A stretch of DNA of 64,000 nucleotides from an uncultured Planctomycetaceae bacterium. GTDB lineage: Bacteria; Planctomycetota; Phycisphaerae; SM23-33. The translations under genes and the position numbers were made by a program. Shown here one piece after another: positions 1 through 64,000 of the stretch. The notes below the pieces were generated by a model. The model saw only the letters and a list, made by a program, of their open reading frames with translations, did no database searches and had not been told where the DNA came from. Location of the stretch: the NCBI GenBank assembly GCA_964427875.1, contig CAYRVX010000003.1:46910-110909 (forward strand), given 5' to 3'. The first letter of the stretch is position 1. Each line of letters begins with the position of its first letter.

Positions 1-894
1 CCACGTGCCGCTGAAGTACATCTGAATGATGGCGAGGGTCATCACGATGGCCACGAGCGTCCAGCCGATCGTCGAGGCATACCCCAGGTCGCCGGTGATG
101 AAGCCGTTCTCGTACAGGTACATCACGATGGTCAGTCCCGCGGCGTCCGGGCCCCGGCTGTTGCTGAGCATCAGGTACGGCAGCTCGAAGAGCTGGAAGG
201 ACCCGATGGTGCTCAGGACCACCACGAACACGGCGACCGGCTTGATTCCCGGCAGCGTGACGTGCCGGAACTTCTGCCACGCGTTGGCCCCGTCGACGGT
301 GGCCGCCTCGTAGAGCGTCCGGTCGATCCCCTGAAGGGCGGCCAGGAAGTAGATCATGTTGAACCCCACGTACATCCAGAGGGCCGTCAGCACGAGGCAG
401 GGCATGATGAGGCGGGAGTTGTTGAGCCACTCGGTGTCCAGCGGGAAGCCGAACGCCCAGTTCAGGCCGATGTTCAGCAGGCCGAATCGCGACGCGAAGA
501 TCAGGCTGAACAGCACGCCCACGAACACCATCCCCACGAGTCGCGGCGAGAAGAAGCACAACCGGTACACGTTCCGCCCCCGCAGCCGCTTGCGATTCAG
601 CAGCAGCGCCAGGCCGAGGCTCAGCGGCAGTTGGAGAAACACCGAGAACAACGCGAAGATGAGTGTGTTCCGGAACGCCTTCCAGAAGTCCGGGTCGGTC
701 AGCAGGAACCGGAAGTTGTCGAACCAGACGAAGACCTGCGACCTTGGCCCGGAGGTGATGAAGAACGACAGGACCACGCTCTTGATCAGCGGGTAGAGCC
801 CGAACGTGCAGAACAGCACGATGAAGGGCGCCACGAACATGTACGGCGCCCATCGCTGCTGCAACGGAAAGGTCCCTGCGCTTCGCCGGTTCAA
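1..894 (-). CDS. ABC transporter permease, sugar-type (MalF/UgpA-like). Partial: the C-terminus runs off the window start.
   Basis: The reverse-strand translation from TTG at 894 reads LNRRSAGTFPLQQRWAPYMFVAPFIVLF...EAATVDGANAWQKFRHVTLP..., the conserved EAAxxDGA permease loop. No stop is reached before position 1, so it is absent from the ORF track. Its start overlaps the stop of the upstream SBP gene. Confidence 0.78.
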   Translation of the reverse strand, partial: MNRRSAGTFPLQQRWAPYMFVAPFIVLFCTFGLYPLIKSVVLSFFITSGPRSQVFVWFDNFRFLLTDPDFWKAFRNTLIFALFSVFLQLPLSLGLALLLNRKRLRGRNVYRLCFFSPRLVGMVFVGVLFSLIFASRFGLLNIGLNWAFGFPLDTEWLNNSRLIMPCLVLTALWMYVGFNMIYFLAALQGIDRTLYEAATVDGANAWQKFRHVTLPGIKPVAVFVVVLSTIGSFQLFELPYLMLSNSRGPDAAGLTIVMYLYENGFITGDLGYASTIGWTLVAIVMTLAIIQMYFSGTW

Positions 895-2321
895 AACGGG
901 TTCCTCTTCATCTGCTTGCGGATCTCGACGGCGGCCCGCTCGAGGCGCTCTCGCACGAGCCTCTTGAGGTCTCCGGGATCGCCGGGGTCGTAGGCGGCCA
1001 CGCAACTGGCCACCACCTCGGCCATCTTGCTCTTGGCGAGTTGGATGAACGGGCTGGTGAACTGCGGGGGCGTCTGTTCGGCCAGCTTGATGTACTCCGT
1101 GCCGAGCTGCTGGTTGCACCAGTAGGGGCGTTTCTCGTGGAAGGCCGGGTGGCTCCAGGAGTCCTTGAACGGCGGGAGGATATTCAGCTCGCCGAACCGG
1201 TCGCCGAGGTCGTCGGGGTCCATGTACATGTGCCGGGCGAGCTTCCAGGCGAGCTCGCGGTCCCGGCACTTGCGCGTCATCCCGAGCATGGTCCCGCCCC
1301 AGGTGCTCGTTCGCCGCCCGCCCTTGCGGACGGCCGGCAGCGGCATCAGCTTCATCTTGCCGGCCAGTTGGGGCATGTCGTTCTGGAAGCTCCAGCTCTT
1401 CCAGTCGGGGCAGAAGCTGCACAGCGTGTAGCCGTCCTGGGTGGCCTTGGCGAAGGCCTGCCCGAACATGCCGGGGTCGGCCGCGATGCGGCCCGGGCCC
1501 TTGACCAGCGGGACGTACCACGTGAGCAGCTCGACGGCCTTGTCGTTGTCCATGATCAGGCGGCCGTCGGCGTCGAAGTAGCCGGCCGGGGCGTTCGGCT
1601 CGGCCCGCTGGAAGAGCAGGATCTCCACGGCCCAGTTGCTGCCCTTGGCCAGGTTGATCATGTAGCGGTCTTTGTGATTGGTGATCCGCCGCCCCACGCG
1701 GATGAAGTCGCCCCACGTCTGAAGCTCATTCGGGTCGATGCCGAGCTGCTCGAACAGGTCCGCCCGATACGCCAGCATCACCGGGTGCACGTCGTGCGGC
1801 AGGCCGTAGATCTTCCCGCGATGCGTATAGGGGCTCAGCCGCGTCTTGACGATCCGGTCCATCAACGGGCGCTTCTGTGGATCGGCCGGGTCCGGGCGAG
1901 TGAGGAACTCGGTGATGTCGGTGAACAGGATGTCGTCGGCCGGGCCGCGGAAGAAACTGCCGGCCCGGGAGATCTCCACCTCCACCGTATCCGGCAGGTC
2001 CAGGTCGGCCCAGTAGGCCGCGCGGAGCCGCCGCGTGACGGCGTCGCCGTGGACGTTCTGAAGGTCCAGCGTCACGTTGTGCTTCCTCTCGAAGGCCGGG
2101 CGGGCCTTCTCGTAGGCCACGTAGTGCTGGCGCGCGAAGGTCCACATGCTCAGGTCCGTGTGGGCCGCCTCAGGGGGATCGATCACCGTGACCGTCAGCA
2201 GGAACAGGCCGGAGAGGACCGTCAGGACCAGGATGATGAAAGGCGCCAGGCCGAACGGGAAGATGTCCTTCACCGTCTCCCACGACGAAGGGCCCTTGTG
2301 TGTTGATGACCGCGATTCCAT
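891..2321 (-). CDS. ABC transporter extracellular solute-binding protein (family 1, sugar-binding), membrane-anchored
   Basis: The 559-aa ORF has an internal start at MESRSS... (2321). An N-terminal TM helix (FGLAPFIILVLTVLSGLFLL) is followed by an SBP_bac_1-like sequence. It lies immediately upstream of the permease. Confidence 0.7.
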   Translation of the reverse strand: MESRSSTHKGPSSWETVKDIFPFGLAPFIILVLTVLSGLFLLTVTVIDPPEAAHTDLSMWTFARQHYVAYEKARPAFERKHNVTLDLQNVHGDAVTRRLRAAYWADLDLPDTVEVEISRAGSFFRGPADDILFTDITEFLTRPDPADPQKRPLMDRIVKTRLSPYTHRGKIYGLPHDVHPVMLAYRADLFEQLGIDPNELQTWGDFIRVGRRITNHKDRYMINLAKGSNWAVEILLFQRAEPNAPAGYFDADGRLIMDNDKAVELLTWYVPLVKGPGRIAADPGMFGQAFAKATQDGYTLCSFCPDWKSWSFQNDMPQLAGKMKLMPLPAVRKGGRRTSTWGGTMLGMTRKCRDRELAWKLARHMYMDPDDLGDRFGELNILPPFKDSWSHPAFHEKRPYWCNQQLGTEYIKLAEQTPPQFTSPFIQLAKSKMAEVVASCVAAYDPGDPGDLKRLVRERLERAAVEIRKQMKRNPF

Positions 2322-2391
2322 CCTTATTCCGTCCGACCGGCCCGAAGGCCGGAGCCATACTATGGTTCCCGCGGCGGCCTTTCGCAAGGCG

Positions 2392-3066
2392 TCACCGGGG
2401 TTGGGGCGCCGGCCGTGTCGGCGCCGGCGGCAGCGAGAGCTTCTGGCTGTAGTAGTACGGCAGGTCTTCGCTCCTCGCGTCCTTCCACAGTCCGCGACGG
2501 GCGGCCAGCGCCTCGGCCTGGAGGCGGAGGAACTCTTCCTTGTGCGGATGATCGTACCGCGGGTCGGCATAGCCGTACCCGAGTCGAATCAGCTCGCGGT
2601 TCAGCATTCGTCCGTCGGGCAGGATCACGTAGGCGAGCAGCCGCCCGTGCTTCCCCCGCGTCTTGCCGGCCAGCAGCTCCAGCTTCACGACCTTGCCGTC
2701 GCAGGCGGAGCGTGAGAACCCGTCGGCCTCCGGGCCGAAGTGCTGGACGCCCCTGTGCGGGTGCTTCGTCTCCGGCGTATCGACGCCCCAGAATCGAACG
2801 CGCGTGTAGCTGCGTCCCTCGTGGGGCGCGTCCACGTCTATCGTATCGCCGTCCACGACCCTCACGACGCGGAAGCTCTGACCGTGGTACCGCTCGTAAT
2901 CGCTCCGAGGCACCTGCGGCCGGATGCCGAACAGCCCCAGCCGATCCGCGACGATCACCGCGCCGACAACGAGCAGCGCGATCGTCAGCCACCGCGCCCG
3001 CTGGGCCGCATACCTCAGCCGCCGCTGACGGTCGGTGAGCTTCTCGCTGGACCTTCTTCGAGGCAT
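2392..3066 (-). CDS. Thermonuclease / staphylococcal-nuclease (SNase) family protein with N-terminal TM anchor
   Basis: Motifs VVDGDTIDVD ... VRFWGVDTPE ... GRLLAYV match the SNase/thermonuclease fold. A hydrophobic segment WLTIALLVVGAVIV precedes them. Confidence 0.8.
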   Translation of the reverse strand: MPRRRSSEKLTDRQRRLRYAAQRARWLTIALLVVGAVIVADRLGLFGIRPQVPRSDYERYHGQSFRVVRVVDGDTIDVDAPHEGRSYTRVRFWGVDTPETKHPHRGVQHFGPEADGFSRSACDGKVVKLELLAGKTRGKHGRLLAYVILPDGRMLNRELIRLGYGYADPRYDHPHKEEFLRLQAEALAARRGLWKDARSEDLPYYYSQKLSLPPAPTRPAPQPR

Positions 3067-3107
3067 ACCACCCGCAAGTGATTCACTTGAGTGTCTCTAC
3101 ATTCGAG

Positions 3108-3793
3108 GGCTGGGCACTTCAGTGCCCGGCTCTCACGTCTCCCGACGCCTCTGATACCTCTTGTACGGAACACCCTCCAGAAACGCCCGCAACTCCAGCG
3201 CCCGCCGCACACCCCGCTCCAACTCCACGTTGACGTGCGTATGCGGGTACTCGCGCCAATCCGCGAGAATCCCATGGCGAGCGCTCTGCGTCAACGTATA
3301 CCGGTACGCCAATCGACACTGTTTCTCGTCGCGGATGCACCCGTCGAAGTAGTCCTGGTGACCCGGGCCCGACCAGAAGGGCACCCTCCTTGCTGCCAGG
3401 AGATCGTTGACCAGCTTTGCGACCGAACCGTGGATCTTCCGCATCATCTCGCCGAGCCGGCCGCCGAGCTTGCAGTACCCCAGCACGTGATAGTGATTGT
3501 CCATCAGCGACGTCACCCAGGGCGTGAAGAGGTGCTCGCGGGCGTAGTGATCGAACCGGTCCCAGAAGACCCGCTTTGCCTGTTCGGAAGCGAAGGCGCC
3601 GAAGCGGTCGGTGCAACGGGCGGTGATGAAGTAGACCTGGTTGTCGCGGTACCATTGTCGGAACCGCAGCTTGCCCCGATAGACGGGGCCCTTGGAGGGC
3701 GAGCTCTTGCGCGTCCAGGAGGACATGAGGTGTTCCCTGTGGGCGTTCCAAGGGTATAGGAACCCAAGAACCGTGCACTGAAGTGCCCAGCCC
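3108..3793 (-). mobile_element. Compact RAYT/IS200-like unit: HUH transposase gene bracketed by 19-bp inverted, palindrome-containing repeats (REP-like)
   Basis: gggctgggcacttcagtgc at 3108-3126 and its exact reverse complement gcactgaagtgcccagccc at 3775-3793. Each contains the hairpin gggcac-ttca-gtgccc. The repeats flank the 197-aa HUH gene. Confidence 0.55.
3133..3726 (-). CDS. IS200/IS605-family TnpA-like / REP-associated tyrosine transposase (RAYT)-like protein
   Basis: HUH motif NHYHVLGY. A C-terminal YRYTLTQSARHGILADW resembles the catalytic-Tyr helix (Y..N/QP..AGLV) of IS200 TnpA/RAYT. 197 aa. Confidence 0.65.
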   Translation of the reverse strand: MSSWTRKSSPSKGPVYRGKLRFRQWYRDNQVYFITARCTDRFGAFASEQAKRVFWDRFDHYAREHLFTPWVTSLMDNHYHVLGYCKLGGRLGEMMRKIHGSVAKLVNDLLAARRVPFWSGPGHQDYFDGCIRDEKQCRLAYRYTLTQSARHGILADWREYPHTHVNVELERGVRRALELRAFLEGVPYKRYQRRRET

Positions 3794-3802
3794 TTGGGGC
3801 GC

Positions 3803-5026
3803 TCAACGTTTCTTCGCCTTCCTTTGAGTCTTCGTGCCCAGATCGAAGGCGTCGTGGACGATTCTCAGGGCCCTCCTGCCCTCGTTGCGGTCGATGATAC
3901 AGGAGATCTTGATCTCGCTGGTCGTGATGTTCTGGATGTTGATCTTCGCCTTTGCCAGGGCCGCGAACATCCGCTCCGCCACGGCGGTGTGAATTCGCAT
4001 GCCCATGCCCACGACGGAGACCTTCGCGAGATGGTCCTCGAACGTCGCGTGACACTCGAGCGTCTTGCAGAGCCCGGCGATCACCTCCCTTGCCTCGGGC
4101 AGGTCGGGCAGGTCCACCGTGAAGGCCACCGTCGCGCTCCTGTCTCGGCCGATCGTCTGGATGATGTCGTCCACGACGATGCTGCGCGTGGCGATGGTGT
4201 GGAAGATGGTAGCCGCGACGCCCGGCCGGTCGGGAACGCCTCGCAGGGTCACCCTCGCGAGCTTGTCCTTCAGCGCCACGCCGCTGACCACGATTCGCTC
4301 CATGGATTCCGTTTCCGCCACGATCATCGTTCCTTTTCTGTTGTTCAGGCTGCTTCGCACGTGGATGGGCACGTCGTACCTCTTGGCGAACTCGATGGCC
4401 CGGTTGTGCAGGACGCTCGCGCCGAGGCTGGCCAGCTCGAGCATCTCGTCGTAGCTGATCCGGGCGATCTTGCGGGCGTTGGGGACGATCCGCGGGTCGG
4501 CCGTGAAAATCCCGTCCACGTCCGTGTAGTTCTCGCAGACCTCGGCATCAAGCGCCGCGGCAATGGCCACCAGCGTCACGTTGCTGCCCCCCCTCCCGAG
4601 CGTCGTGACGTGACCGGCCTCCGTGATGCCCTGAAAGCCCGCGACAATCACGATCCGCCCGGCGCCCAGCGACTGGCGAAGGCGACGAACGTCGATGGAC
4701 TTGATCTTGGCCTTCGTGTGCACGTCGTCGGTGATGATCCCGATCTGCCCGGCCGTGAAACTGATCGCCGGGGCGCCCATCTCCTCCAGGGCCATCGCCA
4801 TCAGCGAGATGGTCACCTGCTCCCCGGTGGCCAGCAGTTGGTCCATCTCCCGCTTGGGCGGGTTGTCGGTGATCTGGCCGGCCAGGTCCACCAGGCGGTC
4901 CGTCGTATCTGCCATGGCCGACACGACCATGGCGACCTGGTATCCGGCCTTCCGGGTGCGAATGGCGCGCCGCGCCGCGGAGCGGATCTTGTCCGCGCCG
5001 GCGACGCTCGTGCCGCCGAATTTCAT
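3803..5026 (-). CDS. lysC: Aspartate kinase
   Basis: MKFGGTSV start (ATG at 5026). Kinase motifs VVSAM, GFQG, GRGGSD-like, and C-terminal ACT domains. The upstream 33 codons of the ORF are likely not translated. Confidence 0.9.
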   Translation of the reverse strand: MKFGGTSVAGADKIRSAARRAIRTRKAGYQVAMVVSAMADTTDRLVDLAGQITDNPPKREMDQLLATGEQVTISLMAMALEEMGAPAISFTAGQIGIITDDVHTKAKIKSIDVRRLRQSLGAGRIVIVAGFQGITEAGHVTTLGRGGSNVTLVAIAAALDAEVCENYTDVDGIFTADPRIVPNARKIARISYDEMLELASLGASVLHNRAIEFAKRYDVPIHVRSSLNNRKGTMIVAETESMERIVVSGVALKDKLARVTLRGVPDRPGVAATIFHTIATRSIVVDDIIQTIGRDRSATVAFTVDLPDLPEAREVIAGLCKTLECHATFEDHLAKVSVVGMGMRIHTAVAERMFAALAKAKINIQNITTSEIKISCIIDRNEGRRALRIVHDAFDLGTKTQRKAKKR

Positions 5027-5173
5027 CACCACGATGCCCACGTTCGATTCGTGCTCCGTCCGGAATCCCGTGCGCAATAAGGGGCGCTTCTTGCCCGGCG
5101 AGCCCAGGCAATGTAGCTTATTCACGCGGGATTTCCACCACTATTTGCCGCACCGGGGCGGGAGAGGACCGAC

Positions 5174-6697
5174 ATGCGCGACCGAGACCGCAGGCCCAGC
5201 CGGCCCGGTCCCAGCCGAAGACGCCGGGCATGCTGGATTGCGCTCGCCCTGGTGATCGCGGCCGCCGCGCTGGTGGGCCTGTTCGCCTATCGCCTGTCCT
5301 GCGACGAGGCGAGCCTCTCGGCCGTGGTTGCGGACATCCGGCGCCGCGGGGAGCCGATCGAATGGCGCGAGTTCCAGCCCGAGCCCGTTTCGCCAGAACA
5401 GAACGCCGCCGAGCTGCACATTCAGGCGGTGCGTCGGGTCCAAGGAGGGTTCAGGACGGGCTCCTCCGAGGCGACCGACCCCGACCCGAACGCCGAACGG
5501 CGCACCGACCTGTTGATGCTGCTGGAGGGGGACGTGGTCGTCCACCCCGGCCTTCGGGCGCAGCGGTCAAGAGACGTCCGCGACATCCTGGCGCTCTCGG
5601 GCGATGTGCTGTCGCTCTGCCGGCGGGCGCGCGAGCGGAAGGGCACCGACTGGGGCCTGACTTACCAAGGCCCGGCCGTGAGCTGCGTGCTGCCTTCGCT
5701 GAGGAACCTGCTGGTCCTGTCGCGGCTGCTTTGCCTGGCGGCCCTGAGGGCGCAGGAGGAAGGCCGCCCGGCCGAAGCCGCCGAGCATCTTCGCGACGCG
5801 CTGGCCCTGGCCGGATCCGTCGAGGCCATGCCCACGCTGGTGAGCTTCATGACGGCCGAGGGGATGCGGGAGACCGTCTGCACGGTCGTCGAGCAAGGGG
5901 TCCCGGACCCCTCGGCACGCCCGCGTGACGCTGAGGCGAGACAGGCCCTCCGCCGGCTCATCGACGACCTGCTCGGGCCCGATCGGTTCCCGCGTGCCAT
6001 GATGGGTGAGCGGAGCCTGCTCTACGATACGGCCGAGCGGGTGCGGTCCGGCCAGATCCCGCTGAGCACGCTGACGACCTGGCCGGGCAGCGGGGCGCTG
6101 GCGGCCATCCGCAACTTCCGCCTCGGCATGGTCGCACCGTCCTTCTACGTCTCCGACGAGATCGAGCTTCTCGAGGCGATGGGTCGGCACGTCGAGGCGT
6201 CAAAGGCCCGGACGTATCCGGCCGCTCTGGCCGCGCTGCGGAAGCGCCCGGCGACGTCGGACCCGGGCGAGCGCGGCCCGCTGGCGAGGGCGCTCTGGCC
6301 GAGCTTCCGCCGCATCCACAAGATCCGCTATCGGGTCGTGGCGAGGCAGCGCCTGGCCGCCACGGCGCTGGCGATGCGGCTGTATGAGCCGGACCACGGC
6401 GCCCGGCCGCCAGCCAGGCTCCAGGAGCTGGCGCCGCAGTACCTGCCGGCCGTGCCTGACGATCCGTTCGCTCCAGACGGCCGGGCCGTCCGCTACCTGC
6501 CGGATGCGGATCGCCCGCTTCTCTACAGCGTCTTCAAGAACGGCACGGACGACGGCGGCGAGTTCACCGTCGGCTCGCGAGGCTACGTGAGCCTCACCGA
6601 CTCCCTGGACCTGGTCTTCTTCCTCAAGGCCGGCCGCCCCGTGCCGCGAGTCGAAGATGCCTTCCCCTCTTCCCGCCCGCGCGCTACCGCACCGTGA
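5174..6697 (+). CDS. Hypothetical membrane-anchored protein (Arg-rich N-terminus + one TM helix)
   Basis: 507-aa ORF. RRRR...WIALALVIAAAALVGLF signal-anchor. No recognisable domain. Alternative-frame ORFs overlapping it look like GC artefacts. Confidence 0.4.
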   Translation: MRDRDRRPSRPGPSRRRRACWIALALVIAAAALVGLFAYRLSCDEASLSAVVADIRRRGEPIEWREFQPEPVSPEQNAAELHIQAVRRVQGGFRTGSSEATDPDPNAERRTDLLMLLEGDVVVHPGLRAQRSRDVRDILALSGDVLSLCRRARERKGTDWGLTYQGPAVSCVLPSLRNLLVLSRLLCLAALRAQEEGRPAEAAEHLRDALALAGSVEAMPTLVSFMTAEGMRETVCTVVEQGVPDPSARPRDAEARQALRRLIDDLLGPDRFPRAMMGERSLLYDTAERVRSGQIPLSTLTTWPGSGALAAIRNFRLGMVAPSFYVSDEIELLEAMGRHVEASKARTYPAALAALRKRPATSDPGERGPLARALWPSFRRIHKIRYRVVARQRLAATALAMRLYEPDHGARPPARLQELAPQYLPAVPDDPFAPDGRAVRYLPDADRPLLYSVFKNGTDDGGEFTVGSRGYVSLTDSLDLVFFLKAGRPVPRVEDAFPSSRPRATAP

Positions 6698-7871
6698 GGA
6701 AGTACTCCATCAGGTCGCAGCCGCGTTGGACGTGTAGGTCGCTCTTTGCGGCGGCGGCTTCGGTGAACTCGCCCGGCACGACAGTATTGATGCGCGAGCC
6801 CGCGATGGCGAACGGCACGATGTCGGCGGTGTGTGTCCGCACGGTGCAGGGGGTGGGATGGTCCGGCAGGACGAGGATTCGCCACTCGTCGCCTTCGGCC
6901 CGGAGCCGCTGGAGCACGGGCGCGACGATGTGCCGGTCGATGTTCTCCACGGCGGCGATCTTGCCGGCGGCGTCGGCGTGATGGCCGGCCTCGTCCGGCG
7001 CCTCGACGTGCACGCAGACGAGGTCCGCCTCGTCGAGCGCGGCGGCGGCGGCGGAGCCCTTGCCGGCGTAGTTGGTGTCGGCGAAGCCCGTGGCGCCTTC
7101 GACCTCGATCCGCTCCCATCCGATCAACGCGCCGATGCCGGCGACGAGGTCGACGGCCGTGATCACCTTGCCCGTCACGCCGAACCGCTCGGCGAACGCC
7201 GGCAGCGTGGGCGTGGTGCCCTGGCCCCACAGCCAGATGCTCGTGGCGGGGTTGTCGCCGAGGTCACGGCGGATGGCGTTGATCTCGTGTTCGGCCAGGA
7301 GGATCTGGCTGCGCTCCATCAGCACGCGAAGCCGGTCGCTGCCCGCGCCGGTGGGCAGGTAGCTTCCCACGGGCTTCGAGAGGATGTCGTGCGGCGGCAT
7401 CGTCCTGACGTCGCAGGGGCCCGGGAACGTCATCAGGTGGCGGTAGCTGACGCCGCAGTAGAACTTCACCTCGTCGGTTGCGAGGCTGCGGTTCAGCTCG
7501 TCGATGAGGGCCTGGGCCTCCCGGGTGGAGATGTGACCGGCGGAGTAGTCCTCCATGACGCCCTCGACGATGGTGACGAAGTTGCAGCGGAAGATCCACT
7601 CGTCGCCCCGGACCTCGAGCCCCCGTGCGGCTGCCTCCAGGGGAGCGCGGCCGGTGTAGAACTCCCGCGGGTCGTAGCCCAGCACGGAGAGGATGGCCAC
7701 GTCCGACCCGGCGGGCATGGAGTCGGGGATGGTCCGTACCGTGCCGATCTTGCCGTGGGCGGCGATCCAGTCGAAGTTGGGGATGTCGGCCGCCTCCAGC
7801 GGAGTCCTGCCGTCGAGCTCGTCCAGCGGGGCGTCGGCGGCGCCGTCGGGGATGATCAGTGCGTATTTCAT
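6684..7871 (-). CDS. Cofactor-independent phosphoglycerate-mutase-family protein (ApgM type), probably the 'proposed homoserine kinase' branch
   Basis: MKYALIIPDGAAD...; alkaline-phosphatase-superfamily/iPGM (archaeal-type) signature; ~395 aa. The start is 1 bp from the hom stop, giving a hom-apgM-like operon. Confidence 0.75.
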   Translation of the reverse strand: MKYALIIPDGAADAPLDELDGRTPLEAADIPNFDWIAAHGKIGTVRTIPDSMPAGSDVAILSVLGYDPREFYTGRAPLEAAARGLEVRGDEWIFRCNFVTIVEGVMEDYSAGHISTREAQALIDELNRSLATDEVKFYCGVSYRHLMTFPGPCDVRTMPPHDILSKPVGSYLPTGAGSDRLRVLMERSQILLAEHEINAIRRDLGDNPATSIWLWGQGTTPTLPAFAERFGVTGKVITAVDLVAGIGALIGWERIEVEGATGFADTNYAGKGSAAAAALDEADLVCVHVEAPDEAGHHADAAGKIAAVENIDRHIVAPVLQRLRAEGDEWRILVLPDHPTPCTVRTHTADIVPFAIAGSRINTVVPGEFTEAAAAKSDLHVQRGCDLMEYFLTVR

Positions 7872-7872
7872 G

Positions 7873-9201
7873 TCACAGCGGTTCCGGGTACTCTTCCACG
7901 ATGGGGATGCAAACGGTTTTCGCCTTGATGACCTTCAGGGCGTTCACTTCGCCCAGGGCGTGGGAGACGTTGCCTTCCAGGGCCCTGTGCGTGGTGATGA
8001 CGACGGGCACGGTGCCGCCTTCGCTGCCGGCCGGCGGCTCGTGCTGCAAGACCGAGGAAATGCTGATGTCGCGCCGCCCGAGGATTGCCGCGATCTTTGC
8101 CAGCACGCCGGGGTGGTCCTCGCAGGTCGTTCGGATGTAGTGCCGGCTGCGGGCGGCGGAGAGGGGGAGCTGCTTGGCCGGCGGGTTGAGATCGGGCCAC
8201 AGCGCCAGCTTGGCGAACAGCTCCCGCGAGGAGCCCGTTGCCGCCGCGGCCAGGTCGGCCACCACCGCGGAGGCGGTGGGCATGCCGCCGGCGCCCCGGC
8301 CGTAGTACATCGTGTGGCCGGTGGCGTGGCCGTACACGCTCACGGCGTTGAACGGCCCGGAGACCCACGCCAGCGGGTGCTCCTTCGAGATGAACGCCGG
8401 GCCCACGCGGAGGCTCAGCCCGTCGGCCTGGCGCGTGGCGATGGCCAGCAGCTTGATCACGTAGCCGAGCTCCTGTCCGTAGGCCACGTCGCAGACGTCG
8501 AGGTAATCGATCCCGCCGACCGGGATGGCGTCGAAGTCGATCTTCGCGCCGAAGGCGATGGCCGCGAGGATGGCGAGCTTGTGGGCCGAGTCGGTGCCCG
8601 CCACGTCGAGCGTGGGGTCGGCCTCGGCGAGTTTGTCGGCCTGGGCGGCGGCCAGCGCGTCGGCGTAGCTCTGGCGGTTCTGGGTCATGGCCGTCAGGAT
8701 GTAGTTGCACGTGCCGTTGACGATGCCGTACAGGGCGTCGATGCGGTTGGCCAGCAGCCCGTCGCACAGCGCCCGGAGGATGGGGACGCCGCCGGCGCAG
8801 CTCGCCTCGAAGGCGATGCTCGCGCCGTTGGCCCGCGCGAGGGCGTACAGCTCCGCGCCGTGGTGGGCCAGCAGGGCCTTGTTGGCCGTCACCACGCTCT
8901 TGCCGGCTCGCAGGGCTCGCTCGATGACTTCCCTGGCCGTGGTCGTGCCGCCGATCAGCTCCACGACCGCGCCGACCGCCTCGTCCGTCAGCGCCGCGTC
9001 GAGGTCGGCGGTGAAGAGGGCTTCGTCGAGCCCCAGGGCCCTGGCGTGGGTGAAATCGACGTCCACGATGTGCCGCAACTGGATGCGCGGCCCGAGGCGC
9101 GAGGCAAGCAGGTCGCCGTCGCGCGTCAGCAGGGTGGCCGTCGCCCCGCCGACCGTGCCGCAGCCGACCAGCGCCACACCCAATGTCGAAGCACCGTCCA
9201 T
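7873..9201 (-). CDS. hom: Homoserine dehydrogenase
   Basis: Start at MDGASTLGVALVGCGTVGG (ATG 9201). NAD-binding GxGxxG, a catalytic domain, and a C-terminal ACT domain. Confidence 0.9.
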   Translation of the reverse strand: MDGASTLGVALVGCGTVGGATATLLTRDGDLLASRLGPRIQLRHIVDVDFTHARALGLDEALFTADLDAALTDEAVGAVVELIGGTTTAREVIERALRAGKSVVTANKALLAHHGAELYALARANGASIAFEASCAGGVPILRALCDGLLANRIDALYGIVNGTCNYILTAMTQNRQSYADALAAAQADKLAEADPTLDVAGTDSAHKLAILAAIAFGAKIDFDAIPVGGIDYLDVCDVAYGQELGYVIKLLAIATRQADGLSLRVGPAFISKEHPLAWVSGPFNAVSVYGHATGHTMYYGRGAGGMPTASAVVADLAAAATGSSRELFAKLALWPDLNPPAKQLPLSAARSRHYIRTTCEDHPGVLAKIAAILGRRDISISSVLQHEPPAGSEGGTVPVVITTHRALEGNVSHALGEVNALKVIKAKTVCIPIVEEYPEPL

Positions 9202-9331
9202 CACGTCCGTCCTCTCCAGCCCGCGTGGAATGGTATGTTCGCCGCACCGGAATATCAAGACGGTCCGCCCGCGCCCGCGAGCCGGCGTCTCGCGGGACCT
9301 CCAGGCCCGGAGGCCCGGAGGCCGGGCCGGC

Positions 9332-10330
9332 TCATCTCTTGCCGCCCTCCGTCAGCGCGGGCACCTCCAGCAGCGGGGTGGGGAGCTTCTCGCTGGTGAG
9401 GTACAGCGTCTTTCCGTCCGGGCCGTAGCAGATCGACTCGCCCTGGCGCCGCCCGGGCATCCGGAGCTTGCGCCCTCCGCGCCGGAAGGCCGCCGCCCAC
9501 TTCTCGCCGGCGGCGCGCGTGTACTCGAACGCCAGGCCGTACGTCAGAACGACCGCCCGAAGCCCGTCGCCGGAGATGTCCATTGCGACGGCCGCTGCGA
9601 TGTCCAGTTCGGCGACGGCCTTGGCCACGAGCTTCCTTCTGGCGGCCTTTGGCGGCATGGGCAGCTCGTAGACCGTCCGTTTGCCCCGCTTGGAGACGAG
9701 GTAGATCGTCTTCGTGGTGGGATCGACGGCGACGGACTCGCAGTCTTGCGGCCCGTCTTCGTACGTGAAGTGAATGGCCCGGGCGACGCGGAGCTTTCCG
9801 CCGGCCTTCGGCCTGTTGGGGTCCACGGCGGGCTCCGGGACGAGGTAGAGGGACACGAACGGGCGGATGAGGGCGTTGTCGCCGGTGTCGCAGATCAGAA
9901 GGAAGTGCTTCTTTCCCACGGTGAGCCAGGCGAGGTCTTCCCAGTCGCGGTTGCGGGCGCCGATCACCGTGTACGCGCCGAGATGCCGGCCTCTCCTGTC
10001 GAAGGCGAACAGCTCCGCCGGGGAGCCGGAATCGTTCTGGGTCCAGAACACGCCCGGGGTCCGCCGGCTTGGGGCCAGGCCGCTGCTCTCGTCGATCTGC
10101 CGGCAGGCGAGCGTGCAGAGATGCCTGGGCTTTCCGTAGCGGATCGGCCCCGGCCGGCGGGCCTTATCCGCGGCGATCGCAAGAGAGACGATCAGAACGA
10201 ACGACACACCCGCTGGGCACCGAAAGCCAACCCATCTCACATCCACACTCCCACAGCTCTTCGCCTCCCGGGCTGTTCGCTTCAGCGGAACAGGCCCCGG
10301 AAAGCAGGTATACCACTGCGGCACTCCCAC
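9332..10330 (-). CDS. Hypothetical secreted/lipoprotein-like protein
   Basis: 332-aa ORF with a signal-like VSFVLIVSLAIAA. Motifs QNDSG / DTGDN suggest a phytase-like beta-propeller, but this is weak. Start uncertain. Confidence 0.35.
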   Translation of the reverse strand: MGVPQWYTCFPGPVPLKRTAREAKSCGSVDVRWVGFRCPAGVSFVLIVSLAIAADKARRPGPIRYGKPRHLCTLACRQIDESSGLAPSRRTPGVFWTQNDSGSPAELFAFDRRGRHLGAYTVIGARNRDWEDLAWLTVGKKHFLLICDTGDNALIRPFVSLYLVPEPAVDPNRPKAGGKLRVARAIHFTYEDGPQDCESVAVDPTTKTIYLVSKRGKRTVYELPMPPKAARRKLVAKAVAELDIAAAVAMDISGDGLRAVVLTYGLAFEYTRAAGEKWAAAFRRGGRKLRMPGRRQGESICYGPDGKTLYLTSEKLPTPLLEVPALTEGGKR

Positions 10331-10370
10331 GCGCCTTCACCGAGGCATCGAGTCCGCCTTCGCGCCGCGG

Positions 10371-11816
10371 TCACGCCCGCGCGCTGCTGCGGCGGACTGC
10401 CATGGCGCCGGGCAGCGTCTCGGACTTCTCCCGCACCGTGCCGAGCACGGGGTCCTTGTCGAGGTAGTATTCCCAATGGCTCATCGCATTGAGCATGCGT
10501 TTGCCGCGTCGGCAGTCGTCGATCGTCAGTTTGCCCTCGCGGACCAGATCGTAGTAGGGTCCGAGGTCGGTCTGACGGTACAGGTCCGCGAAGTGCTTGT
10601 AGAACTCCACTCGCGGCATGCGGGTCGGCGTGACGGCGTGGAGCGTGTCGTAGCACGTGTAGTCGTAGGTCAGCAGGTCGTTGAAGCGCTCGCGGTACAG
10701 TTGCGTGCCCACCAGCGGCGTCAGCACGGTGAACTGCGTATGCGTGATCTCCTTCTCGTTGACGTAGTCGCGAAGCCGCTTGAAGTCCTCGGCGGCCCAC
10801 ATCGGGTCCACGATGAACGCGCCCCAGATGATGACGCCGTTGCGCTTGAGGATGCGGATGGCCTCGTCGTTGGTGATCAGCTTGTTGGCCTTGTTCACGC
10901 TGGCGAGCGCCTCGTCCGATGCGCCCTCCAGCCCCAGCAGGATCGCATACAGGCCGACGCCGACCCACTTCTCCACCAGCTCCGGGTGTTTTGCGATGGA
11001 GTCGGTACGTGCCTCCATCGAGAAGCTCATGTCGAGCCCCTCGGCGCTGATCCGGTCGGCCAGCTCGTCTTCCCGGCGGTAGTTCATCAGGAAGTTGTCG
11101 TCCACGAACGTGACGTGGCGCGTCTCGACGTGGCGGATCTCCTCCATGACGCGTGCGGCGGACATCTGCCTCGTTCTGCCGCCGTAGAACTCGTGCACGC
11201 TGCAGAAATTGCACCGGAACGGGCAGCCGCGGCTGGCCGCCACGGACGAGTCCGGCTTGTCGAACAGGAAGAAGTAGTGCCGGCGGTACTTCGCCACGAG
11301 GTCGCGGCGCGGCAGGGCCAGTCGGTCCATGCTCCTGGATTTGGGCACCACGCGGGGGTTTCGCACGAACCGCCCGTCCCGGCTCCGCCAGAGGAGGTTC
11401 GGCACGCCGGCCAGCCCGCGACGGTCCCGGATCGCACGCACGAGGTCCGGGAAGACGAACTCTCCCTCCCCCACCGCGATCGCGTCCACCTGCGGGATCT
11501 GGAAGTCCTCCGGCATCAGCGTGCAGTGGTGCCCGCCGACCACGGTGAAGATCTCGTCGGAGAACTTCTTGACGGCCTGGAGAATGTCCTGGGCGGCGTA
11601 CACCTCCGTCGTCAGGGCGGTCACGCCCGCCAGGTCGGGCTGGAACGCCTCCAGCATGCCAAGAAGGTTTGCGTCGATCCGCATGTCGAGGATGCGCACC
11701 TCGTGCTGCGGCACGCTGCCTGCGAGAATCTCCAGGTGCAGCGGCTCGGGCATCGCCGCCAGGCGGAACCCGAAGCCGGCGATCTGATAATCCGGTTGTA
11801 TGAGCAGAATACGCAT
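10371..11816 (-). CDS. B12-binding-domain radical SAM protein
   Basis: Start at MRILLIQPDYQ (ATG 11816). An N-terminal cobalamin-binding-like domain and the CPFRCNFC (CxxxCxxC) radical-SAM cluster motif. The 711-aa ORF extension upstream is a GC read-through. Confidence 0.75.
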   Translation of the reverse strand: MRILLIQPDYQIAGFGFRLAAMPEPLHLEILAGSVPQHEVRILDMRIDANLLGMLEAFQPDLAGVTALTTEVYAAQDILQAVKKFSDEIFTVVGGHHCTLMPEDFQIPQVDAIAVGEGEFVFPDLVRAIRDRRGLAGVPNLLWRSRDGRFVRNPRVVPKSRSMDRLALPRRDLVAKYRRHYFFLFDKPDSSVAASRGCPFRCNFCSVHEFYGGRTRQMSAARVMEEIRHVETRHVTFVDDNFLMNYRREDELADRISAEGLDMSFSMEARTDSIAKHPELVEKWVGVGLYAILLGLEGASDEALASVNKANKLITNDEAIRILKRNGVIIWGAFIVDPMWAAEDFKRLRDYVNEKEITHTQFTVLTPLVGTQLYRERFNDLLTYDYTCYDTLHAVTPTRMPRVEFYKHFADLYRQTDLGPYYDLVREGKLTIDDCRRGKRMLNAMSHWEYYLDKDPVLGTVREKSETLPGAMAVRRSSARA

Positions 11817-11976
11817 CGGAGCCTCTTGACGAAGTATAATCCGGACCTCACGCTGAGCATCGGCCCATGGGCACTGCCCATCTTGCGCCGGTGCAATGTA
11901 CCAGAAAATGCCGGGATCGCCGAGAAGTTCGCAAAAAGCCCGCGGAGCATTCCGGCGGGACCGCGAAAGGACGCTC

Positions 11977-12669
11977 ATGCCCAGCCAACGCGCCCGCCGG
12001 CTCCTGAGAAGCGTGCTGAAGCTGCTGCGGCGCGCCCACGGCCGGCGGCGTTGGCCGGGACCTCGCGACCCCGTCGACGTGCTCGTGGCGACCATTCTCT
12101 CGCAGAACACCAGCGGCGCCAACAGCGCAGCGGGCTTCCGGCGGCTCAAGGAGCGTTTTGCCACGTGGGACGAGGTCGCCGACGCCCGAGTCCGGGCCAT
12201 CGAGCGATGCATTCGCGTCAGCGGCCTGTCGCGCAGGAAGGCGCCGCGCATTCGCGAGATCCTTCGGCAGCTCCGTTCGGATCGCGGCGGGATCGGCCTC
12301 GCCTTCCTGGCCGAAATGGGCCCCGACCGGGCCTGCCAGGCCCTACTGCGGTTCGACGGCGTCGGCCCGAAAACGGCCCTGTGCGTCCTGATGTTCGCGA
12401 TGGGGATGCCCGTCTTCCCCGTGGACACGCATATCTTCCGCATCACTCGGCGGCTGGGCCTGCTGCCGGACGCCGCGGCGCCCCAGCGGGCGCACGAGGT
12501 CCTCACGCCCCTGATCGCCCCGGCCGACCGCTACGAGATGCACCTGTTGCTGATCGCCCACGGCCGGCGCGTCTGCCGGGCCGGAAGCCCCCAATGCTCC
12601 CGATGCCCTCTCCTGCCGCTGTGCAAGTTCGGGAAGCGCAACGCACCGCGAGCGACAGCCCGGTCTTGA
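11977..12669 (+). CDS. nth: Endonuclease III (HhH-GPD base-excision DNA glycosylase)
   Basis: HhH-GPD motif LLRFDGVGPKTA and a C-terminal 4Fe-4S loop CRAGSPQCSRCPLLPLC. Start chosen at MPSQRARR. Confidence 0.85.
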   Translation: MPSQRARRLLRSVLKLLRRAHGRRRWPGPRDPVDVLVATILSQNTSGANSAAGFRRLKERFATWDEVADARVRAIERCIRVSGLSRRKAPRIREILRQLRSDRGGIGLAFLAEMGPDRACQALLRFDGVGPKTALCVLMFAMGMPVFPVDTHIFRITRRLGLLPDAAAPQRAHEVLTPLIAPADRYEMHLLLIAHGRRVCRAGSPQCSRCPLLPLCKFGKRNAPRATARS

Positions 12670-12747
12670 GTGCGTCCACGGAGGGCGAAAGGCCGGCAGT
12701 CCTCCCTGGCCCGAGCGCCCACGGCCCCCGTCTTCCGCTCGTGCGCG

Positions 12748-13791
12748 TCAATCCTCCAGCACGTTGCCGAGCTCTTCCATGTGTTCGAGGATCCATTTGA
12801 CCTTGCGGCTGACCATTTGCAGGAAGCCGAAGCCGTCGAGCCGGCCGAAGCTGCCCGTGGCGGCGATGGGCAGGACGGCCTCGGCGGTCATGGCCTCACA
12901 CATGAGGAACGGCACGGCCTTCAGCTCGGCCACGGAGACCACGTTGACCGAGTCGTAGCCACGCATGAAGCGTTTGAACCGCGTTCGGTCGAGGTAGGCC
13001 GGCCACTTCGCCGGGTCGTCCGCGCCGCCGAGGATGGAGAATTGCAGCGCCCCGTTGGCCAGGTCGATCACCCGCTGCTGGAGGCGGGCGGCGTCGTAGT
13101 CGATGACGCCCACTATGTTCTGCTCCCTGAACAGCATGTTGCCCGGATGCCAGTCGCCGTGGACGATCTGGGCCTGCCAGTTCTTCAGCCCGAGCTTGTT
13201 GACCTCGTCGGCGCAGGACTGGTACGACCCCTTGAGGTGCTCGACCGTCTCGGTCAGCACTTCCACCGACGGCCGCGAGTCCATCGGCAGCGAGCTGATC
13301 GTGTTCTGGATGGCCTGCTGGATGGCGGGTGCGTCGTGATAGCTGCCGGTAGGGGGCTTGTAGTCGCTGCTGAAGTCGACGAGCAGCTTGTGGTAGAGCC
13401 CCAGGATCCTGCCGGAATGGAAAGTCGCGTCGAGCGAGCCATCGTATCCGGACCCGGTGATGTATTCGAACATCTCGTAGATGCTCGACTCCCACACCAG
13501 CATGGAGTCGTTCTCGTCGCGGGTGCCCAGCAGGTGGGGCAGGGGGAAGTTCTGGCCGGCGAGGGTCAACTGGATCTGATGCGTGAACGCGACCTTTGCC
13601 AGGTCGTCCTTGCCCTTCGCGCGGCGCTTGAAGAGGAACCTGCCCCGCTGGCAGTCGATGACCACCTTCGGAGCACGCCGGGAGCCCCGCGCGAACTCCT
13701 CGATGCTCGAGATGATCCCGAGGTCGTAATGGCTCAGACAGATCGCCAGCTCCCTGGCGCCGAATGTCTGGCGTACCTTGTTGTCAGTCAT
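12748..13791 (-). CDS. Aminoglycoside-phosphotransferase-fold kinase (APH/CotS/homoserine-kinase-II-like)
   Basis: Brenner-type motif HGDWHPGNML and an IDYD Mg-binding motif. 347 aa. Confidence 0.7.
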   Translation of the reverse strand: MTDNKVRQTFGARELAICLSHYDLGIISSIEEFARGSRRAPKVVIDCQRGRFLFKRRAKGKDDLAKVAFTHQIQLTLAGQNFPLPHLLGTRDENDSMLVWESSIYEMFEYITGSGYDGSLDATFHSGRILGLYHKLLVDFSSDYKPPTGSYHDAPAIQQAIQNTISSLPMDSRPSVEVLTETVEHLKGSYQSCADEVNKLGLKNWQAQIVHGDWHPGNMLFREQNIVGVIDYDAARLQQRVIDLANGALQFSILGGADDPAKWPAYLDRTRFKRFMRGYDSVNVVSVAELKAVPFLMCEAMTAEAVLPIAATGSFGRLDGFGFLQMVSRKVKWILEHMEELGNVLED

Positions 13792-14078
13792 GATCTGAGG
13801 CCGCCCGAAACGCCTACTTTGCTCCGACAGCCCGCCCTCTGCCGAACAGGCGGTTGGAACGCTTATTATAATCGATAATGCCCGAAGACCTGCATCTCTT
13901 ATGGAAAAGGTTTTGGCGCCTGGGCCGGCCGCGGGCGTCCGTCCGGCCGTCGCTTCGCCGACGGTTGGCCGCCGCGGGCCGGAAGAGTATAATCTCGTGC
14001 CGGGTGCCGAAGCGCCCCGCGAGACAGGTTGTTCGCCGCTACGATACGCATGGTCGGAAGGATTTCGGGGTCTTTGCC

Positions 14079-15482
14079 ATGGGAAAACTCTGGAGCTTGA
14101 TTCTGGCCGGGAGTTGTGCGGCTGCGCTGCCGGCGGGCCCGGCCGTCGCGCAGAACGTCTCCCGCGTCACGCCGGTCGTCCTGGCCTGCCGCAAGGCCCG
14201 CCCCGCCGTGGTCAACATCTCCACGGAGAAGATCGTCACCACGCGATGGGGCATGTTCGGCAGGGACATCTTTGAGGACATCTTTCCCAGCCCGTTCCGG
14301 CGCCACGTGCCCGTCCAGAGCCTCGGCAGCGGCTTCGTGGTGCACCCGGCCGGGTACATCGTCACCAACGCGCACGTGGTCCGTCGGGCCCGGAAGGTCA
14401 CCGTCACGCTGGCCGACAAGTCCAAACACCCCGCCAGGATCATCAGTTCCGACGAGGCGCACGACCTGGCCGTGCTGAAGATCGGGCCCCCCGGCGGCAA
14501 GGGCCTGGCTTACCTGCCGCTGGGGCGCTCCGACGACTGCATGGTCGGCGAGACCGTCGTCGCCATCGGCAACCCGCTGGGCTACTCCCACACGGTCACC
14601 CGCGGCATCGTCAGCGCGCTGAACCGCAAGCTGGAGTTTCGCCAGGGCGTCAGCTATGAGGGCCTCATCCAGACGGACGCTCCGATCAACTCCGGCTCCA
14701 GCGGCGGGCCGCTCCTGAACATCCACGGCGACCTGATAGGCATCAACACCGCCATCCGCGCCGACGCCCAGAACATCGGCTTCGCCATTCCCGTCGATTC
14801 CCTCATGGAGGAGTTTCCCACGCTGCTGGACTTCGAGCGGATCCACCGGGCGGTGTTCGGGGCGAAGGTGCTCCAGCGTCACGCAGCCGGCGGCGACGAG
14901 CTGTACGTCGCGGAGGTTCGCCCCGGCACCCCGGCCGAGGGGAAGCTGCGGGCGGGGGACCGGCTGATCTCCCTCAACGGGAAGCCCCTTCGCCAGATCC
15001 CCGAGTTCACCTGCGCGATGCTCGTCGCCGGGGCGCCCGCCAAGGCTCGCCTGAAGCTCCGCCGCGGCGAGAGGACGGTCACGGCCGTCGTGCCGGTGGA
15101 GGTCAAGCCGCGCCCCGACGGCAAGCTCCTCGCACAGAAGCTCTTCGGCATGACGCTGCGGGAGATCACGCCGCGGCTGGCCCGCGACCTTCGCCTGCCG
15201 CTGGACAGCGGGCTGCTCGTCGTCGGCATCGACGCGGACGGCCCGGCCGATCGCATCGGGCTTCAACTGAAGGACGTCATCTTCCAGGTGGGCAAGTTCT
15301 ACGTATCCGACCTGGAGGCGCTGGGCATCCTCCTGGAGGACTTCCCTTCGCACCAGGCGGTCAGGATCGGCGTAGCCCGCGGCAGCGTGGCGGTGTGGGT
15401 CCAGGTCCGCGCCCGGGGCAAGCCGGTGCGGCCCGGGACCGGCTCGCGCAGCGGCCCGGCCGGCGGGCGCGCGGATGCTTGA
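14079..15482 (+). CDS. htrA: HtrA/DegP-family periplasmic serine protease (trypsin-like + PDZ)
   Basis: Signal peptide MGKLWSLILAGSCAAALPAGPAVAQ. Catalytic triad context TNAHVV, D, GNSGGPL(LN). A C-terminal PDZ domain. Confidence 0.85.
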   Translation: MGKLWSLILAGSCAAALPAGPAVAQNVSRVTPVVLACRKARPAVVNISTEKIVTTRWGMFGRDIFEDIFPSPFRRHVPVQSLGSGFVVHPAGYIVTNAHVVRRARKVTVTLADKSKHPARIISSDEAHDLAVLKIGPPGGKGLAYLPLGRSDDCMVGETVVAIGNPLGYSHTVTRGIVSALNRKLEFRQGVSYEGLIQTDAPINSGSSGGPLLNIHGDLIGINTAIRADAQNIGFAIPVDSLMEEFPTLLDFERIHRAVFGAKVLQRHAAGGDELYVAEVRPGTPAEGKLRAGDRLISLNGKPLRQIPEFTCAMLVAGAPAKARLKLRRGERTVTAVVPVEVKPRPDGKLLAQKLFGMTLREITPRLARDLRLPLDSGLLVVGIDADGPADRIGLQLKDVIFQVGKFYVSDLEALGILLEDFPSHQAVRIGVARGSVAVWVQVRARGKPVRPGTGSRSGPAGGRADA

Positions 15483-15533
15483 CGGACCGGCCGGCAATCC
15501 ACACGGGCTCTGCGGCGAGGCGGAGGCGCAGAC

Positions 15534-16685
15534 GTGAAGGTGGTCATCGCACCGGATTCGTTCAAGGAGTCGCTGACGGCGGCCGAGGTCACCGAGGCCA
15601 TTGCCGACGGCGTGAGAGCTGCCTGCCCGCAGGCGACGCTCGACCCGTGCCCCATGGCCGACGGCGGAGAGGGCACCGTGGCGGCCATGGTCGCGGCGAC
15701 CTGCGGGGAGGTTCGAACGGCCGGGGTCGCCGGACCGCTCGGCGAGCCCCTTCAGGCGGAGTTCGGCCTGCTCGGCGCCGCGGCGGGCTCCGCCGGTCGG
15801 ACAACCGCGGTGATAGAGATGGCCGCCGCGTCGGGCCTGGACCTGGTGCCGCCCGAGCGCCGAGACCCGATGCGGACGACCACCTACGGCACGGGGGAGC
15901 TGATCGCAGCGGCCCTGGAGGCCGGCGCGACGGGCGTCCTCATCGGCATCGGCGGCTCGGCCACCGTGGACGGCGGCTGCGGCTGCGCCCAGGCGGTGGG
16001 CGTGGTCTTCGCCGACGCCGCGGGCGATCCGTGCGTCCGCGGCCTGGCCGGCGGGGGACTGCCCACCGTTGACCGGATCGACATGAGTCGGCGCGACCCG
16101 CGAATCGCCGGCGCCCGCATCCGTGTGGCCTGCGACGTGACGAACCCCCTGACCGGCCCTCGCGGCGCCGCGGCCGTCTACGGGCCCCAGAAGGGGGCCT
16201 CTCCCGAGATGGTCCGGCAGCTCGAGGCGGGCCTGGTGCACCTTGCCGAGGTGATCCGCCGAGAGCTCGCCGTCGACGTGGAGCATCTGCCCGGCGCCGG
16301 GGCGGCCGGGGGGCTTGGGGCCGGGCTGGTCGCCTTCCTCGGCGCCGAGCTCCAGCGCGGCGTCGAGATCGTCGCCGACGCCGTCGCCCTTCGCGATCGC
16401 CTCGCCGGGGCCGACCTGTGCATTACCGGCGAGGGCCGCTTCGACGCCCAAAGCCTTTCGGGCAAGACGGCCGTCGGCGTCGCCCGCGTCGCCGGCGAGC
16501 TGTCCGTGCCGGCGATCTGCATCCCCGGCCAGGCCGAGCCGGGCCTCGACGACGAGGGGCTCTTCGCCGCGGTCCGGCCGCTGGCCGCCGGCGACGTGAC
16601 CATCGACCACGCCATGCGGCGGCCGAAGGAGCTCCTGGCGGCACGGGCGGCCGAGGCGGTGGAGGCGTTTCTCCGGGGCTCCTGA
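15534..16685 (+). CDS. glxK: Glycerate kinase
   Basis: Canonical N-terminus (M)KVVIAPDSFKESLTA. Gly-rich kinase family, 383 aa. GTG start. Confidence 0.85.
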   Translation: MKVVIAPDSFKESLTAAEVTEAIADGVRAACPQATLDPCPMADGGEGTVAAMVAATCGEVRTAGVAGPLGEPLQAEFGLLGAAAGSAGRTTAVIEMAAASGLDLVPPERRDPMRTTTYGTGELIAAALEAGATGVLIGIGGSATVDGGCGCAQAVGVVFADAAGDPCVRGLAGGGLPTVDRIDMSRRDPRIAGARIRVACDVTNPLTGPRGAAAVYGPQKGASPEMVRQLEAGLVHLAEVIRRELAVDVEHLPGAGAAGGLGAGLVAFLGAELQRGVEIVADAVALRDRLAGADLCITGEGRFDAQSLSGKTAVGVARVAGELSVPAICIPGQAEPGLDDEGLFAAVRPLAAGDVTIDHAMRRPKELLAARAAEAVEAFLRGS

Positions 16686-16799
16686 GGCGGCTCCCGGGGG
16701 CTTCACTTCCGGCCTTTCAGTATCTCTTGTGTCCGGAACCTGCTTGCGTTACGGTATTGGGCCTCGATCTGCGCCTGACGGACAGACAAGAGGGCGGTC

Positions 16800-18080
16800 A
16801 TGGACTTCTTCGACTACAGGGACGGCTCGCTGTGCTGTGAGGACGTGCCCGTTGCGGACATCGCCGCCGCGGTCGGCACGCCGGTCTACATCTACTCCGC
16901 CGCGACGCTGCTGCTGCACTATCGCCGTCTGGCCGAGGCGTTCGCCGAGCTGAAGCCCACGATCTGCTTCTCCGTCAAGTCGCTGGCGAACCTCCAGACC
17001 CTCAAGCTCCTGGCCGGGGCCGGCAGCGGGTTCGACGTGGTCTCCGGCGGCGAGCTGGCCCGCGTGCAGGCCGTCGGGGCCGACTGCCGAAGGATCGTCT
17101 TCGCGGGCGTCGGCAAGACCGATCGGGAGATCGACGAGGCGATCGAGGCCGGCATCGGGCTGTTCAACGTGGAGTCGCAGGAGGAGTTCGAGAACATCTC
17201 CCGCCTGGCCGCCGCCGCGGGCAGGCAGGTCCGCGCCGCCCTGCGGCTCAACCCCGACGTCTACGACCCCAAGACGCACAGGTACACCGCGACCGGCAAG
17301 AAGGAGACGAAGTTCGGCGTGGACATCGACCGCGCCGTCGAGTTCTTCCGGGCGTACGGCCGCGACGAGCACGCACGGCTGGACGCCATCCACCTGCACA
17401 TCGGCTCGCCGATCTACTCGGCCGAGCCGTACGTCAAGGCCATCACCAGGACGCTCGAGCTGATGGACCGGCTGAAGGGCGAGGGGTTCGAGGTCCGCAC
17501 GCTGGACATCGGCGGCGGGTTTGCCGCCGACTACGAAGAGGGCGCTTCGCCCCTCGCGACGGACTACGCCAGGGAGATCGTCCCTCTGCTGGCCGGCAGG
17601 GGCCTGGAGGTGATCCTCGAGCCCGGCCGGCAGATCGCCTGCAACGCCGGCCTGCTGCTGACGAAGGTCCTTTACGTCAAGAAGGGCGGCGAGCGGAGCT
17701 TCGTCATCGTGGATGGCGCGATGACGGACCTGGTTCGTCCGGTCATGTATGGCTCGGAGCATTTCGTCTGGCCAGCCCGGCTGGCGGAAGGAGCGCCCGC
17801 GCCCCAGCGCCGGAGCGGCTTCGCCGCCGAGGGCGGCCGGAAGGTGGACGTCGTCGGCGGCGTGTGCGAATCGAGCGATTTCCTGGCCAAGGATCGCGTT
17901 CTGCCCGTCATGCAGCGGGGCGACCTGCTGGCGGTGTTCTCCGCCGGGGCGTACGGTTTCGTGATGTCGAGCCAGTACAACTCCCGCCCTCGGGCGGCGG
18001 AGGTCCTCGTCGAGGGCGGCGCGTGGCGGATCATCCGCCCGCGGGAGACTTACGAAGACCTCTTCGCGACCGAGAAGTAG
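16800..18080 (+). CDS. lysA: Diaminopimelate decarboxylase
   Basis: PLP fold-III decarboxylase: CFSVKS, GSGFDVVSGGEL, LDIGGGF, ESSDFL. 426 aa. Confidence 0.9.
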   Translation: MDFFDYRDGSLCCEDVPVADIAAAVGTPVYIYSAATLLLHYRRLAEAFAELKPTICFSVKSLANLQTLKLLAGAGSGFDVVSGGELARVQAVGADCRRIVFAGVGKTDREIDEAIEAGIGLFNVESQEEFENISRLAAAAGRQVRAALRLNPDVYDPKTHRYTATGKKETKFGVDIDRAVEFFRAYGRDEHARLDAIHLHIGSPIYSAEPYVKAITRTLELMDRLKGEGFEVRTLDIGGGFAADYEEGASPLATDYAREIVPLLAGRGLEVILEPGRQIACNAGLLLTKVLYVKKGGERSFVIVDGAMTDLVRPVMYGSEHFVWPARLAEGAPAPQRRSGFAAEGGRKVDVVGGVCESSDFLAKDRVLPVMQRGDLLAVFSAGAYGFVMSSQYNSRPRAAEVLVEGGAWRIIRPRETYEDLFATEK

Positions 18081-18183
18081 CCCACCGCGGGTCCCGTCCG
18101 TCTCATGTCCTCCAACGCACGACCACGGCTTGCCGGTTGGCGGAACCCCCGAGAGCCCCTGTTTCCCGACAACGGCAATCGGA

Positions 18184-20199
18184 TCACGACTCGCTGCCGG
18201 CGAAGCCGAGGTACTCGTCGAGCCAGTCGTCGGTCCGCAGAACGCCCTTCCGCTGCCGCAGCGCCAGCCGCTCGGCCTTGCCCTGGGAGACGTCAAACAA
18301 CTTGCGGAGAACGCGGGAGGAGATCTCCCGCTCGGTCTTGCCGTGCCGCTTCTTCAGCGGGGCCGTCAGGTGGGGGGAGTACCGCTTCACGAGCTCGTCT
18401 TCCAGGCACACGATCGCGCCGGCCGTGCCCGGGTCGCCCTGCCTGGCCGAGCGGCCGTAAAGCTGGCGGTCGATCCGGCCCGATTCGTGCCGTTCGGTGG
18501 CCAGCACGTGCAGGCCGCCCCGTTCCGCCACGCCCCGCCCGAGCTTGATGTCCGTGCCGCGCCCGGCCATGTTCGTCGCCACCGTGATGCGCCCGGGCTG
18601 GCCGGCCTGCGCGACGATCTGCGCCTCCTCCTTGTGGCGAACGGCGTTGAGGACCTGGTGCTCGAGGTCCTCTGTCTCGAGCATGCGGCTGAGAAGCTCG
18701 CTCGCCCGGACGCTGCGTGTGCCGACGAGAACGGGCCGGCCGGTCTCGTGGACCCGGCGGATCTCGCCAACGATCGCCTTCCACTTGGCCTGCTGCGTGG
18801 CGTAGACGCGGTCGGCGGCGTACTTTCGGATGCACGGCCGGTTGGTCGGGATGATCACCGTGGGGCGGTGGTAGATCTGCCAGAACTCCCGCCAGGCCTC
18901 GACCGCCGTACCCGTCATGCCCGCGAGCTTGCGGTACAGGCGGAAGAACCGCTGAAAGCTGATTCGGGCGTACGTGTCCTTCGGCGGGTTGACCTCGAGG
19001 GTCTCCTTGGCCTCGATGGCCTGGTGCAGCCCGTCGCGCCAGGTGCGGTCGGGCATGAGGCGCCCGGTGAACTCGTCCACGATGACGACCTTGCCCTCGT
19101 CGATGATGTACTGCTTGTCGAGGACGAACAGCTCGCGGGCGCTGAGGGCCTGGATGACCAGCTCCTCTCGCCGCCGCTTGCCGGACCAGATCCCTCCAAA
19201 GGATGCGGCGAGCCGCTCGAGCTTCCTCTTGCCGGCGGGCGTCAGGTCCACCTCCCGGTAGCGATGGTTGACCCGGTAGTCCGTGCCGCGGAGGAACTGG
19301 GAGGCGATCTCGGCGGCCTGGTTGAAGGCCTCGACCTGCTCGGCGTTGGGCGCGTCGCCGGAGATGATCAGCGGCGTGACCGCCTCGTCGATGAGGACCG
19401 AGTCGGCCTCGTCCACGATCGCGTAGTTCACCCCGCGCATGACGAGCCGGTCCGTGCCCGTCCCGGCGCCCTGGGCGATCTTGGTCAGCAGGGCCATCGG
19501 AAGCCCCCGCAGCGACCCCAGCGCGAGGCGGTCGCGGAGGAAATCGGCGGTGACCTCCTTGTTCGTGCAGTAGGTGATGTCGGCCCGGTAAGCACGGCGG
19601 CGGTCCACAGGGGACATCTTCTGCTCGATGTGCGCGGCGGAGAGCCCGCAGAAGGCGTAGATCTTCCCCATCCATTCCGCGTCGCGCTTTGCGAGGTAGT
19701 CGTTGACGGTGATGATGTGGCAGCCCCGGCCGCGCCAGCCGGCGATGGTGGCCGGCAGCGTCGCCGTCAACGTCTTGCCCTCGCCGGTGGCCATCTCGGT
19801 GATGCAGCCGGCGTCCAGCGCCAGCGCGCCGGCAATCTGGACGGGAAAGTGCTTCTCCCCGATCTGCCGGCTGGCGACCTCGCGGACCAGGGCGAACGCG
19901 CGGTGAAGCTGCTGGCGCGTCTCCCTGCCGCGAAGGAACAGCTCGCGGAACGCGCCGGCTTGCTCCTTGAGCTTCGCGTCGCTCATCTCGGCGTAGAGCT
20001 TCTCGTGCCTCAGCACGTGCTTGGCCATCGAGAGGAACCGCTGGCGGCGCGGGGCGAGCTTCCCGGCGATCCCCGCGGCGGCGTCCCACACGGCGTCGAG
20101 CCCCTTGGGCAACTCGTCGCTGCGGGAGCGGTTGGCGAGCATCCGCCAGGTTGTGCTGGGGATCTGCGTCACGTCAGATCTGGAACCTCCGTTGGACAA
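18184..20199 (-). CDS. SecA paralogue (DEAD-motor NBD1-PPXD-NBD2), lacking the C-terminal HWD/CTL of canonical SecA
   Basis: Near-collinear SecA motifs: GEGKTLTATLPA, TVNDYLAKRDAEWMG, VDEADSVLIDEA(V)TPLIISG, KLAGMTGTA, VLVGT, VATNMAGRGTDIKL, GGLHVLATERHESGRIDRQLYGRSARQGDPG. Only ~670 aa. Its start overlaps the upstream M50-HlyD gene end by 26 nt. Confidence 0.8.
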   Translation of the reverse strand: MSNGGSRSDVTQIPSTTWRMLANRSRSDELPKGLDAVWDAAAGIAGKLAPRRQRFLSMAKHVLRHEKLYAEMSDAKLKEQAGAFRELFLRGRETRQQLHRAFALVREVASRQIGEKHFPVQIAGALALDAGCITEMATGEGKTLTATLPATIAGWRGRGCHIITVNDYLAKRDAEWMGKIYAFCGLSAAHIEQKMSPVDRRRAYRADITYCTNKEVTADFLRDRLALGSLRGLPMALLTKIAQGAGTGTDRLVMRGVNYAIVDEADSVLIDEAVTPLIISGDAPNAEQVEAFNQAAEIASQFLRGTDYRVNHRYREVDLTPAGKRKLERLAASFGGIWSGKRRREELVIQALSARELFVLDKQYIIDEGKVVIVDEFTGRLMPDRTWRDGLHQAIEAKETLEVNPPKDTYARISFQRFFRLYRKLAGMTGTAVEAWREFWQIYHRPTVIIPTNRPCIRKYAADRVYATQQAKWKAIVGEIRRVHETGRPVLVGTRSVRASELLSRMLETEDLEHQVLNAVRHKEEAQIVAQAGQPGRITVATNMAGRGTDIKLGRGVAERGGLHVLATERHESGRIDRQLYGRSARQGDPGTAGAIVCLEDELVKRYSPHLTAPLKKRHGKTEREISSRVLRKLFDVSQGKAERLALRQRKGVLRTDDWLDEYLGFAGSES

Positions 20200-22774
20200 G
20201 CTGGAGGATGGAGCGGTACCACTGGCCGGCCAGCGGGCGGCTCGGCATCTCGACGCGGACGACGACCCGCTGACCGCTGAGAAGCGGGCATCTGCCCCGC
20301 CAGGCGCTGTCCGGGTCGGCCACCGGATCGGACACGATGCGGATCTCGAAGAACCGCTCGGTGGCCTTCTTGCCGCGCGGGTCTTTCGGGTCGGTCTGGA
20401 TGGACCCCCCCGCGGCGTAGCCCAGCGCGGCGGAGGGGAGCTGCTCCCTTCCGGCCTCTATGATCTGGCGGATTCGGCCGGTCATGGGCGGATCGGGCAG
20501 GCCCTTGATGCGGATCTCGATCCCGCGCCAGGGCACCTTTCGGCGGGCGAGCACCTGGGCGTACTCCCGCCCGTTGATGCGGACGATGGCCAGGTCCTCG
20601 ATGGCCTGGTGGTCACGGGGGACCTCCCCGAGGCGGATGTGGACGGTGTGGAGCTTCTCTCCTGCGGCGGGCTCGGCGGACTGGCCGGCGTTCGAGTCCG
20701 CGGCCGGGCGAGGGGTGAGTGAGGCGTTGGGATCGGCGTTGGCGTCGACGGCCTTGGCGCCGAGACCGGCGTCTTCCGGCTCGATCCGCTGCACGACGAA
20801 GCCGACAGGCTCGTCGGGGCGGCCGGCCAGGATGAGTTGGCCGGTCAACTCCTCCTGCTTCGCGGCGGCTGTCCGCAGCGCCGCCCGGATGTCGGCGGCG
20901 GCCTCGGCGGGGAGGTGAAGCTCATAGAGGTCGGTAGGCCGGCCAAGCAGCATGTCGGCCACCTCTTGCCTCGCCGTGGCGCGGATGATGACCTCCCGGC
21001 TTGCGACGAGCCCGATCTGGTCGCCCCGGCGGAGGTACGCCCCGCGGGCGCGGTCGATCTTCGGGGCGATCCATTCGCCGTCCAGCCCGGCGCGGATGAC
21101 CAGGTCCTCGCGCTTCTCCTCGACGCGGTGGATCCGCTCGTCGAGCGCGGCGATCCGCTCGGCGAGGATCTGGGCGGCCGCGACGTCCTGAGTCTGGGCG
21201 AGCAGGCGCTGGGCCACGAGCTGGCGCCGCTCGGCCAGGAACTGCTCGTGCTGGGCAAGGAGCTCGGGGCTTTCCCCCGTCAGCAGCGGCTCGCCGTCGC
21301 GCTTGACCGGCCGGCCGGAACCCAACGTGCCCGTCACGAAGCCGTCGGTGGCGGCGTGGACGATCTGGAGGCGCTGCGGCTCGACCACGCCGTCGAGGCG
21401 GAACCGGTCCGGCGCGGGGACGAAGCCGATGCCGCCGACGATCAGTCCCAGGACCAGGAAGGTGGTGGCCATCGCGCGGGCCCGGACGCGGGTCAGCTCG
21501 CCGCTCGTGGCCAGGTACCGGAAGAACTTGCCCAGCGGTACGAGCACCCAGGTCACCGCCGCGGCCGTCGCCAGGATCACACCCAACATGAACAGCTTGC
21601 TCGCGACGAACAGGAGAATCCGCACGCAGATGAACACGCGGTAGAGGGTCGAGGCGATGCCGTAGAAGACGAACCATGCCTTCTCGCCGCGGGTGTGGGC
21701 GGGGTTGCGCGCCTGGCGAACGTTCCAGACGTACTTCTTGACCAGGTAGTAGATGTACTGCTTGGATCGCTGGGCAAGGTTGGGGATCTCCAGGATGTCC
21801 GAGAGGATGTAGTACCCGTCGTATCGCAGCAGCGGGTTGGCGTTGAAGAGGATCGTCGAGACGCTGGCGATGAACATCGCGTTGTAGCAGATGGTTCGCA
21901 GCGTGCCCTTGCCGACGTGGGCCCACACGATCGCCGCGACGGCCGCCAGCGCCAGCTCGATGATCATGCCCCCGCAACTGACGGTGATCCGCTGGCGCCG
22001 CGACCGGAACGCCCACGCGCTGGAGGCGTCCATGTACGGCATCGGCGTGAACACCAGGAACATGATGCCCATCACGTGGACTTCTCCCCCCGTGCCCGTC
22101 CGCCGGCCGAACGTCTTGCACATGAACGCGTGGCCAAATTCGTGGCAGACCTTGATCAGCACGAAGCTCAGGTACAGGAACGGCAGGTTCTCGACGTCCA
22201 GCACGTTCTCGGCCCGGCTGGACAGGTCGGACCAGTTCTCGATGACGAAGTACAGGCCCGTGCCGATCAGCCCCAGCCAGAGCAGAAAGCCGAACCACGT
22301 GAACAGCCAGGATATCGCGCCGACCCAGGCGTTCAGGAAGTTGTCCGGGTCGATCAGGGGGATGCGGATGAACAGGAGGTTCATCAGGTAGCCCTGGACC
22401 TCCCGGCGGACGCGTTTCTGGTAGCGTTTGAACAGCCCCTCCGCGTCGGGCGGCAGCTCGGCGTGCAGCAGGTTGGACGTGTAGAGCTGCCCGAGCAGTT
22501 GGATGGCCTCGCCCTGGGTGGGGGCGCCGTCGCCCAACTGGTCGGAGCAGATCCGCCAGACCTGCGCGACGGTCCTCCGCCCGTCCAGGAGGGACACGAA
22601 GCGATACGCCGCCTCGTTCAACCGGAAGTACTGGTTGCTGGAGGGGTCCTGGAGGACGTGCCACATCCGCCCCCGGTAGTGCTGGCGGTGGACCTGAACG
22701 GTGGTCCTCAGCCGCGGAGACAGCTCCGCGACACGGTACCACGATTCGCTGAATGTGGGGCGGTCAACAGGCAC
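20174..22774 (-). CDS. Tri-domain membrane protein: PqqD-like (RRE) domain + M50/site-2-protease-type zinc metalloprotease + HlyD-family periplasmic adaptor
   Basis: N-terminus YFRLNEAAYRFVSLLDGRRTVAQV (cf. PqqD KLNETAAAILELVDGRRDVAAI). An HEFGHA zinc motif in a TM helix plus NANPLLRYDGYY (S2P N..P....DG). A C-terminal coiled coil and beta-barrel typical of HlyD (RIHRVEEKREDL..., SPIDG-like). Confidence 0.75.
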   Translation of the reverse strand: MPVDRPTFSESWYRVAELSPRLRTTVQVHRQHYRGRMWHVLQDPSSNQYFRLNEAAYRFVSLLDGRRTVAQVWRICSDQLGDGAPTQGEAIQLLGQLYTSNLLHAELPPDAEGLFKRYQKRVRREVQGYLMNLLFIRIPLIDPDNFLNAWVGAISWLFTWFGFLLWLGLIGTGLYFVIENWSDLSSRAENVLDVENLPFLYLSFVLIKVCHEFGHAFMCKTFGRRTGTGGEVHVMGIMFLVFTPMPYMDASSAWAFRSRRQRITVSCGGMIIELALAAVAAIVWAHVGKGTLRTICYNAMFIASVSTILFNANPLLRYDGYYILSDILEIPNLAQRSKQYIYYLVKKYVWNVRQARNPAHTRGEKAWFVFYGIASTLYRVFICVRILLFVASKLFMLGVILATAAAVTWVLVPLGKFFRYLATSGELTRVRARAMATTFLVLGLIVGGIGFVPAPDRFRLDGVVEPQRLQIVHAATDGFVTGTLGSGRPVKRDGEPLLTGESPELLAQHEQFLAERRQLVAQRLLAQTQDVAAAQILAERIAALDERIHRVEEKREDLVIRAGLDGEWIAPKIDRARGAYLRRGDQIGLVASREVIIRATARQEVADMLLGRPTDLYELHLPAEAAADIRAALRTAAAKQEELTGQLILAGRPDEPVGFVVQRIEPEDAGLGAKAVDANADPNASLTPRPAADSNAGQSAEPAAGEKLHTVHIRLGEVPRDHQAIEDLAIVRINGREYAQVLARRKVPWRGIEIRIKGLPDPPMTGRIRQIIEAGREQLPSAALGYAAGGSIQTDPKDPRGKKATERFFEIRIVSDPVADPDSAWRGRCPLLSGQRVVVRVEMPSRPLAGQWYRSILQLVQRRFQI

Positions 22775-22806
22775 GATCAGCCCTCATTTCACCGGCCGTC
22801 GCGTAT

Positions 22807-25149
22807 CTACAGCCACAGCTTCATCCGGACCCAGTTGACCAGCCGGCGAGTCCAGATGTACCCGTAGCTCCGCCAATCGATGTCGATCTTGCCGACCCCC
22901 TCCATGCCCGGGCGGAGGATCTGGCGCGTCGCCGCCAGCCGGACCCGGACCTTGAAGACGTTCTCCTGCTCGACCACCTCGGCCACCGGATTAATCCGCT
23001 CGACGGTGAAGGCGATGCGTTCCTCCGGCAGGGCCGTGGTGGCCAGCTTGCCGGTGAGCTCCCTGTTCTCCCGCCGGGCCCTCTCCAGGGCGAGCTGGAC
23101 GTCGCCGATGAGGTCCTCCCGCACGGACAGCTCGCCTCGAAGGTCGGCGAGCGAGGCGATCTCAAACAGGACGTCGCCGGTCTTGACCGGCGCGCCGAGC
23201 TGGCGCTGGAGGTCGCCGGAGACGACATACCCGTCGATGGGCGAGACGAGCACGGCCTGGGCGATCCGGTGTTCGAGCAGCTTGATTCGCGCGGCGACCT
23301 GTTCGGCCTGGGCGCGGGCGATCTGGCTCTCGGCCCGCTTGTCTTCCCGCATGGCGGCGTCCGCCTGCTTGAGGTATGCCAGCTTCTCGGCCTCGGCCGA
23401 CATCAACTGGAGCCTGAGGTCCGCCGTCTCGAGCGTCCCCAGGACGGTCGGGCCCGGCGAGATCCTGCCGCGGAAGGCCGCGGCCAGGAGCGAGCGGTTC
23501 AGCTCCACCAGCCGGACGCCGCGCAGCGTGCCGGCCTCCAGCGCCGCCAGGAGGTCCTTGCGGCGCTCGGTCAGCTTGACATGCCGCCACGCGTCGGCGC
23601 TGTAGAACGTTCGCGTCGCCAGCAGCGCGTTCAGGTCGGCGAGCACGGCGGCGCGGGTGGCCTCGTCGATGCCCGCGATGGCGAGCTTGACCGCCTCGTT
23701 CGGGTCGACGGGCGCCGCCGATTCCACGGCCCGGCGAGTCTCTTCGCTCAGCAGCGACCAGACGTGCTTGCCGACGGAAGGCGCCTCGGCCGCCGCCCGG
23801 GCGCGGATCCCGGTCAGCAGGCCGGGCCAGTCCGAAACGTGGTGGTCCTCCAGAAGCCAGGACGGCTCGTCCGTCTTCGCGCCGCTGACCATGTCGCCCG
23901 GGAGGACGTACGCCCGCTTGAGGTAACCCTCGAACGGGGTGGGCACGACCTGCTGCGTGGTGGCCTCGAGCACGAAAGACGCCTCGGCGCGGTACTTCCC
24001 CTTGGCCAGGATGAGGAACAGGATCAGCGCGCAGATGGCGATGCCGGCGACCTTGATCCAGGTGTGTTTGGGTCCCAGTATGGTGGCGAGGCCGCTTCTT
24101 GCGGCCGCGGCGGCGCGGGCGCCGAACCAGCGGTCCTGTTTGTGGAGGCCCGCCAGCCGGGGGGTGCACAGGTCGCAGGCCAGCCGAAGCGACTCCACCT
24201 CATCGAACGCGAACGGCTCCTCGGCGAGACGTTCAAGCGTCAGCACGGCGGCGACGTCCTGGTCCCGCCGCAGCGGGAGGCCCAGAATCGCCGTCGGGCC
24301 GTGCTTCTTGGAAAGCTCTCTCGTGGCGCGGTTGACGAACGTTGTGCCCTGCGGAGCCGGACACAAGACCTCCACGTCCTGGTCCAGGGTCTCTTCCATC
24401 GCCGCCTCGATGTCCTGAACGAGCTGCATCTTGCGGCTGAACTTCTCGGTGTGGCTCATGGCCTTCAGATGGACGTACCGCCCCTTGAGGAAGCCCAGCG
24501 AGACCCGGTCGCAGTGCCAGCGGCTGGAGACCTCGTTGCACATGGCCATGGCCGCCCCCTTGAACCGGTCCTGCTCGTTGACGGCGGCGGTCGTCTCCAT
24601 GGCCAGCCGCAGGCGCATGAGGTCTCCCTGGCGCTGCTGAAGCGTCAGCCGCATCTCGTAAAGGCTCAGGAGGCTGACGGTCAGTTCCAGCCGCTGCTGC
24701 GTGGCGGCGAGCACGGCCGAGTCACTGCTGGCGACGACAAAGGTCGCCAGCCCCAGCACGCCGCTGCCGCCTCGCAGCGGGACCATGACCAGGTGCCTGC
24801 TGGCGGGCTGGCCGTACAGGTCGTCCGGCCCGTGGACGGGCTTGATGGTGGTCTTGCTCCCCGCGACGACGGCCGGTGCGGATTCAGCCGACTGGGCCAG
24901 CCAGACCGGCGCGGTCGAGCCGGGGGCCGGCTGGGGGTACACCGCCAGGATCTCCACTTGCTGATCGGCGCCGATCCGGAGAATCGCGCCGCCGTTGGCG
25001 GCGGCCAGGTGGCACTGAACGGCCAGCAGATTGACGAGGAACTGCTCCGGCGGGCCGTCGAATCGGCTAAGCCTCTCGATCATCTCGACCATCGTGGGCC
25101 GCTGCTGATCGGAGGATTCGTCGGAAACTCGAGCGGGATTGATGGTCAT
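22807..25149 (-). CDS. GAF-domain(s) + TM + HlyD-family membrane-fusion protein
   Basis: Two cytoplasmic GAF-like regions in ~1-400 aa. A TM helix IKVAGIAICALILFLILA. Then HlyD-like coiled coil/barrel: VSPIDGYVVSGDL, GDVLFEIASL. Confidence 0.7.
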   Translation of the reverse strand: MTINPARVSDESSDQQRPTMVEMIERLSRFDGPPEQFLVNLLAVQCHLAAANGGAILRIGADQQVEILAVYPQPAPGSTAPVWLAQSAESAPAVVAGSKTTIKPVHGPDDLYGQPASRHLVMVPLRGGSGVLGLATFVVASSDSAVLAATQQRLELTVSLLSLYEMRLTLQQRQGDLMRLRLAMETTAAVNEQDRFKGAAMAMCNEVSSRWHCDRVSLGFLKGRYVHLKAMSHTEKFSRKMQLVQDIEAAMEETLDQDVEVLCPAPQGTTFVNRATRELSKKHGPTAILGLPLRRDQDVAAVLTLERLAEEPFAFDEVESLRLACDLCTPRLAGLHKQDRWFGARAAAAARSGLATILGPKHTWIKVAGIAICALILFLILAKGKYRAEASFVLEATTQQVVPTPFEGYLKRAYVLPGDMVSGAKTDEPSWLLEDHHVSDWPGLLTGIRARAAAEAPSVGKHVWSLLSEETRRAVESAAPVDPNEAVKLAIAGIDEATRAAVLADLNALLATRTFYSADAWRHVKLTERRKDLLAALEAGTLRGVRLVELNRSLLAAAFRGRISPGPTVLGTLETADLRLQLMSAEAEKLAYLKQADAAMREDKRAESQIARAQAEQVAARIKLLEHRIAQAVLVSPIDGYVVSGDLQRQLGAPVKTGDVLFEIASLADLRGELSVREDLIGDVQLALERARRENRELTGKLATTALPEERIAFTVERINPVAEVVEQENVFKVRVRLAATRQILRPGMEGVGKIDIDWRSYGYIWTRRLVNWVRMKLWL

Positions 25150-25160
25150 CTGCTGCTATC

Positions 25161-26075
25161 TCATCTTGTCGGCCGCGCCGCGACCTCCCCGGCCTTCGAG
25201 CCGCCGGGCGAAGCCGTCCTCTTCCCGCCGGGAAAGCTGACGTACACGCGCTCGCCCGCCGGCCTGCCGGTGGAATTCGGCGCCTCGACCCGGACCGTCA
25301 GGGTGCCGCTGGCAGCGTCGGCGACGGCGACAATGTGGGCGATCCTCGCATCCACCAGCAGCGGACGGCTGACGTCATCCGTCTCAAACTCCACGACGGC
25401 CTTGCCGCCCTTCTTCAGACGGCGGGCCCGGCCGAGCGGAACGGGAACGTCGACCCAGAGCGGATCGATCTTGACCACGCGAATGACCCGCTCCAGTGCA
25501 TCGACCGACTCGCCTTCCTCCACCAGCCCCTGCGCCAGCGGCTTGCCCGGCCCGGGGAGGGGACGCTCCACCACCCCGTCGATGGGGCTCTTGAGCCGCA
25601 TGCGGGCATGCTGGATGCACGCCTCGCGGTACTTCCGCTGGTCCTGCTTGCGCTGAAACTTGGCCAGGTCCAGCGAGAGCTCGGAGATCTTCACCTCGAG
25701 GACGGCGTGATCGACCTCCATCTTGGTGGCCGCTCCGTTATCGAACGCCCATTCTTTCTGTTTGAGGTCGACTCTTTTCTGGGCGAGTTGGGCTTCGGCG
25801 GCCTTGACGCGGGTCTCGTCTTCGGCCTGGGCCTTTAGCTGTTCGAGCTGCGCCAACTCGGCTTCGTCGTCGAGCCGGATGAGCTCCTGGCCGGCTTTGA
25901 CCTCGTCGCCCTCTTTGACGAGCACCTTGGCGACGCGGCCGGGGCGAATGAACGATAGGGTCGCGTCGCTGCTGGGCTTGGTGAAGGCCTCAATCCGGTC
26001 CTGCCCCCAGAGGCTCGGGCAGGCGCCCAGCGCCACAAGCACAAGACTCAACACGGGGTTCCTTCTCGCTGTCAT
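25161..26075 (-). CDS. HlyD / efflux-adaptor (biotin-lipoyl-like) family protein with signal peptide
   Basis: MTARRNPVLSLVLVALGAC signal. A lipoyl-like KAGQELIRLD, a coiled-coil, and KSPIDGVV. 304 aa. First gene of the 4-gene operon. Confidence 0.7.
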   Translation of the reverse strand: MTARRNPVLSLVLVALGACPSLWGQDRIEAFTKPSSDATLSFIRPGRVAKVLVKEGDEVKAGQELIRLDDEAELAQLEQLKAQAEDETRVKAAEAQLAQKRVDLKQKEWAFDNGAATKMEVDHAVLEVKISELSLDLAKFQRKQDQRKYREACIQHARMRLKSPIDGVVERPLPGPGKPLAQGLVEEGESVDALERVIRVVKIDPLWVDVPVPLGRARRLKKGGKAVVEFETDDVSRPLLVDARIAHIVAVADAASGTLTVRVEAPNSTGRPAGERVYVSFPGGKRTASPGGSKAGEVAARPTR

Positions 26076-26273
26076 GGCGTTTTCATCCTGAAATCATCAG
26101 GGATCGACCGTCCAGATCAGCCCAATACCAGTATCGCCATATCCAAGTGGCAACACAAGGAAAAACATGCCTAAGCCCTGCGTGTGACTGCCGATTGTCT
26201 CTTGGCGGCCGGCGGCGGAAGCGGCCGCGGCCGCTCGCGCAGGCACACCGCCGGTCAGGCGGGAGGGAATCTC

Positions 26274-26303
26274 CTTGACGTCTTTCCGCACCGCACGGCA
26301 TAC
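26274..26303 (+). promoter_or_regulatory. Possible sigma70-type promoter for the sigma54-activator gene
   Basis: TTGACG (26274-26279), an 18-nt spacer, then CATACT (26298-26303). This lies ~45 nt upstream of ATG 26350. Sequence-only guess. Confidence 0.25.
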
Positions 26304-26349
26304 TGACCTGCCGCACGCCGCAAACTCCGCTGCTTCCAGGAATGGCGAG

Positions 26350-27876
26350 ATGATGGTGTCGATCAAACACTTGCCGCCGGAGGCGCTGTCGGCCCTGGTG
26401 GACGCTTCGGCGGCGATCAACTCCGCCCTGGGTCTCGACGAGACGCTGGCGGCGATTGCGCGCGCGGCCGCGTCGGTGATGCGGGCCGAGGCTTCCAGCG
26501 TTATTGTCCTGGACGAGACCCGCGGCAAGCAGGTGTTCCGGGCGGCCGTCGGTGACCGCGCCGATCAGCTCCAGGGCCTGGCCTACGATCGGGCTCTGGG
26601 CATCTCCGGCAAGGTGCTGGTGAGCGGGGAGGCCGAGATCGTTAACGACGTCTCCAAGGAGCGGTCCCATTACCACGAGATCGACGCGCTGGTGGCGTTC
26701 GAGACCCGCAGCCTCATTGCCGCCCCCCTGATCAACAAGGGCCGGACCCTCGGCGTCGTCGAGGTGCTGAACCCGGTGCAGTCCGAGCTGTTCGCCGAAG
26801 AGGACAGGCAGTTGTGCAAGGTCTTTGCCAACCTCGCGGCCATCGCGATGGCCAACGCACAGCTCTACGACCGCATCCAGCGCGAGAACGACCAACTGAA
26901 GCAGACCTACCAGCCGGCCGAGGAGATCGTCGGCATCTCCGCGGGAATGGAGAACGTCAGGAACCTGATCCGCCGGGTCTCGCGCTCGTCGGCCACCGTC
27001 CTGCTGCTGGGCGAGACGGGCACCGGCAAGGAGATCGCCGCCAGGACGGTCCACGCCGAGTCCGACCGGGGGGGCAAGCCCTTCGTGGCCATCAACTGCG
27101 CGGCCCTGCCGGAGACGCTCCTGGAAAGCGAGCTCTTCGGACACGAGGCGGGGGCGTTCACCGGAGCGGTGGAACGAAAGCTCGGCCGCTTCGAGCTGGC
27201 CGAGGGAGGCACGCTGTTCCTCGACGAGATCGCCGAGGTGGCCCCGAGCATCCAGGTGACGTTGCTTCGGGCCCTCCAGGAGAAGGAGATTGTCCGGGTC
27301 GGCGGCACGGAGACGATCGGGTGCGACGTGCGGATCGTCGCGGCGACCAACCGCGACCTCGCCGAGGAGATGAGGGCCCACAGGTTCCGAGAGGACTTGT
27401 ACTACCGGCTGAACGTCTTTCCGATCGAGATCCCCCCCCTCCGGGAACGGAGAGAGGACATCCCGCTGCTGGTGGACCACTTCATCCGTCACGTGGCGTC
27501 CGAGATGAAGATGCCCGTGCCGATTCTCTCCCCCGAGGCCATGACGGCACTGACGCAGTACGATTATCCCGGGAACATCCGGGAGTTGCAGAACATCCTG
27601 GAGCGGGCGTGCCTGCTGTGCTGCCGGATGGACGGCGCCTGGCCGCGGCCCCAGCCGATCGGGCCGGAGCACCTCCCGAGGGAGTTGGCCGGCGAGATCC
27701 AGCCGGGTGCCCCCGGCGAGTCGGCCCTGGCGGCCTCCGAGAAGGGCATGATCGTAAAGGCCCTCCGCGAGAACGCCTGGAACCAGACCAAGGCGGCCAG
27801 GGCCCTCGGCATTACCCGCGACAACATCCGCTACCGGATCCGCAAGTACAAGATACAGCTCCCCCAAAAGGGCTGA
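26350..27876 (+). CDS. Sigma-54-dependent transcriptional activator (GAF sensor + AAA+ sigma54-interaction + Fis-type HTH)
   Basis: GETGTGKE Walker A, the GAFTGA sigma54-contact motif, ELFGHE, and a C-terminal HTH ([22 protein letters not shown]). An N-terminal GAF domain. Start at MMVSIKHL. Confidence 0.88.
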
Positions 27877-28225
27877 GCGCGTCCTGCCTGCGGGCACGTC
27901 TGCCACGATGGCCCCCGACGACAGATCGTAAAGTCTTTGCTGTAAGTAGCCTGACCTGATTCCTGTCCCGGGCGCCCGGCCCCCTTGCGATTCGCTCGTC
28001 GCTCCCTATCTCCTTGCCCGCGGCTGATTTGAATCGTACTGTTGCTTGTGGCAGCAAGCCGGGCTCCGCGTTACGAAGGCCGGGGTCCTCCGGAGCTTCT
28101 CTCTGAGGCGCCTCAAGAAGCGCCCCCATTGCACCTGCGTGGCGGATCCAGTGTGGATTCCCCGTATTTCGTGCTTTCATCAAGACTTGGCGTTTGGTGC
28201 ACGCATACGCCCCAGGAGTGACCAA

Positions 28226-31200
28226 GTGAGCAATCTGAACTGGCAGCCGCCGCTGTTCGAGCAAATGGAGCCCCGTTTGCTGCTCAGCGCTTCACCGGTG
28301 CCGGAGGAGATCGACCTTCCGGCCTTCAGTGAGCAGTGCGTCACGGGCGGCCTCGACGTCGGCGAATCGCAGATGTACGTCTTCACCGCGGCGGCCAGCG
28401 GGTACGTCTACATGAACATGGGGGCCGCCGAAGGCAGCGGGGTCGATTCCTACCTGGAGGCCTTCAACTCCGGCCTGCGCAGGATCGCCCGGAACAACAA
28501 CGCCAGCAGGTACACTCAGGACAGCCGGATCCGCCTGCGCGTTAGCACGGGGCGCACGTACTACGTCCGCGCGAGGGGCGCCGCAGGAACCGATGGCGAC
28601 TACGAGCTGACGCTCACCAGCCGGCCGTACGACGACTACGGCAACACCGCCGAGGCGGCCAGGGCCCTGCGGGTCCGCCGGAGCGGCTCGACGTCGGCTC
28701 GCGGCAGGATCAACTGCGTCGGCGACACGGACTGGCTGTCGTACACGGCCCGCGACGACGGCCTGGTGCGTGTACGGATGCTCGCCTACGGCCGAGGTAA
28801 CAAGCTGGTCGGCTCGCTCGGCGTCTACGACGCCGCCGGCAACCTCATCACCAGCCAGGTCGCAGAGGAGAGCCACTGGTTCGAGCTGAGCTTCTCGGCG
28901 CTCAAGGGGCAGACGTATTACCTGGAGGCCTCCGGCGGGGAGAACACCACGGGCAGATACCTGGTCAAGGTGCTGCCGATGATCCTTCAGGAGTTCATCG
29001 ACGCAGAGGAGGTGGACCTTCCTGCCTTCAGCGAGCAGTCCGTCACGGGCGGCCTCGACGTCGGCGGGACCCAGATGTACAAGTTCACCGCGACGGCCAG
29101 CGGGTACGTCTACCTGAACATGAAGGCCGCCGAAGGCAGCGAGATCGACTCCTATCTGGAGGTCTTCAACCCCGGCCAGCGGAGGATCGCCCGGAACAGC
29201 AACGCCAACAGGTACACTCAGGACAGCCGTATCCGCCTCCGCGTTCGCGCGGGGCGCACGTACTACGTCCGCGCGAGGGCCGCCGGAGGGACCGAGGGCG
29301 ACTACGAGCTGACGCTCACCAGCCGGCCGTACGACGACTACGGCAACACCGCCGAGGCGGCCAGGGCCCTGCGGGTCCGCCGGAACGGCTCGACGGCGGC
29401 GCGGGGCAGGATCAACTGCATCGGCGACACGGACTACTTCTCGTACACCGCGCGGGGCAGCGGCCTGGTGCAGGTGCAGATGATCGCCTACGGCCGATGG
29501 AACAAGCTGTCCGGCATGCTCAACGTCTACGACGCCGCCGGCGACATGATCGCCAGCGATCACGGCGGCGTGGGCGGCACGTCCGCCCTGAGCTTTTCGG
29601 CGGTTAAGGGACAGACGTACTACATGGCGGCCTCCAGCGACGACAACAGCACGGGCAGATACCTGATGAAGGTGCTGCCGATAATCCCGCAGGAGTTCAT
29701 CGACGCGGAGGAGGTGGACGTCCCGGCCTATGGCGAGGAAACCGCCGCCGGCGCCCTCGACGTCGGCGGGACCAAGATGTACAAGTTCACCGCGGCGACC
29801 AGCGCGTATCTCTATCTGGACATGGCCGCCGCCGACGGAAGCGCGATCGACTCCTACCTGGAGGTCTTCAACTCCGCCCGGCGCAGGATCGCCCGGAACA
29901 ACAACGCCAGCAGGTACAATCGGGACAGCCGGGTCCGCATCCGCGTTCGGGCCGGCCAGACCTACTACGTCCGCGCCAGGGCCGCCCGGGGAACCGAGGG
30001 CGACTACGAGCTGACCTTCACGAGCCGGCCCAACGACGACGCGGGCAACGACATCGATCACGCCGCGTACCTTCAGCTCGAAAGCGACGGCTCCCGCCAG
30101 GCCCACGGGAAGGTCAACTATGCCGGCGACATCGACGTGCTGGAGATCGTCGCCCCCGTGACCGGCGAGATGACCGTGACGGCTGCGGCGCCCGGCGGGG
30201 ACGGCAGCATCACGCCGAGGCTCCGGGCCGATGACTCCACTGGCGAGCAACTGGTGATCGACGAAGACGGCGACGCCGCCTGCACCGTCACGTTCGGCGT
30301 GGTCGAGGGCGAGACGTACTACCTGAGGATCGCCAGCCTGGACGACAACACGGGCCGGTACGAGCTGATGGTGTCGACCGACACGGACGTCGATCCGGAC
30401 CCGGCCCCCGACCCCGACCCCGACCCGGACCCGGTTCCGCCCGACGATCCCACGCCGGGCGAGCTCGTCACGGGATGGATCAGCGAGGAGCCGGGCGGCT
30501 ACCGGCTGATCGTCGCCGGGACCGACAGCAGCGACATCATCACGCTGAGCGTCAGCGGCTCGGTGACGACGCTCACCTACGCCAGCGGCTCACTCGACTT
30601 CGCCGGCGTCTTCGACGACATCTCGATCTACGGCTTCGGCGGCGACGACGTGATCCGCATGGACTACTCGATCGCCGGCTCGGGCATCGTCTACGCCGGC
30701 GAGGGCAACGACACGGTATACGACAACAGCCTCGGCGCCGCAGGCGTGTACGGCGGGGCGGGCGACGACCTGCTGATCAGCCTCGGCGGCGGCGTGGACA
30801 GCCTCTGGGGCCAGGCGGGCTGCGACAGCTTCTGGGTGGACATGGGCGACTCGCTCGGCGACGCCGACTCCGCCGAGTACGACGCGACGGCCGTCCACCG
30901 AATCACTCAGTTCTATCAGCCCTACTCCGCGGTCCCCGGCTCTGCGGATTACGTCTCGATGGAGATCGCCGGGCAGAACTTCCGCGACCCCACACCCACC
31001 AGCTACGGGCGAGCGTGGGTGAACTTCGCGAGCAACCCGCTCTTTGCCGACGGGCCGGAACACAACGACATCCGCCAGGGCTCGGTAGGCGACTGCTACT
31101 TCCTGGCGTGCCTGGCCAGCATGTCCGACAGCGACCCGAACGTGATCCGCCAGATGGTGACGGCCCTGGGTGACGGGACGTACGCGGTGCGGTTCTTCCG

Positions 31201-31714
31201 CGGCGGTCAAGCCTCCTACCTCCGACTCGACGCCGACCTGCCCGTCTACTCCGGCAGCAGCCTCAGCTACGCCAAGCTGACGCCGGACGGCGAGACCTGG
31301 GTGGCGATCGTCGAGAAGGCCTACTGCCATTTCCGGTACGGCCAGAACTCCTACGCCTCCATCAGCGGCGGGTGGATGAGCACCGTCTTCCAGGAGATGA
31401 CCAACCGGCCCACCACCACCATGTGGACGGGCGGGTCGCAGGCGTCCCTGGCGAGCTTCATCATCTCCGCCCTCGACAGCGGGCACGCGGCCACCCTCGG
31501 AAGCTACGGTAACGCCCCCTCGCCGATCGTCGGATCGCACGCGTACATGCTCAAGTCGATCGAGTTCGTCGAGGGCGAGGCGATCGTGACGGTCTACAAT
31601 CCCTGGGGAGTGGACGGAAAGACCTACGACAGCAACTACAGCGACGGCCTGTTGAGGCTCGACCTGTCGCAGGTGCAGGCTTGCTTCTCGGCCATCGTCA
31701 TCAGCCTGGCATAG
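28226..31714 (+). CDS. Giant secreted protein: 3 tandem units of paired PPC (pre-peptidase C-terminal)-like domains + Asp/Pro linker + RTX-type Ca-binding repeats + calpain-like (C2) cysteine protease domain
   Basis: GTG start with RBS AGGAG 7 nt upstream. The N-terminus carries PPLFEQMEPRLLLSA. Three ~236-aa repeats each hold the PPC-like signature GDTDW/YxSYTA...YDAAGN...GQTYY. A linker reads PDPAPDPDPDPDP. Gly-Asp repeats GFGGDDVIRMD / GEGNDTV / GGAGDDLL. Calpain motifs QGSVGDCYFLACLAS (Cys), SHAY (His), NPWG (Asn). Confidence 0.78.
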   Translation: MSNLNWQPPLFEQMEPRLLLSASPVPEEIDLPAFSEQCVTGGLDVGESQMYVFTAAASGYVYMNMGAAEGSGVDSYLEAFNSGLRRIARNNNASRYTQDSRIRLRVSTGRTYYVRARGAAGTDGDYELTLTSRPYDDYGNTAEAARALRVRRSGSTSARGRINCVGDTDWLSYTARDDGLVRVRMLAYGRGNKLVGSLGVYDAAGNLITSQVAEESHWFELSFSALKGQTYYLEASGGENTTGRYLVKVLPMILQEFIDAEEVDLPAFSEQSVTGGLDVGGTQMYKFTATASGYVYLNMKAAEGSEIDSYLEVFNPGQRRIARNSNANRYTQDSRIRLRVRAGRTYYVRARAAGGTEGDYELTLTSRPYDDYGNTAEAARALRVRRNGSTAARGRINCIGDTDYFSYTARGSGLVQVQMIAYGRWNKLSGMLNVYDAAGDMIASDHGGVGGTSALSFSAVKGQTYYMAASSDDNSTGRYLMKVLPIIPQEFIDAEEVDVPAYGEETAAGALDVGGTKMYKFTAATSAYLYLDMAAADGSAIDSYLEVFNSARRRIARNNNASRYNRDSRVRIRVRAGQTYYVRARAARGTEGDYELTFTSRPNDDAGNDIDHAAYLQLESDGSRQAHGKVNYAGDIDVLEIVAPVTGEMTVTAAAPGGDGSITPRLRADDSTGEQLVIDEDGDAACTVTFGVVEGETYYLRIASLDDNTGRYELMVSTDTDVDPDPAPDPDPDPDPVPPDDPTPGELVTGWISEEPGGYRLIVAGTDSSDIITLSVSGSVTTLTYASGSLDFAGVFDDISIYGFGGDDVIRMDYSIAGSGIVYAGEGNDTVYDNSLGAAGVYGGAGDDLLISLGGGVDSLWGQAGCDSFWVDMGDSLGDADSAEYDATAVHRITQFYQPYSAVPGSADYVSMEIAGQNFRDPTPTSYGRAWVNFASNPLFADGPEHNDIRQGSVGDCYFLACLASMSDSDPNVIRQMVTALGDGTYAVRFFRGGQASYLRLDADLPVYSGSSLSYAKLTPDGETWVAIVEKAYCHFRYGQNSYASISGGWMSTVFQEMTNRPTTTMWTGGSQASLASFIISALDSGHAATLGSYGNAPSPIVGSHAYMLKSIEFVEGEAIVTVYNPWGVDGKTYDSNYSDGLLRLDLSQVQACFSAIVISLA
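28290..30410 (+). repeat. Three tandem ~708-bp intragenic DNA repeats (high nucleotide identity) encoding the PPC-like domain pairs
   Basis: Near-identical strings recur at ~28320, ~29020 and ~29725 (ccttcagcgagcagtccgtcacgggcggcctcgacgtcggcgg...). The protein repeats share >70% identity. Confidence 0.7.
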
Positions 31715-31751
31715 CGCTCGATTTCGCTACGACACATCCGTGGCAGCAGTT

Positions 31752-31800
31752 GGCCGGCCCCGTGCCCCTGGCATCGGGGCCGGTTGCTACCGGGGTTTTT
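31752..31800 (+). terminator. Candidate intrinsic terminator downstream of the giant protease gene
   Basis: GC stem ccggcccc/ggggccgg with a 14-nt loop, then ...ccggggttttt a few nt later. The geometry is imperfect. Confidence 0.3.
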
Positions 31801-31904
31801 CTCACCTTTCCGGGAACCTTTCTGCGCGAAAACGTCAAATAGGAATAGAGATCGTGCGGATGAAGTCGTGATTTGCGCGCTCTTGCACAGGTGTAAATGG
31901 AAAC

Positions 31905-34900
31905 GTGCGACGGATTGCTGTGATCTGCGCGGGGGCCATGCTGGGCTCGTGGGCCCTGGCGTCGGCCGCTGAAAGGCCCGGACGCGACGACGTGGTCCGC
32001 GCGCTGCTCAAGCGCTCCCGGCTGCTCGAGGATGTCCGCTTCACCGTCCCCGGGAGTCTGTATCGGGAGTACCTCCGCATAGCGTCGGTCGGCGAGGCGA
32101 TGTTCCCGGCGCCCGTGGCGAGCATCGCCGGGAACGGGCGATACCACCTGGCGCTCGATGCAGCCGGCAGGCCCGCGCTCGTTGCGACGGTGGCCCTTCG
32201 GGTCTTCAAGCCGCGGCGATGCCGGAACCTCCCCGTTCTCACGGCCGAGTGGGCGTGGGAGAAGGTCGCGGTGAACGGCGCCCCGGCCTCTCTTGCCGCG
32301 AGAAAGGGGTGGCTGCGCTTCACCCCGAGGAAGGCGGGCCGGTACGTCGTCTCCGGACAGATCGGACTCAGCAAGGGCCGCGCCGACGGCGGCAAGGTGT
32401 CCTTCGGCATTCCCAGAACGGTCCGGACGTCTTTGCGGTTCGACTCGCCCGGCCGATGGCGGGTGGCCGTGTCCGGCTCGCCGCACAGGCTCCTGGGGCA
32501 GGCGCCCGGCGGCACGCACGGCGAGCTGGCCGTCACGCCGCGAGAGCGCATCGAGGTGGAGTACACCCGTCCGGTCGAGCTGCCCCCCCGGCCGCCGCGG
32601 TACGAGCTGCGCGGCGCGACGGCGTGGAACCTGGACGCCGGGCGCCAGCAGATCGCCGCGAGATTGCGCGTCCGCATCCTCGGCGGGCGGACGGATCGGC
32701 TCATCCTGCAACTGCCCGCCTCCGCCCGACGCGTCACGATCACCGGCCCGGACGTTCGCGAGGCACAGGTTTCGCCCGCCGGTGCGGCGATCTTCCTGCG
32801 AGGGACCATCGCCGGGCAGACGCGTCTGACAGTGGGCTACGAACTGCCCCTCGGCGCGGGCAGCATCCAGCGCCTCGGGCGCCCGGAGCTGGCGGACGGC
32901 CGCTGGTCCGGAGGGACGCTGGCCGTCACCAACACCGCCGGGGCCAGCGAAATCCTGCCCCATGCCGTCCGCGGGCTGCGGGAGATACACCCGGAGGACC
33001 TGCCCGCCGAGGCGAGGGGCATGCTCGCCGGCAAGTGCGTGCTGGCCTACCAGATCACCTCCCGCTTCTTCTCCGCCGCCGTGGACGTCGTGGACCTGGG
33101 GGAGTTCGCCCTTCGCGAGTCCATCGCCGACCTCGCGCATTACCGGCTCCTGCTTCGCCCCGACGGGTCCGTTCTGTGCAAGGTGGACTACGAGATCCGC
33201 AACCGCAGCCGGCAGTTCCTGAGGCTCCACCTGCCTCGCGGCGCCCGCGTGCTGGTGGCCCGCGTGAACGACAAGCCCAGGCCCCTGACGCCCCTGCTGG
33301 ACGAGCCGGGCGCCCACCTCCTGCCGCTGGTTCGCTCGCAGGCCTCGGTCAAGGGGCTGGTGAGCTTCCCGGTTCAGATCGTCGTATTGATGCGCGGCAA
33401 GGCGCTGCGGCGAGAGGGCCTGGCGGCCGTGCCGCTGCCGCGAATCGACCTGCCGATCGCCTACGGCTGGTGCGAGCTGCACGTCCCGCGCGACATGGCG
33501 GTTGACCGGTGGGCCGGGCCGATGCAGCACGTCGAGCGATACTCCAGCGAGACGGCCGTCGCCAGCCTCACCTACGGCCGCGCCGAACTGGCCGAGGGAT
33601 ACAAACTGGAGGACCGCCCGACTGTCGAGGCGGTCCCCGAAGGCCAGCCGCAGCGCAGACCGAAGCGCCCCCCCCCGCCCATAGCGCTGGCCAAGCCGCC
33701 GGAACTGAAGCCGACGAGGCCCACAGAAGAACCGGCCAGACCGTTCGGACCCGCCACGCAGCCGGCGGCCACGGAGATCCTTGCCACGAAGGTGACGGTC
33801 CCCGAAGGCGGCACGCTTATCCTCGGCGGGCAGGTGATGCTGTCACGCAACTACTACCGGGCCGGCAGGGACTACTACGAGCGAGGCGACTACGACAAGG
33901 CCGCAATCTCCCTGGAGAACACCCTTCGCATGGCCCCGAAGAGTGCCGAGGCCGCCAATGCCGCCCGACTGCTGGCCAACATCAAGGCGGTCCGGGGCAA
34001 GCTGGCCGCGAAGAGCCGCCAGGAGAAGGCCCTCACGCGGCAGGTGAAGAAGGAGATCTCCGGCCTGAACGTCAAGCTGGAGCAGCAGCAGCGTGAGCTG
34101 ATCGAGCAGGCCGGCGAGGCGGTCCGTGGCGGCCGGCGCGATGAGGCGGCCGCCGGCTATCAGGCCGCCGTCTCGCTCGGCGAGCAGCTCATCGCTCGCG
34201 GCGCCGACGAGAGGGAGCAGTCCGTTCGTCTCCGCGACGCCAAGGAAGAGCTCGACAGGCTCCAGAAGCAGAAGCAGGCAAGAGCGACCCAACTGCGGAC
34301 ACGATACGAGGTCCTCAAGACGGCGGGGCAGTACGGAGAGGCGCTGAAGATCGGCAAGGCGCTCCAGGAGGTCTACGAGGACAAAGGGGAACAGCAGCGC
34401 CTTCGTGGCGAGCTCGAGGAGCTGGCCGCCACGACGGTGCGGGACAAGGCGCGGCATGGGGCCACCATGGCCGTCCAGGCGGCGACCGAGGTGTTCACAC
34501 TCGAACATGCCGAGGCTCGATCAGTCGCCCGCGTGCTGAGCGAGATGTTTGCCGGACGAGGGCAAAGGGGATCAGCAGCGCGTTCGTCGCGCGGGCCGAG
34601 CACTGGGCGCGATCAGAGGGTGACCATCACCGCGGATGAGACGGCCAACGCGTTGGTTCTCACCGCCCCACCGGGTCAGCGGGACAAGATCGTGGAGCTG
34701 CTCCAGCAGTTGGACGCCGCCGACTCCGACGCCAACACCGAGCGGATCACGGCCGAAGGCACATCGGGCTTCCTCCCGGCCGCCCCTCGGAACATCCCGG
34801 CCCTCAAGCTTCACGCGAGCGAGCTGCGCGAGCAGAAGAAGCACGCCGATGCCCTTGCCGTGGCCGGGCACGTTCTCCGGATGGCCCCGGCCGACGACTG

Positions 34901-36149
34901 GGCCAAGGGAGAAGTCAAGGAGCTTCAGCGAATCCTGCGATCGAAAGACGGGAGGCTAGCGCAACTCGGCTTGTTAGACTCGGCCTCCTTGCGCACTCCC
35001 GCACGCCGGCCGGACCTCAGGGCCGTCACGAAGACGTACGACGTTCGCGACTTGGTCTTCGGCGGGGGCGAAGCCGGCCGGCCGAGCGCGGGGGCAGGTG
35101 ACGACAAGCCCCGGGAGAAGGTGGCCGAGGACCTGGTCAGGACGATCCGCGGGGCCCTGGGCAGGGAAGTCGTCCTCGGCGACGCTGGTATCCAGATCTC
35201 CAACGGCAGGCTTGTCGTGAGCGCGACCGGCGGTGGCCAGAAGCTCGCGGCCGACCTGTTCACGAGGCTTCGGGACATCCGCGGGCCGCAGGTCGAGGTG
35301 GGCGGCAACATCGCCCAGCAGAGGGCGGCCGGACTCGTCCGGGCCCAACGCGACGTCAACGGCGACGGTATCGACGCGCCGGTGGCGGCCGCGTACCGCC
35401 CGAAGCAGCTCGCCGAGCAGCGGGAGTTCCAGGAGTTCCTGAGGCGAAACTACGATTGGGAGGTCGAGGCCCGACGGGCGGACGGCGGCTGGAAGTATGG
35501 CCGGTCCATGTCGAGCTATCTGCCGGCCCTGGACAGCTCGGGGCAGGCCCGGCGGTCGAGGGATCCGGCCAAGGTCACGCACGAGATAGCGGGCAAGTTG
35601 CTGATGAATGTGGGCCAGAAAGTGGCGGTCAACAGCACGAACATCTCTCTGGGTTCCGCGGCCGCCAACGCGTTGGGCATCCACTTTGCCGAGGGCCGCA
35701 ACGACATCCGCTACGCCGTCGTGGACGAGGCCCAGTTGCGGACGCTGCGCGAGATGGAGGCCCGGCGGCCGGGCGAGGGCAGGCCGGTCGCCGCCAACCC
35801 GCGGTTCCAGGAGACCATCGTCGGCACCGACGCGCTGCTGGCCAGCGGGCAGGTCGCCAACGTCACCTTCGCCGGCGACCGCGGCAACACGATCGACATC
35901 TACAGCAACCCGATCGCCCTGACGCACGAGAAGTACGTTCTGATCGACAACCACGACTACCTCACGGCCGTGCAGACCGGCCAGATGCAGCACTGGACCC
36001 AGCGGGCCAAGCCCCTCCGGTTCGCGGAGGTCCCTCAGGACATCGAGGTGCCCCGCGTGGGACGGCTGGTGAAGCTCGAGAAGACACTGATCAAACCGGC
36101 GGACGCACTGACGATCCGCGCCGAGTACACCTGGACTGGAAAGGAGTAG
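31905..36149 (+). CDS. Giant (1414 aa) secreted protein: N-terminal unknown beta-rich domains (paralogous to the next gene), Pro-rich linker, TPR-like helical region and a secretin-N-like (type II/III secretion 'short') domain
   Basis: Signal MRRIAVICAGAMLGSWALASAA. A YEIRNRSRQFLRLHLP...LLPLVRS...FPVQIV block shared with the 36154 gene. TPR-like RNYYRAGRDYYERGDYDKAAISLENTLRMAP. A secretin-N motif VTITADETANALVLTAPPGQRDKIVELLQQLD. No secretin beta-barrel C-domain seen. Confidence 0.6.
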   Translation: MRRIAVICAGAMLGSWALASAAERPGRDDVVRALLKRSRLLEDVRFTVPGSLYREYLRIASVGEAMFPAPVASIAGNGRYHLALDAAGRPALVATVALRVFKPRRCRNLPVLTAEWAWEKVAVNGAPASLAARKGWLRFTPRKAGRYVVSGQIGLSKGRADGGKVSFGIPRTVRTSLRFDSPGRWRVAVSGSPHRLLGQAPGGTHGELAVTPRERIEVEYTRPVELPPRPPRYELRGATAWNLDAGRQQIAARLRVRILGGRTDRLILQLPASARRVTITGPDVREAQVSPAGAAIFLRGTIAGQTRLTVGYELPLGAGSIQRLGRPELADGRWSGGTLAVTNTAGASEILPHAVRGLREIHPEDLPAEARGMLAGKCVLAYQITSRFFSAAVDVVDLGEFALRESIADLAHYRLLLRPDGSVLCKVDYEIRNRSRQFLRLHLPRGARVLVARVNDKPRPLTPLLDEPGAHLLPLVRSQASVKGLVSFPVQIVVLMRGKALRREGLAAVPLPRIDLPIAYGWCELHVPRDMAVDRWAGPMQHVERYSSETAVASLTYGRAELAEGYKLEDRPTVEAVPEGQPQRRPKRPPPPIALAKPPELKPTRPTEEPARPFGPATQPAATEILATKVTVPEGGTLILGGQVMLSRNYYRAGRDYYERGDYDKAAISLENTLRMAPKSAEAANAARLLANIKAVRGKLAAKSRQEKALTRQVKKEISGLNVKLEQQQRELIEQAGEAVRGGRRDEAAAGYQAAVSLGEQLIARGADEREQSVRLRDAKEELDRLQKQKQARATQLRTRYEVLKTAGQYGEALKIGKALQEVYEDKGEQQRLRGELEELAATTVRDKARHGATMAVQAATEVFTLEHAEARSVARVLSEMFAGRGQRGSAARSSRGPSTGRDQRVTITADETANALVLTAPPGQRDKIVELLQQLDAADSDANTERITAEGTSGFLPAAPRNIPALKLHASELREQKKHADALAVAGHVLRMAPADDWAKGEVKELQRILRSKDGRLAQLGLLDSASLRTPARRPDLRAVTKTYDVRDLVFGGGEAGRPSAGAGDDKPREKVAEDLVRTIRGALGREVVLGDAGIQISNGRLVVSATGGGQKLAADLFTRLRDIRGPQVEVGGNIAQQRAAGLVRAQRDVNGDGIDAPVAAAYRPKQLAEQREFQEFLRRNYDWEVEARRADGGWKYGRSMSSYLPALDSSGQARRSRDPAKVTHEIAGKLLMNVGQKVAVNSTNISLGSAAANALGIHFAEGRNDIRYAVVDEAQLRTLREMEARRPGEGRPVAANPRFQETIVGTDALLASGQVANVTFAGDRGNTIDIYSNPIALTHEKYVLIDNHDYLTAVQTGQMQHWTQRAKPLRFAEVPQDIEVPRVGRLVKLEKTLIKPADALTIRAEYTWTGKE

Positions 36150-36153
36150 AACG

Positions 36154-38154
36154 ATGAAACGAACGGTAGTGGCGGTAGCGGCTGTCCTGATCGCCGCGGG
36201 GGCCTGCGGGCCCGCGCTCGCCGAGGCGCCGAAGCTCGGCGAGGGCAAGGGGCAGGTCACGTTGAGCTGGGACGAGTTCGTGAGGATCACCGGCTACGAC
36301 CCCGCGAAGAAGGGCTCACAGGTGCTCACCATCCCCTGGGCGCAGGTGGAGGACCTCACCGGGCTGAAGGTGGACGGCGCCATGAAGGGCGCCACCGTGG
36401 ACCTCAAATGGGGCGAGTTCCGCGCCCTGCTCGAGTGGTCGATCAAGCGGAAGGACGAAGTGCCTCCGCCGGCCGACTACATCGTCACCTCCAGCCGGTA
36501 CACCGGCAGCCTCTCCGATGACGGCGCCGCCTTCAAGCTCGCCGCGAAGATCAACATCCTCCGCAAGAAGGGCTGGAAGAAGGTCCCCATCCTCCCGGTC
36601 ACCGTCGCCCTGACCAAGACCGAGCTTCCCCAGGGGGTCTTCCTCAACGCCACGGGGACGAACTACGAGCTGCTCACCGACCAGTCGGGACCCATCGACG
36701 TGAGCATCGAGTTCTCCGTGGCCGTCAACAAGAGCGCCGGCATCAACCAGGTTGGCTTCAAGCGAGTATTGGCCGGCTCCAGCGTGCTGGACCTGACCAT
36801 CGCGCGCGAAGAGGTGGACGTGAAGGTGGCCGACTCGCAGTCGCTGGTGAGCAAGACCGTGAACAAGCAGACGCAGGTGATCGCGGCGGTGCCGTCGAAT
36901 GCGGCCGTCGCCATCTCGTGGGAACGCGCGCTGCCCAAGGTGGCGGCCGCGCCGACGAAGCTCTACGCCGAGGTCGGCACGCTCGTGGCCGTGGCCGAGG
37001 GAATGCTCCTCTGCCAGGAGGTGGTCAACTACAACATCCTTCACACGGCGGTGCGCGAGTTGAACCTCCAGGTGCCCGCGGGCGCCAGCGTCCTGACGGC
37101 AAGCGGCTCGAACTTGCAGGACTGGCGCGTGGACAATGACGGCAAGCTCCAGGTGGTGCTCAAGGCCGAGGTCATCGGCAGCTACACGCTGCGGATCACC
37201 TACGAGCAGGCGAGCAAGGCGGGGGCCGAGACGCCCGTGATCCACCCGGTCGGCGTCGAGAGGCAGCGCGGGTACGTCGGCGTGGTGGCCGTCGCCAACG
37301 TGGAGATCGCCGCCGGAAAGGTGGACGCCGCCACCGCCATCGACGTGCGCCAACTGCCCGCCGACATCGTCTCCATGACCAATCAGCCGATCCTGCTGGC
37401 CTTCCGCTACCTGGGCGAGCAGTTCAAGATCCCGCTGACCATCAAGAAGCACGCGGAGGTCGGCGTCCTCGTGACGATCGTCGACAGCGGCGTCTTCACG
37501 GCCATGCAGCTCGCCGACGGGCGGAGGATCACCAAGGTCATCTACTCCGTCCGCAACAACCGGAACCAGTTCCTTCGGCTGAAGATGCCCGAGGCCTCGG
37601 AGATCTGGTCGGTCTCGGTCAGCGGCAACACGGTCTCCCCGGCCAAGGACGAGGCCGGCAACGTCCTGGTGCCCCTGGTGCGGAGCTCGGGCGGCGCCCA
37701 GGAGCTGGCGGCCTTCCCCGTCGAGATCGTCTACGTGGAGACGCCCAAGGCCCAGGTGCCCGAGCGAGGCCAGATCCACGTCGAGCTGCCCGCCTGTAGC
37801 GTTCCCGTCGTGCACGTGATGTACAGCTACTACGCGCCGGCGGAGGGCAAGTACACGGTCGGCTGGGGCGCGAGCGGCTTCTCCGGGCCGCTTCAGGTGG
37901 TCGAGGAGTTCACATCGCTGGCAACCGGCGCCGGCCGGCAGATCGTCCGCCTCGACGCCACCAAGCAGGCCAAGCAGATGCAGAAGGCCTTCGACGCCCG
38001 CGTGGACGCCAAGGCGAAGGCCGCAGGGGCCACGCCTATCCGCGTCCGCCTGCCCATCAACGGCAAGCTGTTCAAGCTGGAGAAGATCCTCGTCCTGCCG
38101 AACGACAGGCTGTACTTCGACCTCCAGTACAGGGACTGGAAGGTCCCGAAATAG
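36154..38154 (+). CDS. Secreted 666-aa protein, paralogue of the N-terminal ~550 aa of the preceding giant protein (unnamed domain family)
   Basis: Signal MKRTVVAVAAVLIAAGACGPALA. It shares the YSVRNNRNQFLRLKMP...VLVPLVRS...FPVEIVYVE block and upstream beta-strand pattern with the 31905 gene. It starts 5 bp after the 31905 gene's stop. Confidence 0.55.
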   Translation: MKRTVVAVAAVLIAAGACGPALAEAPKLGEGKGQVTLSWDEFVRITGYDPAKKGSQVLTIPWAQVEDLTGLKVDGAMKGATVDLKWGEFRALLEWSIKRKDEVPPPADYIVTSSRYTGSLSDDGAAFKLAAKINILRKKGWKKVPILPVTVALTKTELPQGVFLNATGTNYELLTDQSGPIDVSIEFSVAVNKSAGINQVGFKRVLAGSSVLDLTIAREEVDVKVADSQSLVSKTVNKQTQVIAAVPSNAAVAISWERALPKVAAAPTKLYAEVGTLVAVAEGMLLCQEVVNYNILHTAVRELNLQVPAGASVLTASGSNLQDWRVDNDGKLQVVLKAEVIGSYTLRITYEQASKAGAETPVIHPVGVERQRGYVGVVAVANVEIAAGKVDAATAIDVRQLPADIVSMTNQPILLAFRYLGEQFKIPLTIKKHAEVGVLVTIVDSGVFTAMQLADGRRITKVIYSVRNNRNQFLRLKMPEASEIWSVSVSGNTVSPAKDEAGNVLVPLVRSSGGAQELAAFPVEIVYVETPKAQVPERGQIHVELPACSVPVVHVMYSYYAPAEGKYTVGWGASGFSGPLQVVEEFTSLATGAGRQIVRLDATKQAKQMQKAFDARVDAKAKAAGATPIRVRLPINGKLFKLEKILVLPNDRLYFDLQYRDWKVPK

Positions 38155-38453
38155 GGCATGGTTCAAACATGCGCAGCCGGTAGCCGAAGCGGCCAGGGCC
38201 TTGGCACATTTGTGAGCCCAAGATCCGAAGGTCGTTGCCGGCTGCCGGCTGCCGGCTGCGCTGGTCTCGTGGCGACCGGTCCGTTACCGCCGAGCCGACT
38301 GCAACCAAACACTGACCCCTGCTGAACCAACCCCGAATCACCCCCGGCAAAATCTTGCGCCCGCCCTCGTAAATGCCTATTTCACAGGTGTTTATAGACG
38401 CAATCGCCCAAAATGGCTTTGTTTCGTAAAAAGACTTATGCCGGACCATTCGC

Positions 38454-38498
38454 AGCCACAAAGGTCACAAAGGTCACAAAGGTCACAGAGGTCACGGG
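38454..38498 (+). repeat. Tandem 9-mer (aggtcacaa) x4-5
   Basis: gccacaaaggtcacaaaggtcacaaaggtcacagaggtcacgg. An inverted partial copy aagtgaccg lies at 38511-38519. Confidence 0.8.
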
Positions 38499-38542
38499 GT
38501 AGATAACTCAAAGTGACCGATTCGCCAGCTTCCCGGGAGGTG

Positions 38543-38732
38543 CTCGTTGACTCGTGAATTCGTTAACTCGTTGATTCGTCAAGAACTCCGCCCTGGCCAC
38601 TCGGCGGATTCGTTGCACGACCCATGGCAGCCGGCACAGCTTCTCAGTTGCCGAGCCAGCAAAGCAAAGCCCAACATCTCTTCGGGCAATATCTTTCCAG
38701 TTAACGAGTTAACGAATTAACGGATCAACGGG
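38543..38732 (+). repeat. Pair of ~28-bp inverted repeats (cgttgactcgtgaattcgttaactcgtt / aacgagttaacgaattaacggatcaacg) bracketing ~130 bp: a MITE-like or protein-binding element
   Basis: Arm 1 at 38543-38572. Arm 2 at 38703-38732, which is the reverse complement with 2-3 mismatches. The arms are built from cgtt(a/g)a(c/t)tcgtt sub-repeats. Confidence 0.6.
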
Positions 38733-39080
38733 CAACCCGTAAGCCAATCAGGATCGGTCAGTTTGAGTAGATAAGATATCGAAATGGCGTGCTTTTGCAA
38801 ACGCGCAACGGACAGAGTGTTCTCTCACGGCCCCGAGCGTTTCTGTCGTAACCGCCTGCAAAATCATAACCTTTGTGTTCTTTGTGCCCTCTGTGGCGAA
38901 CAATCCGCGTTTGGCTTCGTTTCGCGTTTTTCTTCTGATCCGCCGCCTTCCTTTTCCTTGTGATCACGATCCCCCCGTAGCAGGCATATACATCTCGCAG
39001 CCCTTTTTGCACAACGAAAATCGCCAGATTGCAGAAAAACTTCCGGCCGCGCCCGCCGGCAAGGGCGGGCGTAGGCTGAA

Positions 39081-39233
39081 GGTCGTAGGTCATAGGTCGT
39101 AGGTCGTAGGGCAGACCGTGGGACCGGATACCGTGGGGCCGTGGGACCGGATACCGTCGGACCGCAAGACCGTGCCACCGGATACCGTCAGACCGGCAAT
39201 CGTCCTCGTCGTCGTCCTCGTCCTCGTCCTCGG
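39081..39233 (+). repeat. Consecutive micro/minisatellite blocks: (ggtcgtag)x4, a ~23-bp unit (ccgtgggaccggataccgt) x3, and (cgtcct)x5
   Basis: Read directly: ggtcgtaggtcataggtcgtaggtcgtagg; gaccgtgggaccggataccgtggggccgtgggaccggataccgtcgg...ccgtgccaccggataccgt; cgtcctcgtcgtcgtcctcgtcctcgtcctcgg. Confidence 0.8.
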
Positions 39234-39246
39234 CCGTCTCTTCTCG

Positions 39247-39450
39247 GGGTTCCGAGTTCCGGCCTCCTCGGGGGCAGGCGGCCGTGCCGGCCGCCGTTAA
39301 ACGCTCCGCGCCTCCCTGCCCGGTAGGCAGCCTCCGGGTTCCGAGTTCCGAGTTCCGACCTCTTCGGGGCCAGGCGGCCGTGCCGGCCGCCGTTAAACGC
39401 TCCGCGCTCCGGGCTCCGGGTTCCGAGTTCCGCCTTCCCGGTTCCCGCTT
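39247..39450 (+). repeat. ~96-bp-period direct repeat (2 full + 1 partial copies), each with the perfect palindrome ggcggccg-tgc-cggccgcc and (gttccga)n
   Basis: Copies at 39247-39311 and 39337-39407 (gttccgagttccg.cctc.tcgggg.caggcggccgtgccggccgccgttaaacgctccgcgc). A partial copy sits at 39416-39450. Confidence 0.75.
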
Positions 39451-39454
39451 GCGA

Positions 39455-39500
39455 CTTCGTCATTCGTCATTCGTCATTCATCATTGATCATTCGGCATTG
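39455..39500 (+). repeat. Tandem heptamer (tcgtcat) x3 with degenerate copies (tcatcat, tgatcat, tcggcat)
   Basis: cttcgtcattcgtcattcgtcattcatcattgatcattcggcattg. Confidence 0.8.
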
Positions 39501-39739
39501 CTTCTCCCTTGCTTCCCCCGCCCCGCGCGGTATCCTGAATGAGACAAAAGGGCCTGCCGCTCACCGGGCGGCCGTCCGGGCAAAGCGGCAGGAACCAACG
39601 GGGCGGTGAGTGTGTCCCGCTCGCCATCATGAAAGCGTTATCTCGTTCATCCGTTCACTCGTTCACTCGCGGTCGCGGAGACGCCCGCGCAGGGCCGACG
39701 CGCTGATTCCGGGCACTCCTCGACCGTCGCCCCCGACTG

Positions 39740-42244
39740 CTAGGTGCTGATCTCGGTGACTAGGCCGACTTGCTGGGCAATGGGCGTATACAGATCCACC
39801 TCGGTTGCCGGGGTGCTGATGGTGATGATCAGCGCGTATCGCGTCTGCTTCTCGACGAAGCCCAAATGCTTGCGCTCGCGCCACCAACCGGTGACGGGGG
39901 ACACGGCTACCTGCCCGCACTGCGCAACGTAGCTGGCAGGCGCTGTCCACCAGTCCGAATGAATCGAGCCACGTGTCTGGAGCTTCGCACCGATCGTCCA
40001 GTCGATCGGATCGCTTGTAGACGGTCGGGCTTGCTCTTCTTCCCATTCCTGGCTGCTGATTCGCTGACGGAATTGCCTCTCCGTTTCGATCGGCCCTCGG
40101 AGTTTGAATCGCAGCCCATGAGAGGCATAACGGAACTTCCTGCGCCATCCCCGACGGCCGGGACTCGGCTCGACGAAATAGGAAAGCGTAATCCGAACAG
40201 TCACGTCTTGCTGGTGAAGGGCCTCCAGGGCAGCCCTCGGCCACGGCAACGAGTGGAGGACAAAGTGATTCGTCTTTGCCTTGGTGCCATCCAGCTTGAA
40301 TGGCTGAATCGCCCCCTGATGGATAAGCGACACGCAGTTCTCGACGGTATACCTGGCGCGCTCAAGGTTCGGTACGCCGTATCCGAAACAACGCAGGCGA
40401 GCATGACGTTCGTCCTGCCGGTTGCCGCGAACCTGACGCAGCATCTCGCCGGTCCACTCAGCCGAGTGGACGAGGAGGCCCCGAACCGTTTCCGGCCAGA
40501 GCTCGGGATAGTCGGCCATCAGGATGGCCGCAAGCCGGGCGGCCTGGGCAGTCGCGGCGCTCGTGTCGCCAGTCCATGTCAGCAGCCGACCCGTCGGGTC
40601 GAGTGAAGTGGTGAGCAGTGATAGATCATCGCAGCCGTCGATCTGACCCCCTGGTGATTGGGCGTAGTTGCCGCCTTCCATAACGATGTCCGGCTTCAGT
40701 GGCCATCTTCGGTCGTCCCAAGCGCGAGACGTGCGACTGGTCGGACAGAGGCCGCCTAGCGGCGCCACCGCCTGGTAGCCGTCGAAACCTATTGAGCTTA
40801 TCCGCACACGCTCCGTGAAGGCACCTACCGTCAAGGCATTCCAGCTCTGGCCGGGGTCCTCGATGCCGTTGGATGAGAGGTTGGTCTCGGGGTACGTATA
40901 CGAGGGATCCGTTGTGACATCACGGATGTTCCCGGCGGCGACCACGTACAGCCGCTGATGGCCGTCACGCTGACCCGCTGCGTGCTGGTCAATGGCCCCG
41001 GACCAGGAAGTCGGGCAACCGTGATCTCTACCCATATCAGCGGCTGTGATCGGAAGGCAGGCGACACGGCTGCGCTTGGGAGCTTGGGTCTCGGCCATGG
41101 CCAAGCTGGCTTGAGTGACGTAGCCCCATGAGTCCTCGGGGTGTGGCCGGGCGCTGTGGAGCATCCGAACGGACTCCAGGCGGTGCAGGAGTGCATGTGC
41201 CTCGGTGTTCCTAAGCAGGTCGGCAAGATGGTCGCCGAAGATGGCCAGGCCAGCGATCTCCGTACCATGGGCCTCGGCATGGTCGACCACCGGCCACGTC
41301 GGGTCCAAAGCCTGCGCGTCCTCGTCCGCAATCAACGGGCGCAATAGCGGGTGGGACGTATGCACGCCATGGTCGAGCAAACACACAGCCGGTGCGTCGG
41401 CGTGCGGCAAGACCAATCGGCCGACCAAGTCCTGGACGAACTCCCGCTGTTCCCGGGCTTGCAGGCGAAGGAACTCCGTGGGCACTTCCTTCGCCCGTCG
41501 TAATTCTGCGAGTCGATCAAGTAGCGGAACGAAGACTCGCGTCCATTGCGCGGGTGTTCCGAAGGCAAGGAAAACAAGGCGTTCAGGGAACGGAATGACG
41601 TGCTGACTCAGTTGCAGCTGAGTGTCCGCCGTTGCAGCTACAAACTCGGCGAAAGCCGAATCTGGGTCTTCATCTGCCGCAACGCGAATCCAGACCTCCC
41701 ACCAGATGGCTTGGTTCTCAGTAGCTGGGTATAGGCTCTCGTCGTCGGTCCAGAATGATGCGAGAACTGGGAAACGAATGCCGCTGATACCGGTGACCAG
41801 GTCTTCGTTCTTTGGGCGGCCGGATGGATAGCCTTCCGTTGGTGCCGTATTCTCGGTTTCGTACCGCTCGATCTTGCGAACGTACTTCTCGAGTTGCCCG
41901 TCGGGGACGTAGACCGTCGCGTGCAGACGGCCGTCATGGACTCGTGTGGAAAGCACTTCCACTTCAGGGCGGAGCTTTCTGTTCTCAAGGCTTTCGATCT
42001 TGAGGTCATACTTCCGCACGTCTTCGCCAACGACCTCAAGACACAGATCGCGTATGACATGGCCCGACTCACCGGCAAGGGATTTCGCATCTTCCACGGC
42101 CTTCTCTACGTCACCGATCAACTTCCGAGCATGGGCGCGTCGGTCACGCGGAGGCATTCTGAATTCACCTCCGCCCCCGGGCGGCCTGGTGTAGTTACGG
42201 GCCTGTCCGGGCTTCGTGATGAGAACATGTCGATGTCGCGCCAT
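39740..42244 (-). CDS. Subtilisin-like S8 serine peptidase, large (834 aa), IetS-like
   Basis: Catalytic-residue contexts LLDHGV (Asp), HGTEIAGLAI (His), VVAAGN (Asn) and GDTSAATAQAARLAAI (Ser). The gene has lower GC and different codon usage than its surroundings. Confidence 0.75.
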   Translation of the reverse strand: MARHRHVLITKPGQARNYTRPPGGGGEFRMPPRDRRAHARKLIGDVEKAVEDAKSLAGESGHVIRDLCLEVVGEDVRKYDLKIESLENRKLRPEVEVLSTRVHDGRLHATVYVPDGQLEKYVRKIERYETENTAPTEGYPSGRPKNEDLVTGISGIRFPVLASFWTDDESLYPATENQAIWWEVWIRVAADEDPDSAFAEFVAATADTQLQLSQHVIPFPERLVFLAFGTPAQWTRVFVPLLDRLAELRRAKEVPTEFLRLQAREQREFVQDLVGRLVLPHADAPAVCLLDHGVHTSHPLLRPLIADEDAQALDPTWPVVDHAEAHGTEIAGLAIFGDHLADLLRNTEAHALLHRLESVRMLHSARPHPEDSWGYVTQASLAMAETQAPKRSRVACLPITAADMGRDHGCPTSWSGAIDQHAAGQRDGHQRLYVVAAGNIRDVTTDPSYTYPETNLSSNGIEDPGQSWNALTVGAFTERVRISSIGFDGYQAVAPLGGLCPTSRTSRAWDDRRWPLKPDIVMEGGNYAQSPGGQIDGCDDLSLLTTSLDPTGRLLTWTGDTSAATAQAARLAAILMADYPELWPETVRGLLVHSAEWTGEMLRQVRGNRQDERHARLRCFGYGVPNLERARYTVENCVSLIHQGAIQPFKLDGTKAKTNHFVLHSLPWPRAALEALHQQDVTVRITLSYFVEPSPGRRGWRRKFRYASHGLRFKLRGPIETERQFRQRISSQEWEEEQARPSTSDPIDWTIGAKLQTRGSIHSDWWTAPASYVAQCGQVAVSPVTGWWRERKHLGFVEKQTRYALIITISTPATEVDLYTPIAQQVGLVTEIST

Positions 42245-42262
42245 GGGAACTCCCCGATCGGT

Positions 42263-43252
42263 TCACCTTGGTTTCCCACCGGAACGCCCACGTTGGGATA
42301 GAGCACGCTTCAGTTCGCTGGTCAGTATCTTCCGGCGTCCGTCGAGAACCGCATCTTTTGCCGCCTCTTCGCATGCCTTCACGATATCGGCGTGGGGCAT
42401 GCCTTTCGCCGTGTCCAGGATCGACCGCCAGCCAAGACGCCGAATGTCGAAGCTGCTGAGTCGGTTCTCGACGAGCCTCCGGGCCATGGTCGCAGTGGGC
42501 AATCCGTAGCGCACCGTGTCATCGAAGCGCCGGAACAGCGCCGAGTCGAGCGAGCCCTCGAGGTTGCTGGCCGCGATGATGAGCCCCATCGAGTCATCTT
42601 GTTCGAGGAAGATGAGGAATGAGTTGAGGACACGCCGGATCTCCCCGACATCATGTCCGCCATGACGATGAGCCCCGATAGCGTCGAACTCGTCGAACAG
42701 ATACACGGCGCGAGACTGCTTCATGGCGTCGAAGACAAGGCGGAGTTTGGCCGCTGTTTCGCCCATGAACTTCGTGATGAGTGTATGAAACTGAACCGTC
42801 AGGAGCGGCAAGCGCAGCTCACCGGCCAACGCGGCAGCCGTCATGGACTTCCCGCAGCCAGGCGCCCCAAGCAACAACAGCTTCCGGCGGGGAACAAGGC
42901 CGTGCGTGTGCAGACGGTCGACTTGGCGGTACTCGACCAGGACACGGTCGAGGCGCCGCTTCAGTTCGACCGTCAGAACCATGTCTGCCAGATGCGTATT
43001 CGGGAATGTGGCGGCGAAGAGACCGCTTAGCTCCCCCGTCGGCTGAGCAATTGGAACGGATTTCAATGGCGCTGGCTGCGCGGCTTGCATGCGACGAGCT
43101 TCGTCCACAAGGTGCCGAAGCTCTTCGGCGAGCTTCTTCTTCCCAGTTCTGGCCGCGTGTGCGGCGATCTGAGAGGCAACGGACAAGAACCGCTCCGGAT
43201 CTCGCTCCGTGTAGCTCTCGATCAGTGCTTTAACTTGTTGGGCTGTGGCCAT
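42263..43252 (-). CDS. AAA+ ATPase (classic AAA family), IetA-like
   Basis: Walker A LLLLGAPGCGKS, Walker B VYLFDEFDA, and sensor/arginine-finger region IIAASN...LDSALFRRFD. It ends 19 nt upstream of the S8 peptidase start, giving a two-gene operon. Confidence 0.8.
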   Translation of the reverse strand: MATAQQVKALIESYTERDPERFLSVASQIAAHAARTGKKKLAEELRHLVDEARRMQAAQPAPLKSVPIAQPTGELSGLFAATFPNTHLADMVLTVELKRRLDRVLVEYRQVDRLHTHGLVPRRKLLLLGAPGCGKSMTAAALAGELRLPLLTVQFHTLITKFMGETAAKLRLVFDAMKQSRAVYLFDEFDAIGAHRHGGHDVGEIRRVLNSFLIFLEQDDSMGLIIAASNLEGSLDSALFRRFDDTVRYGLPTATMARRLVENRLSSFDIRRLGWRSILDTAKGMPHADIVKACEEAAKDAVLDGRRKILTSELKRALSQRGRSGGKPR

Positions 43253-43591
43253 GTGGGCGCCTCAATCGACACGGCCGACCTATGCTCAGTCCTGGCGTAG
43301 CCATTGGCTTCGCCAAACTAGACGACCAGAGCAACTGCTCGCCCTTCGACCGGCCATCCGCTTTCCTTGTTGTTGCTTCGGCCTGACGGACCCGCTCATT
43401 CGCTTCGCGGCCTCGGCAGGAAACTGCCTTAGCCAGGTTTCCCGGATGAAGTTCCGCCGCAATCATCGGGAACCTCTTTGATGATTGTATCTTGTCCCCA
43501 AGCCCTGGCAAGGCTGTTTCCGGTTCTCGTAAGCCCTCATTAGCGTCCCGTTGGGCCGCCATTCCGTTGGGAACGACCTTCGGCAGGCCCT

Positions 43592-44320
43592 TTGGGCCAG
43601 GTGGGGAGCTTCCTGGACCTGGCCACATGCGAGGGCCTCGATTCCGCAATCTTCTCGGATCCCGCCTTCCTGCCGACCTACCTGGCCCGCGCCTTCGAGT
43701 ACGCCCACGACCCCGGGACGGAAGACGCCCAGCGATGGCCCCACTTCGTCGAGACGGTATTAGCTCGGATCAAGGCGCTCCGCAGTCTGTACGCCGACGT
43801 CGAGCCGCCGCCGCGGCTCGTCGAGGCCGTCGAGGCGATCACCGCCGAGCTCATCGAGTACTTGGCCCGGCACCCGCGGGCCCTCTACCGGATCAGGCCC
43901 CGCCAGTTCGAGGAGCTGATCGCCGAAATCCTCGCAAGCTACGGCTGGCAGGTGCAGCTCACACCTGCCAGCAAGGACGGCGGCTACGATCTTCTTGCCA
44001 TCTCGAAGGACGCCTCCGATCTGGAGACCTCCTGGATCGTCGAGTGCAAGAAGTATGGGCCCGAGAACAAGGTCGGCGTGGAGATTGCCCGGGCGCTATA
44101 CGGCGTCAAGACGGATCTCCGCGTCGCCAGTGCCCTCCTCGCGACGACGTCGCACTTCACCAGAGGCGTGAAGGCCTACAAGGCCTCGCATTACGATCTG
44201 GAGCTTCGTGATTACGAGGGCATCCTGGAGTGGATCAACACCTACCGTCCCAACCCCGACGGCAGGCTCTACATCAAGGACAACCGCCTGATCCTCCCGG
44301 GCGACGAACGCCCGGCGTAG
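43592..44320 (+). CDS. Mrr-catalytic-domain restriction-endonuclease-like protein
   Basis: The PRQFEELIAEILASYGWQVQLTPASKDGGYDLLAISKD...WIVECKKYGPENKVGVEIARALYG pattern is the Mrr_cat (PD-(D/E)xK) signature. The N-terminal ~100 aa are of unknown function. Confidence 0.65.
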   Translation: MGQVGSFLDLATCEGLDSAIFSDPAFLPTYLARAFEYAHDPGTEDAQRWPHFVETVLARIKALRSLYADVEPPPRLVEAVEAITAELIEYLARHPRALYRIRPRQFEELIAEILASYGWQVQLTPASKDGGYDLLAISKDASDLETSWIVECKKYGPENKVGVEIARALYGVKTDLRVASALLATTSHFTRGVKAYKASHYDLELRDYEGILEWINTYRPNPDGRLYIKDNRLILPGDERPA

Positions 44321-44396
44321 CGCGGTCGGGCTTGGTGACAGAAAGAACAACGATCCGCACAAGAGGTTAATGGAACGCGGGGGGGCGTGGGGTATT

Positions 44397-44514
44397 TGTT
44401 TAGCGGGCCGGCTTGCCGGCCACTCCTCGGCCGGCAGGGCCGAGGCCCTTGCGTCGTCCGGCGGAAGACACGGCCGGCAACCTGTCTGCCGACAGGCAGA
44501 GCCGGGCCGCTAAA
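44397..44514 (+). other. GC-rich ~120-nt element with long-range complementary arms and nested hairpins (candidate structured RNA / attenuator)
   Basis: gtttagcgg (44397-44405) pairs with ccgctaaac (44506-44514). Internal hairpins include gccggc-ttg-ccggc and tctgcc-gaca-ggcaga. It lies between the Mrr-like gene and the exbB/exbD operon. Confidence 0.25.
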
Positions 44515-44684
44515 CCATTGAACGATGCGCTCAGTTTAGCTCGCATGCGGATCGTTGATAACATTGCCCTGCTCCCGGAACCGGGCTTCGGATGAGACGT
44601 TCCTACTATGTGCTGTTCTTGAGGTGAGCTCCTTCGTTACAATCCCGGGCAGATGAGGCGGCCGGGATCAGGGAGGACCGCAGT

Positions 44685-45506
44685 ATGCGGGAACGGAAAT
44701 GGCAGTTGAGGACGGTTTGGGCCGCGTTGCTGGTGTTGCTGGCTGCCGCGGCGCCGGTGACGGTCGCGCAGGAGGGCGAGCCGCCCGCGGCGCCGACGAA
44801 GAGGGCGGCCGAAGGCGCAGCCGACGAGGAGGTCGAAGGCCTCGCCATGGACGCCCCGCAGACGCTCTGGGAGTCGCTGGAGGCGCAGTGGAGCACCCTC
44901 TACAAGCTCGGCGGGCGGACGATGATCGCCCTGGCGGCCGCCTCGATCATCGGCTTTGCGTCCCTGCTGGAGCGGGCGATCAGCCTGCTGCTGGCCTCCT
45001 TCAGCATAAGGGGCCCCGTCAGGACCGCCGGGGCCATGTGGAAACAGGAGAGGTTTGGTGACCTCGAGAGGCTGGTCGGGAGCAAGTCGGGCATTACGGC
45101 CCGTCTGATCGACTTCATCGTGCGGCACCGCGAGTATCACATTGCGGACGTCTCGGCCGCCGTGGGCGATCTCGCCAGCCGGTATATCAAGCGGCACATT
45201 CGCCGGAACTACTGGCTGCTCGTCGTGGCGGGGATCAGCCCGATGCTGGGTCTGCTCGGCACGGTCCTCGGGATGATCGAGGCCTTCGAGAAGGTCAACA
45301 TCGCCGGGTCGATGGGCAGCGCGAAGTATCTCTCGGGCGCGATCTCCAAGGCGCTGATCACGACGGCCACCGGACTGGTCATCGGGATCCCCGCGCTGTT
45401 TTTCTATCACGTTTACAAGTTCCTGACCGGCGTGCTGGCCGACACGCTGGAGGGCAGGGCCAATGAAATGGTCACCGGCTGGCTCATGAGGAAGGAGGCC
45501 GCCTGA
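44685..45506 (+). CDS. MotA/TolQ/ExbB-family proton-channel protein
   Basis: Signal plus three TM helices. A C-terminal conserved block GLLGTVLGMIEAF...ALITTATGLVIGIPALFFY. Confidence 0.85.
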   Translation: MRERKWQLRTVWAALLVLLAAAAPVTVAQEGEPPAAPTKRAAEGAADEEVEGLAMDAPQTLWESLEAQWSTLYKLGGRTMIALAAASIIGFASLLERAISLLLASFSIRGPVRTAGAMWKQERFGDLERLVGSKSGITARLIDFIVRHREYHIADVSAAVGDLASRYIKRHIRRNYWLLVVAGISPMLGLLGTVLGMIEAFEKVNIAGSMGSAKYLSGAISKALITTATGLVIGIPALFFYHVYKFLTGVLADTLEGRANEMVTGWLMRKEAA

Positions 45507-45934
45507 TGAGAATCCGACTGACCGGCGAGGAGGCCGAAGGCGAAGCCAGGATCCAGATGGCCCCGCTGATCGACTGCGTCTTCCTGCTTCTGAGCTTCTT
45601 CCTGGTCACTGCGGCCCTGCGGGAGATCCACGTGGAGCTGCCGCTGGATCTGCCCGATGCGGGTGCCTACGTGAAGGCCAAGGCGGTGGACAACACCATC
45701 GTCATCTCCGTGACGAAGGACGGGACGATCCACCTGGCCGACACGCCCGTGAACACGCGAACGCTCCTGTCGAGGCTGCGGGCCCACGCCAAGACGCCCA
45801 ACGCCCGCGTCCGCGTGGACGGCGACCGGGCCTGCGCGTTCAAGCACATCGCCTACGTGCTGGACCTGTGCCAGTTCGAGGGCCTCAACAACGTGGGGGT
45901 CCGCACGAAGGCCCCCCCCCGGCCGGGGAGGTGA
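45506..45934 (+). CDS. exbD: ExbD/TolR-family biopolymer transport protein
   Basis: INMAPLIDCVFLLLSFFLV N-terminal anchor. A periplasmic domain with ...VRVDGDRACAFKHIAYVLDLC... Its ATG overlaps the upstream stop. Confidence 0.85.
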   Translation: MRIRLTGEEAEGEARIQMAPLIDCVFLLLSFFLVTAALREIHVELPLDLPDAGAYVKAKAVDNTIVISVTKDGTIHLADTPVNTRTLLSRLRAHAKTPNARVRVDGDRACAFKHIAYVLDLCQFEGLNNVGVRTKAPPRPGR

Positions 45935-45943
45935 CAGAGACCC

Positions 45944-47293
45944 ATGCCCGAACGGCGAAGACAACTCGAGGGCTGGCGCTGGTGGGCGGTCGCGGCCATG
46001 GTGGCGATCGCCGTCTCCCTCGTGCTTCACGCGGTCATAGTCGTTGCGATCAACCGCATTCCCTGGCTGCACGATATGATCTTCCCGGAAGAGGTCGCCG
46101 TCCAGCGGACGTACTCCCCGGAGCAGATCCAGGAGACGGCCGACGACATCCGCAGGGACATCAGCAGGAAGCTGCGGGAGAAGACCGGCGAGGTGCAGGA
46201 GATCCTCGCGACGGTGGCGGACATCCGCGACCGGAAGGTGAAGGAGCACGCCGAGGGGGGCTCGGCCTCGCTGGTGACCGACACGGAGAAAGAGGCCCTG
46301 GAGCTGGCCGTACCGAGACAGGAGACGCTCTACGAGGTCTTCCGGGCGTCTCAGTTCCTCGAGCGCGGGTGCCACGACGCCTACGAGGGCTGGCGTGCCA
46401 TCACGCTGACCGTGCAGCAGAAGATCCCCCTGGAGCGCGCCAGGGAAGTCACCAAGGTCTCCCGCGTCACACGGCGGGCCGGAAAGCAGGAGCTCCTCGA
46501 GGGCCCGATCCGCAGCATGGGGGAGTTCAGGAAGTTCCGCAGCGAGGTCATCTACGTGATGACCGAGGTCGATGCCATCCTCGTCGGCGCCAAGCGAATA
46601 CGCGACCTCGTGCTGGATATCGACGCGCCGGAGCTCGGCAGCGGCCAGACCATCGCCATCCAGAACTCCGGCACGCTCTACCAGGGCAGCGGAGGCGGGT
46701 TGGAATGGGGCGCAACCGTCGGCCCGCCGCTGCTGGCCGATGAGATCTTCGCCAGCCGGGCCAGCAGCCTCTCCAGAGCGAACTTCCAACCCAAGCCCGG
46801 CCGGAAGGTCACCTCCAAGGGCAGCCCGATGGACTGGATGTACATCGACCGATGGTACTGCATCGGGCCGTTCCCCAACCCCGGCCGGAAGAACCTCGAC
46901 GAGAAGTTCCCGCCCGAGTCCGTGGTGGACCTCGACATGAGATACGAGGGCAAATACGGCGTCCTGCGCTGGAGGCCCCTTCGGGCGCCCAGTCTCTGTG
47001 TGAACCCTTACGACGTGGACAAGTACGCGATCTACTACCTGTGGACCGAGATCTGGTCCGAGGAGGAGAAGGACTACTGGTTCGCCCTGGGCAGCGACGA
47101 CTACGGCAAGCTTTGGGTCAACGGAGAGCTCATCTGGGCCAGCGGCAAGACGCCGCACCACTGGATCCCCGACCGCGGCTACCGCAAGGTGAAGCTGAGA
47201 AAAGGCCCGAACCAGATCCTGTTCAAGATAGAGAACGCCGGCGGCACGATGGGCTTCTCCGTGGTCCTCCGCGTCGCGCCCATAGGCACGTGA
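45944..47293 (+). CDS. Hypothetical membrane-anchored periplasmic protein in the exbB-exbD cluster (possible TonB-role/auxiliary protein)
   Basis: TM helix WWAVAAMVAIAVSLVLHAVIVV. No TonB C-terminal signature recognisable. 449 aa. Confidence 0.45.
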   Translation: MPERRRQLEGWRWWAVAAMVAIAVSLVLHAVIVVAINRIPWLHDMIFPEEVAVQRTYSPEQIQETADDIRRDISRKLREKTGEVQEILATVADIRDRKVKEHAEGGSASLVTDTEKEALELAVPRQETLYEVFRASQFLERGCHDAYEGWRAITLTVQQKIPLERAREVTKVSRVTRRAGKQELLEGPIRSMGEFRKFRSEVIYVMTEVDAILVGAKRIRDLVLDIDAPELGSGQTIAIQNSGTLYQGSGGGLEWGATVGPPLLADEIFASRASSLSRANFQPKPGRKVTSKGSPMDWMYIDRWYCIGPFPNPGRKNLDEKFPPESVVDLDMRYEGKYGVLRWRPLRAPSLCVNPYDVDKYAIYYLWTEIWSEEEKDYWFALGSDDYGKLWVNGELIWASGKTPHHWIPDRGYRKVKLRKGPNQILFKIENAGGTMGFSVVLRVAPIGT

Positions 47294-47302
47294 GACTGTC
47301 CG

Positions 47303-47713
47303 ATGAGCGATCTGACACGAACAGCACTGGCGATCGACGTTGAGCTCCTGAAGAAGTTCGATCGGTGGATGGCCGCCCACGGGTACACCAATCGCTCGGA
47401 GGCCGTCCGCGACCTGATCCGTGCTGCGCTGGTCGAGGCCCAGTGGCGAAATCCCAGGGCCAAGGTCGTGGCCGTGTTGAGCGTGATCTACGACCATGCC
47501 TCCCATGCGCTCGCCCAGGAGCTGACGACGATCCAGCACAGGGACCATCACGCCGTGCTGTGCAGCCAGCACGTGCATCTGGACGACCACCTGTGCCTTG
47601 AGGCCATCGTGATGCAGGGGACGGCGCGTCAGCTTCGCCGGCTGGCCGATACGATCATCGCGACCCGCGGGGTCATGGCAGGCAAGCTCACGCTGCTCAG
47701 CCGGAACGTCTGA
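47303..47713 (+). CDS. nikR: Nickel-responsive regulator NikR (RHH + ACT-like Ni-binding domain)
   Basis: An RHH N-terminus (TNRSEAVRDLIRAAL). Ni-site residues in IYDHASH...QHRDHHAVLCSQHVHLDDHLCLEAIVMQG are collinear with E. coli NikR (HxH...C). Confidence 0.85.
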   Translation: MSDLTRTALAIDVELLKKFDRWMAAHGYTNRSEAVRDLIRAALVEAQWRNPRAKVVAVLSVIYDHASHALAQELTTIQHRDHHAVLCSQHVHLDDHLCLEAIVMQGTARQLRRLADTIIATRGVMAGKLTLLSRNV

Positions 47714-47751
47714 TGGGCCCCGGCGCCGGGCGTGTGAGGCGCGGCGGCGAC

Positions 47752-48525
47752 CTATGGCTCGCGGATGCGCTGGATCTTGAACAGCGCCGGCCAGACGCCC
47801 GTGAGCTGCTGCCGCGGATACGTTTGGGCGGGGTAATTCCTGTTGAGCGGCTGTAGACGGGTCGTCTGCTCTTCGTCCTGGTAGACCCGCTTGAAGGTCG
47901 TGCCCTCGTCCCCTTCGAGGCGGACAAAGCAGTCGTCGCCGCTGCGCGCCACGGCGTTGGGGGAGAAGACCACGATGTCGCCCTCGCGGTATTCCGGCTC
48001 CATGGAGTCGCCCACGACGCGGGCGGCGAACGCCTGCGGATCGTGCATGTCCGGGCAGCGGATGTACTCGTCCGCCATGCCGGGAGGGTAGTCCAGATCG
48101 GTGAAGTGGTGGGGGTAGCCGGCCGCTACGCTGTTGATCACGGGAACGACCACGCCGGCCCAGAGATCATCGCGGCTCTCGGGGACAAAGTCGGTATCGG
48201 GCGTCGCCCCCTCCTCGTCCGCCTTGCCGCCGCGGAGCTCCCTGATGACCGCGCGAAGCCTGTCCATTTCCGCCCTGAATCTCTCGTATCGTTCTCGGAC
48301 GTCCGTCGGGGTCCGCGCCAGATGGGCGATCCTGACCAACTCGCCCGGACGAAAGGTCAGGGCCCTTTCCAGCGATCGGAGAATGCCGTCGGAAGGGGGG
48401 TTCTTCGCCTTGCCCGTCTCGATGTTCGACAGATACGGCTTGGATATCCCAACCTGCGACGCGACCACCTCCTGTGTCATACCCAGTTCTTCGCGGCGAG
48501 CTCGCACAATAGAACCCAGACTCAT
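47752..48525 (-). CDS. XRE-family HTH + S24 (LexA/CI-type) self-cleaving repressor
   Basis: HTH LGMTQEVVASQVGISKPYLSNIETGK. S24 serine motif GDSMEP and lysine ...TFKRVY. Confidence 0.8.
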   Translation of the reverse strand: MSLGSIVRARREELGMTQEVVASQVGISKPYLSNIETGKAKNPPSDGILRSLERALTFRPGELVRIAHLARTPTDVRERYERFRAEMDRLRAVIRELRGGKADEEGATPDTDFVPESRDDLWAGVVVPVINSVAAGYPHHFTDLDYPPGMADEYIRCPDMHDPQAFAARVVGDSMEPEYREGDIVVFSPNAVARSGDDCFVRLEGDEGTTFKRVYQDEEQTTRLQPLNRNYPAQTYPRQQLTGVWPALFKIQRIREP

Positions 48526-48759
48526 GGCCGATCTCCTGAATCCGTCAAAATCTACGCTTCTGTACCATTATCCACTGTTTTCGGCACAAAGGCAAGGCTT
48601 TCTGAATAAACAGGGAAAAATATTTTTCTGAAAAAACATTGACATTGCAGGTTTCGTGGCTAAAATACATATTGAGGCGGGGTGCGTCTCCAGCGGCGGC
48701 GTTGCTCAAATCATTGTGTTTCTCGCACGGCTTCCGTGCGCGAGGGTCAGGCCTGTTCG

Positions 48760-49065
48760 TCAGGAACCGGATTCATCGGGCATGTAGGTGAAGCGTATGC
48801 GGAACAGCCGTCGTCCCTCGCGCTTCTCCGGAGGGTAGAGCTCGTTGAGGGCGCAAGCAAGGCCCGCCAGGCTCTCGAAGCCGTCCGCGCGGGCGTCCTC
48901 ATCGTTCAGTTCGCCGACCTCCACGGGCTGGGCGGCGTCAATGCGGACCTTTCCCAGCCCGGGAATGGTGTGCACGGTGCCGGCCCGGAGGTGACACCAT
49001 CGCCAGAACCGCAGCGTGGTGGTCTTGACTCCAGAGCGTATGCCCTTGAAGAACCTTTTTTTCAT
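48760..49065 (-). CDS. ASCH (PUA-like) domain protein
   Basis: KKRFFKGIRSGVKTTTLRFW...AGTVHTIPGLGKVRIDAAQPVEVGELNDEDARADGF matches the ASCH beta-barrel pattern. The start is taken at MKKRFF. Confidence 0.6.
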   Translation of the reverse strand: MKKRFFKGIRSGVKTTTLRFWRWCHLRAGTVHTIPGLGKVRIDAAQPVEVGELNDEDARADGFESLAGLACALNELYPPEKREGRRLFRIRFTYMPDESGS

Positions 49066-49078
49066 CAGGAGCATTGAG

Positions 49079-50536
49079 ATGGCCTCTGCTTCCAGACTTT
49101 ACAAGTGGTCCGTTCGTGTCAACTCCAAAATCCGTCGGCCGATCCCGCAACTGCCCGATGCCGGGCGCGTAGCGGCCATGTTCGGCCTCTGCGAGGAAGG
49201 AACGGAGACGCTGTACGAGCGGTTCTCCCTGGACGTCACGCCGGGTCAGATCGTTGCGGTGACGGGGCCCTCCGGAGCGGGCAAGAGCGTGCTGCTTCGA
49301 GAGGTGGCCCGGCAGGTCCCGCGGGCCCGGTGGCTTGGGACGGACGCGCTGGCCCGAAGCGACACGCCGGCCATCTCCGTGCTGTCCGGCGGAGACCTGG
49401 CAGAGCGGCTCAGCGTCTTGGCGCGGTGCGGACTGGCCGAAGCGTCCGCCCTGGTCACCCCCGCAAGATGCCTTTCCGGCGGGCAGCTCGTCCGTCTGGC
49501 GCTGGCCGAGGCCCTCCACGCCGCACTGCGTGCCGGGCGGCCGGAGCTCATCATCACCGACGAGTTCGCATCCTCCCTGGATCCGATCACGGCGAGAATC
49601 CTGTGCCGCCAGATACGCAAGCTCATTGTCGGCTCGCCGGTGGCGATGCTGCTGGCCACGCCCCACCCGGAGCTGATCCCTCACCTGAGGCCCGATCAGG
49701 TCATCGTCAAGCCGCTTCGGCGACCGCCGCGGTTCGTGCCGAGCCCCGCCCGGGCGGGCAGCGGGCACCTGCCGCATCGCTGGCGCATAGAGCGGGGGGC
49801 CATTCGTGATTACCACAAGCTTTGTTGCTTCCACTATTTGTCGGGGCCGCCGGCGTGCCACAAGCGGGTGTACGTCATCCGCCCGCCGCGGACCGCCACC
49901 CGGCGGAGATGGCGCGACCTGACGGCGGCGGAAGTTGCCGGCGTGCTGGTCGTCTCGCCGCCGCTGGCGAACGTACGTGGCCGGAACGTCGCCACCGGCG
50001 CGCGATACGCCGGGCCGGACCGGGCGGCGGCCCTGGAACTGCTGAACGCCGAGATAGAGTCCATCTCGCGCGTTATCGTTCACCCGACATATCGCGGCTG
50101 TGGGCTGGCGGTGCGCCTGGTGCGCCATGTCCTGGCCACGGCACAGACGCCTCTGGTGGAGGCCCTGGCGGCGATGGGACGCGTCCACCCCTTCTTCGAG
50201 CGGGCGGGCATGACGGCGTTCCATCTCCCGCTGGACGAGCCCGTCAGCAGGCTGCTCAGCGCGGCCGAGGCCGTCGGGCTCTCGGCGAACGACCTGGCGG
50301 CGGTCCGGCCGGTGAGAAAGCTGCTTTCCGAACGCAGGTCGCCGCAAGCGGCCTTCTTCCGGCGCGAACTGGACCGCTGCCGCAGGAACACGTTCCCTCG
50401 GCGCCGGCTCAGGCGTCTGGCGGATCCCGTCGCCGAAGTGTGTCGCCGAACCGCGCGGCGATACGTCTATTACCTTGCCGGGAAGACAGAGGACCGACAC
50501 GATGTCACCACGAAGACACCCTCAAGCTGTCAGTAG
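49079..50536 (+). CDS. ABC-type ATPase domain fused to a C-terminal GNAT-like acetyltransferase domain
   Basis: Walker A VTGPSGAGKS, ABC signature LSGGQLVRLALAEAL, Walker B LIITDEFASSLD. C-terminal SRVIVHPTYRGCGLAVRLV...FFERAGM (GNAT motif A/B-like). The start may instead be MFGL at 49148. Confidence 0.6.
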   Translation: MASASRLYKWSVRVNSKIRRPIPQLPDAGRVAAMFGLCEEGTETLYERFSLDVTPGQIVAVTGPSGAGKSVLLREVARQVPRARWLGTDALARSDTPAISVLSGGDLAERLSVLARCGLAEASALVTPARCLSGGQLVRLALAEALHAALRAGRPELIITDEFASSLDPITARILCRQIRKLIVGSPVAMLLATPHPELIPHLRPDQVIVKPLRRPPRFVPSPARAGSGHLPHRWRIERGAIRDYHKLCCFHYLSGPPACHKRVYVIRPPRTATRRRWRDLTAAEVAGVLVVSPPLANVRGRNVATGARYAGPDRAAALELLNAEIESISRVIVHPTYRGCGLAVRLVRHVLATAQTPLVEALAAMGRVHPFFERAGMTAFHLPLDEPVSRLLSAAEAVGLSANDLAAVRPVRKLLSERRSPQAAFFRRELDRCRRNTFPRRRLRRLADPVAEVCRRTARRYVYYLAGKTEDRHDVTTKTPSSCQ

Positions 50537-51158
50537 AAGGCTGGCCCTTGCCGACCTGATCGGGCGCAAAGGCCGCGCAACCGTTCTGCCGGCCCGCGCC
50601 AGAAAGGCGCTGGCCGAGCACATCTCTCGCCACGGCTGCTACCCCCCCGTGATCGTCCGCCCGCATCCTCGTCGCGCGGGCAAGTTCGAGATACTCGACG
50701 GCCACCATCGCGCGGAGATCCTGCGAGGTCTTGGCGAGAAGACGGCTCGCTGTGAGGTCTGGCCGGTGGATTCGGCCGAGGCGGGGGTCGTGGCCGCGAC
50801 GCTGAACCGCCTCCGGGGCCGCCAGGACGTCAAACGGCGTGCCGGCCAGGTCGGGCGCCTCGTGCGCCGGTTTGGCCCAGAGGGCGCGGCGGCCAGGCTC
50901 GGCATCACGCCCACGGCCCTGCGCCAGCAGCTCGCCCCCGCCGACACGCCTGGGCACCATGAGCCTCCGGCGGCCCTGGACCTCCAGGCCGTCGTGTTCC
51001 ACCTGTCCGCCGAGGAAGTACGGCACCTGCGACAGGCGCTGGACAATGCCGGCCGCCGCACGCTCGGCCGCGCCAAGGCGCTCATGAAGGTGATCGGGCC
51101 GGGCCCGATGCAGGCCGGCGACCTCTCCAGTGCCCGACGGGAAGACGCCGCAGAGTGA
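50502..51158 (+). CDS. ParB-like nuclease (ParB/Srx) domain protein
   Basis: FEILDGHHRAEILRGLG is the ParB N-terminal-domain core motif. It overlaps the preceding gene by ~35 nt. Start uncertain (ORF begins 50475). Confidence 0.6.
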   Translation: MSPRRHPQAVSRRLALADLIGRKGRATVLPARARKALAEHISRHGCYPPVIVRPHPRRAGKFEILDGHHRAEILRGLGEKTARCEVWPVDSAEAGVVAATLNRLRGRQDVKRRAGQVGRLVRRFGPEGAAARLGITPTALRQQLAPADTPGHHEPPAALDLQAVVFHLSAEEVRHLRQALDNAGRRTLGRAKALMKVIGPGPMQAGDLSSARREDAAE

Positions 51159-51232
51159 CGGGATCGGCGGTTCGGCGTTTTGGGCGGATTTGGGATTTCG
51201 AAACCGGGGGCGCCTGGGGTAGACTGCGCCGC

Positions 51233-52084
51233 GTGAGCGGCCAGAACGTCTACCTCAACGGGCGGATCATCCCGGCGGCCGAGGCGACCGTGAGCGTCTC
51301 GGACTCGGGTCTTCTGCACGGTGCCTCGGCGTTCACGACGATGTTGGCGCACAACGGCGTCGTGTTTCGGCTGGACCGACACCTCTCGCGGCTGTTCGAG
51401 ACGATCCGGCTGCTGGGGTTTCGCGCCGACGCGGACCCCGAGTGTTTGGCCGCGGCGACGAAGGACCTGCTGGCTGCCAACGAGCTGCCCGAGGCCCGCG
51501 TGCGGATCACGCTTACTCCCGGGTCTGTTCGCGGCGTCGGGACGACCACGCTGATCACGGCCGATCCGCTGCCGGACTACCCCGCCGAGTGGTACGAGAA
51601 AGGAATCGCCGTCGTCGTCTCATCGTTCAGGCAAGGCTCGGGCTTGAGTCTTGCCGGTCACAAGACGGGCTGTTATCTTCCCCGTGTGCTGGCCCGTCAG
51701 GAAGCGGCCGCCAAGGGCGCCGAGGAAGCGATCTGGTTCACGGCGGACAACCGCCTGGCGGAGGCGTGCTTCTGCAACGTGTTCCTTGTCCTCGGCGGCG
51801 AGGCGTATACGCCGCCGAGGGACACGCCGGTGCTGCCGGGGATCGTCCGCCAAGCGGTCCTGGAGCTGTGCGAGCAGATCCACCTGGCCTGTCACGACGA
51901 CAAACCGCTTACAATTCGCGAGATGCTGACCGCCGACGAGATGTTCCTGACGGCCTCGTGCAGCGGCGTTCGCCCGGTCGTGTGCATCGAGCGTCACGGG
52001 GTGGGAGACGAGAGCCCCGGGCCCGTGACCCGGAAGATCATGGACGCATATCGCGAGCTTCTGGATCGGCAGTGCGCGTCGTGA
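51233..52084 (+). CDS. Class-IV (fold type IV) PLP aminotransferase, PabC (aminodeoxychorismate lyase)/D-aminotransferase-like
   Basis: VYLNGRIIP N-terminus, ...RLDRHLSRL..., and a GxxR/E-type fold-IV pattern. GTG start at 51233 preferred over ATG 51155. Confidence 0.75.
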   Translation: MSGQNVYLNGRIIPAAEATVSVSDSGLLHGASAFTTMLAHNGVVFRLDRHLSRLFETIRLLGFRADADPECLAAATKDLLAANELPEARVRITLTPGSVRGVGTTTLITADPLPDYPAEWYEKGIAVVVSSFRQGSGLSLAGHKTGCYLPRVLARQEAAAKGAEEAIWFTADNRLAEACFCNVFLVLGGEAYTPPRDTPVLPGIVRQAVLELCEQIHLACHDDKPLTIREMLTADEMFLTASCSGVRPVVCIERHGVGDESPGPVTRKIMDAYRELLDRQCAS

Positions 52085-52103
52085 TCGCAATAAGGAGCGA
52101 CGA

Positions 52104-53222
52104 ATGAAAGTGGCGGACATTGTCAGGGTCATCGAGTCGCTGGCGCCCCCCGAGCTTGCCGAAGAGGGGGACAATGTGGGTCTGCTGGTGGGCGACCTGG
52201 CCGGCAGCGTCAGGAAAGTGATGGTCTGCATGGACCTGACGGAGGCCGTCCTGGCCGAGGCCATTCGTCTCCGCGCCCAGATGGTGATCGCCCATCACCC
52301 GCCCATCTTCAGATCGATCTCTCGGGTGACGGCCGACGAGGCCCCCGTGACGTATGAGGCGGTCCGGCGCGGGTTGGCGATCTACGCAGCCCACACGAAT
52401 CTCGACGCCGCCCCGGGCGGCGTGAGCGACGTGCTGGCGGACGTTCTGCAACTGGTGGACCGCCGCCCATTGGAGCCCATCGTGCGGCAGGAACGCTGCA
52501 AGGTCGTGGTCTTCGTGCCGCCGGACGAGCTGCCCCGGGTGGCCAACGCCGCCTTTGCCGCAGGGGCCGGGCGCATCGGAAACTACCACGACTGCGCCTT
52601 CTTCTGCCACGGCATCGGATCGTTCTACGGCGACAGCTCCGCGCGCCCGGCCATCGGCGACGCCGCCCGTCACGAGGTCACCGAGGAACTGCGCCTGGAG
52701 GTGATCTGTCCGCGGTCCGGCGCCGCGGCCGTCTGCCAGGCCATCCGCGCCGCCCACAGCTACGAGGAGCCCGCAATCGATACGTACGTGCTCGAGGACT
52801 CCCCCGTCGGCTGCGGCCTGGGACGCATCGGCAGGCTGAAACGACCCGTGACCGTCCAGACACTCGTCAATCGCCTCAAGAAGGCGACGGGCCTGAAAAG
52901 GGTCCTTCTGGCCGCCGCGTCAGGCGAGAAGAACGGGGATCGCAAGGGCATGCTGGTGACGACGGCCGCCTGCTTCGGCGGCTCAGGAGGCCCGGTCTTC
53001 AGAAAGGCCGTCTCCCAGGGCGCCACGTTCTACGTCACCGGCGAGTTGAGCCACCACGACGCGATCGATGCCGTGGCCGCCGGGACCACGGTCGTCTGCC
53101 TGGGCCACGGCCACTCCGAACGGCTCGCAATGACACGCCTGGCGGAGCGACTGGCCGAGCAGCTCCCAAAGCTCGGGACCGTGGTCTCCCAGCGAGACAA
53201 GGACCCGTATGTTATCGTGTAG
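52104..53222 (+). CDS. Nif3-family dinuclear-metal-centre protein (YqfO/YbgI-like)
   Basis: MKVADIVRVIESLAP..NVGLLVGD...AHHP and C-terminal GHGHSE, the Nif3/GTP cyclohydrolase I type 2 homologue pattern. The insert domain indicates the long (YqfO) form. Confidence 0.8.
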   Translation: MKVADIVRVIESLAPPELAEEGDNVGLLVGDLAGSVRKVMVCMDLTEAVLAEAIRLRAQMVIAHHPPIFRSISRVTADEAPVTYEAVRRGLAIYAAHTNLDAAPGGVSDVLADVLQLVDRRPLEPIVRQERCKVVVFVPPDELPRVANAAFAAGAGRIGNYHDCAFFCHGIGSFYGDSSARPAIGDAARHEVTEELRLEVICPRSGAAAVCQAIRAAHSYEEPAIDTYVLEDSPVGCGLGRIGRLKRPVTVQTLVNRLKKATGLKRVLLAAASGEKNGDRKGMLVTTAACFGGSGGPVFRKAVSQGATFYVTGELSHHDAIDAVAAGTTVVCLGHGHSERLAMTRLAERLAEQLPKLGTVVSQRDKDPYVIV

Positions 53223-53240
53223 TGTCGAGCAGTACCCACG

Positions 53241-54548
53241 TCACCGGCGGGTCCGGTCGTCTGGTTTCTCCTGCTCTTCGTCCAGTTGGAAGAGGTCGCG
53301 CAGCGCGGCGACGTGCGCGCGAGCGGTGTCGGAGCCCGCGGCGCTCCGTAGGCGCTGCGTGCAAGTGTGCAGCATCCTGCGAATGGTTCGGTGAAGGGCC
53401 CGCTGGAGGATCTCGATGTCCTCGTCGGCGTCCTCGTGCCCGCTGAGTTTGTTTCGGGCGTCAGCCAGCTCTTCAGCGGCGATCTCCTCCATGGAGCGAT
53501 ACAACGCTTCGATCGTCGGCGTGACGTTCCGGACGTTGAGGGCGGAGAGGAACTCGTTGACGTGCTCGGCAATGATGCCGTCCGCGGCGCCGCGCTGGCC
53601 TTGCCGCAACTTCAGGTTGCCCTGAACGATCCGGTCCAGGTCGTCGATGTTGTAGAGGAAGACGTTCTCGACCTGCCCGGCGCCCGGCTCAACGTCCCGC
53701 GGGACGGCGATGTCCACGATCAGCAGGGGACGGTAAAGGCGACGGTCCTGCACCAGGCGGATCATCTCCGCCGTGAGGACGGGCTCCGTGGCGCCGGTGG
53801 AGGTGAGCACGACATCGGCCTCGGCGAGGTGATCGCCCAACTGCTCGAAGTGGCCCGCGCAGCCGCCGCAGGCTTCGGCAAGGCGCTCGGCGCGGTCTCG
53901 GCTGCGGTTGACCACGACGATGCGTCCGGCCCCGAGCCGCCGGAGCTGCTGGAGCATCAGCTCGTTCATCTTCCCCGCCCCCACGTTCAGCACGCATTTG
54001 CCCTCCAGCGTTTCGAACAGTTGCCGGACGAACTCGATGGCCACCGACGCGACCGAGACTTTTCCCACTGCGATGTCCGTCTCGGTGCGGATGTGCTTGG
54101 CCACGTGAAATGCGCCCTGGAACAACTCGTTCATCACGGCGCGGGCACAGTCGGCCTGAACGGCCTCGGCGTAGGCGCCCTTGATCTGGGAGACGATCTG
54201 GGCCTCGCCGGGCACGAGGCTGTCGAGCCCGGCGGCCACGGCGAAGAGGTGCCCGATGGCTTCGCCGTCGGCCAACGTGTAGAGGGCTTCGTCGAACCCG
54301 CCCGGCGCGAGCGAATGGAACTCGCAGAGCCAGTTGCGAAGCTCCTCCGCCCGTGGATGGCCGTGGACTGGCCTGGTGGTGTATACCTCCGTCCGGTTGC
54401 ACGTGGAGAGAATCGCGAACTCCGCGTCGGCCCAACGCTCGCGCAGGTCGCGGAGCGCCTCACGCCGCTGGGACGCGCCCAGCGCCAGCTTCTCTCTTAC
54501 GGCCACGTGGGCCGATCTGTGGCTTGCGCCAATGCAGAGGATTCGCAT
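53241..54548 (-). CDS. hemA: Glutamyl-tRNA reductase
   Basis: Start MRILCIGASHRSA (ATG 54548). Active-site context LSTCNRTEVY. NADPH domain VLNVGAGKMNE. The 671-aa ORF extension upstream is a GC read-through across the next gene. Confidence 0.88.
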   Translation of the reverse strand: MRILCIGASHRSAHVAVREKLALGASQRREALRDLRERWADAEFAILSTCNRTEVYTTRPVHGHPRAEELRNWLCEFHSLAPGGFDEALYTLADGEAIGHLFAVAAGLDSLVPGEAQIVSQIKGAYAEAVQADCARAVMNELFQGAFHVAKHIRTETDIAVGKVSVASVAIEFVRQLFETLEGKCVLNVGAGKMNELMLQQLRRLGAGRIVVVNRSRDRAERLAEACGGCAGHFEQLGDHLAEADVVLTSTGATEPVLTAEMIRLVQDRRLYRPLLIVDIAVPRDVEPGAGQVENVFLYNIDDLDRIVQGNLKLRQGQRGAADGIIAEHVNEFLSALNVRNVTPTIEALYRSMEEIAAEELADARNKLSGHEDADEDIEILQRALHRTIRRMLHTCTQRLRSAAGSDTARAHVAALRDLFQLDEEQEKPDDRTRR

Positions 54549-54550
54549 TC

Positions 54551-55366
54551 TTACGTCTTCGGTATAAGCATGCTGGCCACGAGCACGACGACGAGCAGGC
54601 CGAACCCGACGATTGAGAGGATCGCCACGGCCCGGCCGCGAAATCGCCTGGCGTAGGCCGCGTGCAGGGCAAACGTGTATAACAGCCACGTCACCGACGC
54701 CATCAGCACCTTCGGGTGGGTCGGCCAGTTCCGGAAGTACCCCTCGCGTTCGGGCTGGAATGCGCCCGCCAGTCCGGCGACGATGGTTGCGGTCACCAGG
54801 GCAAAGGCCGCCGGCAGCGCGTGGCGGACGAATCGATCCAGCCGCTCCAAAGGCGGCAGGGGCCACTTGAAAAGCGCCGGGTCCTTGCCGCGAAGCTGCT
54901 TGTGCTTCCTCAGGTATAGCCATCCCCCTGCGGCTGCGGCGGCAAAGCTGATCGCCGCCGCCACGGCGAACGTCACGTGGGCCACGTTCCAGAAGTCGCG
55001 CGTGAAGTCGCGATAGGCAGCCCCGCCCAGGGCAACGGCCAGCACGGACCACGCGGCCGCCAGCGGCAGCAGGACAAGCCCGGCCCCCGGCAGGGCGTCC
55101 ACGGCCTTGAAGTACGTCACCACGGCGCCGGTCAGCAGGGCCAGCAGCGTGAAGGCGTCGATCCCGCTGGACGTGGGAGAATGCCCGCGGGCGAGGCGCA
55201 GCACCAGCGTGGCCAGACTTAGGCTGATCCCCGCGGCCAGAGGGATCGACCCCCACCGCCCGACCCCTTCGCGTCCCGATCGCCGGCCAATCAGCGCCAG
55301 CAGCGCCGCCATCGCGTAGGCCGCCAGGGCCATGAGGCTCAGCAGTCTGGCTTCCAGAGAAGGCAT
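54551..55366 (-). CDS. Cytochrome c assembly / HemX-CcsA-like integral membrane protein
   Basis: Eight hydrophobic helices, with a W-rich motif region. It sits immediately upstream of hemA, as in hemA-hemX operons. The stop is 2 nt from the hemA start. Confidence 0.65.
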   Translation of the reverse strand: MPSLEARLLSLMALAAYAMAALLALIGRRSGREGVGRWGSIPLAAGISLSLATLVLRLARGHSPTSSGIDAFTLLALLTGAVVTYFKAVDALPGAGLVLLPLAAAWSVLAVALGGAAYRDFTRDFWNVAHVTFAVAAAISFAAAAAGGWLYLRKHKQLRGKDPALFKWPLPPLERLDRFVRHALPAAFALVTATIVAGLAGAFQPEREGYFRNWPTHPKVLMASVTWLLYTFALHAAYARRFRGRAVAILSIVGFGLLVVVLVASMLIPKT

Positions 55367-55378
55367 AGGTCTTGCCCC

Positions 55379-55996
55379 TTACCGCTCGATCAGTTCCGAG
55401 AGTTTCGCGCGGAGCCCGCCGGGTCCGCCCCGGAGGAACTCGCGATGGGTCTCATCGCTGACCAACTGCTTCATGATTCTCATGCGGCGCTGCGGATCGT
55501 CGACGGTGGCCCTGATCTCCGTGCGGATCTCGTCGAGGGCGGCGGCGAACGGGCCTACACGTTCGGGCAATTCGCCGGCGATGCGTTCCTTCAGCCAGGC
55601 CGACACCCCCGGGGCGGCCCCGCCCGTCCCGACGGCTATGACCACGTCCTCCTCGTGCACCGTCGCCGGAAGGTAGAAGTCGCACTCCTCCGGCGTGTCG
55701 GCGGTATTCACAAGGGCCCCGATCCGGCGGGCGTCCCGTGCGATCCGGGCGTTCAGGTCCCGATCGTCCGTGCAGGCGAACGCCAGAAAGGCGCCTCCCA
55801 GCAGGTCCGCATGATACGGGCGGCGGACGACCTCCAGGTCGCCGAGATCCGCATCGGCGTCGATCTGCCGGGCTACAAGCCTCACGAGTGCCTCAGCCCG
55901 GCGGAGGGACCTGGCCCTTCGCAGCCCCACCGGGCCGCCGCCCACGACGACGGCCAACCGGCCGTGAAGGTCCAACATGATCGGATACGTTCTCAT
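55379..55996 (-). CDS. Precorrin-2 dehydrogenase / sirohydrochlorin ferrochelatase (SirC/CysG N-domain-like)
   Basis: MRTYPIMLDLHGRLAVVVGGGPVGLRRARSL NAD-binding Rossmann N-terminus, characteristic of the siroheme synthase N-domain. Confidence 0.75.
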   Translation of the reverse strand: MRTYPIMLDLHGRLAVVVGGGPVGLRRARSLRRAEALVRLVARQIDADADLGDLEVVRRPYHADLLGGAFLAFACTDDRDLNARIARDARRIGALVNTADTPEECDFYLPATVHEEDVVIAVGTGGAAPGVSAWLKERIAGELPERVGPFAAALDEIRTEIRATVDDPQRRMRIMKQLVSDETHREFLRGGPGGLRAKLSELIER

Positions 55997-56041
55997 CCGG
56001 ACTTCCCTCGGCCACATCATAGCACGAAATGGCCGTGACGG

Positions 56042-57520
56042 TCAGCGGGGAACCGGCTGGCCGCTCCTCGCCTCGGCAATGGCCTCGAGCATGGCCCGGG
56101 CCTTGTGGAGGGTCTCGTGATACTCGTCCAGGGGGTCCGAATCGGCCACGATGCCGCCACCGACTTGCAGGAGGACCCGCCCGCCGTCGCAGAGGATGGT
56201 TCGGATGGCGATGTTCCATTCACACGAACCGTTCACGCCGACGATGCCGATGCAGCCGGTATAGACGCAGCGTGCCAAGCCCTCCAGTTCGTCGATGATC
56301 TCCATGGCTCGGATCTTCGGCGCGCCGGTGATGGACCCGCCGGGGAAGGTCGCTTTCAGCAGGTCGGCCGGTCCGACGCCTGACCGCAGCAGGCCCTCGA
56401 CCGTGCCGACCAGATGGAATACGGTGGGGTGGGTCTCCAGGGCTCGGGGCTCGGTGACGCGGATCGTGCCGTACTCGCAGACGCGCCCGAGGTCGTTCCT
56501 CAGCAGATCGACGATCATGGCCAGCTCGGCGTTGTCCTTCGCGCTTGCGACCAGGTCGGCCTTGGCGGCCGCGTCCACCTCCGGGGAACCGACGCGGGGG
56601 CGGGTGCCCTTGATCGGTCGGGTCGTCACGCGACGCCCGCGAACGCGCAGGAACAGCTCCGGCGAGCTGGACAGAACGGCGCATCGGGTGCCGGCCTCCT
56701 CGAAGTCGAGATAGCACGCATACCACGCGGGGTTCCGGCGGCGGAGCGTGCGGTAGATCCGCAGCGGGTCGAGCGCGGTCTCGACCTCGAAACGCTGGGA
56801 GAGGTTCACCTGAAAGATGTCTCCGGCGGCGATGTAGTCGATGCACCGCCGGACGGCCCGGCGGTACTCACTCGGGGTGAAGTTCGGTCTCGCGTCGTCG
56901 ACGGAGGGGCGTGCGGCGGCGCTGGCGCGCTCGGTGGGTTCAGGGGGCGGTTCGGGGGGAATGCTGCTTGCGCGACGGATGACGTCGCGGAGGATCGCCC
57001 CCCCCCGGCCCGCGCCGCGGGGTGGGCGGGCGAATTTCAGTTCCACCAGCGACGCCCGGCCGTCCGTGGAATCGTATATCAGCAGCGCGTCATAGAACGC
57101 CAGCCGCAGATCGGGCAGGCGGGTGTCCCGAACCGCGGCGCCGGGCAGCCGCTCTATGTGGCGCCCGACTTCATATCCGACGTAGCCGATCCATCCGGGC
57201 ACGTAGCCGCCCGTCCCCGGCTGGGACAGCCGAACCAGTGACAGGGCCTTGCCGAGGGCGGACCAGATCGCCTCGTCACTCCCCGCGCCGAGCACGTTTC
57301 CCGCACGGTCGCTCAGGACGCCGTCACGCAGGGTCAGCACTTCCGTCGGCGAGCAGGCCAGAATGCTGGACCGCCCGTACTCGGGGTGAAAGGCCGAGGA
57401 ATCCAGCAGGACCGGGTCTTCCGCGTCGCCCATAAGCTCCAGGAGCGCCGCCGGCGGGTTCCGGAGATCCGCCGCCTCGCCGACCACCTCGGCCTCAAGT
57501 GTCGTGTTGCCCAGGAGCAT
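56042..57520 (-). CDS. pabB: Aminodeoxychorismate synthase component I (PabB) / anthranilate-synthase-I family
   Basis: Chorismate-binding enzyme motifs SSSPELFLRV, PIKGTRPR, GGSITGAPKIRAMEII, GIVGV. PabB is preferred over TrpE because a pabC-like gene is nearby. 492 aa. Confidence 0.75.
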   Translation of the reverse strand: MLLGNTTLEAEVVGEAADLRNPPAALLELMGDAEDPVLLDSSAFHPEYGRSSILACSPTEVLTLRDGVLSDRAGNVLGAGSDEAIWSALGKALSLVRLSQPGTGGYVPGWIGYVGYEVGRHIERLPGAAVRDTRLPDLRLAFYDALLIYDSTDGRASLVELKFARPPRGAGRGGAILRDVIRRASSIPPEPPPEPTERASAAARPSVDDARPNFTPSEYRRAVRRCIDYIAAGDIFQVNLSQRFEVETALDPLRIYRTLRRRNPAWYACYLDFEEAGTRCAVLSSSPELFLRVRGRRVTTRPIKGTRPRVGSPEVDAAAKADLVASAKDNAELAMIVDLLRNDLGRVCEYGTIRVTEPRALETHPTVFHLVGTVEGLLRSGVGPADLLKATFPGGSITGAPKIRAMEIIDELEGLARCVYTGCIGIVGVNGSCEWNIAIRTILCDGGRVLLQVGGGIVADSDPLDEYHETLHKARAMLEAIAEARSGQPVPR

Positions 57521-57553
57521 GATTCACCTCGGCCGGCAGGTCGCCGGACGGGT

Positions 57554-58603
57554 TCAGTAATCCTGCTCTCCGTCGAAGTCGGTGCCGCTGCGGAGGAACT
57601 GATCCTCCGTCAGTTCGTCGACAGCCTTGGCCGAGGCCGCCACGATGGGATCATCGCTGAGCAGGAATCGCTCGATCAGCCTCCTTGCCTTCTTGAGGTC
57701 GCCGCGCCCGGTCACCCGGTACTTGACGGCGCCCAGGGCGATAATGGCTTGTGCTTTCCAGGCGCGGTCCTTCTCGTTCTCGGCCATGTTGAACACGTCC
57801 CCGGGCGAGAGGCGCGGCTCGAACGTAATGGGATCGTTGGCCGGAATGTTGTCCCAGACGATTCGCTTCTTCTTCCGGTAGTTCGCGCTGACCAGACGGA
57901 GGGAGCTCTCGTATTGGCGGATCGATTCAAGCCGGTGCCTCGGCGCCCCGGCCCAGAGCTTGTACAGTTCCTGGAGCCTCTGTAGGGCCGTGGTCTGTAT
58001 CTCGATGCCCTGCCAGCCGACGTGGGGGAAGGCGCGCTCGCTCAGCACGTGAACGCCGTAGATCAACAGGTCCTTGAGGTGCTTTTCGGCCTGGGCGTAT
58101 TCCTTGCGGTCCCTGTGGATCTGGTAGCACTGGTGCACGCCCACGGCCACCTTGAAGAGGTGCTCCGCGTGAGCGTGGTGGTATCCGAACTTGAGGTGCT
58201 TGGGGCTGTAGAGGAAGCTGTATCGCATATTCTTCTTCTTGGCCCCGTCCGCCACGTGGGCGGCGATCTGCTTGCATGCCTTCAGACCGGGGTCGGTCCA
58301 CGGGTTCTCGGAGGCCACGAGGCCGTCGAAATGGGGGGCGTCGCCGGTGGCCTCGATGTCGTCGGCGCTGGATATGTATACCTGGACCGCCTTCTGGTAG
58401 TCCTCCGCTGCGTTGCCGGGCGCCGTCGGCTCGACCCCGATAACTTCCCTCAACGGCACGTCCACCACCTTCAGGTCGAGGAAGCCCGCGACGTTGGTGT
58501 CTATCGGCAGGGAGGTCGGCGGGTCGACGATCACGAAGTACGCCACGCCGATCACGACGATGATCAGCGCCACTGCCAGTATCCAGCCTGTCTTGCTTCC
58601 CAC
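57554..58603 (-). CDS. Hypothetical membrane-anchored protein
   Basis: N-terminal TM helix WILAVALIIVVIGVAYFVIV. No recognised domain. 349 aa. Confidence 0.45.
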   Translation of the reverse strand: MGSKTGWILAVALIIVVIGVAYFVIVDPPTSLPIDTNVAGFLDLKVVDVPLREVIGVEPTAPGNAAEDYQKAVQVYISSADDIEATGDAPHFDGLVASENPWTDPGLKACKQIAAHVADGAKKKNMRYSFLYSPKHLKFGYHHAHAEHLFKVAVGVHQCYQIHRDRKEYAQAEKHLKDLLIYGVHVLSERAFPHVGWQGIEIQTTALQRLQELYKLWAGAPRHRLESIRQYESSLRLVSANYRKKKRIVWDNIPANDPITFEPRLSPGDVFNMAENEKDRAWKAQAIIALGAVKYRVTGRGDLKKARRLIERFLLSDDPIVAASAKAVDELTEDQFLRSGTDFDGEQDY

Positions 58604-58629
58604 GTGACGGCTCCCTCAAACGCGCTGGG

Positions 58630-61533
58630 TCATTCCTCGTTCATCGCGGCCGGGCTGATGAACATGGTACCAAGGTTCCGCGGATCATAGAAGTAACGAG
58701 GCGCGCCGGACCAGCTCGACGCCTCGGCGCCCTGGGTGGCATAGCGGGTGAAGTTGACTCGCCAGAAGGCCTCCTTTGCGCCCTCGCCGAAAGCGGCAAG
58801 GGGAACGGCCAGTTCAACGGTCCAGGCGCCCGGGCGCTCGCCAATGGCAACAGCCGCGAAGCTGGCCCAGGGCCTTGCGCGGCCGAGCGGAGGATCGCAG
58901 CCGACGCCTCGCTCACTGATCAGCACGCCGTTGGGCTTGACGATCAGGTGGTACAGGTCTTCCGGACCGCCCGCCCTGGCGCCCGGATCAAGGAGGACCT
59001 CCACCAGGTCTTCCCCGGCGGCCATCAACTGCTCGTAGTGGACACGGTTGTTGGGTTTCTTCACCACGCCGGAGAGGTTCGGCTCTTCGCAGCGAAAGGC
59101 GATGTAGAGGTTTGTCTCGTCGCGAAGGACAAAGGCCATGGTCCGGCGTTTGGCGAGGCCGTCGTCCTTGCGCCCCCGCCGGCCAATCAGCCTGAAATCC
59201 TTCGCCGTGTTGCCCGCGCGCGGGGGCCAGTCGTCCAGGAGCCCGTCGATCTTCGGCGGCTCCTTCATTCGCCCGGCGAGGAGGAAGCCGACAGAGGCGA
59301 CAACGGGGCGGTCCTTTTCCACGTTGCTGGTCAGGCGGATGGGCACGGGCATTCTGGCGTTGCCCCTCGTCGGCAGCGGGCCCGGCCCCACGGCCTCCAG
59401 GCGAACGACCCTGCGCGAAGCGGGCGGGATTCTCGTCGTCAGGCCGGTGGCGGCCAGGGCCTTCCATCCCCGGGGCAGCTCGCCGAGGCCCGCCCGAAGC
59501 TCCACCTCACGGCCGTACTGGTTGAACAGGTCCAACAGAATGGTCACGTGGAGTTTCTCGGGCGGGACCGTCTCGCTTCCGGGCGCCGGGCGGACCAGAG
59601 AGCGGGTCTGCTCGACTTTCAGTGTGCGGGTCTGCTCTCCGAGGCGCTGCCAGGAGAGTCGATGGGCCAGCGTTCGTGTGCGGGGGGCATGTTCCAGGCT
59701 GACCACGGCCTGGACCTCCTCCGCGAGGATGCGTCTGGCGAGCACCCACGTCTGCCCGTCGCCGGCCCATCCGTCGAGGCGGGGATCGAGGTAATTGTCG
59801 CCGATGCCCGCCAGCCCGGCATATCTCACCAGCGAGTTCGTCATGGCGCGGGCCACACCGGCCCGCTGACGCTTCTGAAGGATCCAGAGATAGGCGATGT
59901 CCTGAAGCCCGCGTCTCATACGCTTCAGCCGGACGGACGGCAGCGGCTCTTCGATGCCCGCGATGGTGCCGGGATAGAACAGGCGGGTCTCGCTCCCGGC
60001 GATGGGCGCGAAGGGGTCCGTCGACCAGTGCAGGACATCGGGCAGGAAGAGGCCGGTGCACCGGTACTTCATGCCGAACCAGACCATGGCGCGGACGTCG
60101 GCGGGCCTGGCGATCACGCCCAGGCTGGGCATGTAGGGCGGCGTCGCCGGCGCCAGCCAGACGCCTGCCAGCGGATGTTCCGCTCCGGCGGCCGAGGCGG
60201 CGATGGTCGGGTCCAGCATGTCGCCCGGCGGCGCGATGATATCCGTGAGGCCCCGCAGATTGCTCGGCGCCCGCCAGGGCGCCCCCGGGGGCGCGCTTGG
60301 CGGCAGTTGGCAGAGAATTGGCGTGTTCGGATCGACCTTTCTCGCGATGGCCGCCAGCCGGGCGTACGTCTTGTACGCCTCCGGGCCGGTCCGCCTGCGG
60401 CAGGGCCAGAAAAACATCCGCTCACCGGCCTGGGTGTGCTTGGCGAAGTGGTCACGACAGGCGGCCAGAAGAGCCGCCACGGTCTCTTCGTACGCTGCGG
60501 CCGACAGACCGGCGTAGTACTCGGGCTTCGGCCAGTCCCCGCTCAGCGGCAGCGGCCAGGCGGCGCAGCCGATCCGGTCGTCGAAGGCCGTACCGTCCAG
60601 GTACGGCATCACGACAGCATCGTAGTCCTGCCACTGGAGCTTCACTTCGCCGTCGGCCGTGCGCTTCATGATGGGACGGACCTGCGTATCGAACAAGTCC
60701 AGGCGGTGATCGTGGGCCAGTCGCATCAGCCGTCGGATCAGGACGAGCCCCCGCCGCACGAGCGGGTTCCTGCGATCCAGGTAGACGGGGTCGAACGGCC
60801 GGTCGTCTCTGGTCAGGAACGCGCCGAGCAGTTCTCGGTGGTCGAAGCCTCCCAAGGCCGGCACCGGCCGTGCGTCGGGCAGCACGAAGGAGTACACCTC
60901 CAACCTCAGCGCCGCGGTCCAGTGCTCCCGGCCGGCGGCCGATACGGTGAGCGTGCCGTTGTAGTCGCCCGCCGCGGCGCCGCGCGGCACGGCCAGGTCG
61001 ATCCACAAGGCCAATCGGCCGTTGGGGTCAATGTCGAAGGAATGTCCGTCGTCGGACGCGTTGATCGGCACGAGGGGATCATACGCTCCGGCCGGGGCGG
61101 GGACCTCCTCCACCAGACGAAGGTACCACGGCGGATACTCGCTGACCCGCAGCGGCAACATGCGGAAGGCCCGAATGCTCGCCCCCGGGATCGCCGCGCG
61201 GCCGGGGCCGGACAGGGCGGTCCACGCGAGCCTCACGTCTTTCGCGCCGCCGGGCCCCCCATCGACGACGATCTGAAAGCTGACGGTCTCGTTGGCGGCG
61301 GCGAAGAGTGAAATCGTCTTTCGACTGCTGTCGAACAGCCCTTCATCCTCGACCCTTTTCGTCCGGTCCGTCAGGCCGACCATGTCACTGGCTGCCCAGA
61401 CCCGAAGCGGCCGACCGCTGATGCCGCCGCTGCCCTGGACGCGCATCTGGATCTGCTCGCACCCGACGGCAAGACAAGCCGTTGAAACGAGGAGCAAAAG
61501 AAACGTCTCTCTGAGAAACGTGCGCTCTTTCAT
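58630..61533 (-). CDS. Large secreted protein (967 aa) with probable glycoside-hydrolase-like core and C-terminal CBM9/DOMON-like domain
   Basis: Lipoprotein-like signal LLLLVSTACLAVGC. A C-terminal IDGLLDDWP...LYIAFRCEEP...EVLLDP pattern typical of CBM9-like modules. The core domain is unidentified. Confidence 0.55.
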   Translation of the reverse strand: MKERTFLRETFLLLLVSTACLAVGCEQIQMRVQGSGGISGRPLRVWAASDMVGLTDRTKRVEDEGLFDSSRKTISLFAAANETVSFQIVVDGGPGGAKDVRLAWTALSGPGRAAIPGASIRAFRMLPLRVSEYPPWYLRLVEEVPAPAGAYDPLVPINASDDGHSFDIDPNGRLALWIDLAVPRGAAAGDYNGTLTVSAAGREHWTAALRLEVYSFVLPDARPVPALGGFDHRELLGAFLTRDDRPFDPVYLDRRNPLVRRGLVLIRRLMRLAHDHRLDLFDTQVRPIMKRTADGEVKLQWQDYDAVVMPYLDGTAFDDRIGCAAWPLPLSGDWPKPEYYAGLSAAAYEETVAALLAACRDHFAKHTQAGERMFFWPCRRRTGPEAYKTYARLAAIARKVDPNTPILCQLPPSAPPGAPWRAPSNLRGLTDIIAPPGDMLDPTIAASAAGAEHPLAGVWLAPATPPYMPSLGVIARPADVRAMVWFGMKYRCTGLFLPDVLHWSTDPFAPIAGSETRLFYPGTIAGIEEPLPSVRLKRMRRGLQDIAYLWILQKRQRAGVARAMTNSLVRYAGLAGIGDNYLDPRLDGWAGDGQTWVLARRILAEEVQAVVSLEHAPRTRTLAHRLSWQRLGEQTRTLKVEQTRSLVRPAPGSETVPPEKLHVTILLDLFNQYGREVELRAGLGELPRGWKALAATGLTTRIPPASRRVVRLEAVGPGPLPTRGNARMPVPIRLTSNVEKDRPVVASVGFLLAGRMKEPPKIDGLLDDWPPRAGNTAKDFRLIGRRGRKDDGLAKRRTMAFVLRDETNLYIAFRCEEPNLSGVVKKPNNRVHYEQLMAAGEDLVEVLLDPGARAGGPEDLYHLIVKPNGVLISERGVGCDPPLGRARPWASFAAVAIGERPGAWTVELAVPLAAFGEGAKEAFWRVNFTRYATQGAEASSWSGAPRYFYDPRNLGTMFISPAAMNEE

Positions 61534-61669
61534 CGCAGAGGGATTGTAGCGTCTGGATGGCGACGAACCAAGTTAGGCGTGGGTCGCGTCGAAGAGGGCG
61601 CGCGGGCCCCTGCCGTGATTCCGAGCGAAAACCCGTGCAAAGACCGGCGATTTCGGCGTTAATGGAAGC

Positions 61670-62572
61670 ATGGCAAGACGGCGACGGGATGACCTCTTTG
61701 ACGAGGAGTTTCTGGCCCGGCTCCAGCGGCTGCATCTGACCGCCAAGCGCCTGACGGCGCGGGGCGCGAGCGGCTCGCGGCGCAGCCGGCGGCTTGGCGA
61801 CGGACTGGAGTTCGCCGATCATCGGTTCTACGCACCGGGAGACGACATCCGCTTCATCGACTGGCCATACTACGCCCGGATGGAGAGGCTCCTGCTTCGG
61901 CTGTTCCACGAACGGAGCGAGGCCGACGTGGCGATCCTGCTGGACGTTTCCGCGTCGATGGCGCCGCCGCGAGCGACGGACAAGTTCGACTACGCCCGCC
62001 GGGCCGCGGCGGCATTGGCGTTTGTGGCCATGGGCGGACTGGAGCGCGTGATCGTCCAGCCGTTCGCGGCCGAACTGGCTCAGCCGCTTCGCACCGGTCG
62101 CAACCGCGGGCAGATCCTCGAGGTGCTGGACTTCCTGGTGGCCCTCCGGCCGGGCGGGAGAACACACCTGCGGCGGTGTGTACAGGCGTTCGCCGGCCAG
62201 ATGGACGGGCCGGCGACCGTGCTGCTGCTCAGTGACCTGCTGGACTGCGGGGAGGAGCTTTCCGACACATTGGCCGAGCTGCGCGGCCGGGGCTGCGACG
62301 TGACGGTCCTGCATGTGTATTCGCCGCTCGATGCATCGCCTGAGCTGAGCGGGCCGATCCGCCTGCAACAGGCGGAGACCGACGAAACGATGGTCCTTCA
62401 CGTGACGGACGAGATCAGGGCCAGCTACCGCCGGCGGTGGGAGAAGTTCGGTGCGGGCCTGGCGCGGACGGCGGCCTCGCGCGGTGCGACGTACGTGGCC
62501 GCGGCCTCCAACGTGCCGTTTGAACAGCTCGTGCTTCAAACGCTCCGGCAGGCGGGTGTGCTGGCGGGTTGA
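61670..62572 (+). CDS. DUF58-family protein (vWA-like fold, usually MoxR-associated)
   Basis: Hallmark LEFADHRFYAPGDDIRFIDW near the N-terminus. 300 aa. Confidence 0.75.
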   Translation: MARRRRDDLFDEEFLARLQRLHLTAKRLTARGASGSRRSRRLGDGLEFADHRFYAPGDDIRFIDWPYYARMERLLLRLFHERSEADVAILLDVSASMAPPRATDKFDYARRAAAALAFVAMGGLERVIVQPFAAELAQPLRTGRNRGQILEVLDFLVALRPGGRTHLRRCVQAFAGQMDGPATVLLLSDLLDCGEELSDTLAELRGRGCDVTVLHVYSPLDASPELSGPIRLQQAETDETMVLHVTDEIRASYRRRWEKFGAGLARTAASRGATYVAAASNVPFEQLVLQTLRQAGVLAG

Positions 62573-62580
62573 GTGGCTCG

Positions 62581-64000
62581 ATGAAAGCTCTGCGGGCAGC
62601 GCTTCCGATGGTTCTGATCGTGCTGGGGCCCATGGTCATGCTTCACACGCTGTGGGGCAATCCCACATCGGCGGGCGAGGACGACGTGATCTACTACTAC
62701 CCGCTGCGGAAGATGGTCGGCCGGGCCTTGCGCGAAGGCCGCTGGCCGCTGCACAATCCCCATGAAGCGACAGGGATGCCGCTGATGGGCGATCCGCAGT
62801 CGGCGGTGATGTATCCTCCCACGTGGCTGTTCGCGCTGATGGCCCCGAAGTCTGCGTACGCCGTGACGCTTTTCCTGGCCTTTTCGCTGGCCGGCGGCGG
62901 GGCGTACGTGTACCTGCGCCGTATCGGGCTGATCCGCCCCGCCGCGTGCTTCGGCGCGGCGGCGTTCATGTTCTGCGGCTTCCTGGTGGGTCACCGCGTG
63001 CACTGGTCCATCCTCCATGCGGGGGCGTACTTGCCGTGGGGACTGTGGTGCATTGAGCACCTCCGCCGCCGGCCGGCGGGGGCGTTTGCCTGGATGGTGC
63101 CGACGGCCTTCCTCACGATCGCGGCCGGTCACTGGCCCACCGTCATCCACATGGGGCTGATCTTGTCGGCATATCTCCTGCTTCGGGGCCGGCCGCTGGT
63201 GCGGTCGATTGCCGTCGCCACGGCGGCACTGATTATGGCGGCCGCGCTGGCCGGGCCGCAAATCGAAGCCACCGGCCGCGTGCTCGCGCAGGTCACGCGA
63301 AACCGCATCGGCTACGCCACCGCGGGCGAGAACAGCTTCTTTCCGGCCTCGGGGATCCTGGCGCTGTTTCCCATGGTGCTCGGCTGCCGCACGCCGAACT
63401 TCTTCCCGACGAATTGGTGGGGCCCGTGGCATCTGTGCGAGACCCTGGGATACGTCGGACTGGTGACGCTGGTCCTGGCGGCGGGAGCGGTGTGGAAGGT
63501 GTATCGCAAGGGAAACCGTGACCAGGCGCCCGAGGATGCCGCGTTTGGCCCAGCGAGGGATAACCCCGAAAGCCTCCTTCCGGCAAGGGCCGGTGAGACA
63601 GGGATACAGACCCTTCAACCGCTCGTGAGAGCCTGGACGTGGATCGCCATCGGCACCGGGATCTGGATGTTGGGGTATTACCTGCCGACCTATCGCCTGA
63701 TTCACGTGCTGCCGATCCTGGGGGTGATCCGCTGCCCTGCCCGGATGGTCCTTGGGCTGGACATGGCGCTGGCGACGCTGGCGGCCGTGGCGATTCACCT
63801 GGTCGCCGTCGGCAAGAGCTGCGACCGTGTCGGACCGCTCCGCCGGTGCGTTGCGTGGGGCGCCTCAAGAGGTCTGCCGGCCGCCATGGTTGCGACTCTG
63901 ATTCTCCTTGCCGCCGTTGGAGTGATCTCCGTGGCCTTCTTTGGCGGGGAGATCATCTTCTTTGACAGCGGCGAGGCGGGATGGCAGGCCCTGAAGGCGG
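62581..64000 (+). CDS. Polytopic integral membrane protein. Partial: continues past the window end.
   Basis: ATG at 62581, 9 nt after the DUF58 stop. The frame stays open to position 64000 with >=10 hydrophobic helices and strong GC3 bias. It is absent from the ORF track because there is no stop. The overlapping minus-strand ORF 62536..63798 is judged an artefact. Confidence 0.6.
   Translation, partial: MKALRAALPMVLIVLGPMVMLHTLWGNPTSAGEDDVIYYYPLRKMVGRALREGRWPLHNPHEATGMPLMGDPQSAVMYPPTWLFALMAPKSAYAVTLFLAFSLAGGGAYVYLRRIGLIRPAACFGAAAFMFCGFLVGHRVHWSILHAGAYLPWGLWCIEHLRRRPAGAFAWMVPTAFLTIAAGHWPTVIHMGLILSAYLLLRGRPLVRSIAVATAALIMAAALAGPQIEATGRVLAQVTRNRIGYATAGENSFFPASGILALFPMVLGCRTPNFFPTNWWGPWHLCETLGYVGLVTLVLAAGAVWKVYRKGNRDQAPEDAAFGPARDNPESLLPARAGETGIQTLQPLVRAWTWIAIGTGIWMLGYYLPTYRLIHVLPILGVIRCPARMVLGLDMALATLAAVAIHLVAVGKSCDRVGPLRRCVAWGASRGLPAAMVATLILLAAVGVISVAFFGGEIIFFDSGEAGWQALKA

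Follow-up and report, generated by a model that had tools for sequence, protein, structure and literature searches.

A probable small REPtron in Planctomycetota: a resident RAYT-like HUH-Y1 gene between inverted hairpin repeats

The window, as we call the whole 64-kb stretch of DNA that was analyzed, holds a small gene for a predicted RAYT-like HUH-Y1 nuclease between an aspartate kinase (AK) gene and a thermonuclease (SNase) gene, with a short palindromic repeat at either end of the small gene. The sequence-only reading of this DNA had described a 594-bp HUH gene encoding an NHYHVL motif, and this was borne out by an ORF at 3133 to 3726 on the minus strand. The features of the locus, with upstream and downstream given relative to the RAYT-like gene, are as follows.

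2392-3066, minus strand: thermonuclease (SNase) gene, co-oriented with the RAYT-like gene
3106-3133, plus strand: downstream REP, identified by inverted-repeat search, ssDNA folding and a match to the family consensus
3133-3726, minus strand: RAYT-like HUH-Y1 nuclease gene, 594 bp, 197 aa, NHYHVL motif
3727-3766, minus strand: leader of 40 nt between the upstream REP and the ATG, a stretch conserved in the homologous locus L004
3767-3794, minus strand (the sense strand of the gene): upstream REP, identified by inverted-repeat search and ssDNA folding
3803-5125, minus strand: aspartate kinase (AK) gene, co-oriented with the RAYT-like gene

The inverted pair of 19-mers that had been proposed to bracket the gene is real and forms part of an exact 20-mer (AGGGCTGGGCACTTCAGTGC) at 3106-3125 (plus strand) and 3775-3794 (minus strand), although the left 19-mer lies at 3107-3125 and its coordinate had been off by one. 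The full inverted repeat is 28 nt long, with 26 of its 28 positions complementary (93%) and 633 nt between the arms. A spacing of 7 to 25 bp between the repeats and the gene ends had also been claimed. It holds on the left, where the 19-mer lies 7 nt from the stop codon of the RAYT-like gene and the 28-nt arm shares 1 nt with that codon, but not on the right, where the ATG lies 48 nt from the 19-mer and 40 nt from the 28-nt arm. The REP-gene-REP cassette spans 689 bp and nearly occupies the whole gap between AK and the thermonuclease, its outer ends being 39 nt from the SNase start codon and 8 nt from the AK stop codon. The high GC content of the region could be taken to favor a chance inverted repeat in GC-rich DNA. 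That explanation was refuted and its probability is negligible, as two matches to the 20-mer with up to 3 mismatches were observed in the 64 kb versus 0.01 expected from shuffles, and orthologous loci that are 88% identical in nucleotide sequence preserve the repeat. No third copy of the REP was found in the 64-kb window, even when 5 mismatches of 20 were allowed, and the absence of further 19-mer copies had been correctly noted; no paralogue of the RAYT-like gene was found in the window either. The absence of extra REPs from 64 kb is uninformative, because these repeats occur at a density of about 20 or more copies per multi-Mb genome.

Each arm of the inverted repeat is itself a hairpin, as had been claimed, with stems that are longer than the 6 bp first assigned to them. 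On the plus strand the downstream REP reads AGGG-CTGGGCAC-TTCA-GTGCCCGG-CTCT and consists of a GG foot, an 8-bp stem including one T:G position, and a C-TTCA-G apex; it fits the family consensus nn[CA]GG[AGC]-CTGGNC[AG]C-TTCA-G[CT]GNCCAG-T. The upstream REP reads AGGG-CTGGGCAC-TTCA-GTGCACGG-TTCT on the minus strand, and its stem is partly degenerate, while its orthologues in L004 and a second homologous locus, L221, have the GTGCCCGG arm intact. The left arm is a palindrome with 14-nt arms of its own (3105-3118 and 3121-3134, 86%) and folds as ssDNA on the plus strand at -12.2 kcal/mol (z = -4.25). The right arm folds on the minus strand at -10.8 kcal/mol (z = -2.47), and for both arms the opposite strand gives the poorer fold. 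A T:G or worse stem position is present in both arms of this lineage, suggesting that the arms may be decaying.

Standard domain models scarcely recognize the encoded protein. The Pfam model Y1_Tnp (PF01797) scored 13.6 bits (E = 0.076) against a gathering cut-off of 23, and the sole NCBIfam match was the equivalog REP_Tyr_transpos (NF047646), at 60.8 bits (E = 1.3e-16), below its cut-off of 80. All 30 aligned members of the family, namely the window protein and 29 homologues, match REP_Tyr_transpos only, the best at E = 3.5e-20. Searching the PDB with the single protein found no HUH protein and returned one irrelevant match (4ats, E = 0.92); no chain was found with the 30-sequence profile. 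The AF2 model of the window protein (pLDDT 77, pTM 0.76) had as its top Foldseek match 4ER8_A, a complex of E. coli TnpA_REP with a REP hairpin (E = 1.7e-6, TM 0.70, 153 columns), followed by the TnpA proteins of ISDra2, IS608, and IS200 with E-values about 200-fold weaker (about 4e-4 to 2e-3). The predicted fold is thus RayT-like, with TnpA_REP ahead of all IS200/IS605 TnpAs.

The HUH motif corresponds to H78-Y79-H80, followed by W118, the putative catalytic Y143, and Q147 (Y-x3-Q-S). In an hhalign alignment with E. coli RayT (NC_000913), H78 and H80 align with HMH, Y143 with the catalytic Tyr, and Q147 with N119. H78-Y79-H80, Y143, and Q147 are the same in all 30 homologues, and conservation spans the whole length of the protein family, where invariant positions include NHYH, W118, YFDGCIR, QCR, Y143, Q147, RH, and three cysteines. 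Around the tyrosine the family has Y-x3-Q-S, with A or C replacing S in some members, and W-S/G/R; the class-2 signature of Y-x3-N-P and W-Q is absent. At E <= 1e-3 the family comprises 2,096 clusters, of which the best 120 are 65 to 91% identical, and among these best 120 every member whose source gives a taxon name belongs to a Planctomycetota MAG. Most are unnamed or called 'hypothetical', and some were named RayT by JGI.

Inverted palindromic repeats flank the gene in the window, L004, L133, L221, and most homologous loci. L004 (88% nucleotide identity), L133, and L221 all retain the two REPs and the gene order AK-RAYT-SNase, and a protein identical to that of the window was found in the AK-RAYT-SNase context only. 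Between the window and L004, dN/dS was 0.185 for the RAYT-like gene (dS 0.30), 0.25 for aspartate kinase (dS 0.23), and 0.30 for the thermonuclease (dS 0.34). With a dN/dS of 0.185 and a dS like that of its neighbors, the RAYT-like gene is therefore under purifying selection and codiverging with the genes on either side. Relatives without the cassette are slightly more distant, their AK being 83 to 84% identical compared with 88% for L004. Two of them, L213 and L214, have an empty site in which a 54-bp spacer devoid of any REP separates AK from the thermonuclease. In L215 the gene is absent and a decayed REP (GATCGGGCCGTTGCGTGCCCAGCCCTCGGATG), homologous to the downstream arm of the window and its flank, is left. 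The cassette was thus either gained or lost at one syntenic site, and the solo REP of L215, with its stem lost, is in line with the published view that a REP decays once its RAYT is absent.

In 80 distinct homologous loci, metagenomic ones together with others retrieved individually, we counted hairpins with an 8-bp stem and C-NNNN-G closure lying no more than 300 nt from the gene. Such a hairpin was present upstream in 45 of 74 loci, downstream in 45 of 77, and on both sides in 33 of 71. Hairpin density was 2.81 per kb near the gene versus 0.062 per kb farther off in the same loci, a 45-fold enrichment. The same result came from a test made without selection for pairing: 53% of CTTCAG sites near the gene had at least 6 of 7 outer stem pairs, versus 7% of those elsewhere, and the latter paired sites mostly represent further copies of this REP. 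Over the homologous loci the consensus reads nn[CA]GG[AGC]-CTGGTC[AG]C-TTCA-G[CT]GACCAG-T. Its foot is [CA]GG[AGC], with conserved G positions in 91 and 87 of 96 copies, and the C-TTCA-G apex is nearly invariant; the REP of the window's family lacks the canonical GT[AG]G foot. Stem cores, on the other hand, vary between loci and match across a gene (GCAC, TCAC, TCGC, CCGC, CTCGC, GCGGAC, and others). Homologues in unrelated contexts (L005, L006, and L008-L012) have the same hairpin frame with other stem cores, for example CTGGCCGC-TTCA-GCGGCCAG and CTGGTCAC-TTCA-GTGACCAG, versus CTGGGCAC-TTCA-GTGCCC(A/G)G in the window. Paired stem columns change together, one pair being A-T in 44 copies and G-C in 51, and a second T-A in 74, C-G in 12, and G-C in 10, counts that illustrate the pattern and are no proof of it, as the hairpins in this set had been selected for pairing.

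The repeats are also ordered around the gene. The gene-proximal upstream REP runs foot-first in 29 of 37 loci and its downstream counterpart runs in reverse in 33 of 40, with RF-gene-RF (10 loci) and F-gene-R (9 loci, the form found in the window) being the commonest REP-containing architectures. The cassette had been termed minimal, aptly so: one REP per side survives in the window's lineage, and many relatives have a doublet per side. Extra REPs of the same type were located 0.9 to 2.8 kb from the gene in L006, L149, L158, and L165, and in 10 kb of extra flank from L221, L006, and L011 one nearby extra doublet was found, in L006 only.

These patterns bear on whether the hairpins are mainly regulatory RNA or DNA structures, such as terminators, mRNA stabilizers, or attenuators, beside a domesticated HUH protein unrelated to their spread. 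The arrangement of the window would suit such a role, since AK, the HUH gene, and SNase are all encoded on the minus strand and a hairpin sits precisely in each of the two gaps between them, and REPs elsewhere affect termination and mRNA stability (PMC6006769). However, a promoter and terminator scan of 2900-4000 found no terminator-like site (stem plus T-run), nor a sigma-70 consensus in the 40-nt leader, and an Rfam scan of 2800-4100 at E <= 1 returned only a chance 15-bit snoRNA match. The arms fold best on opposite strands, so that a single transcript would contain just one of them in its optimal form. Moreover, the hairpin type tracks the gene across unrelated contexts with the enrichment given above, which a generic terminator would not do. 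A mainly regulatory function is accordingly improbable in our judgment; it could still hold as a secondary role.

One genome per species was scanned for an 18-mer of the repeat (GGCTGGGCACTTCRGTGC). Matches occurred in at least 120 stretches, 91 of them in Planctomycetota MAGs. Seven Planctomycetota MAGs held at least 23, 20, 16, 12, 11, 6, and 3 copies, respectively, and all copies in Planctomycetota MAGs stand in the context gAGGGCTGGGCACTTCAGTGCCCAGT, which forms a perfect 8-bp stem, mostly as singlets. REP-rich genomes of the scan include CAWDLR, CAVWEY, JBDKUC, CAVRAR, and CAWGNG. The 29 listed matches in unrelated bacteria, with at most one per genome and outside the gAGGGCTGGGCACTTCAGTGCCCAGT context, look like chance. 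Codon periodicity was used to place the dispersed repeats relative to genes. The same reading frame continued on both flanks for 7% of dispersed REPs versus 33% of random positions, and neither flank had a coding signal for 47% versus 24%; by this test the dispersed REPs in Planctomycetota MAGs are mostly extragenic. Overlap with stop-to-stop GC3-rich ORFs (58% versus 65%) was uninformative, because the REP is open in five of six reading frames and GC-rich DNA yields long spurious ORFs. No RAYT homologue was found in the 120 listed REP-bearing stretches, none of which matches the window.

Dispersal of this kind helps to separate the REP/RAYT reading from a TIRtron-like relic in the sense of TIRYT, in which only local terminal repeats exist, no dispersed family is present in this genome, and the enzyme is idle or has another role. 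The concept of TIRtrons has been described already (Di Nocera et al. 2013, PMC3733652), and as in TIRYTs inverted repeats flank a tyrosine-transposase gene here; self-complementary, moderately repeated TIRs also occur (PMC3733652). The window, with only two copies in 64 kb, imperfect stems in both, and singlets in its lineage where relatives have doublets, is compatible with a relic. Against it, each arm is itself a palindrome in the REP frame of the family, related genomes carry the identical core as a dispersed repeat that is mostly extragenic, and the gene is under purifying selection. Unlike TIRYT/TIRtron elements, the window has a short REP-like hairpin that is common to the whole protein family, and the GGGGWSAS motif is absent. 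We regard a TIRtron-like relic as unlikely.

An autonomous IS200-type insertion sequence, in which TnpA alone moves the unit via a single-stranded circle, is very improbable. TnpA proteins of the IS200/IS605 family recognize ssDNA hairpins, and the ends of these insertion sequences are distinct LE and RE structures on one strand of a multicopy element. The window protein shares with the TnpAs of IS608, ISDra2, and IS200 the predicted HUH-Y1 fold and the Y-x3-Q motif, the compact 689-bp cassette fills an intergenic gap, and its presence or absence varies at a syntenic site among close relatives, all of which an insertion sequence could explain. In contrast to IS200/IS605 elements, however, the ends are inverted copies of one 28-mer rather than distinct LE and RE hairpins on one strand, there is a single resident gene, with one copy in 64 kb and the identical protein in one context only, and in related genomes the hairpin alone is dispersed without the gene. 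A dS equal to that of the neighbors and a dN/dS of 0.185 indicate a long-term resident rather than a recent arrival, and the protein lies far under the Y1_Tnp cut-off with no NCBIfam IS200 model matched.

Of the explanations considered, we hold it highly probable that the locus is a small REPtron, a resident single-copy gene for a putative RAYT-type HUH-Y1 single-strand DNA nuclease/ligase between two inverted cognate REPs, and as such it would be a divergent member of a bacterial system for spreading repeats that is already known. The sequence-only reading had likewise favored a REP/RAYT arrangement, and it had named three observations that would speak against it, none of which was made. The repeat is not confined to this locus, as five other Planctomycetota genomes each have at least 11 to 23 copies of its 18-mer core. 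The protein stands apart from IS200 TnpA, with Y1_Tnp below its cut-off, REP_Tyr_transpos as the sole NCBIfam match, and 4ER8 as the best fold. Nor are the repeats missing from homologous loci: L004, L133, and L221 retain them in the syntenic position, and hairpins in the same frame, with compensatory stem changes, also accompany homologues in unrelated contexts.

On the model of TnpA_REP and IS608 TnpA, the protein would bind the REP folded as a hairpin on single-stranded DNA, and recognition would probably proceed through the invariant C-TTCA-G apex and the unpaired GG foot. H78 and H80 would hold a divalent metal and Y143 would cut near the foot, giving a 5'-phosphotyrosine link, with Q147 presumably acting as does N119 of TnpA_REP or Q131 of IS608 TnpA. 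Rejoining could then copy or move REPs round the chromosome, while the gene itself would stay put.

Among characterized systems, the REPtron of E. coli RayT/TnpA_REP (YafM, PDB 4ER8) represents subclass 2.2 of Quentin et al. 2018 (PMC6006769) and Bertels group 2. The two loci have in common a HUH-Y1 gene, single-copy within the 64 kb of the window, that is flanked by inverted hairpin repeats, and a repeat that is dispersed extragenically, here in related genomes. E. coli RayT is also the best fold match (TM 0.70, on a predicted model), and the HUH motif, the tyrosine, and the N119 equivalent align. Identity is only 16 to 21%, however, and the window protein has Y-x3-Q-S and NHYH in place of Y-x3-N-P and EHMH. 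Its REP has a GG foot instead of GT[AG]G, a short perfect 8-bp stem, and a C-TTCA-G apex that is invariant, and it is dispersed chiefly as singlets, unlike the BIME/REPIN doublets of E. coli. Among the cyanobacterial systems, TnpA_REP of subclass 2.8 likewise has an NHYH motif and about 199 aa, and REPs of subclasses 2.7 and 2.8 (e.g., GTAGTAAGCACTTCAGTGCT) share a GCAC-TTCA-GTGC apex with the window REP (PMC6006769). Compared by published motifs, these systems nonetheless differ in their GTAG foot, W[YH], and YIHYNP, versus the GG foot, W-S/G, and YTLTQS found here. REPtrons with GTAG repeats have already been reported from Planctomycetes, in Rhodopirellula baltica.

Class 3 TnpA_Y1, which occurs in Planctomycetes, Acidobacteria, and Proteobacteria, has been called an intermediate between IS200 TnpA and RAYT (PMC6006769). 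Like the window's family it is rich in Planctomycetes, with a size of about 180 aa, extended N-terminal conservation, and a Tyr motif ending in Q, and class 3 genes are flanked by atypical hairpins for which high copy numbers are possible (PMC6006769). Class 3 membership was rejected on the published motifs, NHVH, W[TA], and YV[VI][AENY]EQ, versus NHYH, WS/WG, and Y[TV]LTQS in the present family. It was also rejected on the repeat, as that of class 3 (CnGA plus GCCGCGACCGTAAGGGAGCGG, with internal loops) is unrelated to the window REP; the CnGA foot and the GCCGCGACC...GGGAGCGG structure are absent from AGGGCTGGGCACTTCAGTGCCC. The system works like a REPtron, yet three of the tests for canonical RAYTs gave a curated score under the cut-off, no Y-x3-N-P, and no GTAG foot, and the IS200 tests of the Y1_Tnp score and the end hairpins likewise came out negative, as did those for class 3.

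More tentatively, the gene may belong to a distinct, phylum-wide class of Planctomycetota HUH-Y1 proteins that combines the IS200-like Y-x3-Q motif with a RAYT-like fold and lifestyle. Its REP, with a non-GTAG GG foot and a C-TTCA-G apex, would spread mainly as singlets, often beside heptamer microsatellites, and the cassette could be gained or lost as a unit, making the class a living intermediate between IS200 and REPtrons. This proposal is possible, and we would not yet call it probable.

Among domesticated transposases that maintain populations of mobile hairpins, REP/RAYT is the best studied, and to our knowledge nearly all work on it has dealt with Gammaproteobacteria and GTAG-footed REPs. 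In the present locus that arrangement recurs in Planctomycetota; its hairpins follow a different grammar, and its protein family escapes standard domain models. RAYT-like genes that are now mostly annotated as 'hypothetical protein' could be named, and the REP consensus can be used to mask or track these repeats in Planctomycetota assemblies. The intact cassette, the empty site, and the decayed solo REP found at one locus offer a natural comparison for the dependence of REPs on RAYT.

At the junction between the aspartate kinase and thermonuclease genes, which corresponds to window positions 3066-3803, three close relatives without the RAYT-like gene (L213, L214 and L215) lacked the cassette:

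L213 and L214, 3946-4001: aspartate kinase-thermonuclease junction without the cassette, orthologous to window 3066-3803
L215, 3835-4001: aspartate kinase-thermonuclease junction without the cassette, orthologous to window 3066-3803

In L213 and L214, the two genes were separated by a clean 54-bp spacer. The gap in L215 was 165 bp as annotated; it contained a hairpin resembling a terminator and, just ahead of the thermonuclease start, a solo REP that has decayed. This start appears to be annotated approximately 38 nt too late, and measured to the earlier start proposed here the gap is approximately 127 nt. The aspartate kinase ORF of the window (3803-5125, minus strand) is listed with 440 aa from a GTG start, but its orthologs are called at 407 to 416 aa; the true start is probably 25 to 30 codons or so downstream of the listed GTG.

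Two REP variants were common in the flanks of RAYT-like gene homologs (L148-L212). In one, a single base was bulged out of the 3' arm (GTGAaCCAG); the other carried a symmetric TTAA loop within a fully palindromic 30-mer, such that a foot is presented on both strands.

Across the REP-bearing stretches of Planctomycetota MAGs (L013-L132), perfect heptamer arrays, either (CGGCAGT)n or (GGGCAGT)n, occurred immediately 3' of many dispersed REPs, and (GGGGAGA)n-like tracts were found 5' of many. Tandem 5- to 9-mers repeated at least three times lay within 100 nt of the REP on the 5' side in 14% and on the 3' side in 18%, compared with a background of 1.1% of random 100-nt windows. Repeated nicking or rejoining could have left the heptamer arrays behind as a by-product, or arrays and REPs could share a preference for the same intergenic sites. 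Short perfect tandem repeats also cluster at window 38236-39456 (TGCCGGC, CACAAAGGT, TCGTCC, GTTCCGA, and TTCGTCA, each present three times), and this cluster is unrelated to the REP/RAYT finding.

In the RAYT-like protein itself (window 3133-3726, minus strand), C38, C130, and C137, together with several histidines outside the HUH motif (H99, H151), were invariant across 30 homologs. Judged from this conservation, these cysteines and histidines may form a structural metal site that is absent from E. coli RayT.

Follow-up and report, generated by a model that had tools for sequence, protein, structure and literature searches.

The window analysed here, a stretch of 64,000 nucleotides, carries an operon of four minus-strand genes which, in domain content, is a member of the module of a secondary SecA_DEAD protein and three HlyD proteins reported from several phyla by Kamneva, Poudel & Ward (PLoS One 2015, PMC4452313). 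With about even confidence, and with an inferred mechanism, the module is read as an envelope-spanning, type-I-like machine that exports LEPR-XLL proteins. The features concerned are the following:

25161 to 26075, minus strand: first gene, encoding a periplasmic adaptor of the HlyD / RND_mfp type (304 aa)
22807 to 25149, minus strand: GAF-TM-adaptor gene (780 aa)
20174 to 22774, minus strand: gene of the RRE(PqqD)-site-2 (M50) metalloprotease-adaptor fusion (866 aa)
18184 to 20172, minus strand: gene of a truncated SecA paralogue; start codon uncertain, GTG 20172 favoured
26275 to 27876, plus strand: gene of a GAF-sigma54 enhancer-binding protein, divergent from the operon, with matches to GAF, Sigma54_activat and HTH_8
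26121 to 26166, minus strand: promoter-like block 5' of the operon, kept in the four closest loci
28226 to 31714, plus strand: gene of a LEPR-XLL protein (1162 aa), candidate cargo
31872 to 36149: gene of a giant protein with TPR and Secretin_N

The four co-directional open reading frames named by an earlier, sequence-only reading of this DNA (25161-26075, 22807-25149, 20174-22774 and 18184-20199) were all found on the minus strand, with coding-type GC3 values of 0.84-0.93, and form a genuine operon. The GAF-adaptor and fusion genes are separated by 32 nt in the window, compared to 0-30 nt in most loci. The minus-strand open reading frames further on (16749-18296 and 13899-16706) are not genes, and the operon therefore ends at the SecA gene; the true genes in that region lie on the plus strand and encode a DegP-like protease, a glycerate kinase and an Orn/DAP decarboxylase. 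Domains were called with Pfam and NCBIfam profiles at their curated cut-offs, and every domain assignment of the sequence-only reading was upheld by these searches, together with a fold search for the HlyD part of the fusion. The 26-nt overlap it had proposed between the SecA and fusion genes (start TTG 20199) is unproven: the public call starts at ATG 20142, and we favour GTG 20172, since homologues lacking the methionine of ATG 20142 still keep 'PSTTWR' upstream of that position. GTG 20172 lies one nucleotide past the TGA of the fusion gene and has a GGAGG 13 nt upstream.

The product of the first gene matched HlyD_3 (E 1e-12), HlyD_D23 and Biotin_lipoyl_2 in Pfam and RND_mfp (TIGR01730) in NCBIfam, the latter with 103.5 bits against a cut-off of 94.9. 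It has an N-terminal signal peptide with a possible lipobox (LGAC, residues 16-19); in its homologues the signal peptides are cleavable and the lipobox cysteine is not conserved. The second product contains a GAF domain at residues 205-328 (nt 24166-24537; 25.8 bits, cut-off 22.4), a single transmembrane helix at residues 364-382 (nt 24004-24060) and an HlyD_3 match at residues 633-748 (36.1 bits, cut-off 22.2), a layout in which the N-terminal GAF region is cytoplasmic and the HlyD-type adaptor periplasmic. Cytoplasmic GAF domains had been claimed in the plural; the presence of GAF was borne out, but Pfam finds one such domain only. A clade-specific helical insertion of ~150 aa occupies roughly residues 420-570, and homologues elsewhere measure about 620-630 aa, compared to 780 aa here.

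The third product joins three parts. PqqD (PF05402) was matched at residues 39-103 (nt 22466-22660) with 27.8 bits against a cut-off of 23.4, and in the AF2 model this RRE comprises three strands and three helices (residues 27-99). About seven transmembrane helices follow at residues 143-450. The Peptidase_M50 match was sub-threshold (23.9 bits versus 27.2); the motifs HEFGH (residues 211-215, nt 22130-22144) and NANPLLRYDG (residues 311-320, nt 21815-21844) are present, and H211, E212, H215, N311, N313 and D319 are invariant in 24 homologues. To judge from its sequence, the site-2 (M50) protease domain is intact. The periplasmic adaptor takes up residues 453-866 (nt 20177-21418), with an alpha-hairpin at 503-556 and a clade-specific insertion at about residues 625-760, the clade insertions of both anchored adaptors being about 140-150 aa long. 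The HlyD call for this C-terminal part was weak by Pfam and NCBIfam profiles; comparison of the AF2 model with MexA, AcrA and MacA (Foldseek E about 1e-9, probability 1.00) confirmed a predicted fold of the HlyD adaptor type. The model has a mean pLDDT of 72.7 and a pTM of 0.46. Its transmembrane/protease part includes low-confidence segments, an observation that counts against the export reading.

The fourth product matched SecA_DEAD (E 4e-102), SecA_PP_bind and P-loop_SecA, the only three domains seen by Pfam. Its alignment covers residues 29-604 of Bacillus subtilis SecA only, in agreement with the earlier description of a SecA-like motor without the canonical C-terminal domains. Both NBD1 and NBD2 are retained along with the preprotein cross-linking domain, and the scaffold helix persists for its first turns, while the helical wing, the two-helix finger, most of the scaffold and the C-terminal tail are missing. 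The scores against the canonical SecA models stayed below their cut-offs (TIGR00963, 638.9 bits versus 800; NF009538, 660.5 versus 814). In the sequenced isolates surveyed in PMC4452313, the short SecA is secondary to a canonical SecA encoded in the same genome.

Homologues of the fusion were found in at least 595 species genomes, and the family comprises 4091 clusters (50% identity) at E ≤ 1e-30. As to whether the genes are linked or scattered, the GAF-adaptor gene lies upstream of the fusion in 60 of 62 testable loci and the short SecA gene downstream in 54 of 61, across phyla, so that linkage was confirmed; the order GAF-adaptor, fusion, short SecA is kept in about 90-97% of the loci with enough flank. 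The intergenic gaps in these loci, mostly 0-30 nt, are consistent with translational coupling. The only conserved neighbours among 84 loci are TolC-like, adaptor and DUF3467 genes, and an ABC transporter gene is neither present in the module here nor conserved among those loci. Verrucomicrobiota, Desulfobacterota and Nitrospirota encode a TolC-like gene in cis. It lies upstream of the module in 15 of the 43 loci whose upstream flank is long enough, and clustering of open reading frames places one in 26 loci; none was found within the 64-kb window, as the sequence-only reading had noted.

That reading had regarded the architecture as undescribed, a view overtaken by the publication of the module in 2015. 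The locus of PMC4452313 shares with ours the short SecA_DEAD protein without wing and scaffold, the Peptidase_M50-HlyD, GAF-HlyD and HlyD/biotin-lipoyl proteins, the phyla, and the occasional OEP/TolC neighbour. The PqqD/RRE domain is not reported in the paper, and neither are a cargo, the LEPR-XLL proteins or the DUF3467 gene of Planctomycetota; the clade of the window adds the insertions in both anchored adaptors and a sigma54 activator as neighbour. No functional follow-up of the 2015 paper was found in the literature.

The candidate cargo in the window is the product of 28226-31714, which carries the LEPR-XLL motif MSNLNWQPPLFEQMEPRLLLSASPV (nt 28250-28300) starting at residue 9, scores 25.1 bits against NF012209 (cut-off 17) and ends in a calpain-type cysteine protease domain (Peptidase_C2, E 4e-23). 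No Sec-type hydrophobic signal was detected in this protein. Its GTG 28226 start, which has AGGAG 7 nt upstream, is the same as in the public gene call. The gene is 2.2 kb away from the module on the opposite strand, with the activator gene in between, and its homologue in a relative (L004) is a direct neighbour of the module in another arrangement. Of the 84 loci, 19 encode a large LEPR-XLL protein near the module; they come from four phyla (Planctomycetota, Verrucomicrobiota, Lentisphaerota and Desulfobacterales), and the count refers to module flanks only. About 77% of the loci have no such gene within the fetched flanks. The count is made up of 17 loci with the motif (18 matches, compared to 0 for the reversed motif) and two (L038 and L034) with weak matches (E 0.089 and 0.94) to an HMM built from the motif hits. 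The gene directly flanks the module in 15 loci, in 8 of them past the short SecA, beginning 139-319 nt beyond it on the same strand, and in 7 others; nine of ten LEPR-XLL neighbours tested pass the curated NF012209 cut-off. Related genomes thus suggest that the cargo of the module may be large proteins tagged with 'LEPRxLL' at the N-terminus. The earlier proposal that the adjacent giant proteins may be substrates found support for 28226-31714, through its LEPR-XLL association, and none for 31872-36149, which shows no link to the module. The latter, secretin-like protein was also considered as outer-membrane partner and rejected, as it is not near the module elsewhere.

The export reading would work as follows. 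LEPR-XLL proteins, here the product of 28226-31714, would be recognised in the cytoplasm through binding of their N-terminal motif by the RRE domain, in the way RiPP leaders are bound. The SecA-like motor would drive the chain, in unfolded form, into a passage through the inner membrane made of oligomerised M50/TM domains, where the M50 site would cut off the N-terminal tag, and a mixed tube of adaptors would hand the chain to an outer-membrane factor encoded elsewhere in the genome; the GAF domain may gate or dock the motor. We know of no M50 domains acting as protein-conducting channels. The short SecA keeps the ATPase and the polypeptide clamp (PPXD) without the parts that canonical SecA uses on SecY, and the three adaptors are distinct: the first is soluble, the second is anchored and has a cytoplasmic GAF, and the third is anchored via M50 and has a cytoplasmic RRE. 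Circumstantial support comes from wingless SecA domains fused to giant proteins of Omnitrophota and proposed as their exporters (bioRxiv 10.1101/2023.11.21.568195). The M50 protease EpeP, for its part, is considered both to cleave its peptide and to export it (PMC10885120). The giant proteins of Omnitrophota and Actinobacteria (West-Roberts et al., bioRxiv 2023) share with the module the SecA_DEAD/PP-bind part without scaffold and wing and a proposed role in giant-protein export, but carry the SecA domain within themselves, whereas here it is a separate protein of 650-670 aa in an adaptor operon. Type I secretion (HlyBD-TolC, PCATs) likewise has a membrane-fusion adaptor, and its TolC-type conduit has a counterpart in the TolC-like genes found in cis with the module in other phyla. 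PCATs have a leader-cleaving protease built into the inner-membrane component and often adjacent cargo genes, to which the M50 domain and the candidate cargo genes of the module would correspond. In contrast to type I secretion, the module lacks an ABC transporter, has a SecA-derived ATPase and three different adaptors, and its putative signal (LEPRxLL) lies at the N-terminus, unlike a C-terminal RTX-type signal, and is not a double-glycine leader; its protease is an M50 metalloprotease and not the C39 type of PCATs.

Other readings were weighed against this one. A RiPP-type system, in which the RRE recognises the leader of a small peptide, the M50 domain cleaves it and the adaptors export the product, is unlikely. 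It draws on the match of fusion residues 20-416 to the daptide RRE-intramembrane protease model (NF041824, E 6e-48) and to the YydH/LiaK model (E 8e-10). As the sequence-only reading had pointed out, the parallel with RiPP leader proteases is real: RRE-site-2-protease fusions serve daptide clusters as leader peptidases (MpaP; bioRxiv 10.1101/2023.03.08.531785), and M50 proteases process epipeptides and pearlins (PMC10885120). The daptide score, however, is below the equivalog cut-off (163.9 bits versus 300). MpaP/DapP, and also EpeP/YydH and TglG, share with the fusion an N-terminal PqqD-like RRE and an intramembrane HExxH protease, whereas the fusion adds a C-terminal periplasmic adaptor of >400 aa and is linked to a SecA paralogue, without precursor peptide or modifying enzymes. 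The unannotated peptide substrate for which the sequence-only reading had wanted the gaps searched did not appear: among 84 loci there is no conserved open reading frame of 18-90 aa in or around the module, none of at least 50 aa besides DUF3467, and no modifying enzyme conserved nearby, and the gaps themselves mostly offer 0-30 nt. A 54-aa open reading frame in one relative (L002) was dismissed as not conserved, and clustering of 1,112 intergenic small open reading frames returned low-complexity hits or antisense artefacts only. The LEPR-XLL adjacency, and the presence of a SecA motor equipped with a preprotein clamp, indicate long polypeptides instead.

Quite unlikely is an accessory SecA2-like pathway, with the short SecA acting on housekeeping SecYEG and the adaptors separate or engaged only downstream, as in a two-step export. 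The short SecA is nearest in sequence to the SecA and SecA2 families, its clade adjoins actinobacterial SecA2 (PMC4452313), and the SecA2 systems of Gram-positives and mycobacteria pair the housekeeping SecA with a second, specialised one for a subset of exported proteins, a pairing that PMC4452313 reports for the short SecA in sequenced isolates. SecA2 proteins, however, keep scaffold, wing and finger and act on SecY/SecY2, while the module's SecA ends after NBD2, thus lacking the parts used by canonical SecA on SecY, and is strictly coupled to genes of membrane-anchored adaptors; all four NCBIfam models of Gram-positive/mycobacterial SecA2 scored far below their cut-offs, and no SecY2 or Asp genes neighbour it. 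That the site-2 protease cuts a membrane regulator upon binding of a GAF ligand, in envelope signalling without export, is very unlikely. In its favour are the classic signalling role of M50 proteases, the GAF sensor and, in this clade, the gene of a transcriptional activator next door, but three periplasmic adaptors, a TolC gene in cis in other phyla and a SecA-type motor speak against it, as do an activator not conserved with the module and the lack of any anti-sigma or sigma gene conserved nearby. An efflux pump for small molecules or lipids, of the MacAB/tripartite type with a SecA-derived ATPase replacing the ABC component, is highly improbable: the adaptors are structurally nearest to MexA, AcrA and MacA and their best NCBIfam model is an RND adaptor family, yet a membrane component of the transporter type (ABC, RND or MFS) is missing from the module, and small-molecule efflux leaves the retained preprotein cross-linking domain, the RRE and the protease without a function.

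The label of a sigma54-regulator-associated operon was not sustained. Only L002, L006 and L047, the closest relatives, have the activator next to the module; its absence in L004 and in all other phyla makes its membership of the system doubtful, and no -24 GG / -12 GC promoter was found in the intergenic region 26076-26274. Two candidate -24/-12 sites were discarded: one with a single mismatch (26815-26830, minus strand) lies 740 nt upstream within the activator coding sequence and decays in relatives, and one with two mismatches (28266-28281) falls within the LEPR-XLL coding sequence. The conserved upstream block consists of TTGTGT (26153-26158), 17 nt and GATACT (26130-26135), and looks sigma70-like rather than sigma54-like. 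Shared ligand sensing by the GAF domains of the activator and the GAF-adaptor was considered and rejected, the two showing no specific similarity, and the operon leader matched no Rfam family of RNA elements.

Returning to the export machine, we tentatively propose that the module is a distinct, unnamed Gram-negative secretion system for large LEPR-XLL proteins, with an RRE as receptor, a site-2 protease as signal peptidase and gate, a wingless SecA as motor and a duct of three adaptors. To our knowledge, RRE domains are otherwise known only from RiPP biosynthesis. If the proposal is true, this would be a secretion system assembled from parts of Sec, type I secretion and RiPP processing, and the role of the RRE would reach beyond natural-product biosynthesis. 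The module is widespread, with at least 595 species-level genomes and about 4,000 fusion clusters at 50% identity, and the adjacency links the exit of very large proteins without signal peptides in Planctomycetota, Verrucomicrobiota and their relatives with the role of the LEPR-XLL motif in one testable hypothesis.

Profile searches (Pfam and NCBIfam) confirmed every domain that the sequence-only reading had named in the four minus-strand genes of the module and in the divergent activator, and the two weak assignments of the fusion protein (M50 and HlyD) were checked independently.

Module genes and activator, with domains from profile searches
25161-26075, minus strand: first adaptor, HlyD/RND-type
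22807-25149, minus strand: GAF-adaptor, GAF and HlyD_3
20174-22774, minus strand: fusion protein, PqqD above the Pfam threshold, Peptidase_M50 and HlyD_D23 sub-threshold
18184-20199, minus strand: short SecA, SecA_DEAD, SecA_PP_bind and P-loop_SecA
26275-27876, plus strand: activator, GAF, Sigma54_activat and HTH_8

The high GC content of the window (~0.67) makes spurious long ORFs common, and third-position GC (GC3) was therefore used to choose genes. By this measure the four module ORFs were genuine, as originally named (GC3 0.84-0.93). The minus-strand ORFs 16749-18296 and 13899-16706 were rejected as genes; their region is occupied by genuine plus-strand genes for a DegP-like protease, a glycerate kinase and an Orn/DAP decarboxylase. 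These are housekeeping genes, syntenic in L002 (one of the closest relatives among the numbered loci with fusion homologues), and thus indicate that the operon terminates at the SecA gene. The 26-nt overlap previously described between the fusion and short SecA genes is doubtful: the public call starts at ATG 20142, homologues without this methionine keep the upstream 'PSTTWR', and GTG 20172, one nt past the fusion stop codon, has GGAGG 13 nt upstream.

The metalloprotease site of the fusion protein is intact, with conserved HEFGH and NANPLLRYDG motifs and metal-ligand positions invariant in 24 homologues, and residues 20-416 matched the NCBIfam daptide RRE-intramembrane protease model (E 6e-48). 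The AlphaFold2 model, whose mean pLDDT was 72.7 with better values over the C-terminal half, showed an RRE-like unit of three strands and three helices as well as ~7 membrane helices; its C-terminal half matched MexA, AcrA and MacA (Foldseek E ~1e-9). Hydropathy gave seven TM segments, a number that predicts a cytoplasmic RRE and a periplasmic adaptor. The short SecA aligned only to residues 29-604 of B. subtilis SecA; both nucleotide-binding domains and the preprotein cross-linking domain are retained, while the wing domain, the two-helix finger and the C-terminal tail are missing. The GAF domains of the GAF-adaptor and the activator showed no relation beyond fold. Clade-specific periplasmic insertions of ~140-150 aa were located at residues ~625-760 of the fusion and ~420-570 of the GAF-adaptor, both common to the window, L002 and L004-L006 and not found in the ~725-aa and ~625-aa forms elsewhere; with two partner adaptors lengthened in parallel, the periplasmic duct of the window's clade may be taller.

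The architecture, which the sequence-only reading could not name, had in fact been published by Kamneva, Poudel and Ward (PLoS One 2015; PMC4452313), who described 'secondary SecA_DEAD domain proteins', additional to a canonical SecA, in which the wing/scaffold domain is lost. According to that paper, their genes always occur with three partners (weak-Peptidase_M50/HlyD, HlyD/biotin-lipoyl 'secretion protein' and GAF/HlyD) and sometimes with an OEP (TolC) gene, and in some genomes components can sit elsewhere. In the authors' proposal, a type-I-like system draws its ATPase from the SecA-like protein and its membrane part from the M50 protein; PqqD, sigma54 or any substrate are not mentioned. 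The window operon almost certainly belongs to this module, and it is a new member of a bioinformatically described module, not an undescribed architecture. Literature searches found no functional work on the module after 2015.

Of 8,000 candidates scored, over 7,000 database clusters (90% identity) were relatives of the fusion protein, and an exhaustive search at E<=1e-30 yielded 4,091 clusters (50% identity), mostly of ~715-730 aa; with each species represented by a single genome, at least 595 carriers were counted. Eighty loci were fetched from Planctomycetota, Verrucomicrobiota, Lentisphaerota, Desulfobacterota, Nitrospirota, Elusimicrobia and others, and gene order was measured by tblastn with the window's proteins in loci with enough flank. 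The GAF-adaptor was directly upstream of the fusion in 60/62 loci, mostly with a gap of 0-30 nt, and the short SecA directly downstream in 54/61, showing that the homologues stay together across related genomes instead of being scattered. The four genes form a genuine, well-conserved operon. Seven loci (L010, L012, L033, L034, L037, L039 and L081) have the fusion and no short SecA directly downstream; the GAF-adaptor was present in all four of these that could be scored.

When all ORFs from the loci were clustered, a TolC-like and a DUF3467 protein were the only other conserved neighbours, and both are missing from the window. The TolC-like protein (~577 aa) is encoded upstream of the module in 26 loci of non-planctomycete phyla. 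In Verrucomicrobiota, Desulfobacterota and Nitrospirota this TolC/OEP-like gene lies in cis as the first of the operon, ~3.6 kb upstream of the fusion gene (L046, L053-L057, L063, L064, L067, L071, L074-L076, L082 and others). The earlier remark that no TolC-like gene was evident holds for the whole 64-kb window. The DUF3467 protein (~124 aa; for example L001 7671-8048) is the product of a fifth gene that separates the first-adaptor and GAF-adaptor genes and is conserved in 23 Planctomycetota loci (L001, L007-L009, L011-L016, L019, L022, L024, L026-L028, L030, L035, L042, L044, L045, L047, L048); among the closest relatives it is present in L047 and missing from L002, L004 and L006. The N-terminus of the protein is acidic/Q-rich and disordered, and leads into a conserved beta-sheet and long helix. 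A relationship to SecB was rejected, there being no sequence or fold relation to it or to any solved structure.

A RiPP-style reading, in which the module would handle a small peptide, predicts a short precursor gene. Tight gene spacing leaves such a gene no room within the operon, no conserved precursor was found among the ORFs of at least 50 aa in the loci, and none emerged from 1,112 ORFs of 18-90 aa taken from intergenic stretches within the modules and near them. With neither precursor nor modifying enzyme present, this reading is weakened; the gene for a B12-binding radical SAM protein (719 aa; 10371-12530, minus strand), ~6 kb from the operon, does not stay close to the module in relatives and thus provides no evidence for a RiPP cluster. 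A SecYEG-dependent, SecA2-like role of the short SecA is similarly weakened, because its SecY-interacting parts are missing and it is strictly coupled to adaptor genes. An S2P complex with a signalling role only would leave three adaptors, TolC and a translocation motor unexplained, and a small-molecule pump would lack its transporter component.

As to cargo, the N-terminal LEPR-XLL domain (NCBIfam NF012209) was detected in the protein of ORF 28046-31714 on the plus strand. Its start is GTG 28226, with AGGAG 7 nt upstream and in agreement with the public gene call, so that the motif begins at residue 9, MSNLNWQPPLFEQMEPRLLLSASPV, which is not followed by a Sec-type hydrophobic segment. A six-frame search of all 84 loci gave 18 motif hits in 17 loci, compared with 0 for the reversed motif used as control. 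Nearly all hits open very long ORFs, many leaving the locus end at >1,500-2,600 aa. A profile HMM trained on these hits brought in two further weak cases, L038 (E 0.089) and L034 (E 0.94), and 9 of 10 tested neighbours scored above the NF012209 curated cut-off.

Position of LEPR-XLL genes relative to the module
L008, L044, L055, L057, L058, L068, L075, L082: same strand, 139-319 nt past the short SecA gene
L043: convergent, abutting the SecA gene
L004, L041: same strand, ending 170-642 nt upstream of the module
L038, L048, L054, L078: divergent neighbour of the module

These positions are non-random, and the loci span Planctomycetota, Verrucomicrobiota, Lentisphaerota and Desulfobacterales. 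In all, LEPR-XLL genes occupy 15 of about 150 flanking positions. In L004 the module is flanked, in an arrangement unlike that of the window, by a homologue of the window's own LEPR-XLL protein, indicating that the link outlasted rearrangement. The suggestion that the adjacent giant proteins may be the substrate gains support through this adjacency in the case of 28226-31714, but not for the secretin-like protein at 31872-36149, for which a link was rejected. The latter (plus strand, 1425 aa, TPR and Secretin_N domains) follows the LEPR-XLL gene on the same strand, as does a 666-aa protein at 36154-38154 with no Pfam match; neither lies beside the module in other loci. Farther on, a stretch of lower GC (38000-44400; 0.605-0.62 vs ~0.67-0.71) encodes an 834-aa subtilase (39740-42244, minus), an AAA ATPase (42263-43252, minus) and an Mrr-type restriction endonuclease (43544-44320, plus), and resembles a small defence or mobile island. 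Beyond it lie an ExbB/ExbD (MotA/TolQ-type) gene pair (44628-45934, plus) and then a 452-aa protein without Pfam match.

The activator adjoins the module only in the closest relatives L002, L006 and L047. The association with a sigma54 regulator therefore holds for these and the window, but the activator is missing from the equally close L004, and no -24/-12 element was found in the operon's upstream region. There, the sole conserved block is sigma70-promoter-like (TTGTGT, 17 nt, GATACT), with no Rfam match. One near-consensus sigma54 site, TGGCAAAGACCTTGCA (1 mismatch; 26815-26830, minus), is directed toward the operon from inside the activator coding sequence, 740 nt upstream of the operon's first ATG; it degrades to 2 mismatches in L002 and 3 in L006, and probably reflects chance or coding constraint. 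The operon is not demonstrably sigma54-controlled.

We consider it probable that the module is a protein export apparatus; that LEPR-XLL proteins are its cargo is a proposal on which our confidence is evenly balanced, and each mechanistic step, taken singly, is doubtful. By analogy, the RRE would bind the N-terminal LEPRxLL segment as a leader-like export signal, since RRE domains bind RiPP leaders and the module's closest characterised relative, MpaP, is an RRE-dependent leader peptidase. The SecA-like motor, for which canonical use of SecY would not be possible, might dock on the RRE or GAF domains in the cytoplasm and drive the unfolded chain through an inner-membrane passage of the oligomerised fusion protein. 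The M50 site would remove the signal, a role likened to that of the M50 protease EpeP, which is thought to cleave and export its own substrate, and the three adaptors would build a duct to an outer-membrane factor encoded elsewhere in the window's genome.

Circumstantial support comes from the horizontally acquired secA Cag_1676, which lies within a co-expression cluster (bioRxiv 10.64898/2026.03.19.712371), and from Omnitrophota giant proteins with wingless SecA_DEAD/PP-bind domains, for which self-export was proposed (bioRxiv 10.1101/2023.11.21.568195). One Chlorobi species is among the carriers in PMC4452313, and may or may not be the organism of Cag_1676. No paper linking LEPR-XLL proteins to the module was found, and curators or others may have noted the link. 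The 2015 description contains neither the RRE domain nor the repeated occurrence of LEPR-XLL giant proteins next to the module; with both, what was an orphan module becomes the basis of a specific secretion hypothesis that can be tested.

Follow-up and report, generated by a model that had tools for sequence, protein, structure and literature searches.

A naturally short SecA-like ATPase as the candidate motor of an ABC-independent export module

SecA is known from textbooks as the motor that drives general Sec export, and a SecA-like gene that stops early and closes an operon of HlyD-type genes raises the question of which machine its product drives. Such a gene lies on the minus strand of the window, the whole 64-kb stretch of DNA analyzed here. 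The longest minus-strand open reading frame at the locus, 18184–20199 (671 aa from a TTG), is exactly the span given by an earlier, first-pass annotation, but the strand has to be specified and the start probably lies further downstream. The ATG at 20142 is the likely start, giving a gene at 18184–20142 and a protein of 652 aa, because it is called on the source contig, because 652 aa is the commonest length among the closest homologs, and because initiation at TTG 20199 would overlap the upstream M50 gene, which ends at 20174. The GC3 of 0.91 is typical of real genes in the window, where overall GC is 68%. A plus-strand frame at 18130–20280 (716 aa) was rejected as spurious; its translation is rich in Ala, Gly, Pro, and Arg and has no domain-like features, and the real gene is on the opposite strand. 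No second secA was found within the window, which covers 64 kb of a 166-kb metagenome contig.

Pfam searches returned SecA_DEAD (E = 4e-102), SecA_PP_bind (1e-27), and P-loop_SecA (2e-60), and no match to SecA_SW (PF07516). In a phmmer alignment, residues 47–643 of the protein (numbered on a 653-residue query, window 18184–20145, minus strand) corresponded to residues 29–604 of Bacillus subtilis SecA (E = 4e-146), and the C-terminal segment RKGVLRTDDWLDEY corresponded to RKQLLQYDDVL at the start of the scaffold helix. The AlphaFold2 model (pLDDT 93.9, pTM 0.92) ends in a lone helix at residues 611–649, with nothing beyond it. Walker A, a DEAD box (DEVD in canonical SecA), TNMAGRGTDI, and GRxGRQGDPG are all intact, and the tail, ...VLRxDxWLDExLxFAG, is a conserved C-terminal motif; missing are the wing domain (HWD), the two-helix finger, and the CTL or C-terminal tail. 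The first-pass annotation had described a SecA paralog that follows the N-terminal ~620 residues, stops ~230 aa early, and lacks the HWD and C-terminal parts, and it is borne out by the alignment, the absent SecA_SW match, and the single terminal helix of the model. The two-helix finger, whose retention it had left in question, is absent from both alignment and model, which makes SecY-directed pushing of the canonical kind unlikely. With NBD1, PPXD, NBD2, and one scaffold helix, the short SecA is predicted to work as a complete SecA DEAD motor that can clamp preproteins in its PPXD, but it has none of the C-terminal elements through which canonical SecA and SecA2 work with SecY.

The shortness is natural. 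About 130 clusters of relatives, 40–97% identical and from several phyla, share the length and the C-terminal motif. Approximately 135 of the best 150 representatives, each standing for one 50%-identity cluster, are 627–721 aa long, and in the alignment all 136 short forms end no more than 7 residues from the end point of the query; the mis-called stop once considered for this gene is therefore not the case. In a neighbor-joining tree of 145 sequences, a crude tree that leaves out SecA2 sequences, nine canonical-length proteins formed a clade of their own without short members, and the short SecA lies outside this canonical clade. A gap in identity, from 67–80% down to at most 48%, also speaks for a clade separate from the canonical forms, and the equivalog cut-offs of the canonical SecA models are not reached (NF009538, 660.5 against a cut-off of 814; TIGR00963, 638.9 against 800). 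The gene is a natural member of the secondary SecA_DEAD family, first described in 2015. Members were also found on plasmids of cultured Alphaproteobacteria, which, secA being essential, should hold a chromosomal secA as well. PGAP names these motors "DEAD/DEAH box helicase," "prepilin peptidase," or "translocase." One 642-aa short SecA (locus L091) has no module nearby, clusters nearer the canonical forms, and may be of a different kind; the contigs of L084, L090, L092, and L093 are short, with little gene context.

The gene is the last in an operon with three HlyD-type genes on the minus strand, whose junctions measure 11, 32, and 31 nt from the first gene downstream. The first (25161–26075) encodes a periplasmic adaptor of the HlyD/RND_mfp type, 304 aa long, which bears a lipoprotein-like signal (…ALGAC…) and scores 103.5 bits with TIGR01730, above the 94.9 cut-off. 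The second (22807–25149) encodes a 780-aa GAF-HlyD protein, in which a GAF domain is followed by a single transmembrane segment (364–382) and a periplasmic HlyD-type adaptor, with a clade-specific insertion at about 427–560. The third (20174–22774) encodes an 866-aa fusion of a cytoplasmic PqqD/RRE-like domain (about 39–103), a polytopic M50/S2P-like membrane domain with HEFGH (211–215) and NPLLRYDG (313–320), and a periplasmic HlyD-type adaptor domain (about 466–866). Its zinc-binding HExxH and NPxxxxDG motifs lie within transmembrane segments and are conserved in 122 homologs, distant ones included, and the PqqD domain is likewise kept in distant homologs; the Pfam Peptidase M50 score of 23.9, below the gathering threshold of 27.2, marks it as a divergent member and counts against an export role. 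The placement of the short SecA after three adaptor genes, already noted by the first-pass annotation, was thus correct, and all three are HlyD-type, but two are not plain adaptors. Divergent from the operon, on the plus strand at 26350–27876, lies a gene for a sigma-54 activator (GAF-AAA+-HTH_8), which also adjoins the module in a relative (L006). It is a candidate regulator, its role unproven: the region ahead of the operon held no convincing match to the sigma-54 promoter consensus, and window-wide matches were at chance level. Neither the operon nor any related locus examined contains an ABC transporter. An anti-phage defense system was considered and set aside, as PADLOC matched none of the four operon proteins.

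The short SecA and its three HlyD genes occur in the same order in every Planctomycetota locus whose sequence continues upstream of the short SecA, the flanking genes varying from one to another, and the module is also kept where its members are only 40–49% identical; it is present on four annotated alphaproteobacterial replicons. An OEP/TolC gene lies inside the locus in L086, L103–L113, and Methylosinus. In the 64-kb window, tblastn with three OEP queries found none, which counts against an exporter. In most clades other than that of the window, a DUF3467 gene goes with the module. It is absent from the operon in the window's subclade, a further point against, and the GAF and M50 proteins there carry insertions; a hidden or fused copy was not found in the window by tblastn, and the N-terminus of the GAF protein aligns to unfused relatives.

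The candidate cargo was suggested by the genes that recur beside the module. At 28226–31714 on the plus strand, ~2 kb from the operon, a gene encodes a protein of 1,162 aa in which an N-terminal LEPR-XLL motif (…LFEQMEPRLLLSAS…, residues 10–26) is combined with DUF2846 and, at the C-terminus, a Peptidase_C2 domain of the calpain type. No other LEPR-XLL protein occurs in the window, and this one scores 25.1 bits with NF012209, the NCBIfam LEPR-XLL model of an N-terminal ~24-residue motif with a curated cut-off of 17 bits. The gene is divergent from the operon, with the regulator gene between them, which counts against a link; a homolog in locus L005 shares the strand of the module and sits immediately upstream of it. 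Across 11 independent loci, counting the window, genes for large LEPR-XLL proteins stand next to the module; the proteins reach 8,800–12,700 aa on the four alphaproteobacterial replicons, the recurrent neighbors as a whole spanning 1,000–12,700 aa. NF012209 reached its cut-off in all five module neighbors tested. Within open frames totaling 1.07 M residues, the motif occurred only 6 times; each of the five listed matches at an N-terminus belonged to a module neighbor, and the chance expectation for the N-termini of seven given proteins is ~0.005 matches. PGAP names the Pontibrevibacter neighbor a "LEPR-XLL domain-containing protein," and three other giant neighbors bear the motif too. These module-adjacent proteins have the charged LEPR-XLL N-terminus instead of a Sec signal peptide. 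On the other side, the L088 neighbor has a Sec-type signal peptide where LEPR-XLL would be expected, and no LEPR-XLL gene lies within 10 kb of the module in planctomycete loci L001, L002, L009, L010, and L012. The candidate cargos contain 0–1 GGxGxD motifs in the parts seen, most C-termini lying outside those parts. In a 2026 preprint, the LEPRxLL giant proteins of Chl. chlorochromatii are said to "lack known signals for transport," and an acquired "secA" is placed within their co-expression cluster. The LEPR-XLL proteins are likely cargo of the module, a reading drawn entirely from gene neighborhoods.

Taken with the operon, these neighborhoods suggest that the short SecA is probably the cytoplasmic ATPase motor of an envelope-spanning export module for LEPR-XLL proteins, similar to a type I secretion system (T1SS) but independent of an ABC transporter. 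A dedicated motor distinct from the housekeeping translocase, as the first-pass annotation proposed, is the reading judged most likely. In such a machine, the LEPR-XLL N-terminus would act as a leader bound by the PqqD/RRE-like domain, and the motor would dock at the cytoplasmic face of the M50 and GAF membrane proteins, clamp the unfolded cargo, and use ATP to feed it into a channel in the M50 transmembrane domain. Cleavage of the leader may fall to the M50 protease, in the way that peptidase-containing ABC exporters use their C39 domain, while the three HlyD domains would form a periplasmic conduit leading to a TolC-like channel and the GAF domains would gate the machine upon a small ligand. 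The M50 membrane protein and the SecA-derived motor would together stand in for the ABC transporter of a type I-like system. Counted against this proposal are that M50/S2P proteases are, to our knowledge, known for proteolysis rather than protein conduction, and that we know of no established translocation mechanism for a SecA without the two-helix finger. A bolder version is evenly balanced: the module may be a distinct ABC-independent secretion system in which LEPR-XLL is a sorting signal read by the PqqD/RRE-like domain and DUF3467 a cargo-handling accessory, exporting proteins of 8,800–12,700 aa and possibly the LEPRxLL proteins of 20,000–36,000 aa in Chlorochromatium.

The domains of the 866-aa protein also invite a reading as a system for maturation and export of RiPPs or other small peptides, in which the PqqD/RRE domain would bind a precursor, the M50 protease would cut its leader in the way known from the YydH and daptide systems, and the pump would consist of the SecA-like ATPase and the HlyD proteins. 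The PqqD match covers the whole model, the alignment to the daptide HExxH intramembrane protease model (NF041824) spans all of that model (E = 5.8e-48), the YydH/LiaK model matches at 8e-10, and JGI and NCBI use the names "putative peptide zinc metalloprotease" and "PqqD family peptide modification chaperone." Both NCBIfam scores, however, are well under their cut-offs, and the neighborhoods examined hold no conserved precursor-like small gene or modifying enzyme. DUF3467, the sole conserved small gene, is unlike a precursor peptide because it is >70% conserved across its folded length, and the recurrent neighbors are huge. This alternative is unlikely.

Equally improbable is a complex for regulated intramembrane proteolysis or signaling with no secretion at all, in which a GAF sensor would control the S2P-type protease and the SecA-like ATPase would unfold or extract a membrane substrate. 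The intact M50/S2P catalytic motifs and the GAF domains would suit it, as would the sigma-54 activator or GGDEF-EAL genes adjacent to the module in some loci. No conserved anti-sigma/sigma factor pair was found, however, and a conduit across the envelope is indicated by the three separate HlyD-type domains, joined in many loci by a channel of the TolC type.

The protein could instead be an accessory motor of the SecA2 type, working on the housekeeping SecYEG for a subset of Sec substrates, with the HlyD proteins acting only downstream in the periplasm. Its clear SecA homology with an intact PPXD clamp fits, the AlphaFold2 model is closest to SecY-engaged SecA (TM 0.78–0.80 to 5eul, 6itc, 3dl8, and 3din), and, according to Kamneva et al. 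(PMC4452313), the sister group of the family is actinobacterial SecA2. However, the protein has neither wing domain nor two-helix finger and keeps just one scaffold helix, and every NCBIfam SecA2 model scores far under its cut-off (TIGR04397, 587 against 1085; TIGR03714, 516 against 930; TIGR04221, 461 against 725; NF012136, 458 against 1100). No secY2 or asp genes were found near the short SecA, in the window or in the related loci examined, and the module neighbors carry the charged LEPR-XLL N-terminus where Sec substrates would have a signal peptide. The first-pass annotation took such shortening to be typical of SecA2, which does not hold: solved SecA2 chains are 778–786 aa and extend ~165–180 residues past the end of the short SecA. 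By its sequence, the protein is not a SecA2, and an accessory role of this type is very unlikely. A secA that has decayed into a pseudogene, or that looks truncated through faulty assembly or a mis-called stop, is a reading of negligible probability even though the protein is 150–250 aa shorter than canonical SecA, being refuted by the conservation of length and end point in ~130 clusters, with the GC3, the intact catalytic motifs, the confident model, and a neighboring gene identical on an independent JGI contig record also against it.

If the favored reading of a dedicated export motor holds, a stripped-down SecA has seemingly been recruited into a type I-like trans-envelope exporter without an ABC transporter. 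The LEPR-XLL link, if true, would give a function to a widespread, unexplained N-terminal signature and a testable route out of the cell for giant surface proteins "lack[ing] known signals for transport." Cultured plasmid-borne carriers of the module (Mesorhizobium, Methylosinus, Pontibrevibacter, and Pseudosulfitobacter, among them Mesorhizobium ciceri R30, Methylosinus sp. C49, and Pseudosulfitobacter DSM 107133) are open to experiment, as is Methylobacterium extorquens AM1 (META1p2399–2402); no study characterizing it after 2015 was found in the searchable literature.

Among known systems, the closest is the locus described by Kamneva, Poudel & Ward (2015, PLoS One; PMC4452313), in which "secondary SecA_DEAD" proteins are always co-encoded with an HlyD adaptor, a GAF-HlyD protein, and an M50-protease-HlyD protein. 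Planctomycetes belong to the phyla in which they reported it, an OEP gene lies near the locus in occasional cases, and ATPase and pore roles were proposed for its proteins. The window gene matches in having SecA_DEAD, PPXD, and NBD2 with SecA_SW lost, and in its HlyD, GAF-HlyD, and M50-HlyD partners; nothing essential differs. New here are the PqqD/RRE-like domain with intact protease motifs, the DUF3467 companion, and the proposed LEPR-XLL cargo link.

SecA2 structures keep the scaffold domain and the two-helix finger, and SecA2 partners are SecYEG or SecY2. Like the short SecA, SecA2 of Actinobacteria and Firmicutes (PDB 4uaq and 6sxh) is a second, shortened paralog for particular substrates that keeps the DEAD motor and PPXD; unlike it, SecA2 is ~780 aa long, whereas the short SecA has 652 aa and stands with HlyD and M50 genes. 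In architecture the protein is nearly equal to Escherichia coli SecA-N68 (PDB 5k9t), a DEAD motor and PPXD without the C-terminal domain, but that is an engineered laboratory fragment, whereas this truncation is natural and ancient and keeps one scaffold helix and a terminal motif. Because these two are kept, the short SecA is presumably regulated by its partner proteins. Removal of the inhibitory IRA1 element leaves SecA-N68 deregulated and highly active as an ATPase. The RRE-dependent RiPP leader peptidases (NF041824; YydH/LiaK, NF058609) share with the 866-aa protein a PqqD-like domain followed by an HExxH intramembrane protease, an arrangement that aligns along the entire daptide model. 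The 866-aa protein differs in scoring below the equivalog cut-offs and in its fused HlyD domain, and the module in having very large protein neighbors and no tailoring enzymes or precursor genes.

With T1SS of the PCAT/colicin V type, the module shares a tripartite logic of an energized inner-membrane unit, HlyD-type adaptors, and a TolC channel, as well as an adjacent cargo gene, often for a giant repeat adhesin, and an inner-membrane component with a fused protease that could likewise remove an N-terminal leader. The T1SS has an ABC transporter, its place here being taken by a SecA-derived soluble ATPase; the membrane unit is an ABC transmembrane domain with a C39 domain there and an M50 metalloprotease here, and three different HlyD-domain proteins set the module apart. 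Whereas T1SS signals are C-terminal/RTX or double-glycine leaders, the putative signal of the module is the N-terminal LEPR-XLL motif.

The gene lies in the longest minus-strand ORF of its region (18184-20199; 671 aa from a TTG). The window has a GC content of ~68%, and each real gene is therefore overlapped by long spurious ORFs. GC3 in this frame is 0.91, like that of real genes in the window, and its translation contains a Walker A motif (MATGEGKTL), a DEAD box (VDEADSVLIDEA), and TNMAGRGTDI. An overlapping plus-strand ORF of 716 aa was rejected; it is rich in Ala, Gly, Pro, and Arg and has no SecA motifs. Pfam identified SecA_DEAD (4e-102), SecA_PP_bind (1e-27), and P-loop_SecA (2e-60) but no SecA wing/scaffold domain. 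The ORF limits and Pfam matches bear out the coordinates and SecA domain description of the first-pass annotation. The gene is on the minus strand, and its true start is probably 57 nt inside that ORF: the call on the source contig (JGI 3300028837, Ga0309839_1000152, 166 kb) gives 652 aa from an ATG at 20142, leaving a 31-nt gap after the upstream stop at 20174, and 652 aa is the commonest length among the closest homologues. This short SecA is a genuine, fresh member of a known, experimentally uncharacterized family. Kamneva, Poudel and Ward (PLoS One 2015, PMC4452313) described the same SecA-like family and its conserved locus, which also encodes HlyD, GAF-HlyD, and Peptidase_M50-HlyD proteins and sometimes an OEP. 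They proposed that the SecA-like protein is the ATPase source, with the M50 protein as a possible pore, called the biological role "completely unknown," and made no mention of PqqD, DUF3467, adhesins, or any cargo. No later functional study of the module was found in the literature searched, within which the RRE-like domain and the link to LEPR-XLL cargo appear not to have been reported.

Short SecA (18184-20142) is the fourth gene of a minus-strand operon with gaps of 11, 32, and 31 nt. The other three encode a 304-aa HlyD/RND_mfp adaptor with a lipoprotein-like signal, a 780-aa protein with GAF, single transmembrane, and HlyD segments (22807-25149), and an 866-aa protein with an N-terminal PqqD-like region, a polytopic membrane region, and a C-terminal HlyD domain (20174-22774). 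The membrane region of the 866-aa protein carries HEFGH and NPLLRYDG, representing both M50/S2P zinc motifs, and the PqqD-like region and both motifs are kept in 122 homologues, very distant ones included. The NCBIfam model for the daptide intramembrane HExxH protease aligns over its full length with residues ~1-416 (5.8e-48), at a score under its equivalog cut-off. Such features bring to mind export of a RiPP peptide, which we consider unlikely for this module, and an intramembrane-proteolysis signalling complex, which is similarly improbable.

The module keeps its gene order in all Planctomycetota loci reaching upstream of the SecA gene, where the flanks are unrelated, and also in members at only 40-49% identity. 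Source names place other module clades in Desulfovibrio and Opitutales. In most clades, the module includes a small DUF3467 gene (~93-125 aa), as in the related loci L001 (5542-5919), L002 (5508-5861), L089 (2351-2686), L123 (8608-8913), L124 (9692-9973), L126 (9409-9729), and L127 (9415-9756; coordinates within each locus). DUF3467 conservation exceeds 70% within Phycisphaerae, and in Alphaproteobacteria the gene always directly follows a giant LEPR-XLL gene. The operons of the window and of its closest relatives (L004-L006) have no DUF3467 gene. This same subclade has ~135-aa insertions in periplasmic parts of the GAF-HlyD (residues ~427-560 of 22807-25149, minus strand) and M50-HlyD (residues ~615-750 of 20174-22774, minus strand) proteins; other Planctomycetota have forms of 626 and 725 aa, respectively, without them. 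Two divergent loci contain PAS-GGDEF-EAL (c-di-GMP turnover) genes inside or beside the module (L087, 3311-6232; L098, 16647-19721), which recalls how c-di-GMP controls T1SS adhesins such as LapA.

In divergent loci, very large proteins are encoded beside the module. The gene immediately downstream in L087, L088, and L098 encodes a DUF4347/cadherin/Big_9 repeat protein; a protein of >5,400 aa adjoins the module in L086; an M10/reprolysin-like protease is upstream in L089; and in L104-L113, the genes directly upstream encode Big_9/cadherin/PKD proteins and then a TolC-type OEP. One N-terminal motif is common to the large neighbours, found in L098 (LLEPMEPRLLFSAD), L087 (FEELEQRLLFSAD), L084 (IETLEPRIMLSAD), L086 (VESLEPRYLLSAV), L099 (VEELEPRVLLSAG), L100 (MEELEPRLLFSAD), and the window protein at 28226-31714 (plus strand; FEQMEPRLLLSAS); the L088 neighbour, with a Sec-like signal peptide, is the sole visible exception. 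A loose regular expression applied to 1.07 million residues of open frames from 122 loci gave six matches in total, and the five N-terminal ones listed are all in module neighbours; the chance expectation in the N-termini of seven given proteins is ~0.005. All five N-termini tested reached NCBIfam NF012209, "LEPR-XLL domain-containing protein" (17.3-30.8 bits; cut-off, 17 bits). PGAP gives that name to a 10,603-aa neighbour in Pontibrevibacter nitratireducens (LDPMEPRVLLSAD). Downstream of its gene and in the same orientation come, in order, genes for DUF3467, a 618-aa adaptor, a "PqqD family" protein, short SecA (annotated "DEAD/DEAH box helicase"), and an HlyD adaptor. The layout is repeated in Mesorhizobium ciceri, Methylosinus sp. 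C49 (with TolC within the operon), and Pseudosulfitobacter, whose giants of 10,518, 8,847, and 12,737 aa, respectively, all carry the motif (FEALEPRLLLSAD, FDTLEPRVLLNAD, and LETFEPRVLLSAD). These annotated replicons of cultured Alphaproteobacteria independently confirm the shared motif in module neighbours, and in total 11 independent cases place a LEPR-XLL neighbour beside the module. A 2026 preprint reports a horizontally acquired "secA" (Cag_1676) in a co-expression cluster of Chl. chlorochromatii LEPRxLL giants. Gene neighbourhood and motif statistics, the whole basis of the proposal, suggest that LEPR-XLL proteins are the cargo.

The only LEPR-XLL protein in the 64-kb window (28226-31714, plus strand; 1,162 aa) combines the N-terminal motif with DUF2846 and a C-terminal calpain-type Peptidase_C2 domain, an unusual architecture among bacterial proteins. 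Its gene diverges from the operon, with a gene for a GAF-AAA+-HTH sigma-54 activator between them; neither a sigma-54 promoter nor a TolC gene was found in the window. In L005, where the SecA-like protein is 79% identical to that of the window, the gene for a 46% identical homologue immediately precedes the module and shares its strand. Beside the LEPR-XLL gene, 31872-36149 (plus strand) encodes a 1,425-aa protein with a signal peptide, TPR, and Secretin_N, for which no Secretin C-domain match is listed, followed by a 680-aa lipoprotein-like protein without a Pfam match (36112-38154, plus strand). The stretch at ~38000-44400 has a GC content of 0.60-0.62 versus ~0.68 elsewhere, ends at an Mrr-type restriction endonuclease gene (43544-44320), and may be an acquired island. 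A B12-binding radical SAM gene ~6 kb from the module (10371-12530, minus strand) is probably unrelated, because it is not kept beside the module in other loci.

Short SecA lacks the wing domain, two-helix finger, and C-terminal tail. In 653-residue numbering (18184-20145, minus strand), residues 47-643 align with B. subtilis SecA 29-604 (phmmer against PDB sequences, E 4e-146), and the final aligned stretch, RKGVLRTDDWLD, pairs with RKQLLQYDDVL, where the long scaffold helix starts. An AlphaFold2 model from an alignment of 102 diverse family members (pLDDT 93.9, pTM 0.92) ends after one terminal helix (611-649). Foldseek matched it only to SecA structures, including SecY-engaged SecA (TM-score 0.78-0.80) and SecA-N68, an engineered E. 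coli truncation. A family-specific NBD1 insertion of ~20 residues (~209-233, after LRDRLALG) is not in canonical SecA; it is poorly conserved and modelled with lower confidence (pLDDT 78-80). The best 120 homologues (70-97% identical) are all 650-679 aa, and when 1.84 billion representatives were searched exhaustively, ~135 of the 150 top clusters were 627-721 aa (40-65% identity). All 136 aligned short forms end 0-7 residues from the query end, with a common terminal motif (...VLRxDxWLDExLxFAG), which excludes the mis-called stop that had been considered. Across the family, catalytic motifs are intact, with DEAD in place of the DEVD of canonical SecA.

A crude neighbour-joining tree of 145 sequences groups the nine canonical-length proteins in a clade that holds no short members. 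A scan of species-representative genomes gave ten full-length Planctomycetota matches (67-80% identity), below which identity falls to <=48%; these lower-identity sequences resemble canonical SecAs from many different phyla, and no module genes were found near those loci. A 642-aa short SecA-like protein in L091 (10001-11929), between respiratory-chain and two-component genes, has no HlyD/M50 neighbours and clusters closer to canonical SecAs; it may represent a distinct type of SecA truncation. RefSeq/PGAP names for short SecA vary among "DEAD/DEAH box helicase," "prepilin peptidase," and "translocase" (annotated loci: L123, 14001-15962; L124, 13968-15953; L126, 13887-15803; L127, 13806-15788), and neither it nor the PqqD-M50-HlyD protein has a dedicated NCBIfam model. 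Every NCBIfam SecA and SecA2 model scores far under its curated cut-off, and solved SecA2 chains (778-786 aa) extend ~165-180 residues beyond the short SecA end; on these grounds, the protein is not a canonical SecA, nor does it qualify as a SecA2 as that class is established. The SecA2 analogy drawn from its shortness was misleading, and a SecA2-like role with SecYEG is very unlikely. The possibility that the gene is a pseudogene is excluded.

From the domain anatomy, conservation, synteny, and motif association observed for the module, we infer a path for the cargo. In RiPP pathways, RRE domains are established binders of leader peptides, and in the module the PqqD/RRE-like domain would bind the LEPR-XLL leader. 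The SecA-like motor would clamp the unfolded cargo and drive it into a channel of the M50 membrane domain, whose protease may remove the leader. Three HlyD domains would form the bridge to a TolC-type channel, and GAF domains would gate the process. The natural loss of the C-terminal domain in short SecA resembles the engineered truncation in E. coli SecA-N68. SecA-N68 is reportedly a deregulated ATPase, so partner proteins presumably supply control of short SecA. The closest functional analogy is the peptidase-containing type I exporter, whose ABC transporter is replaced in the module.
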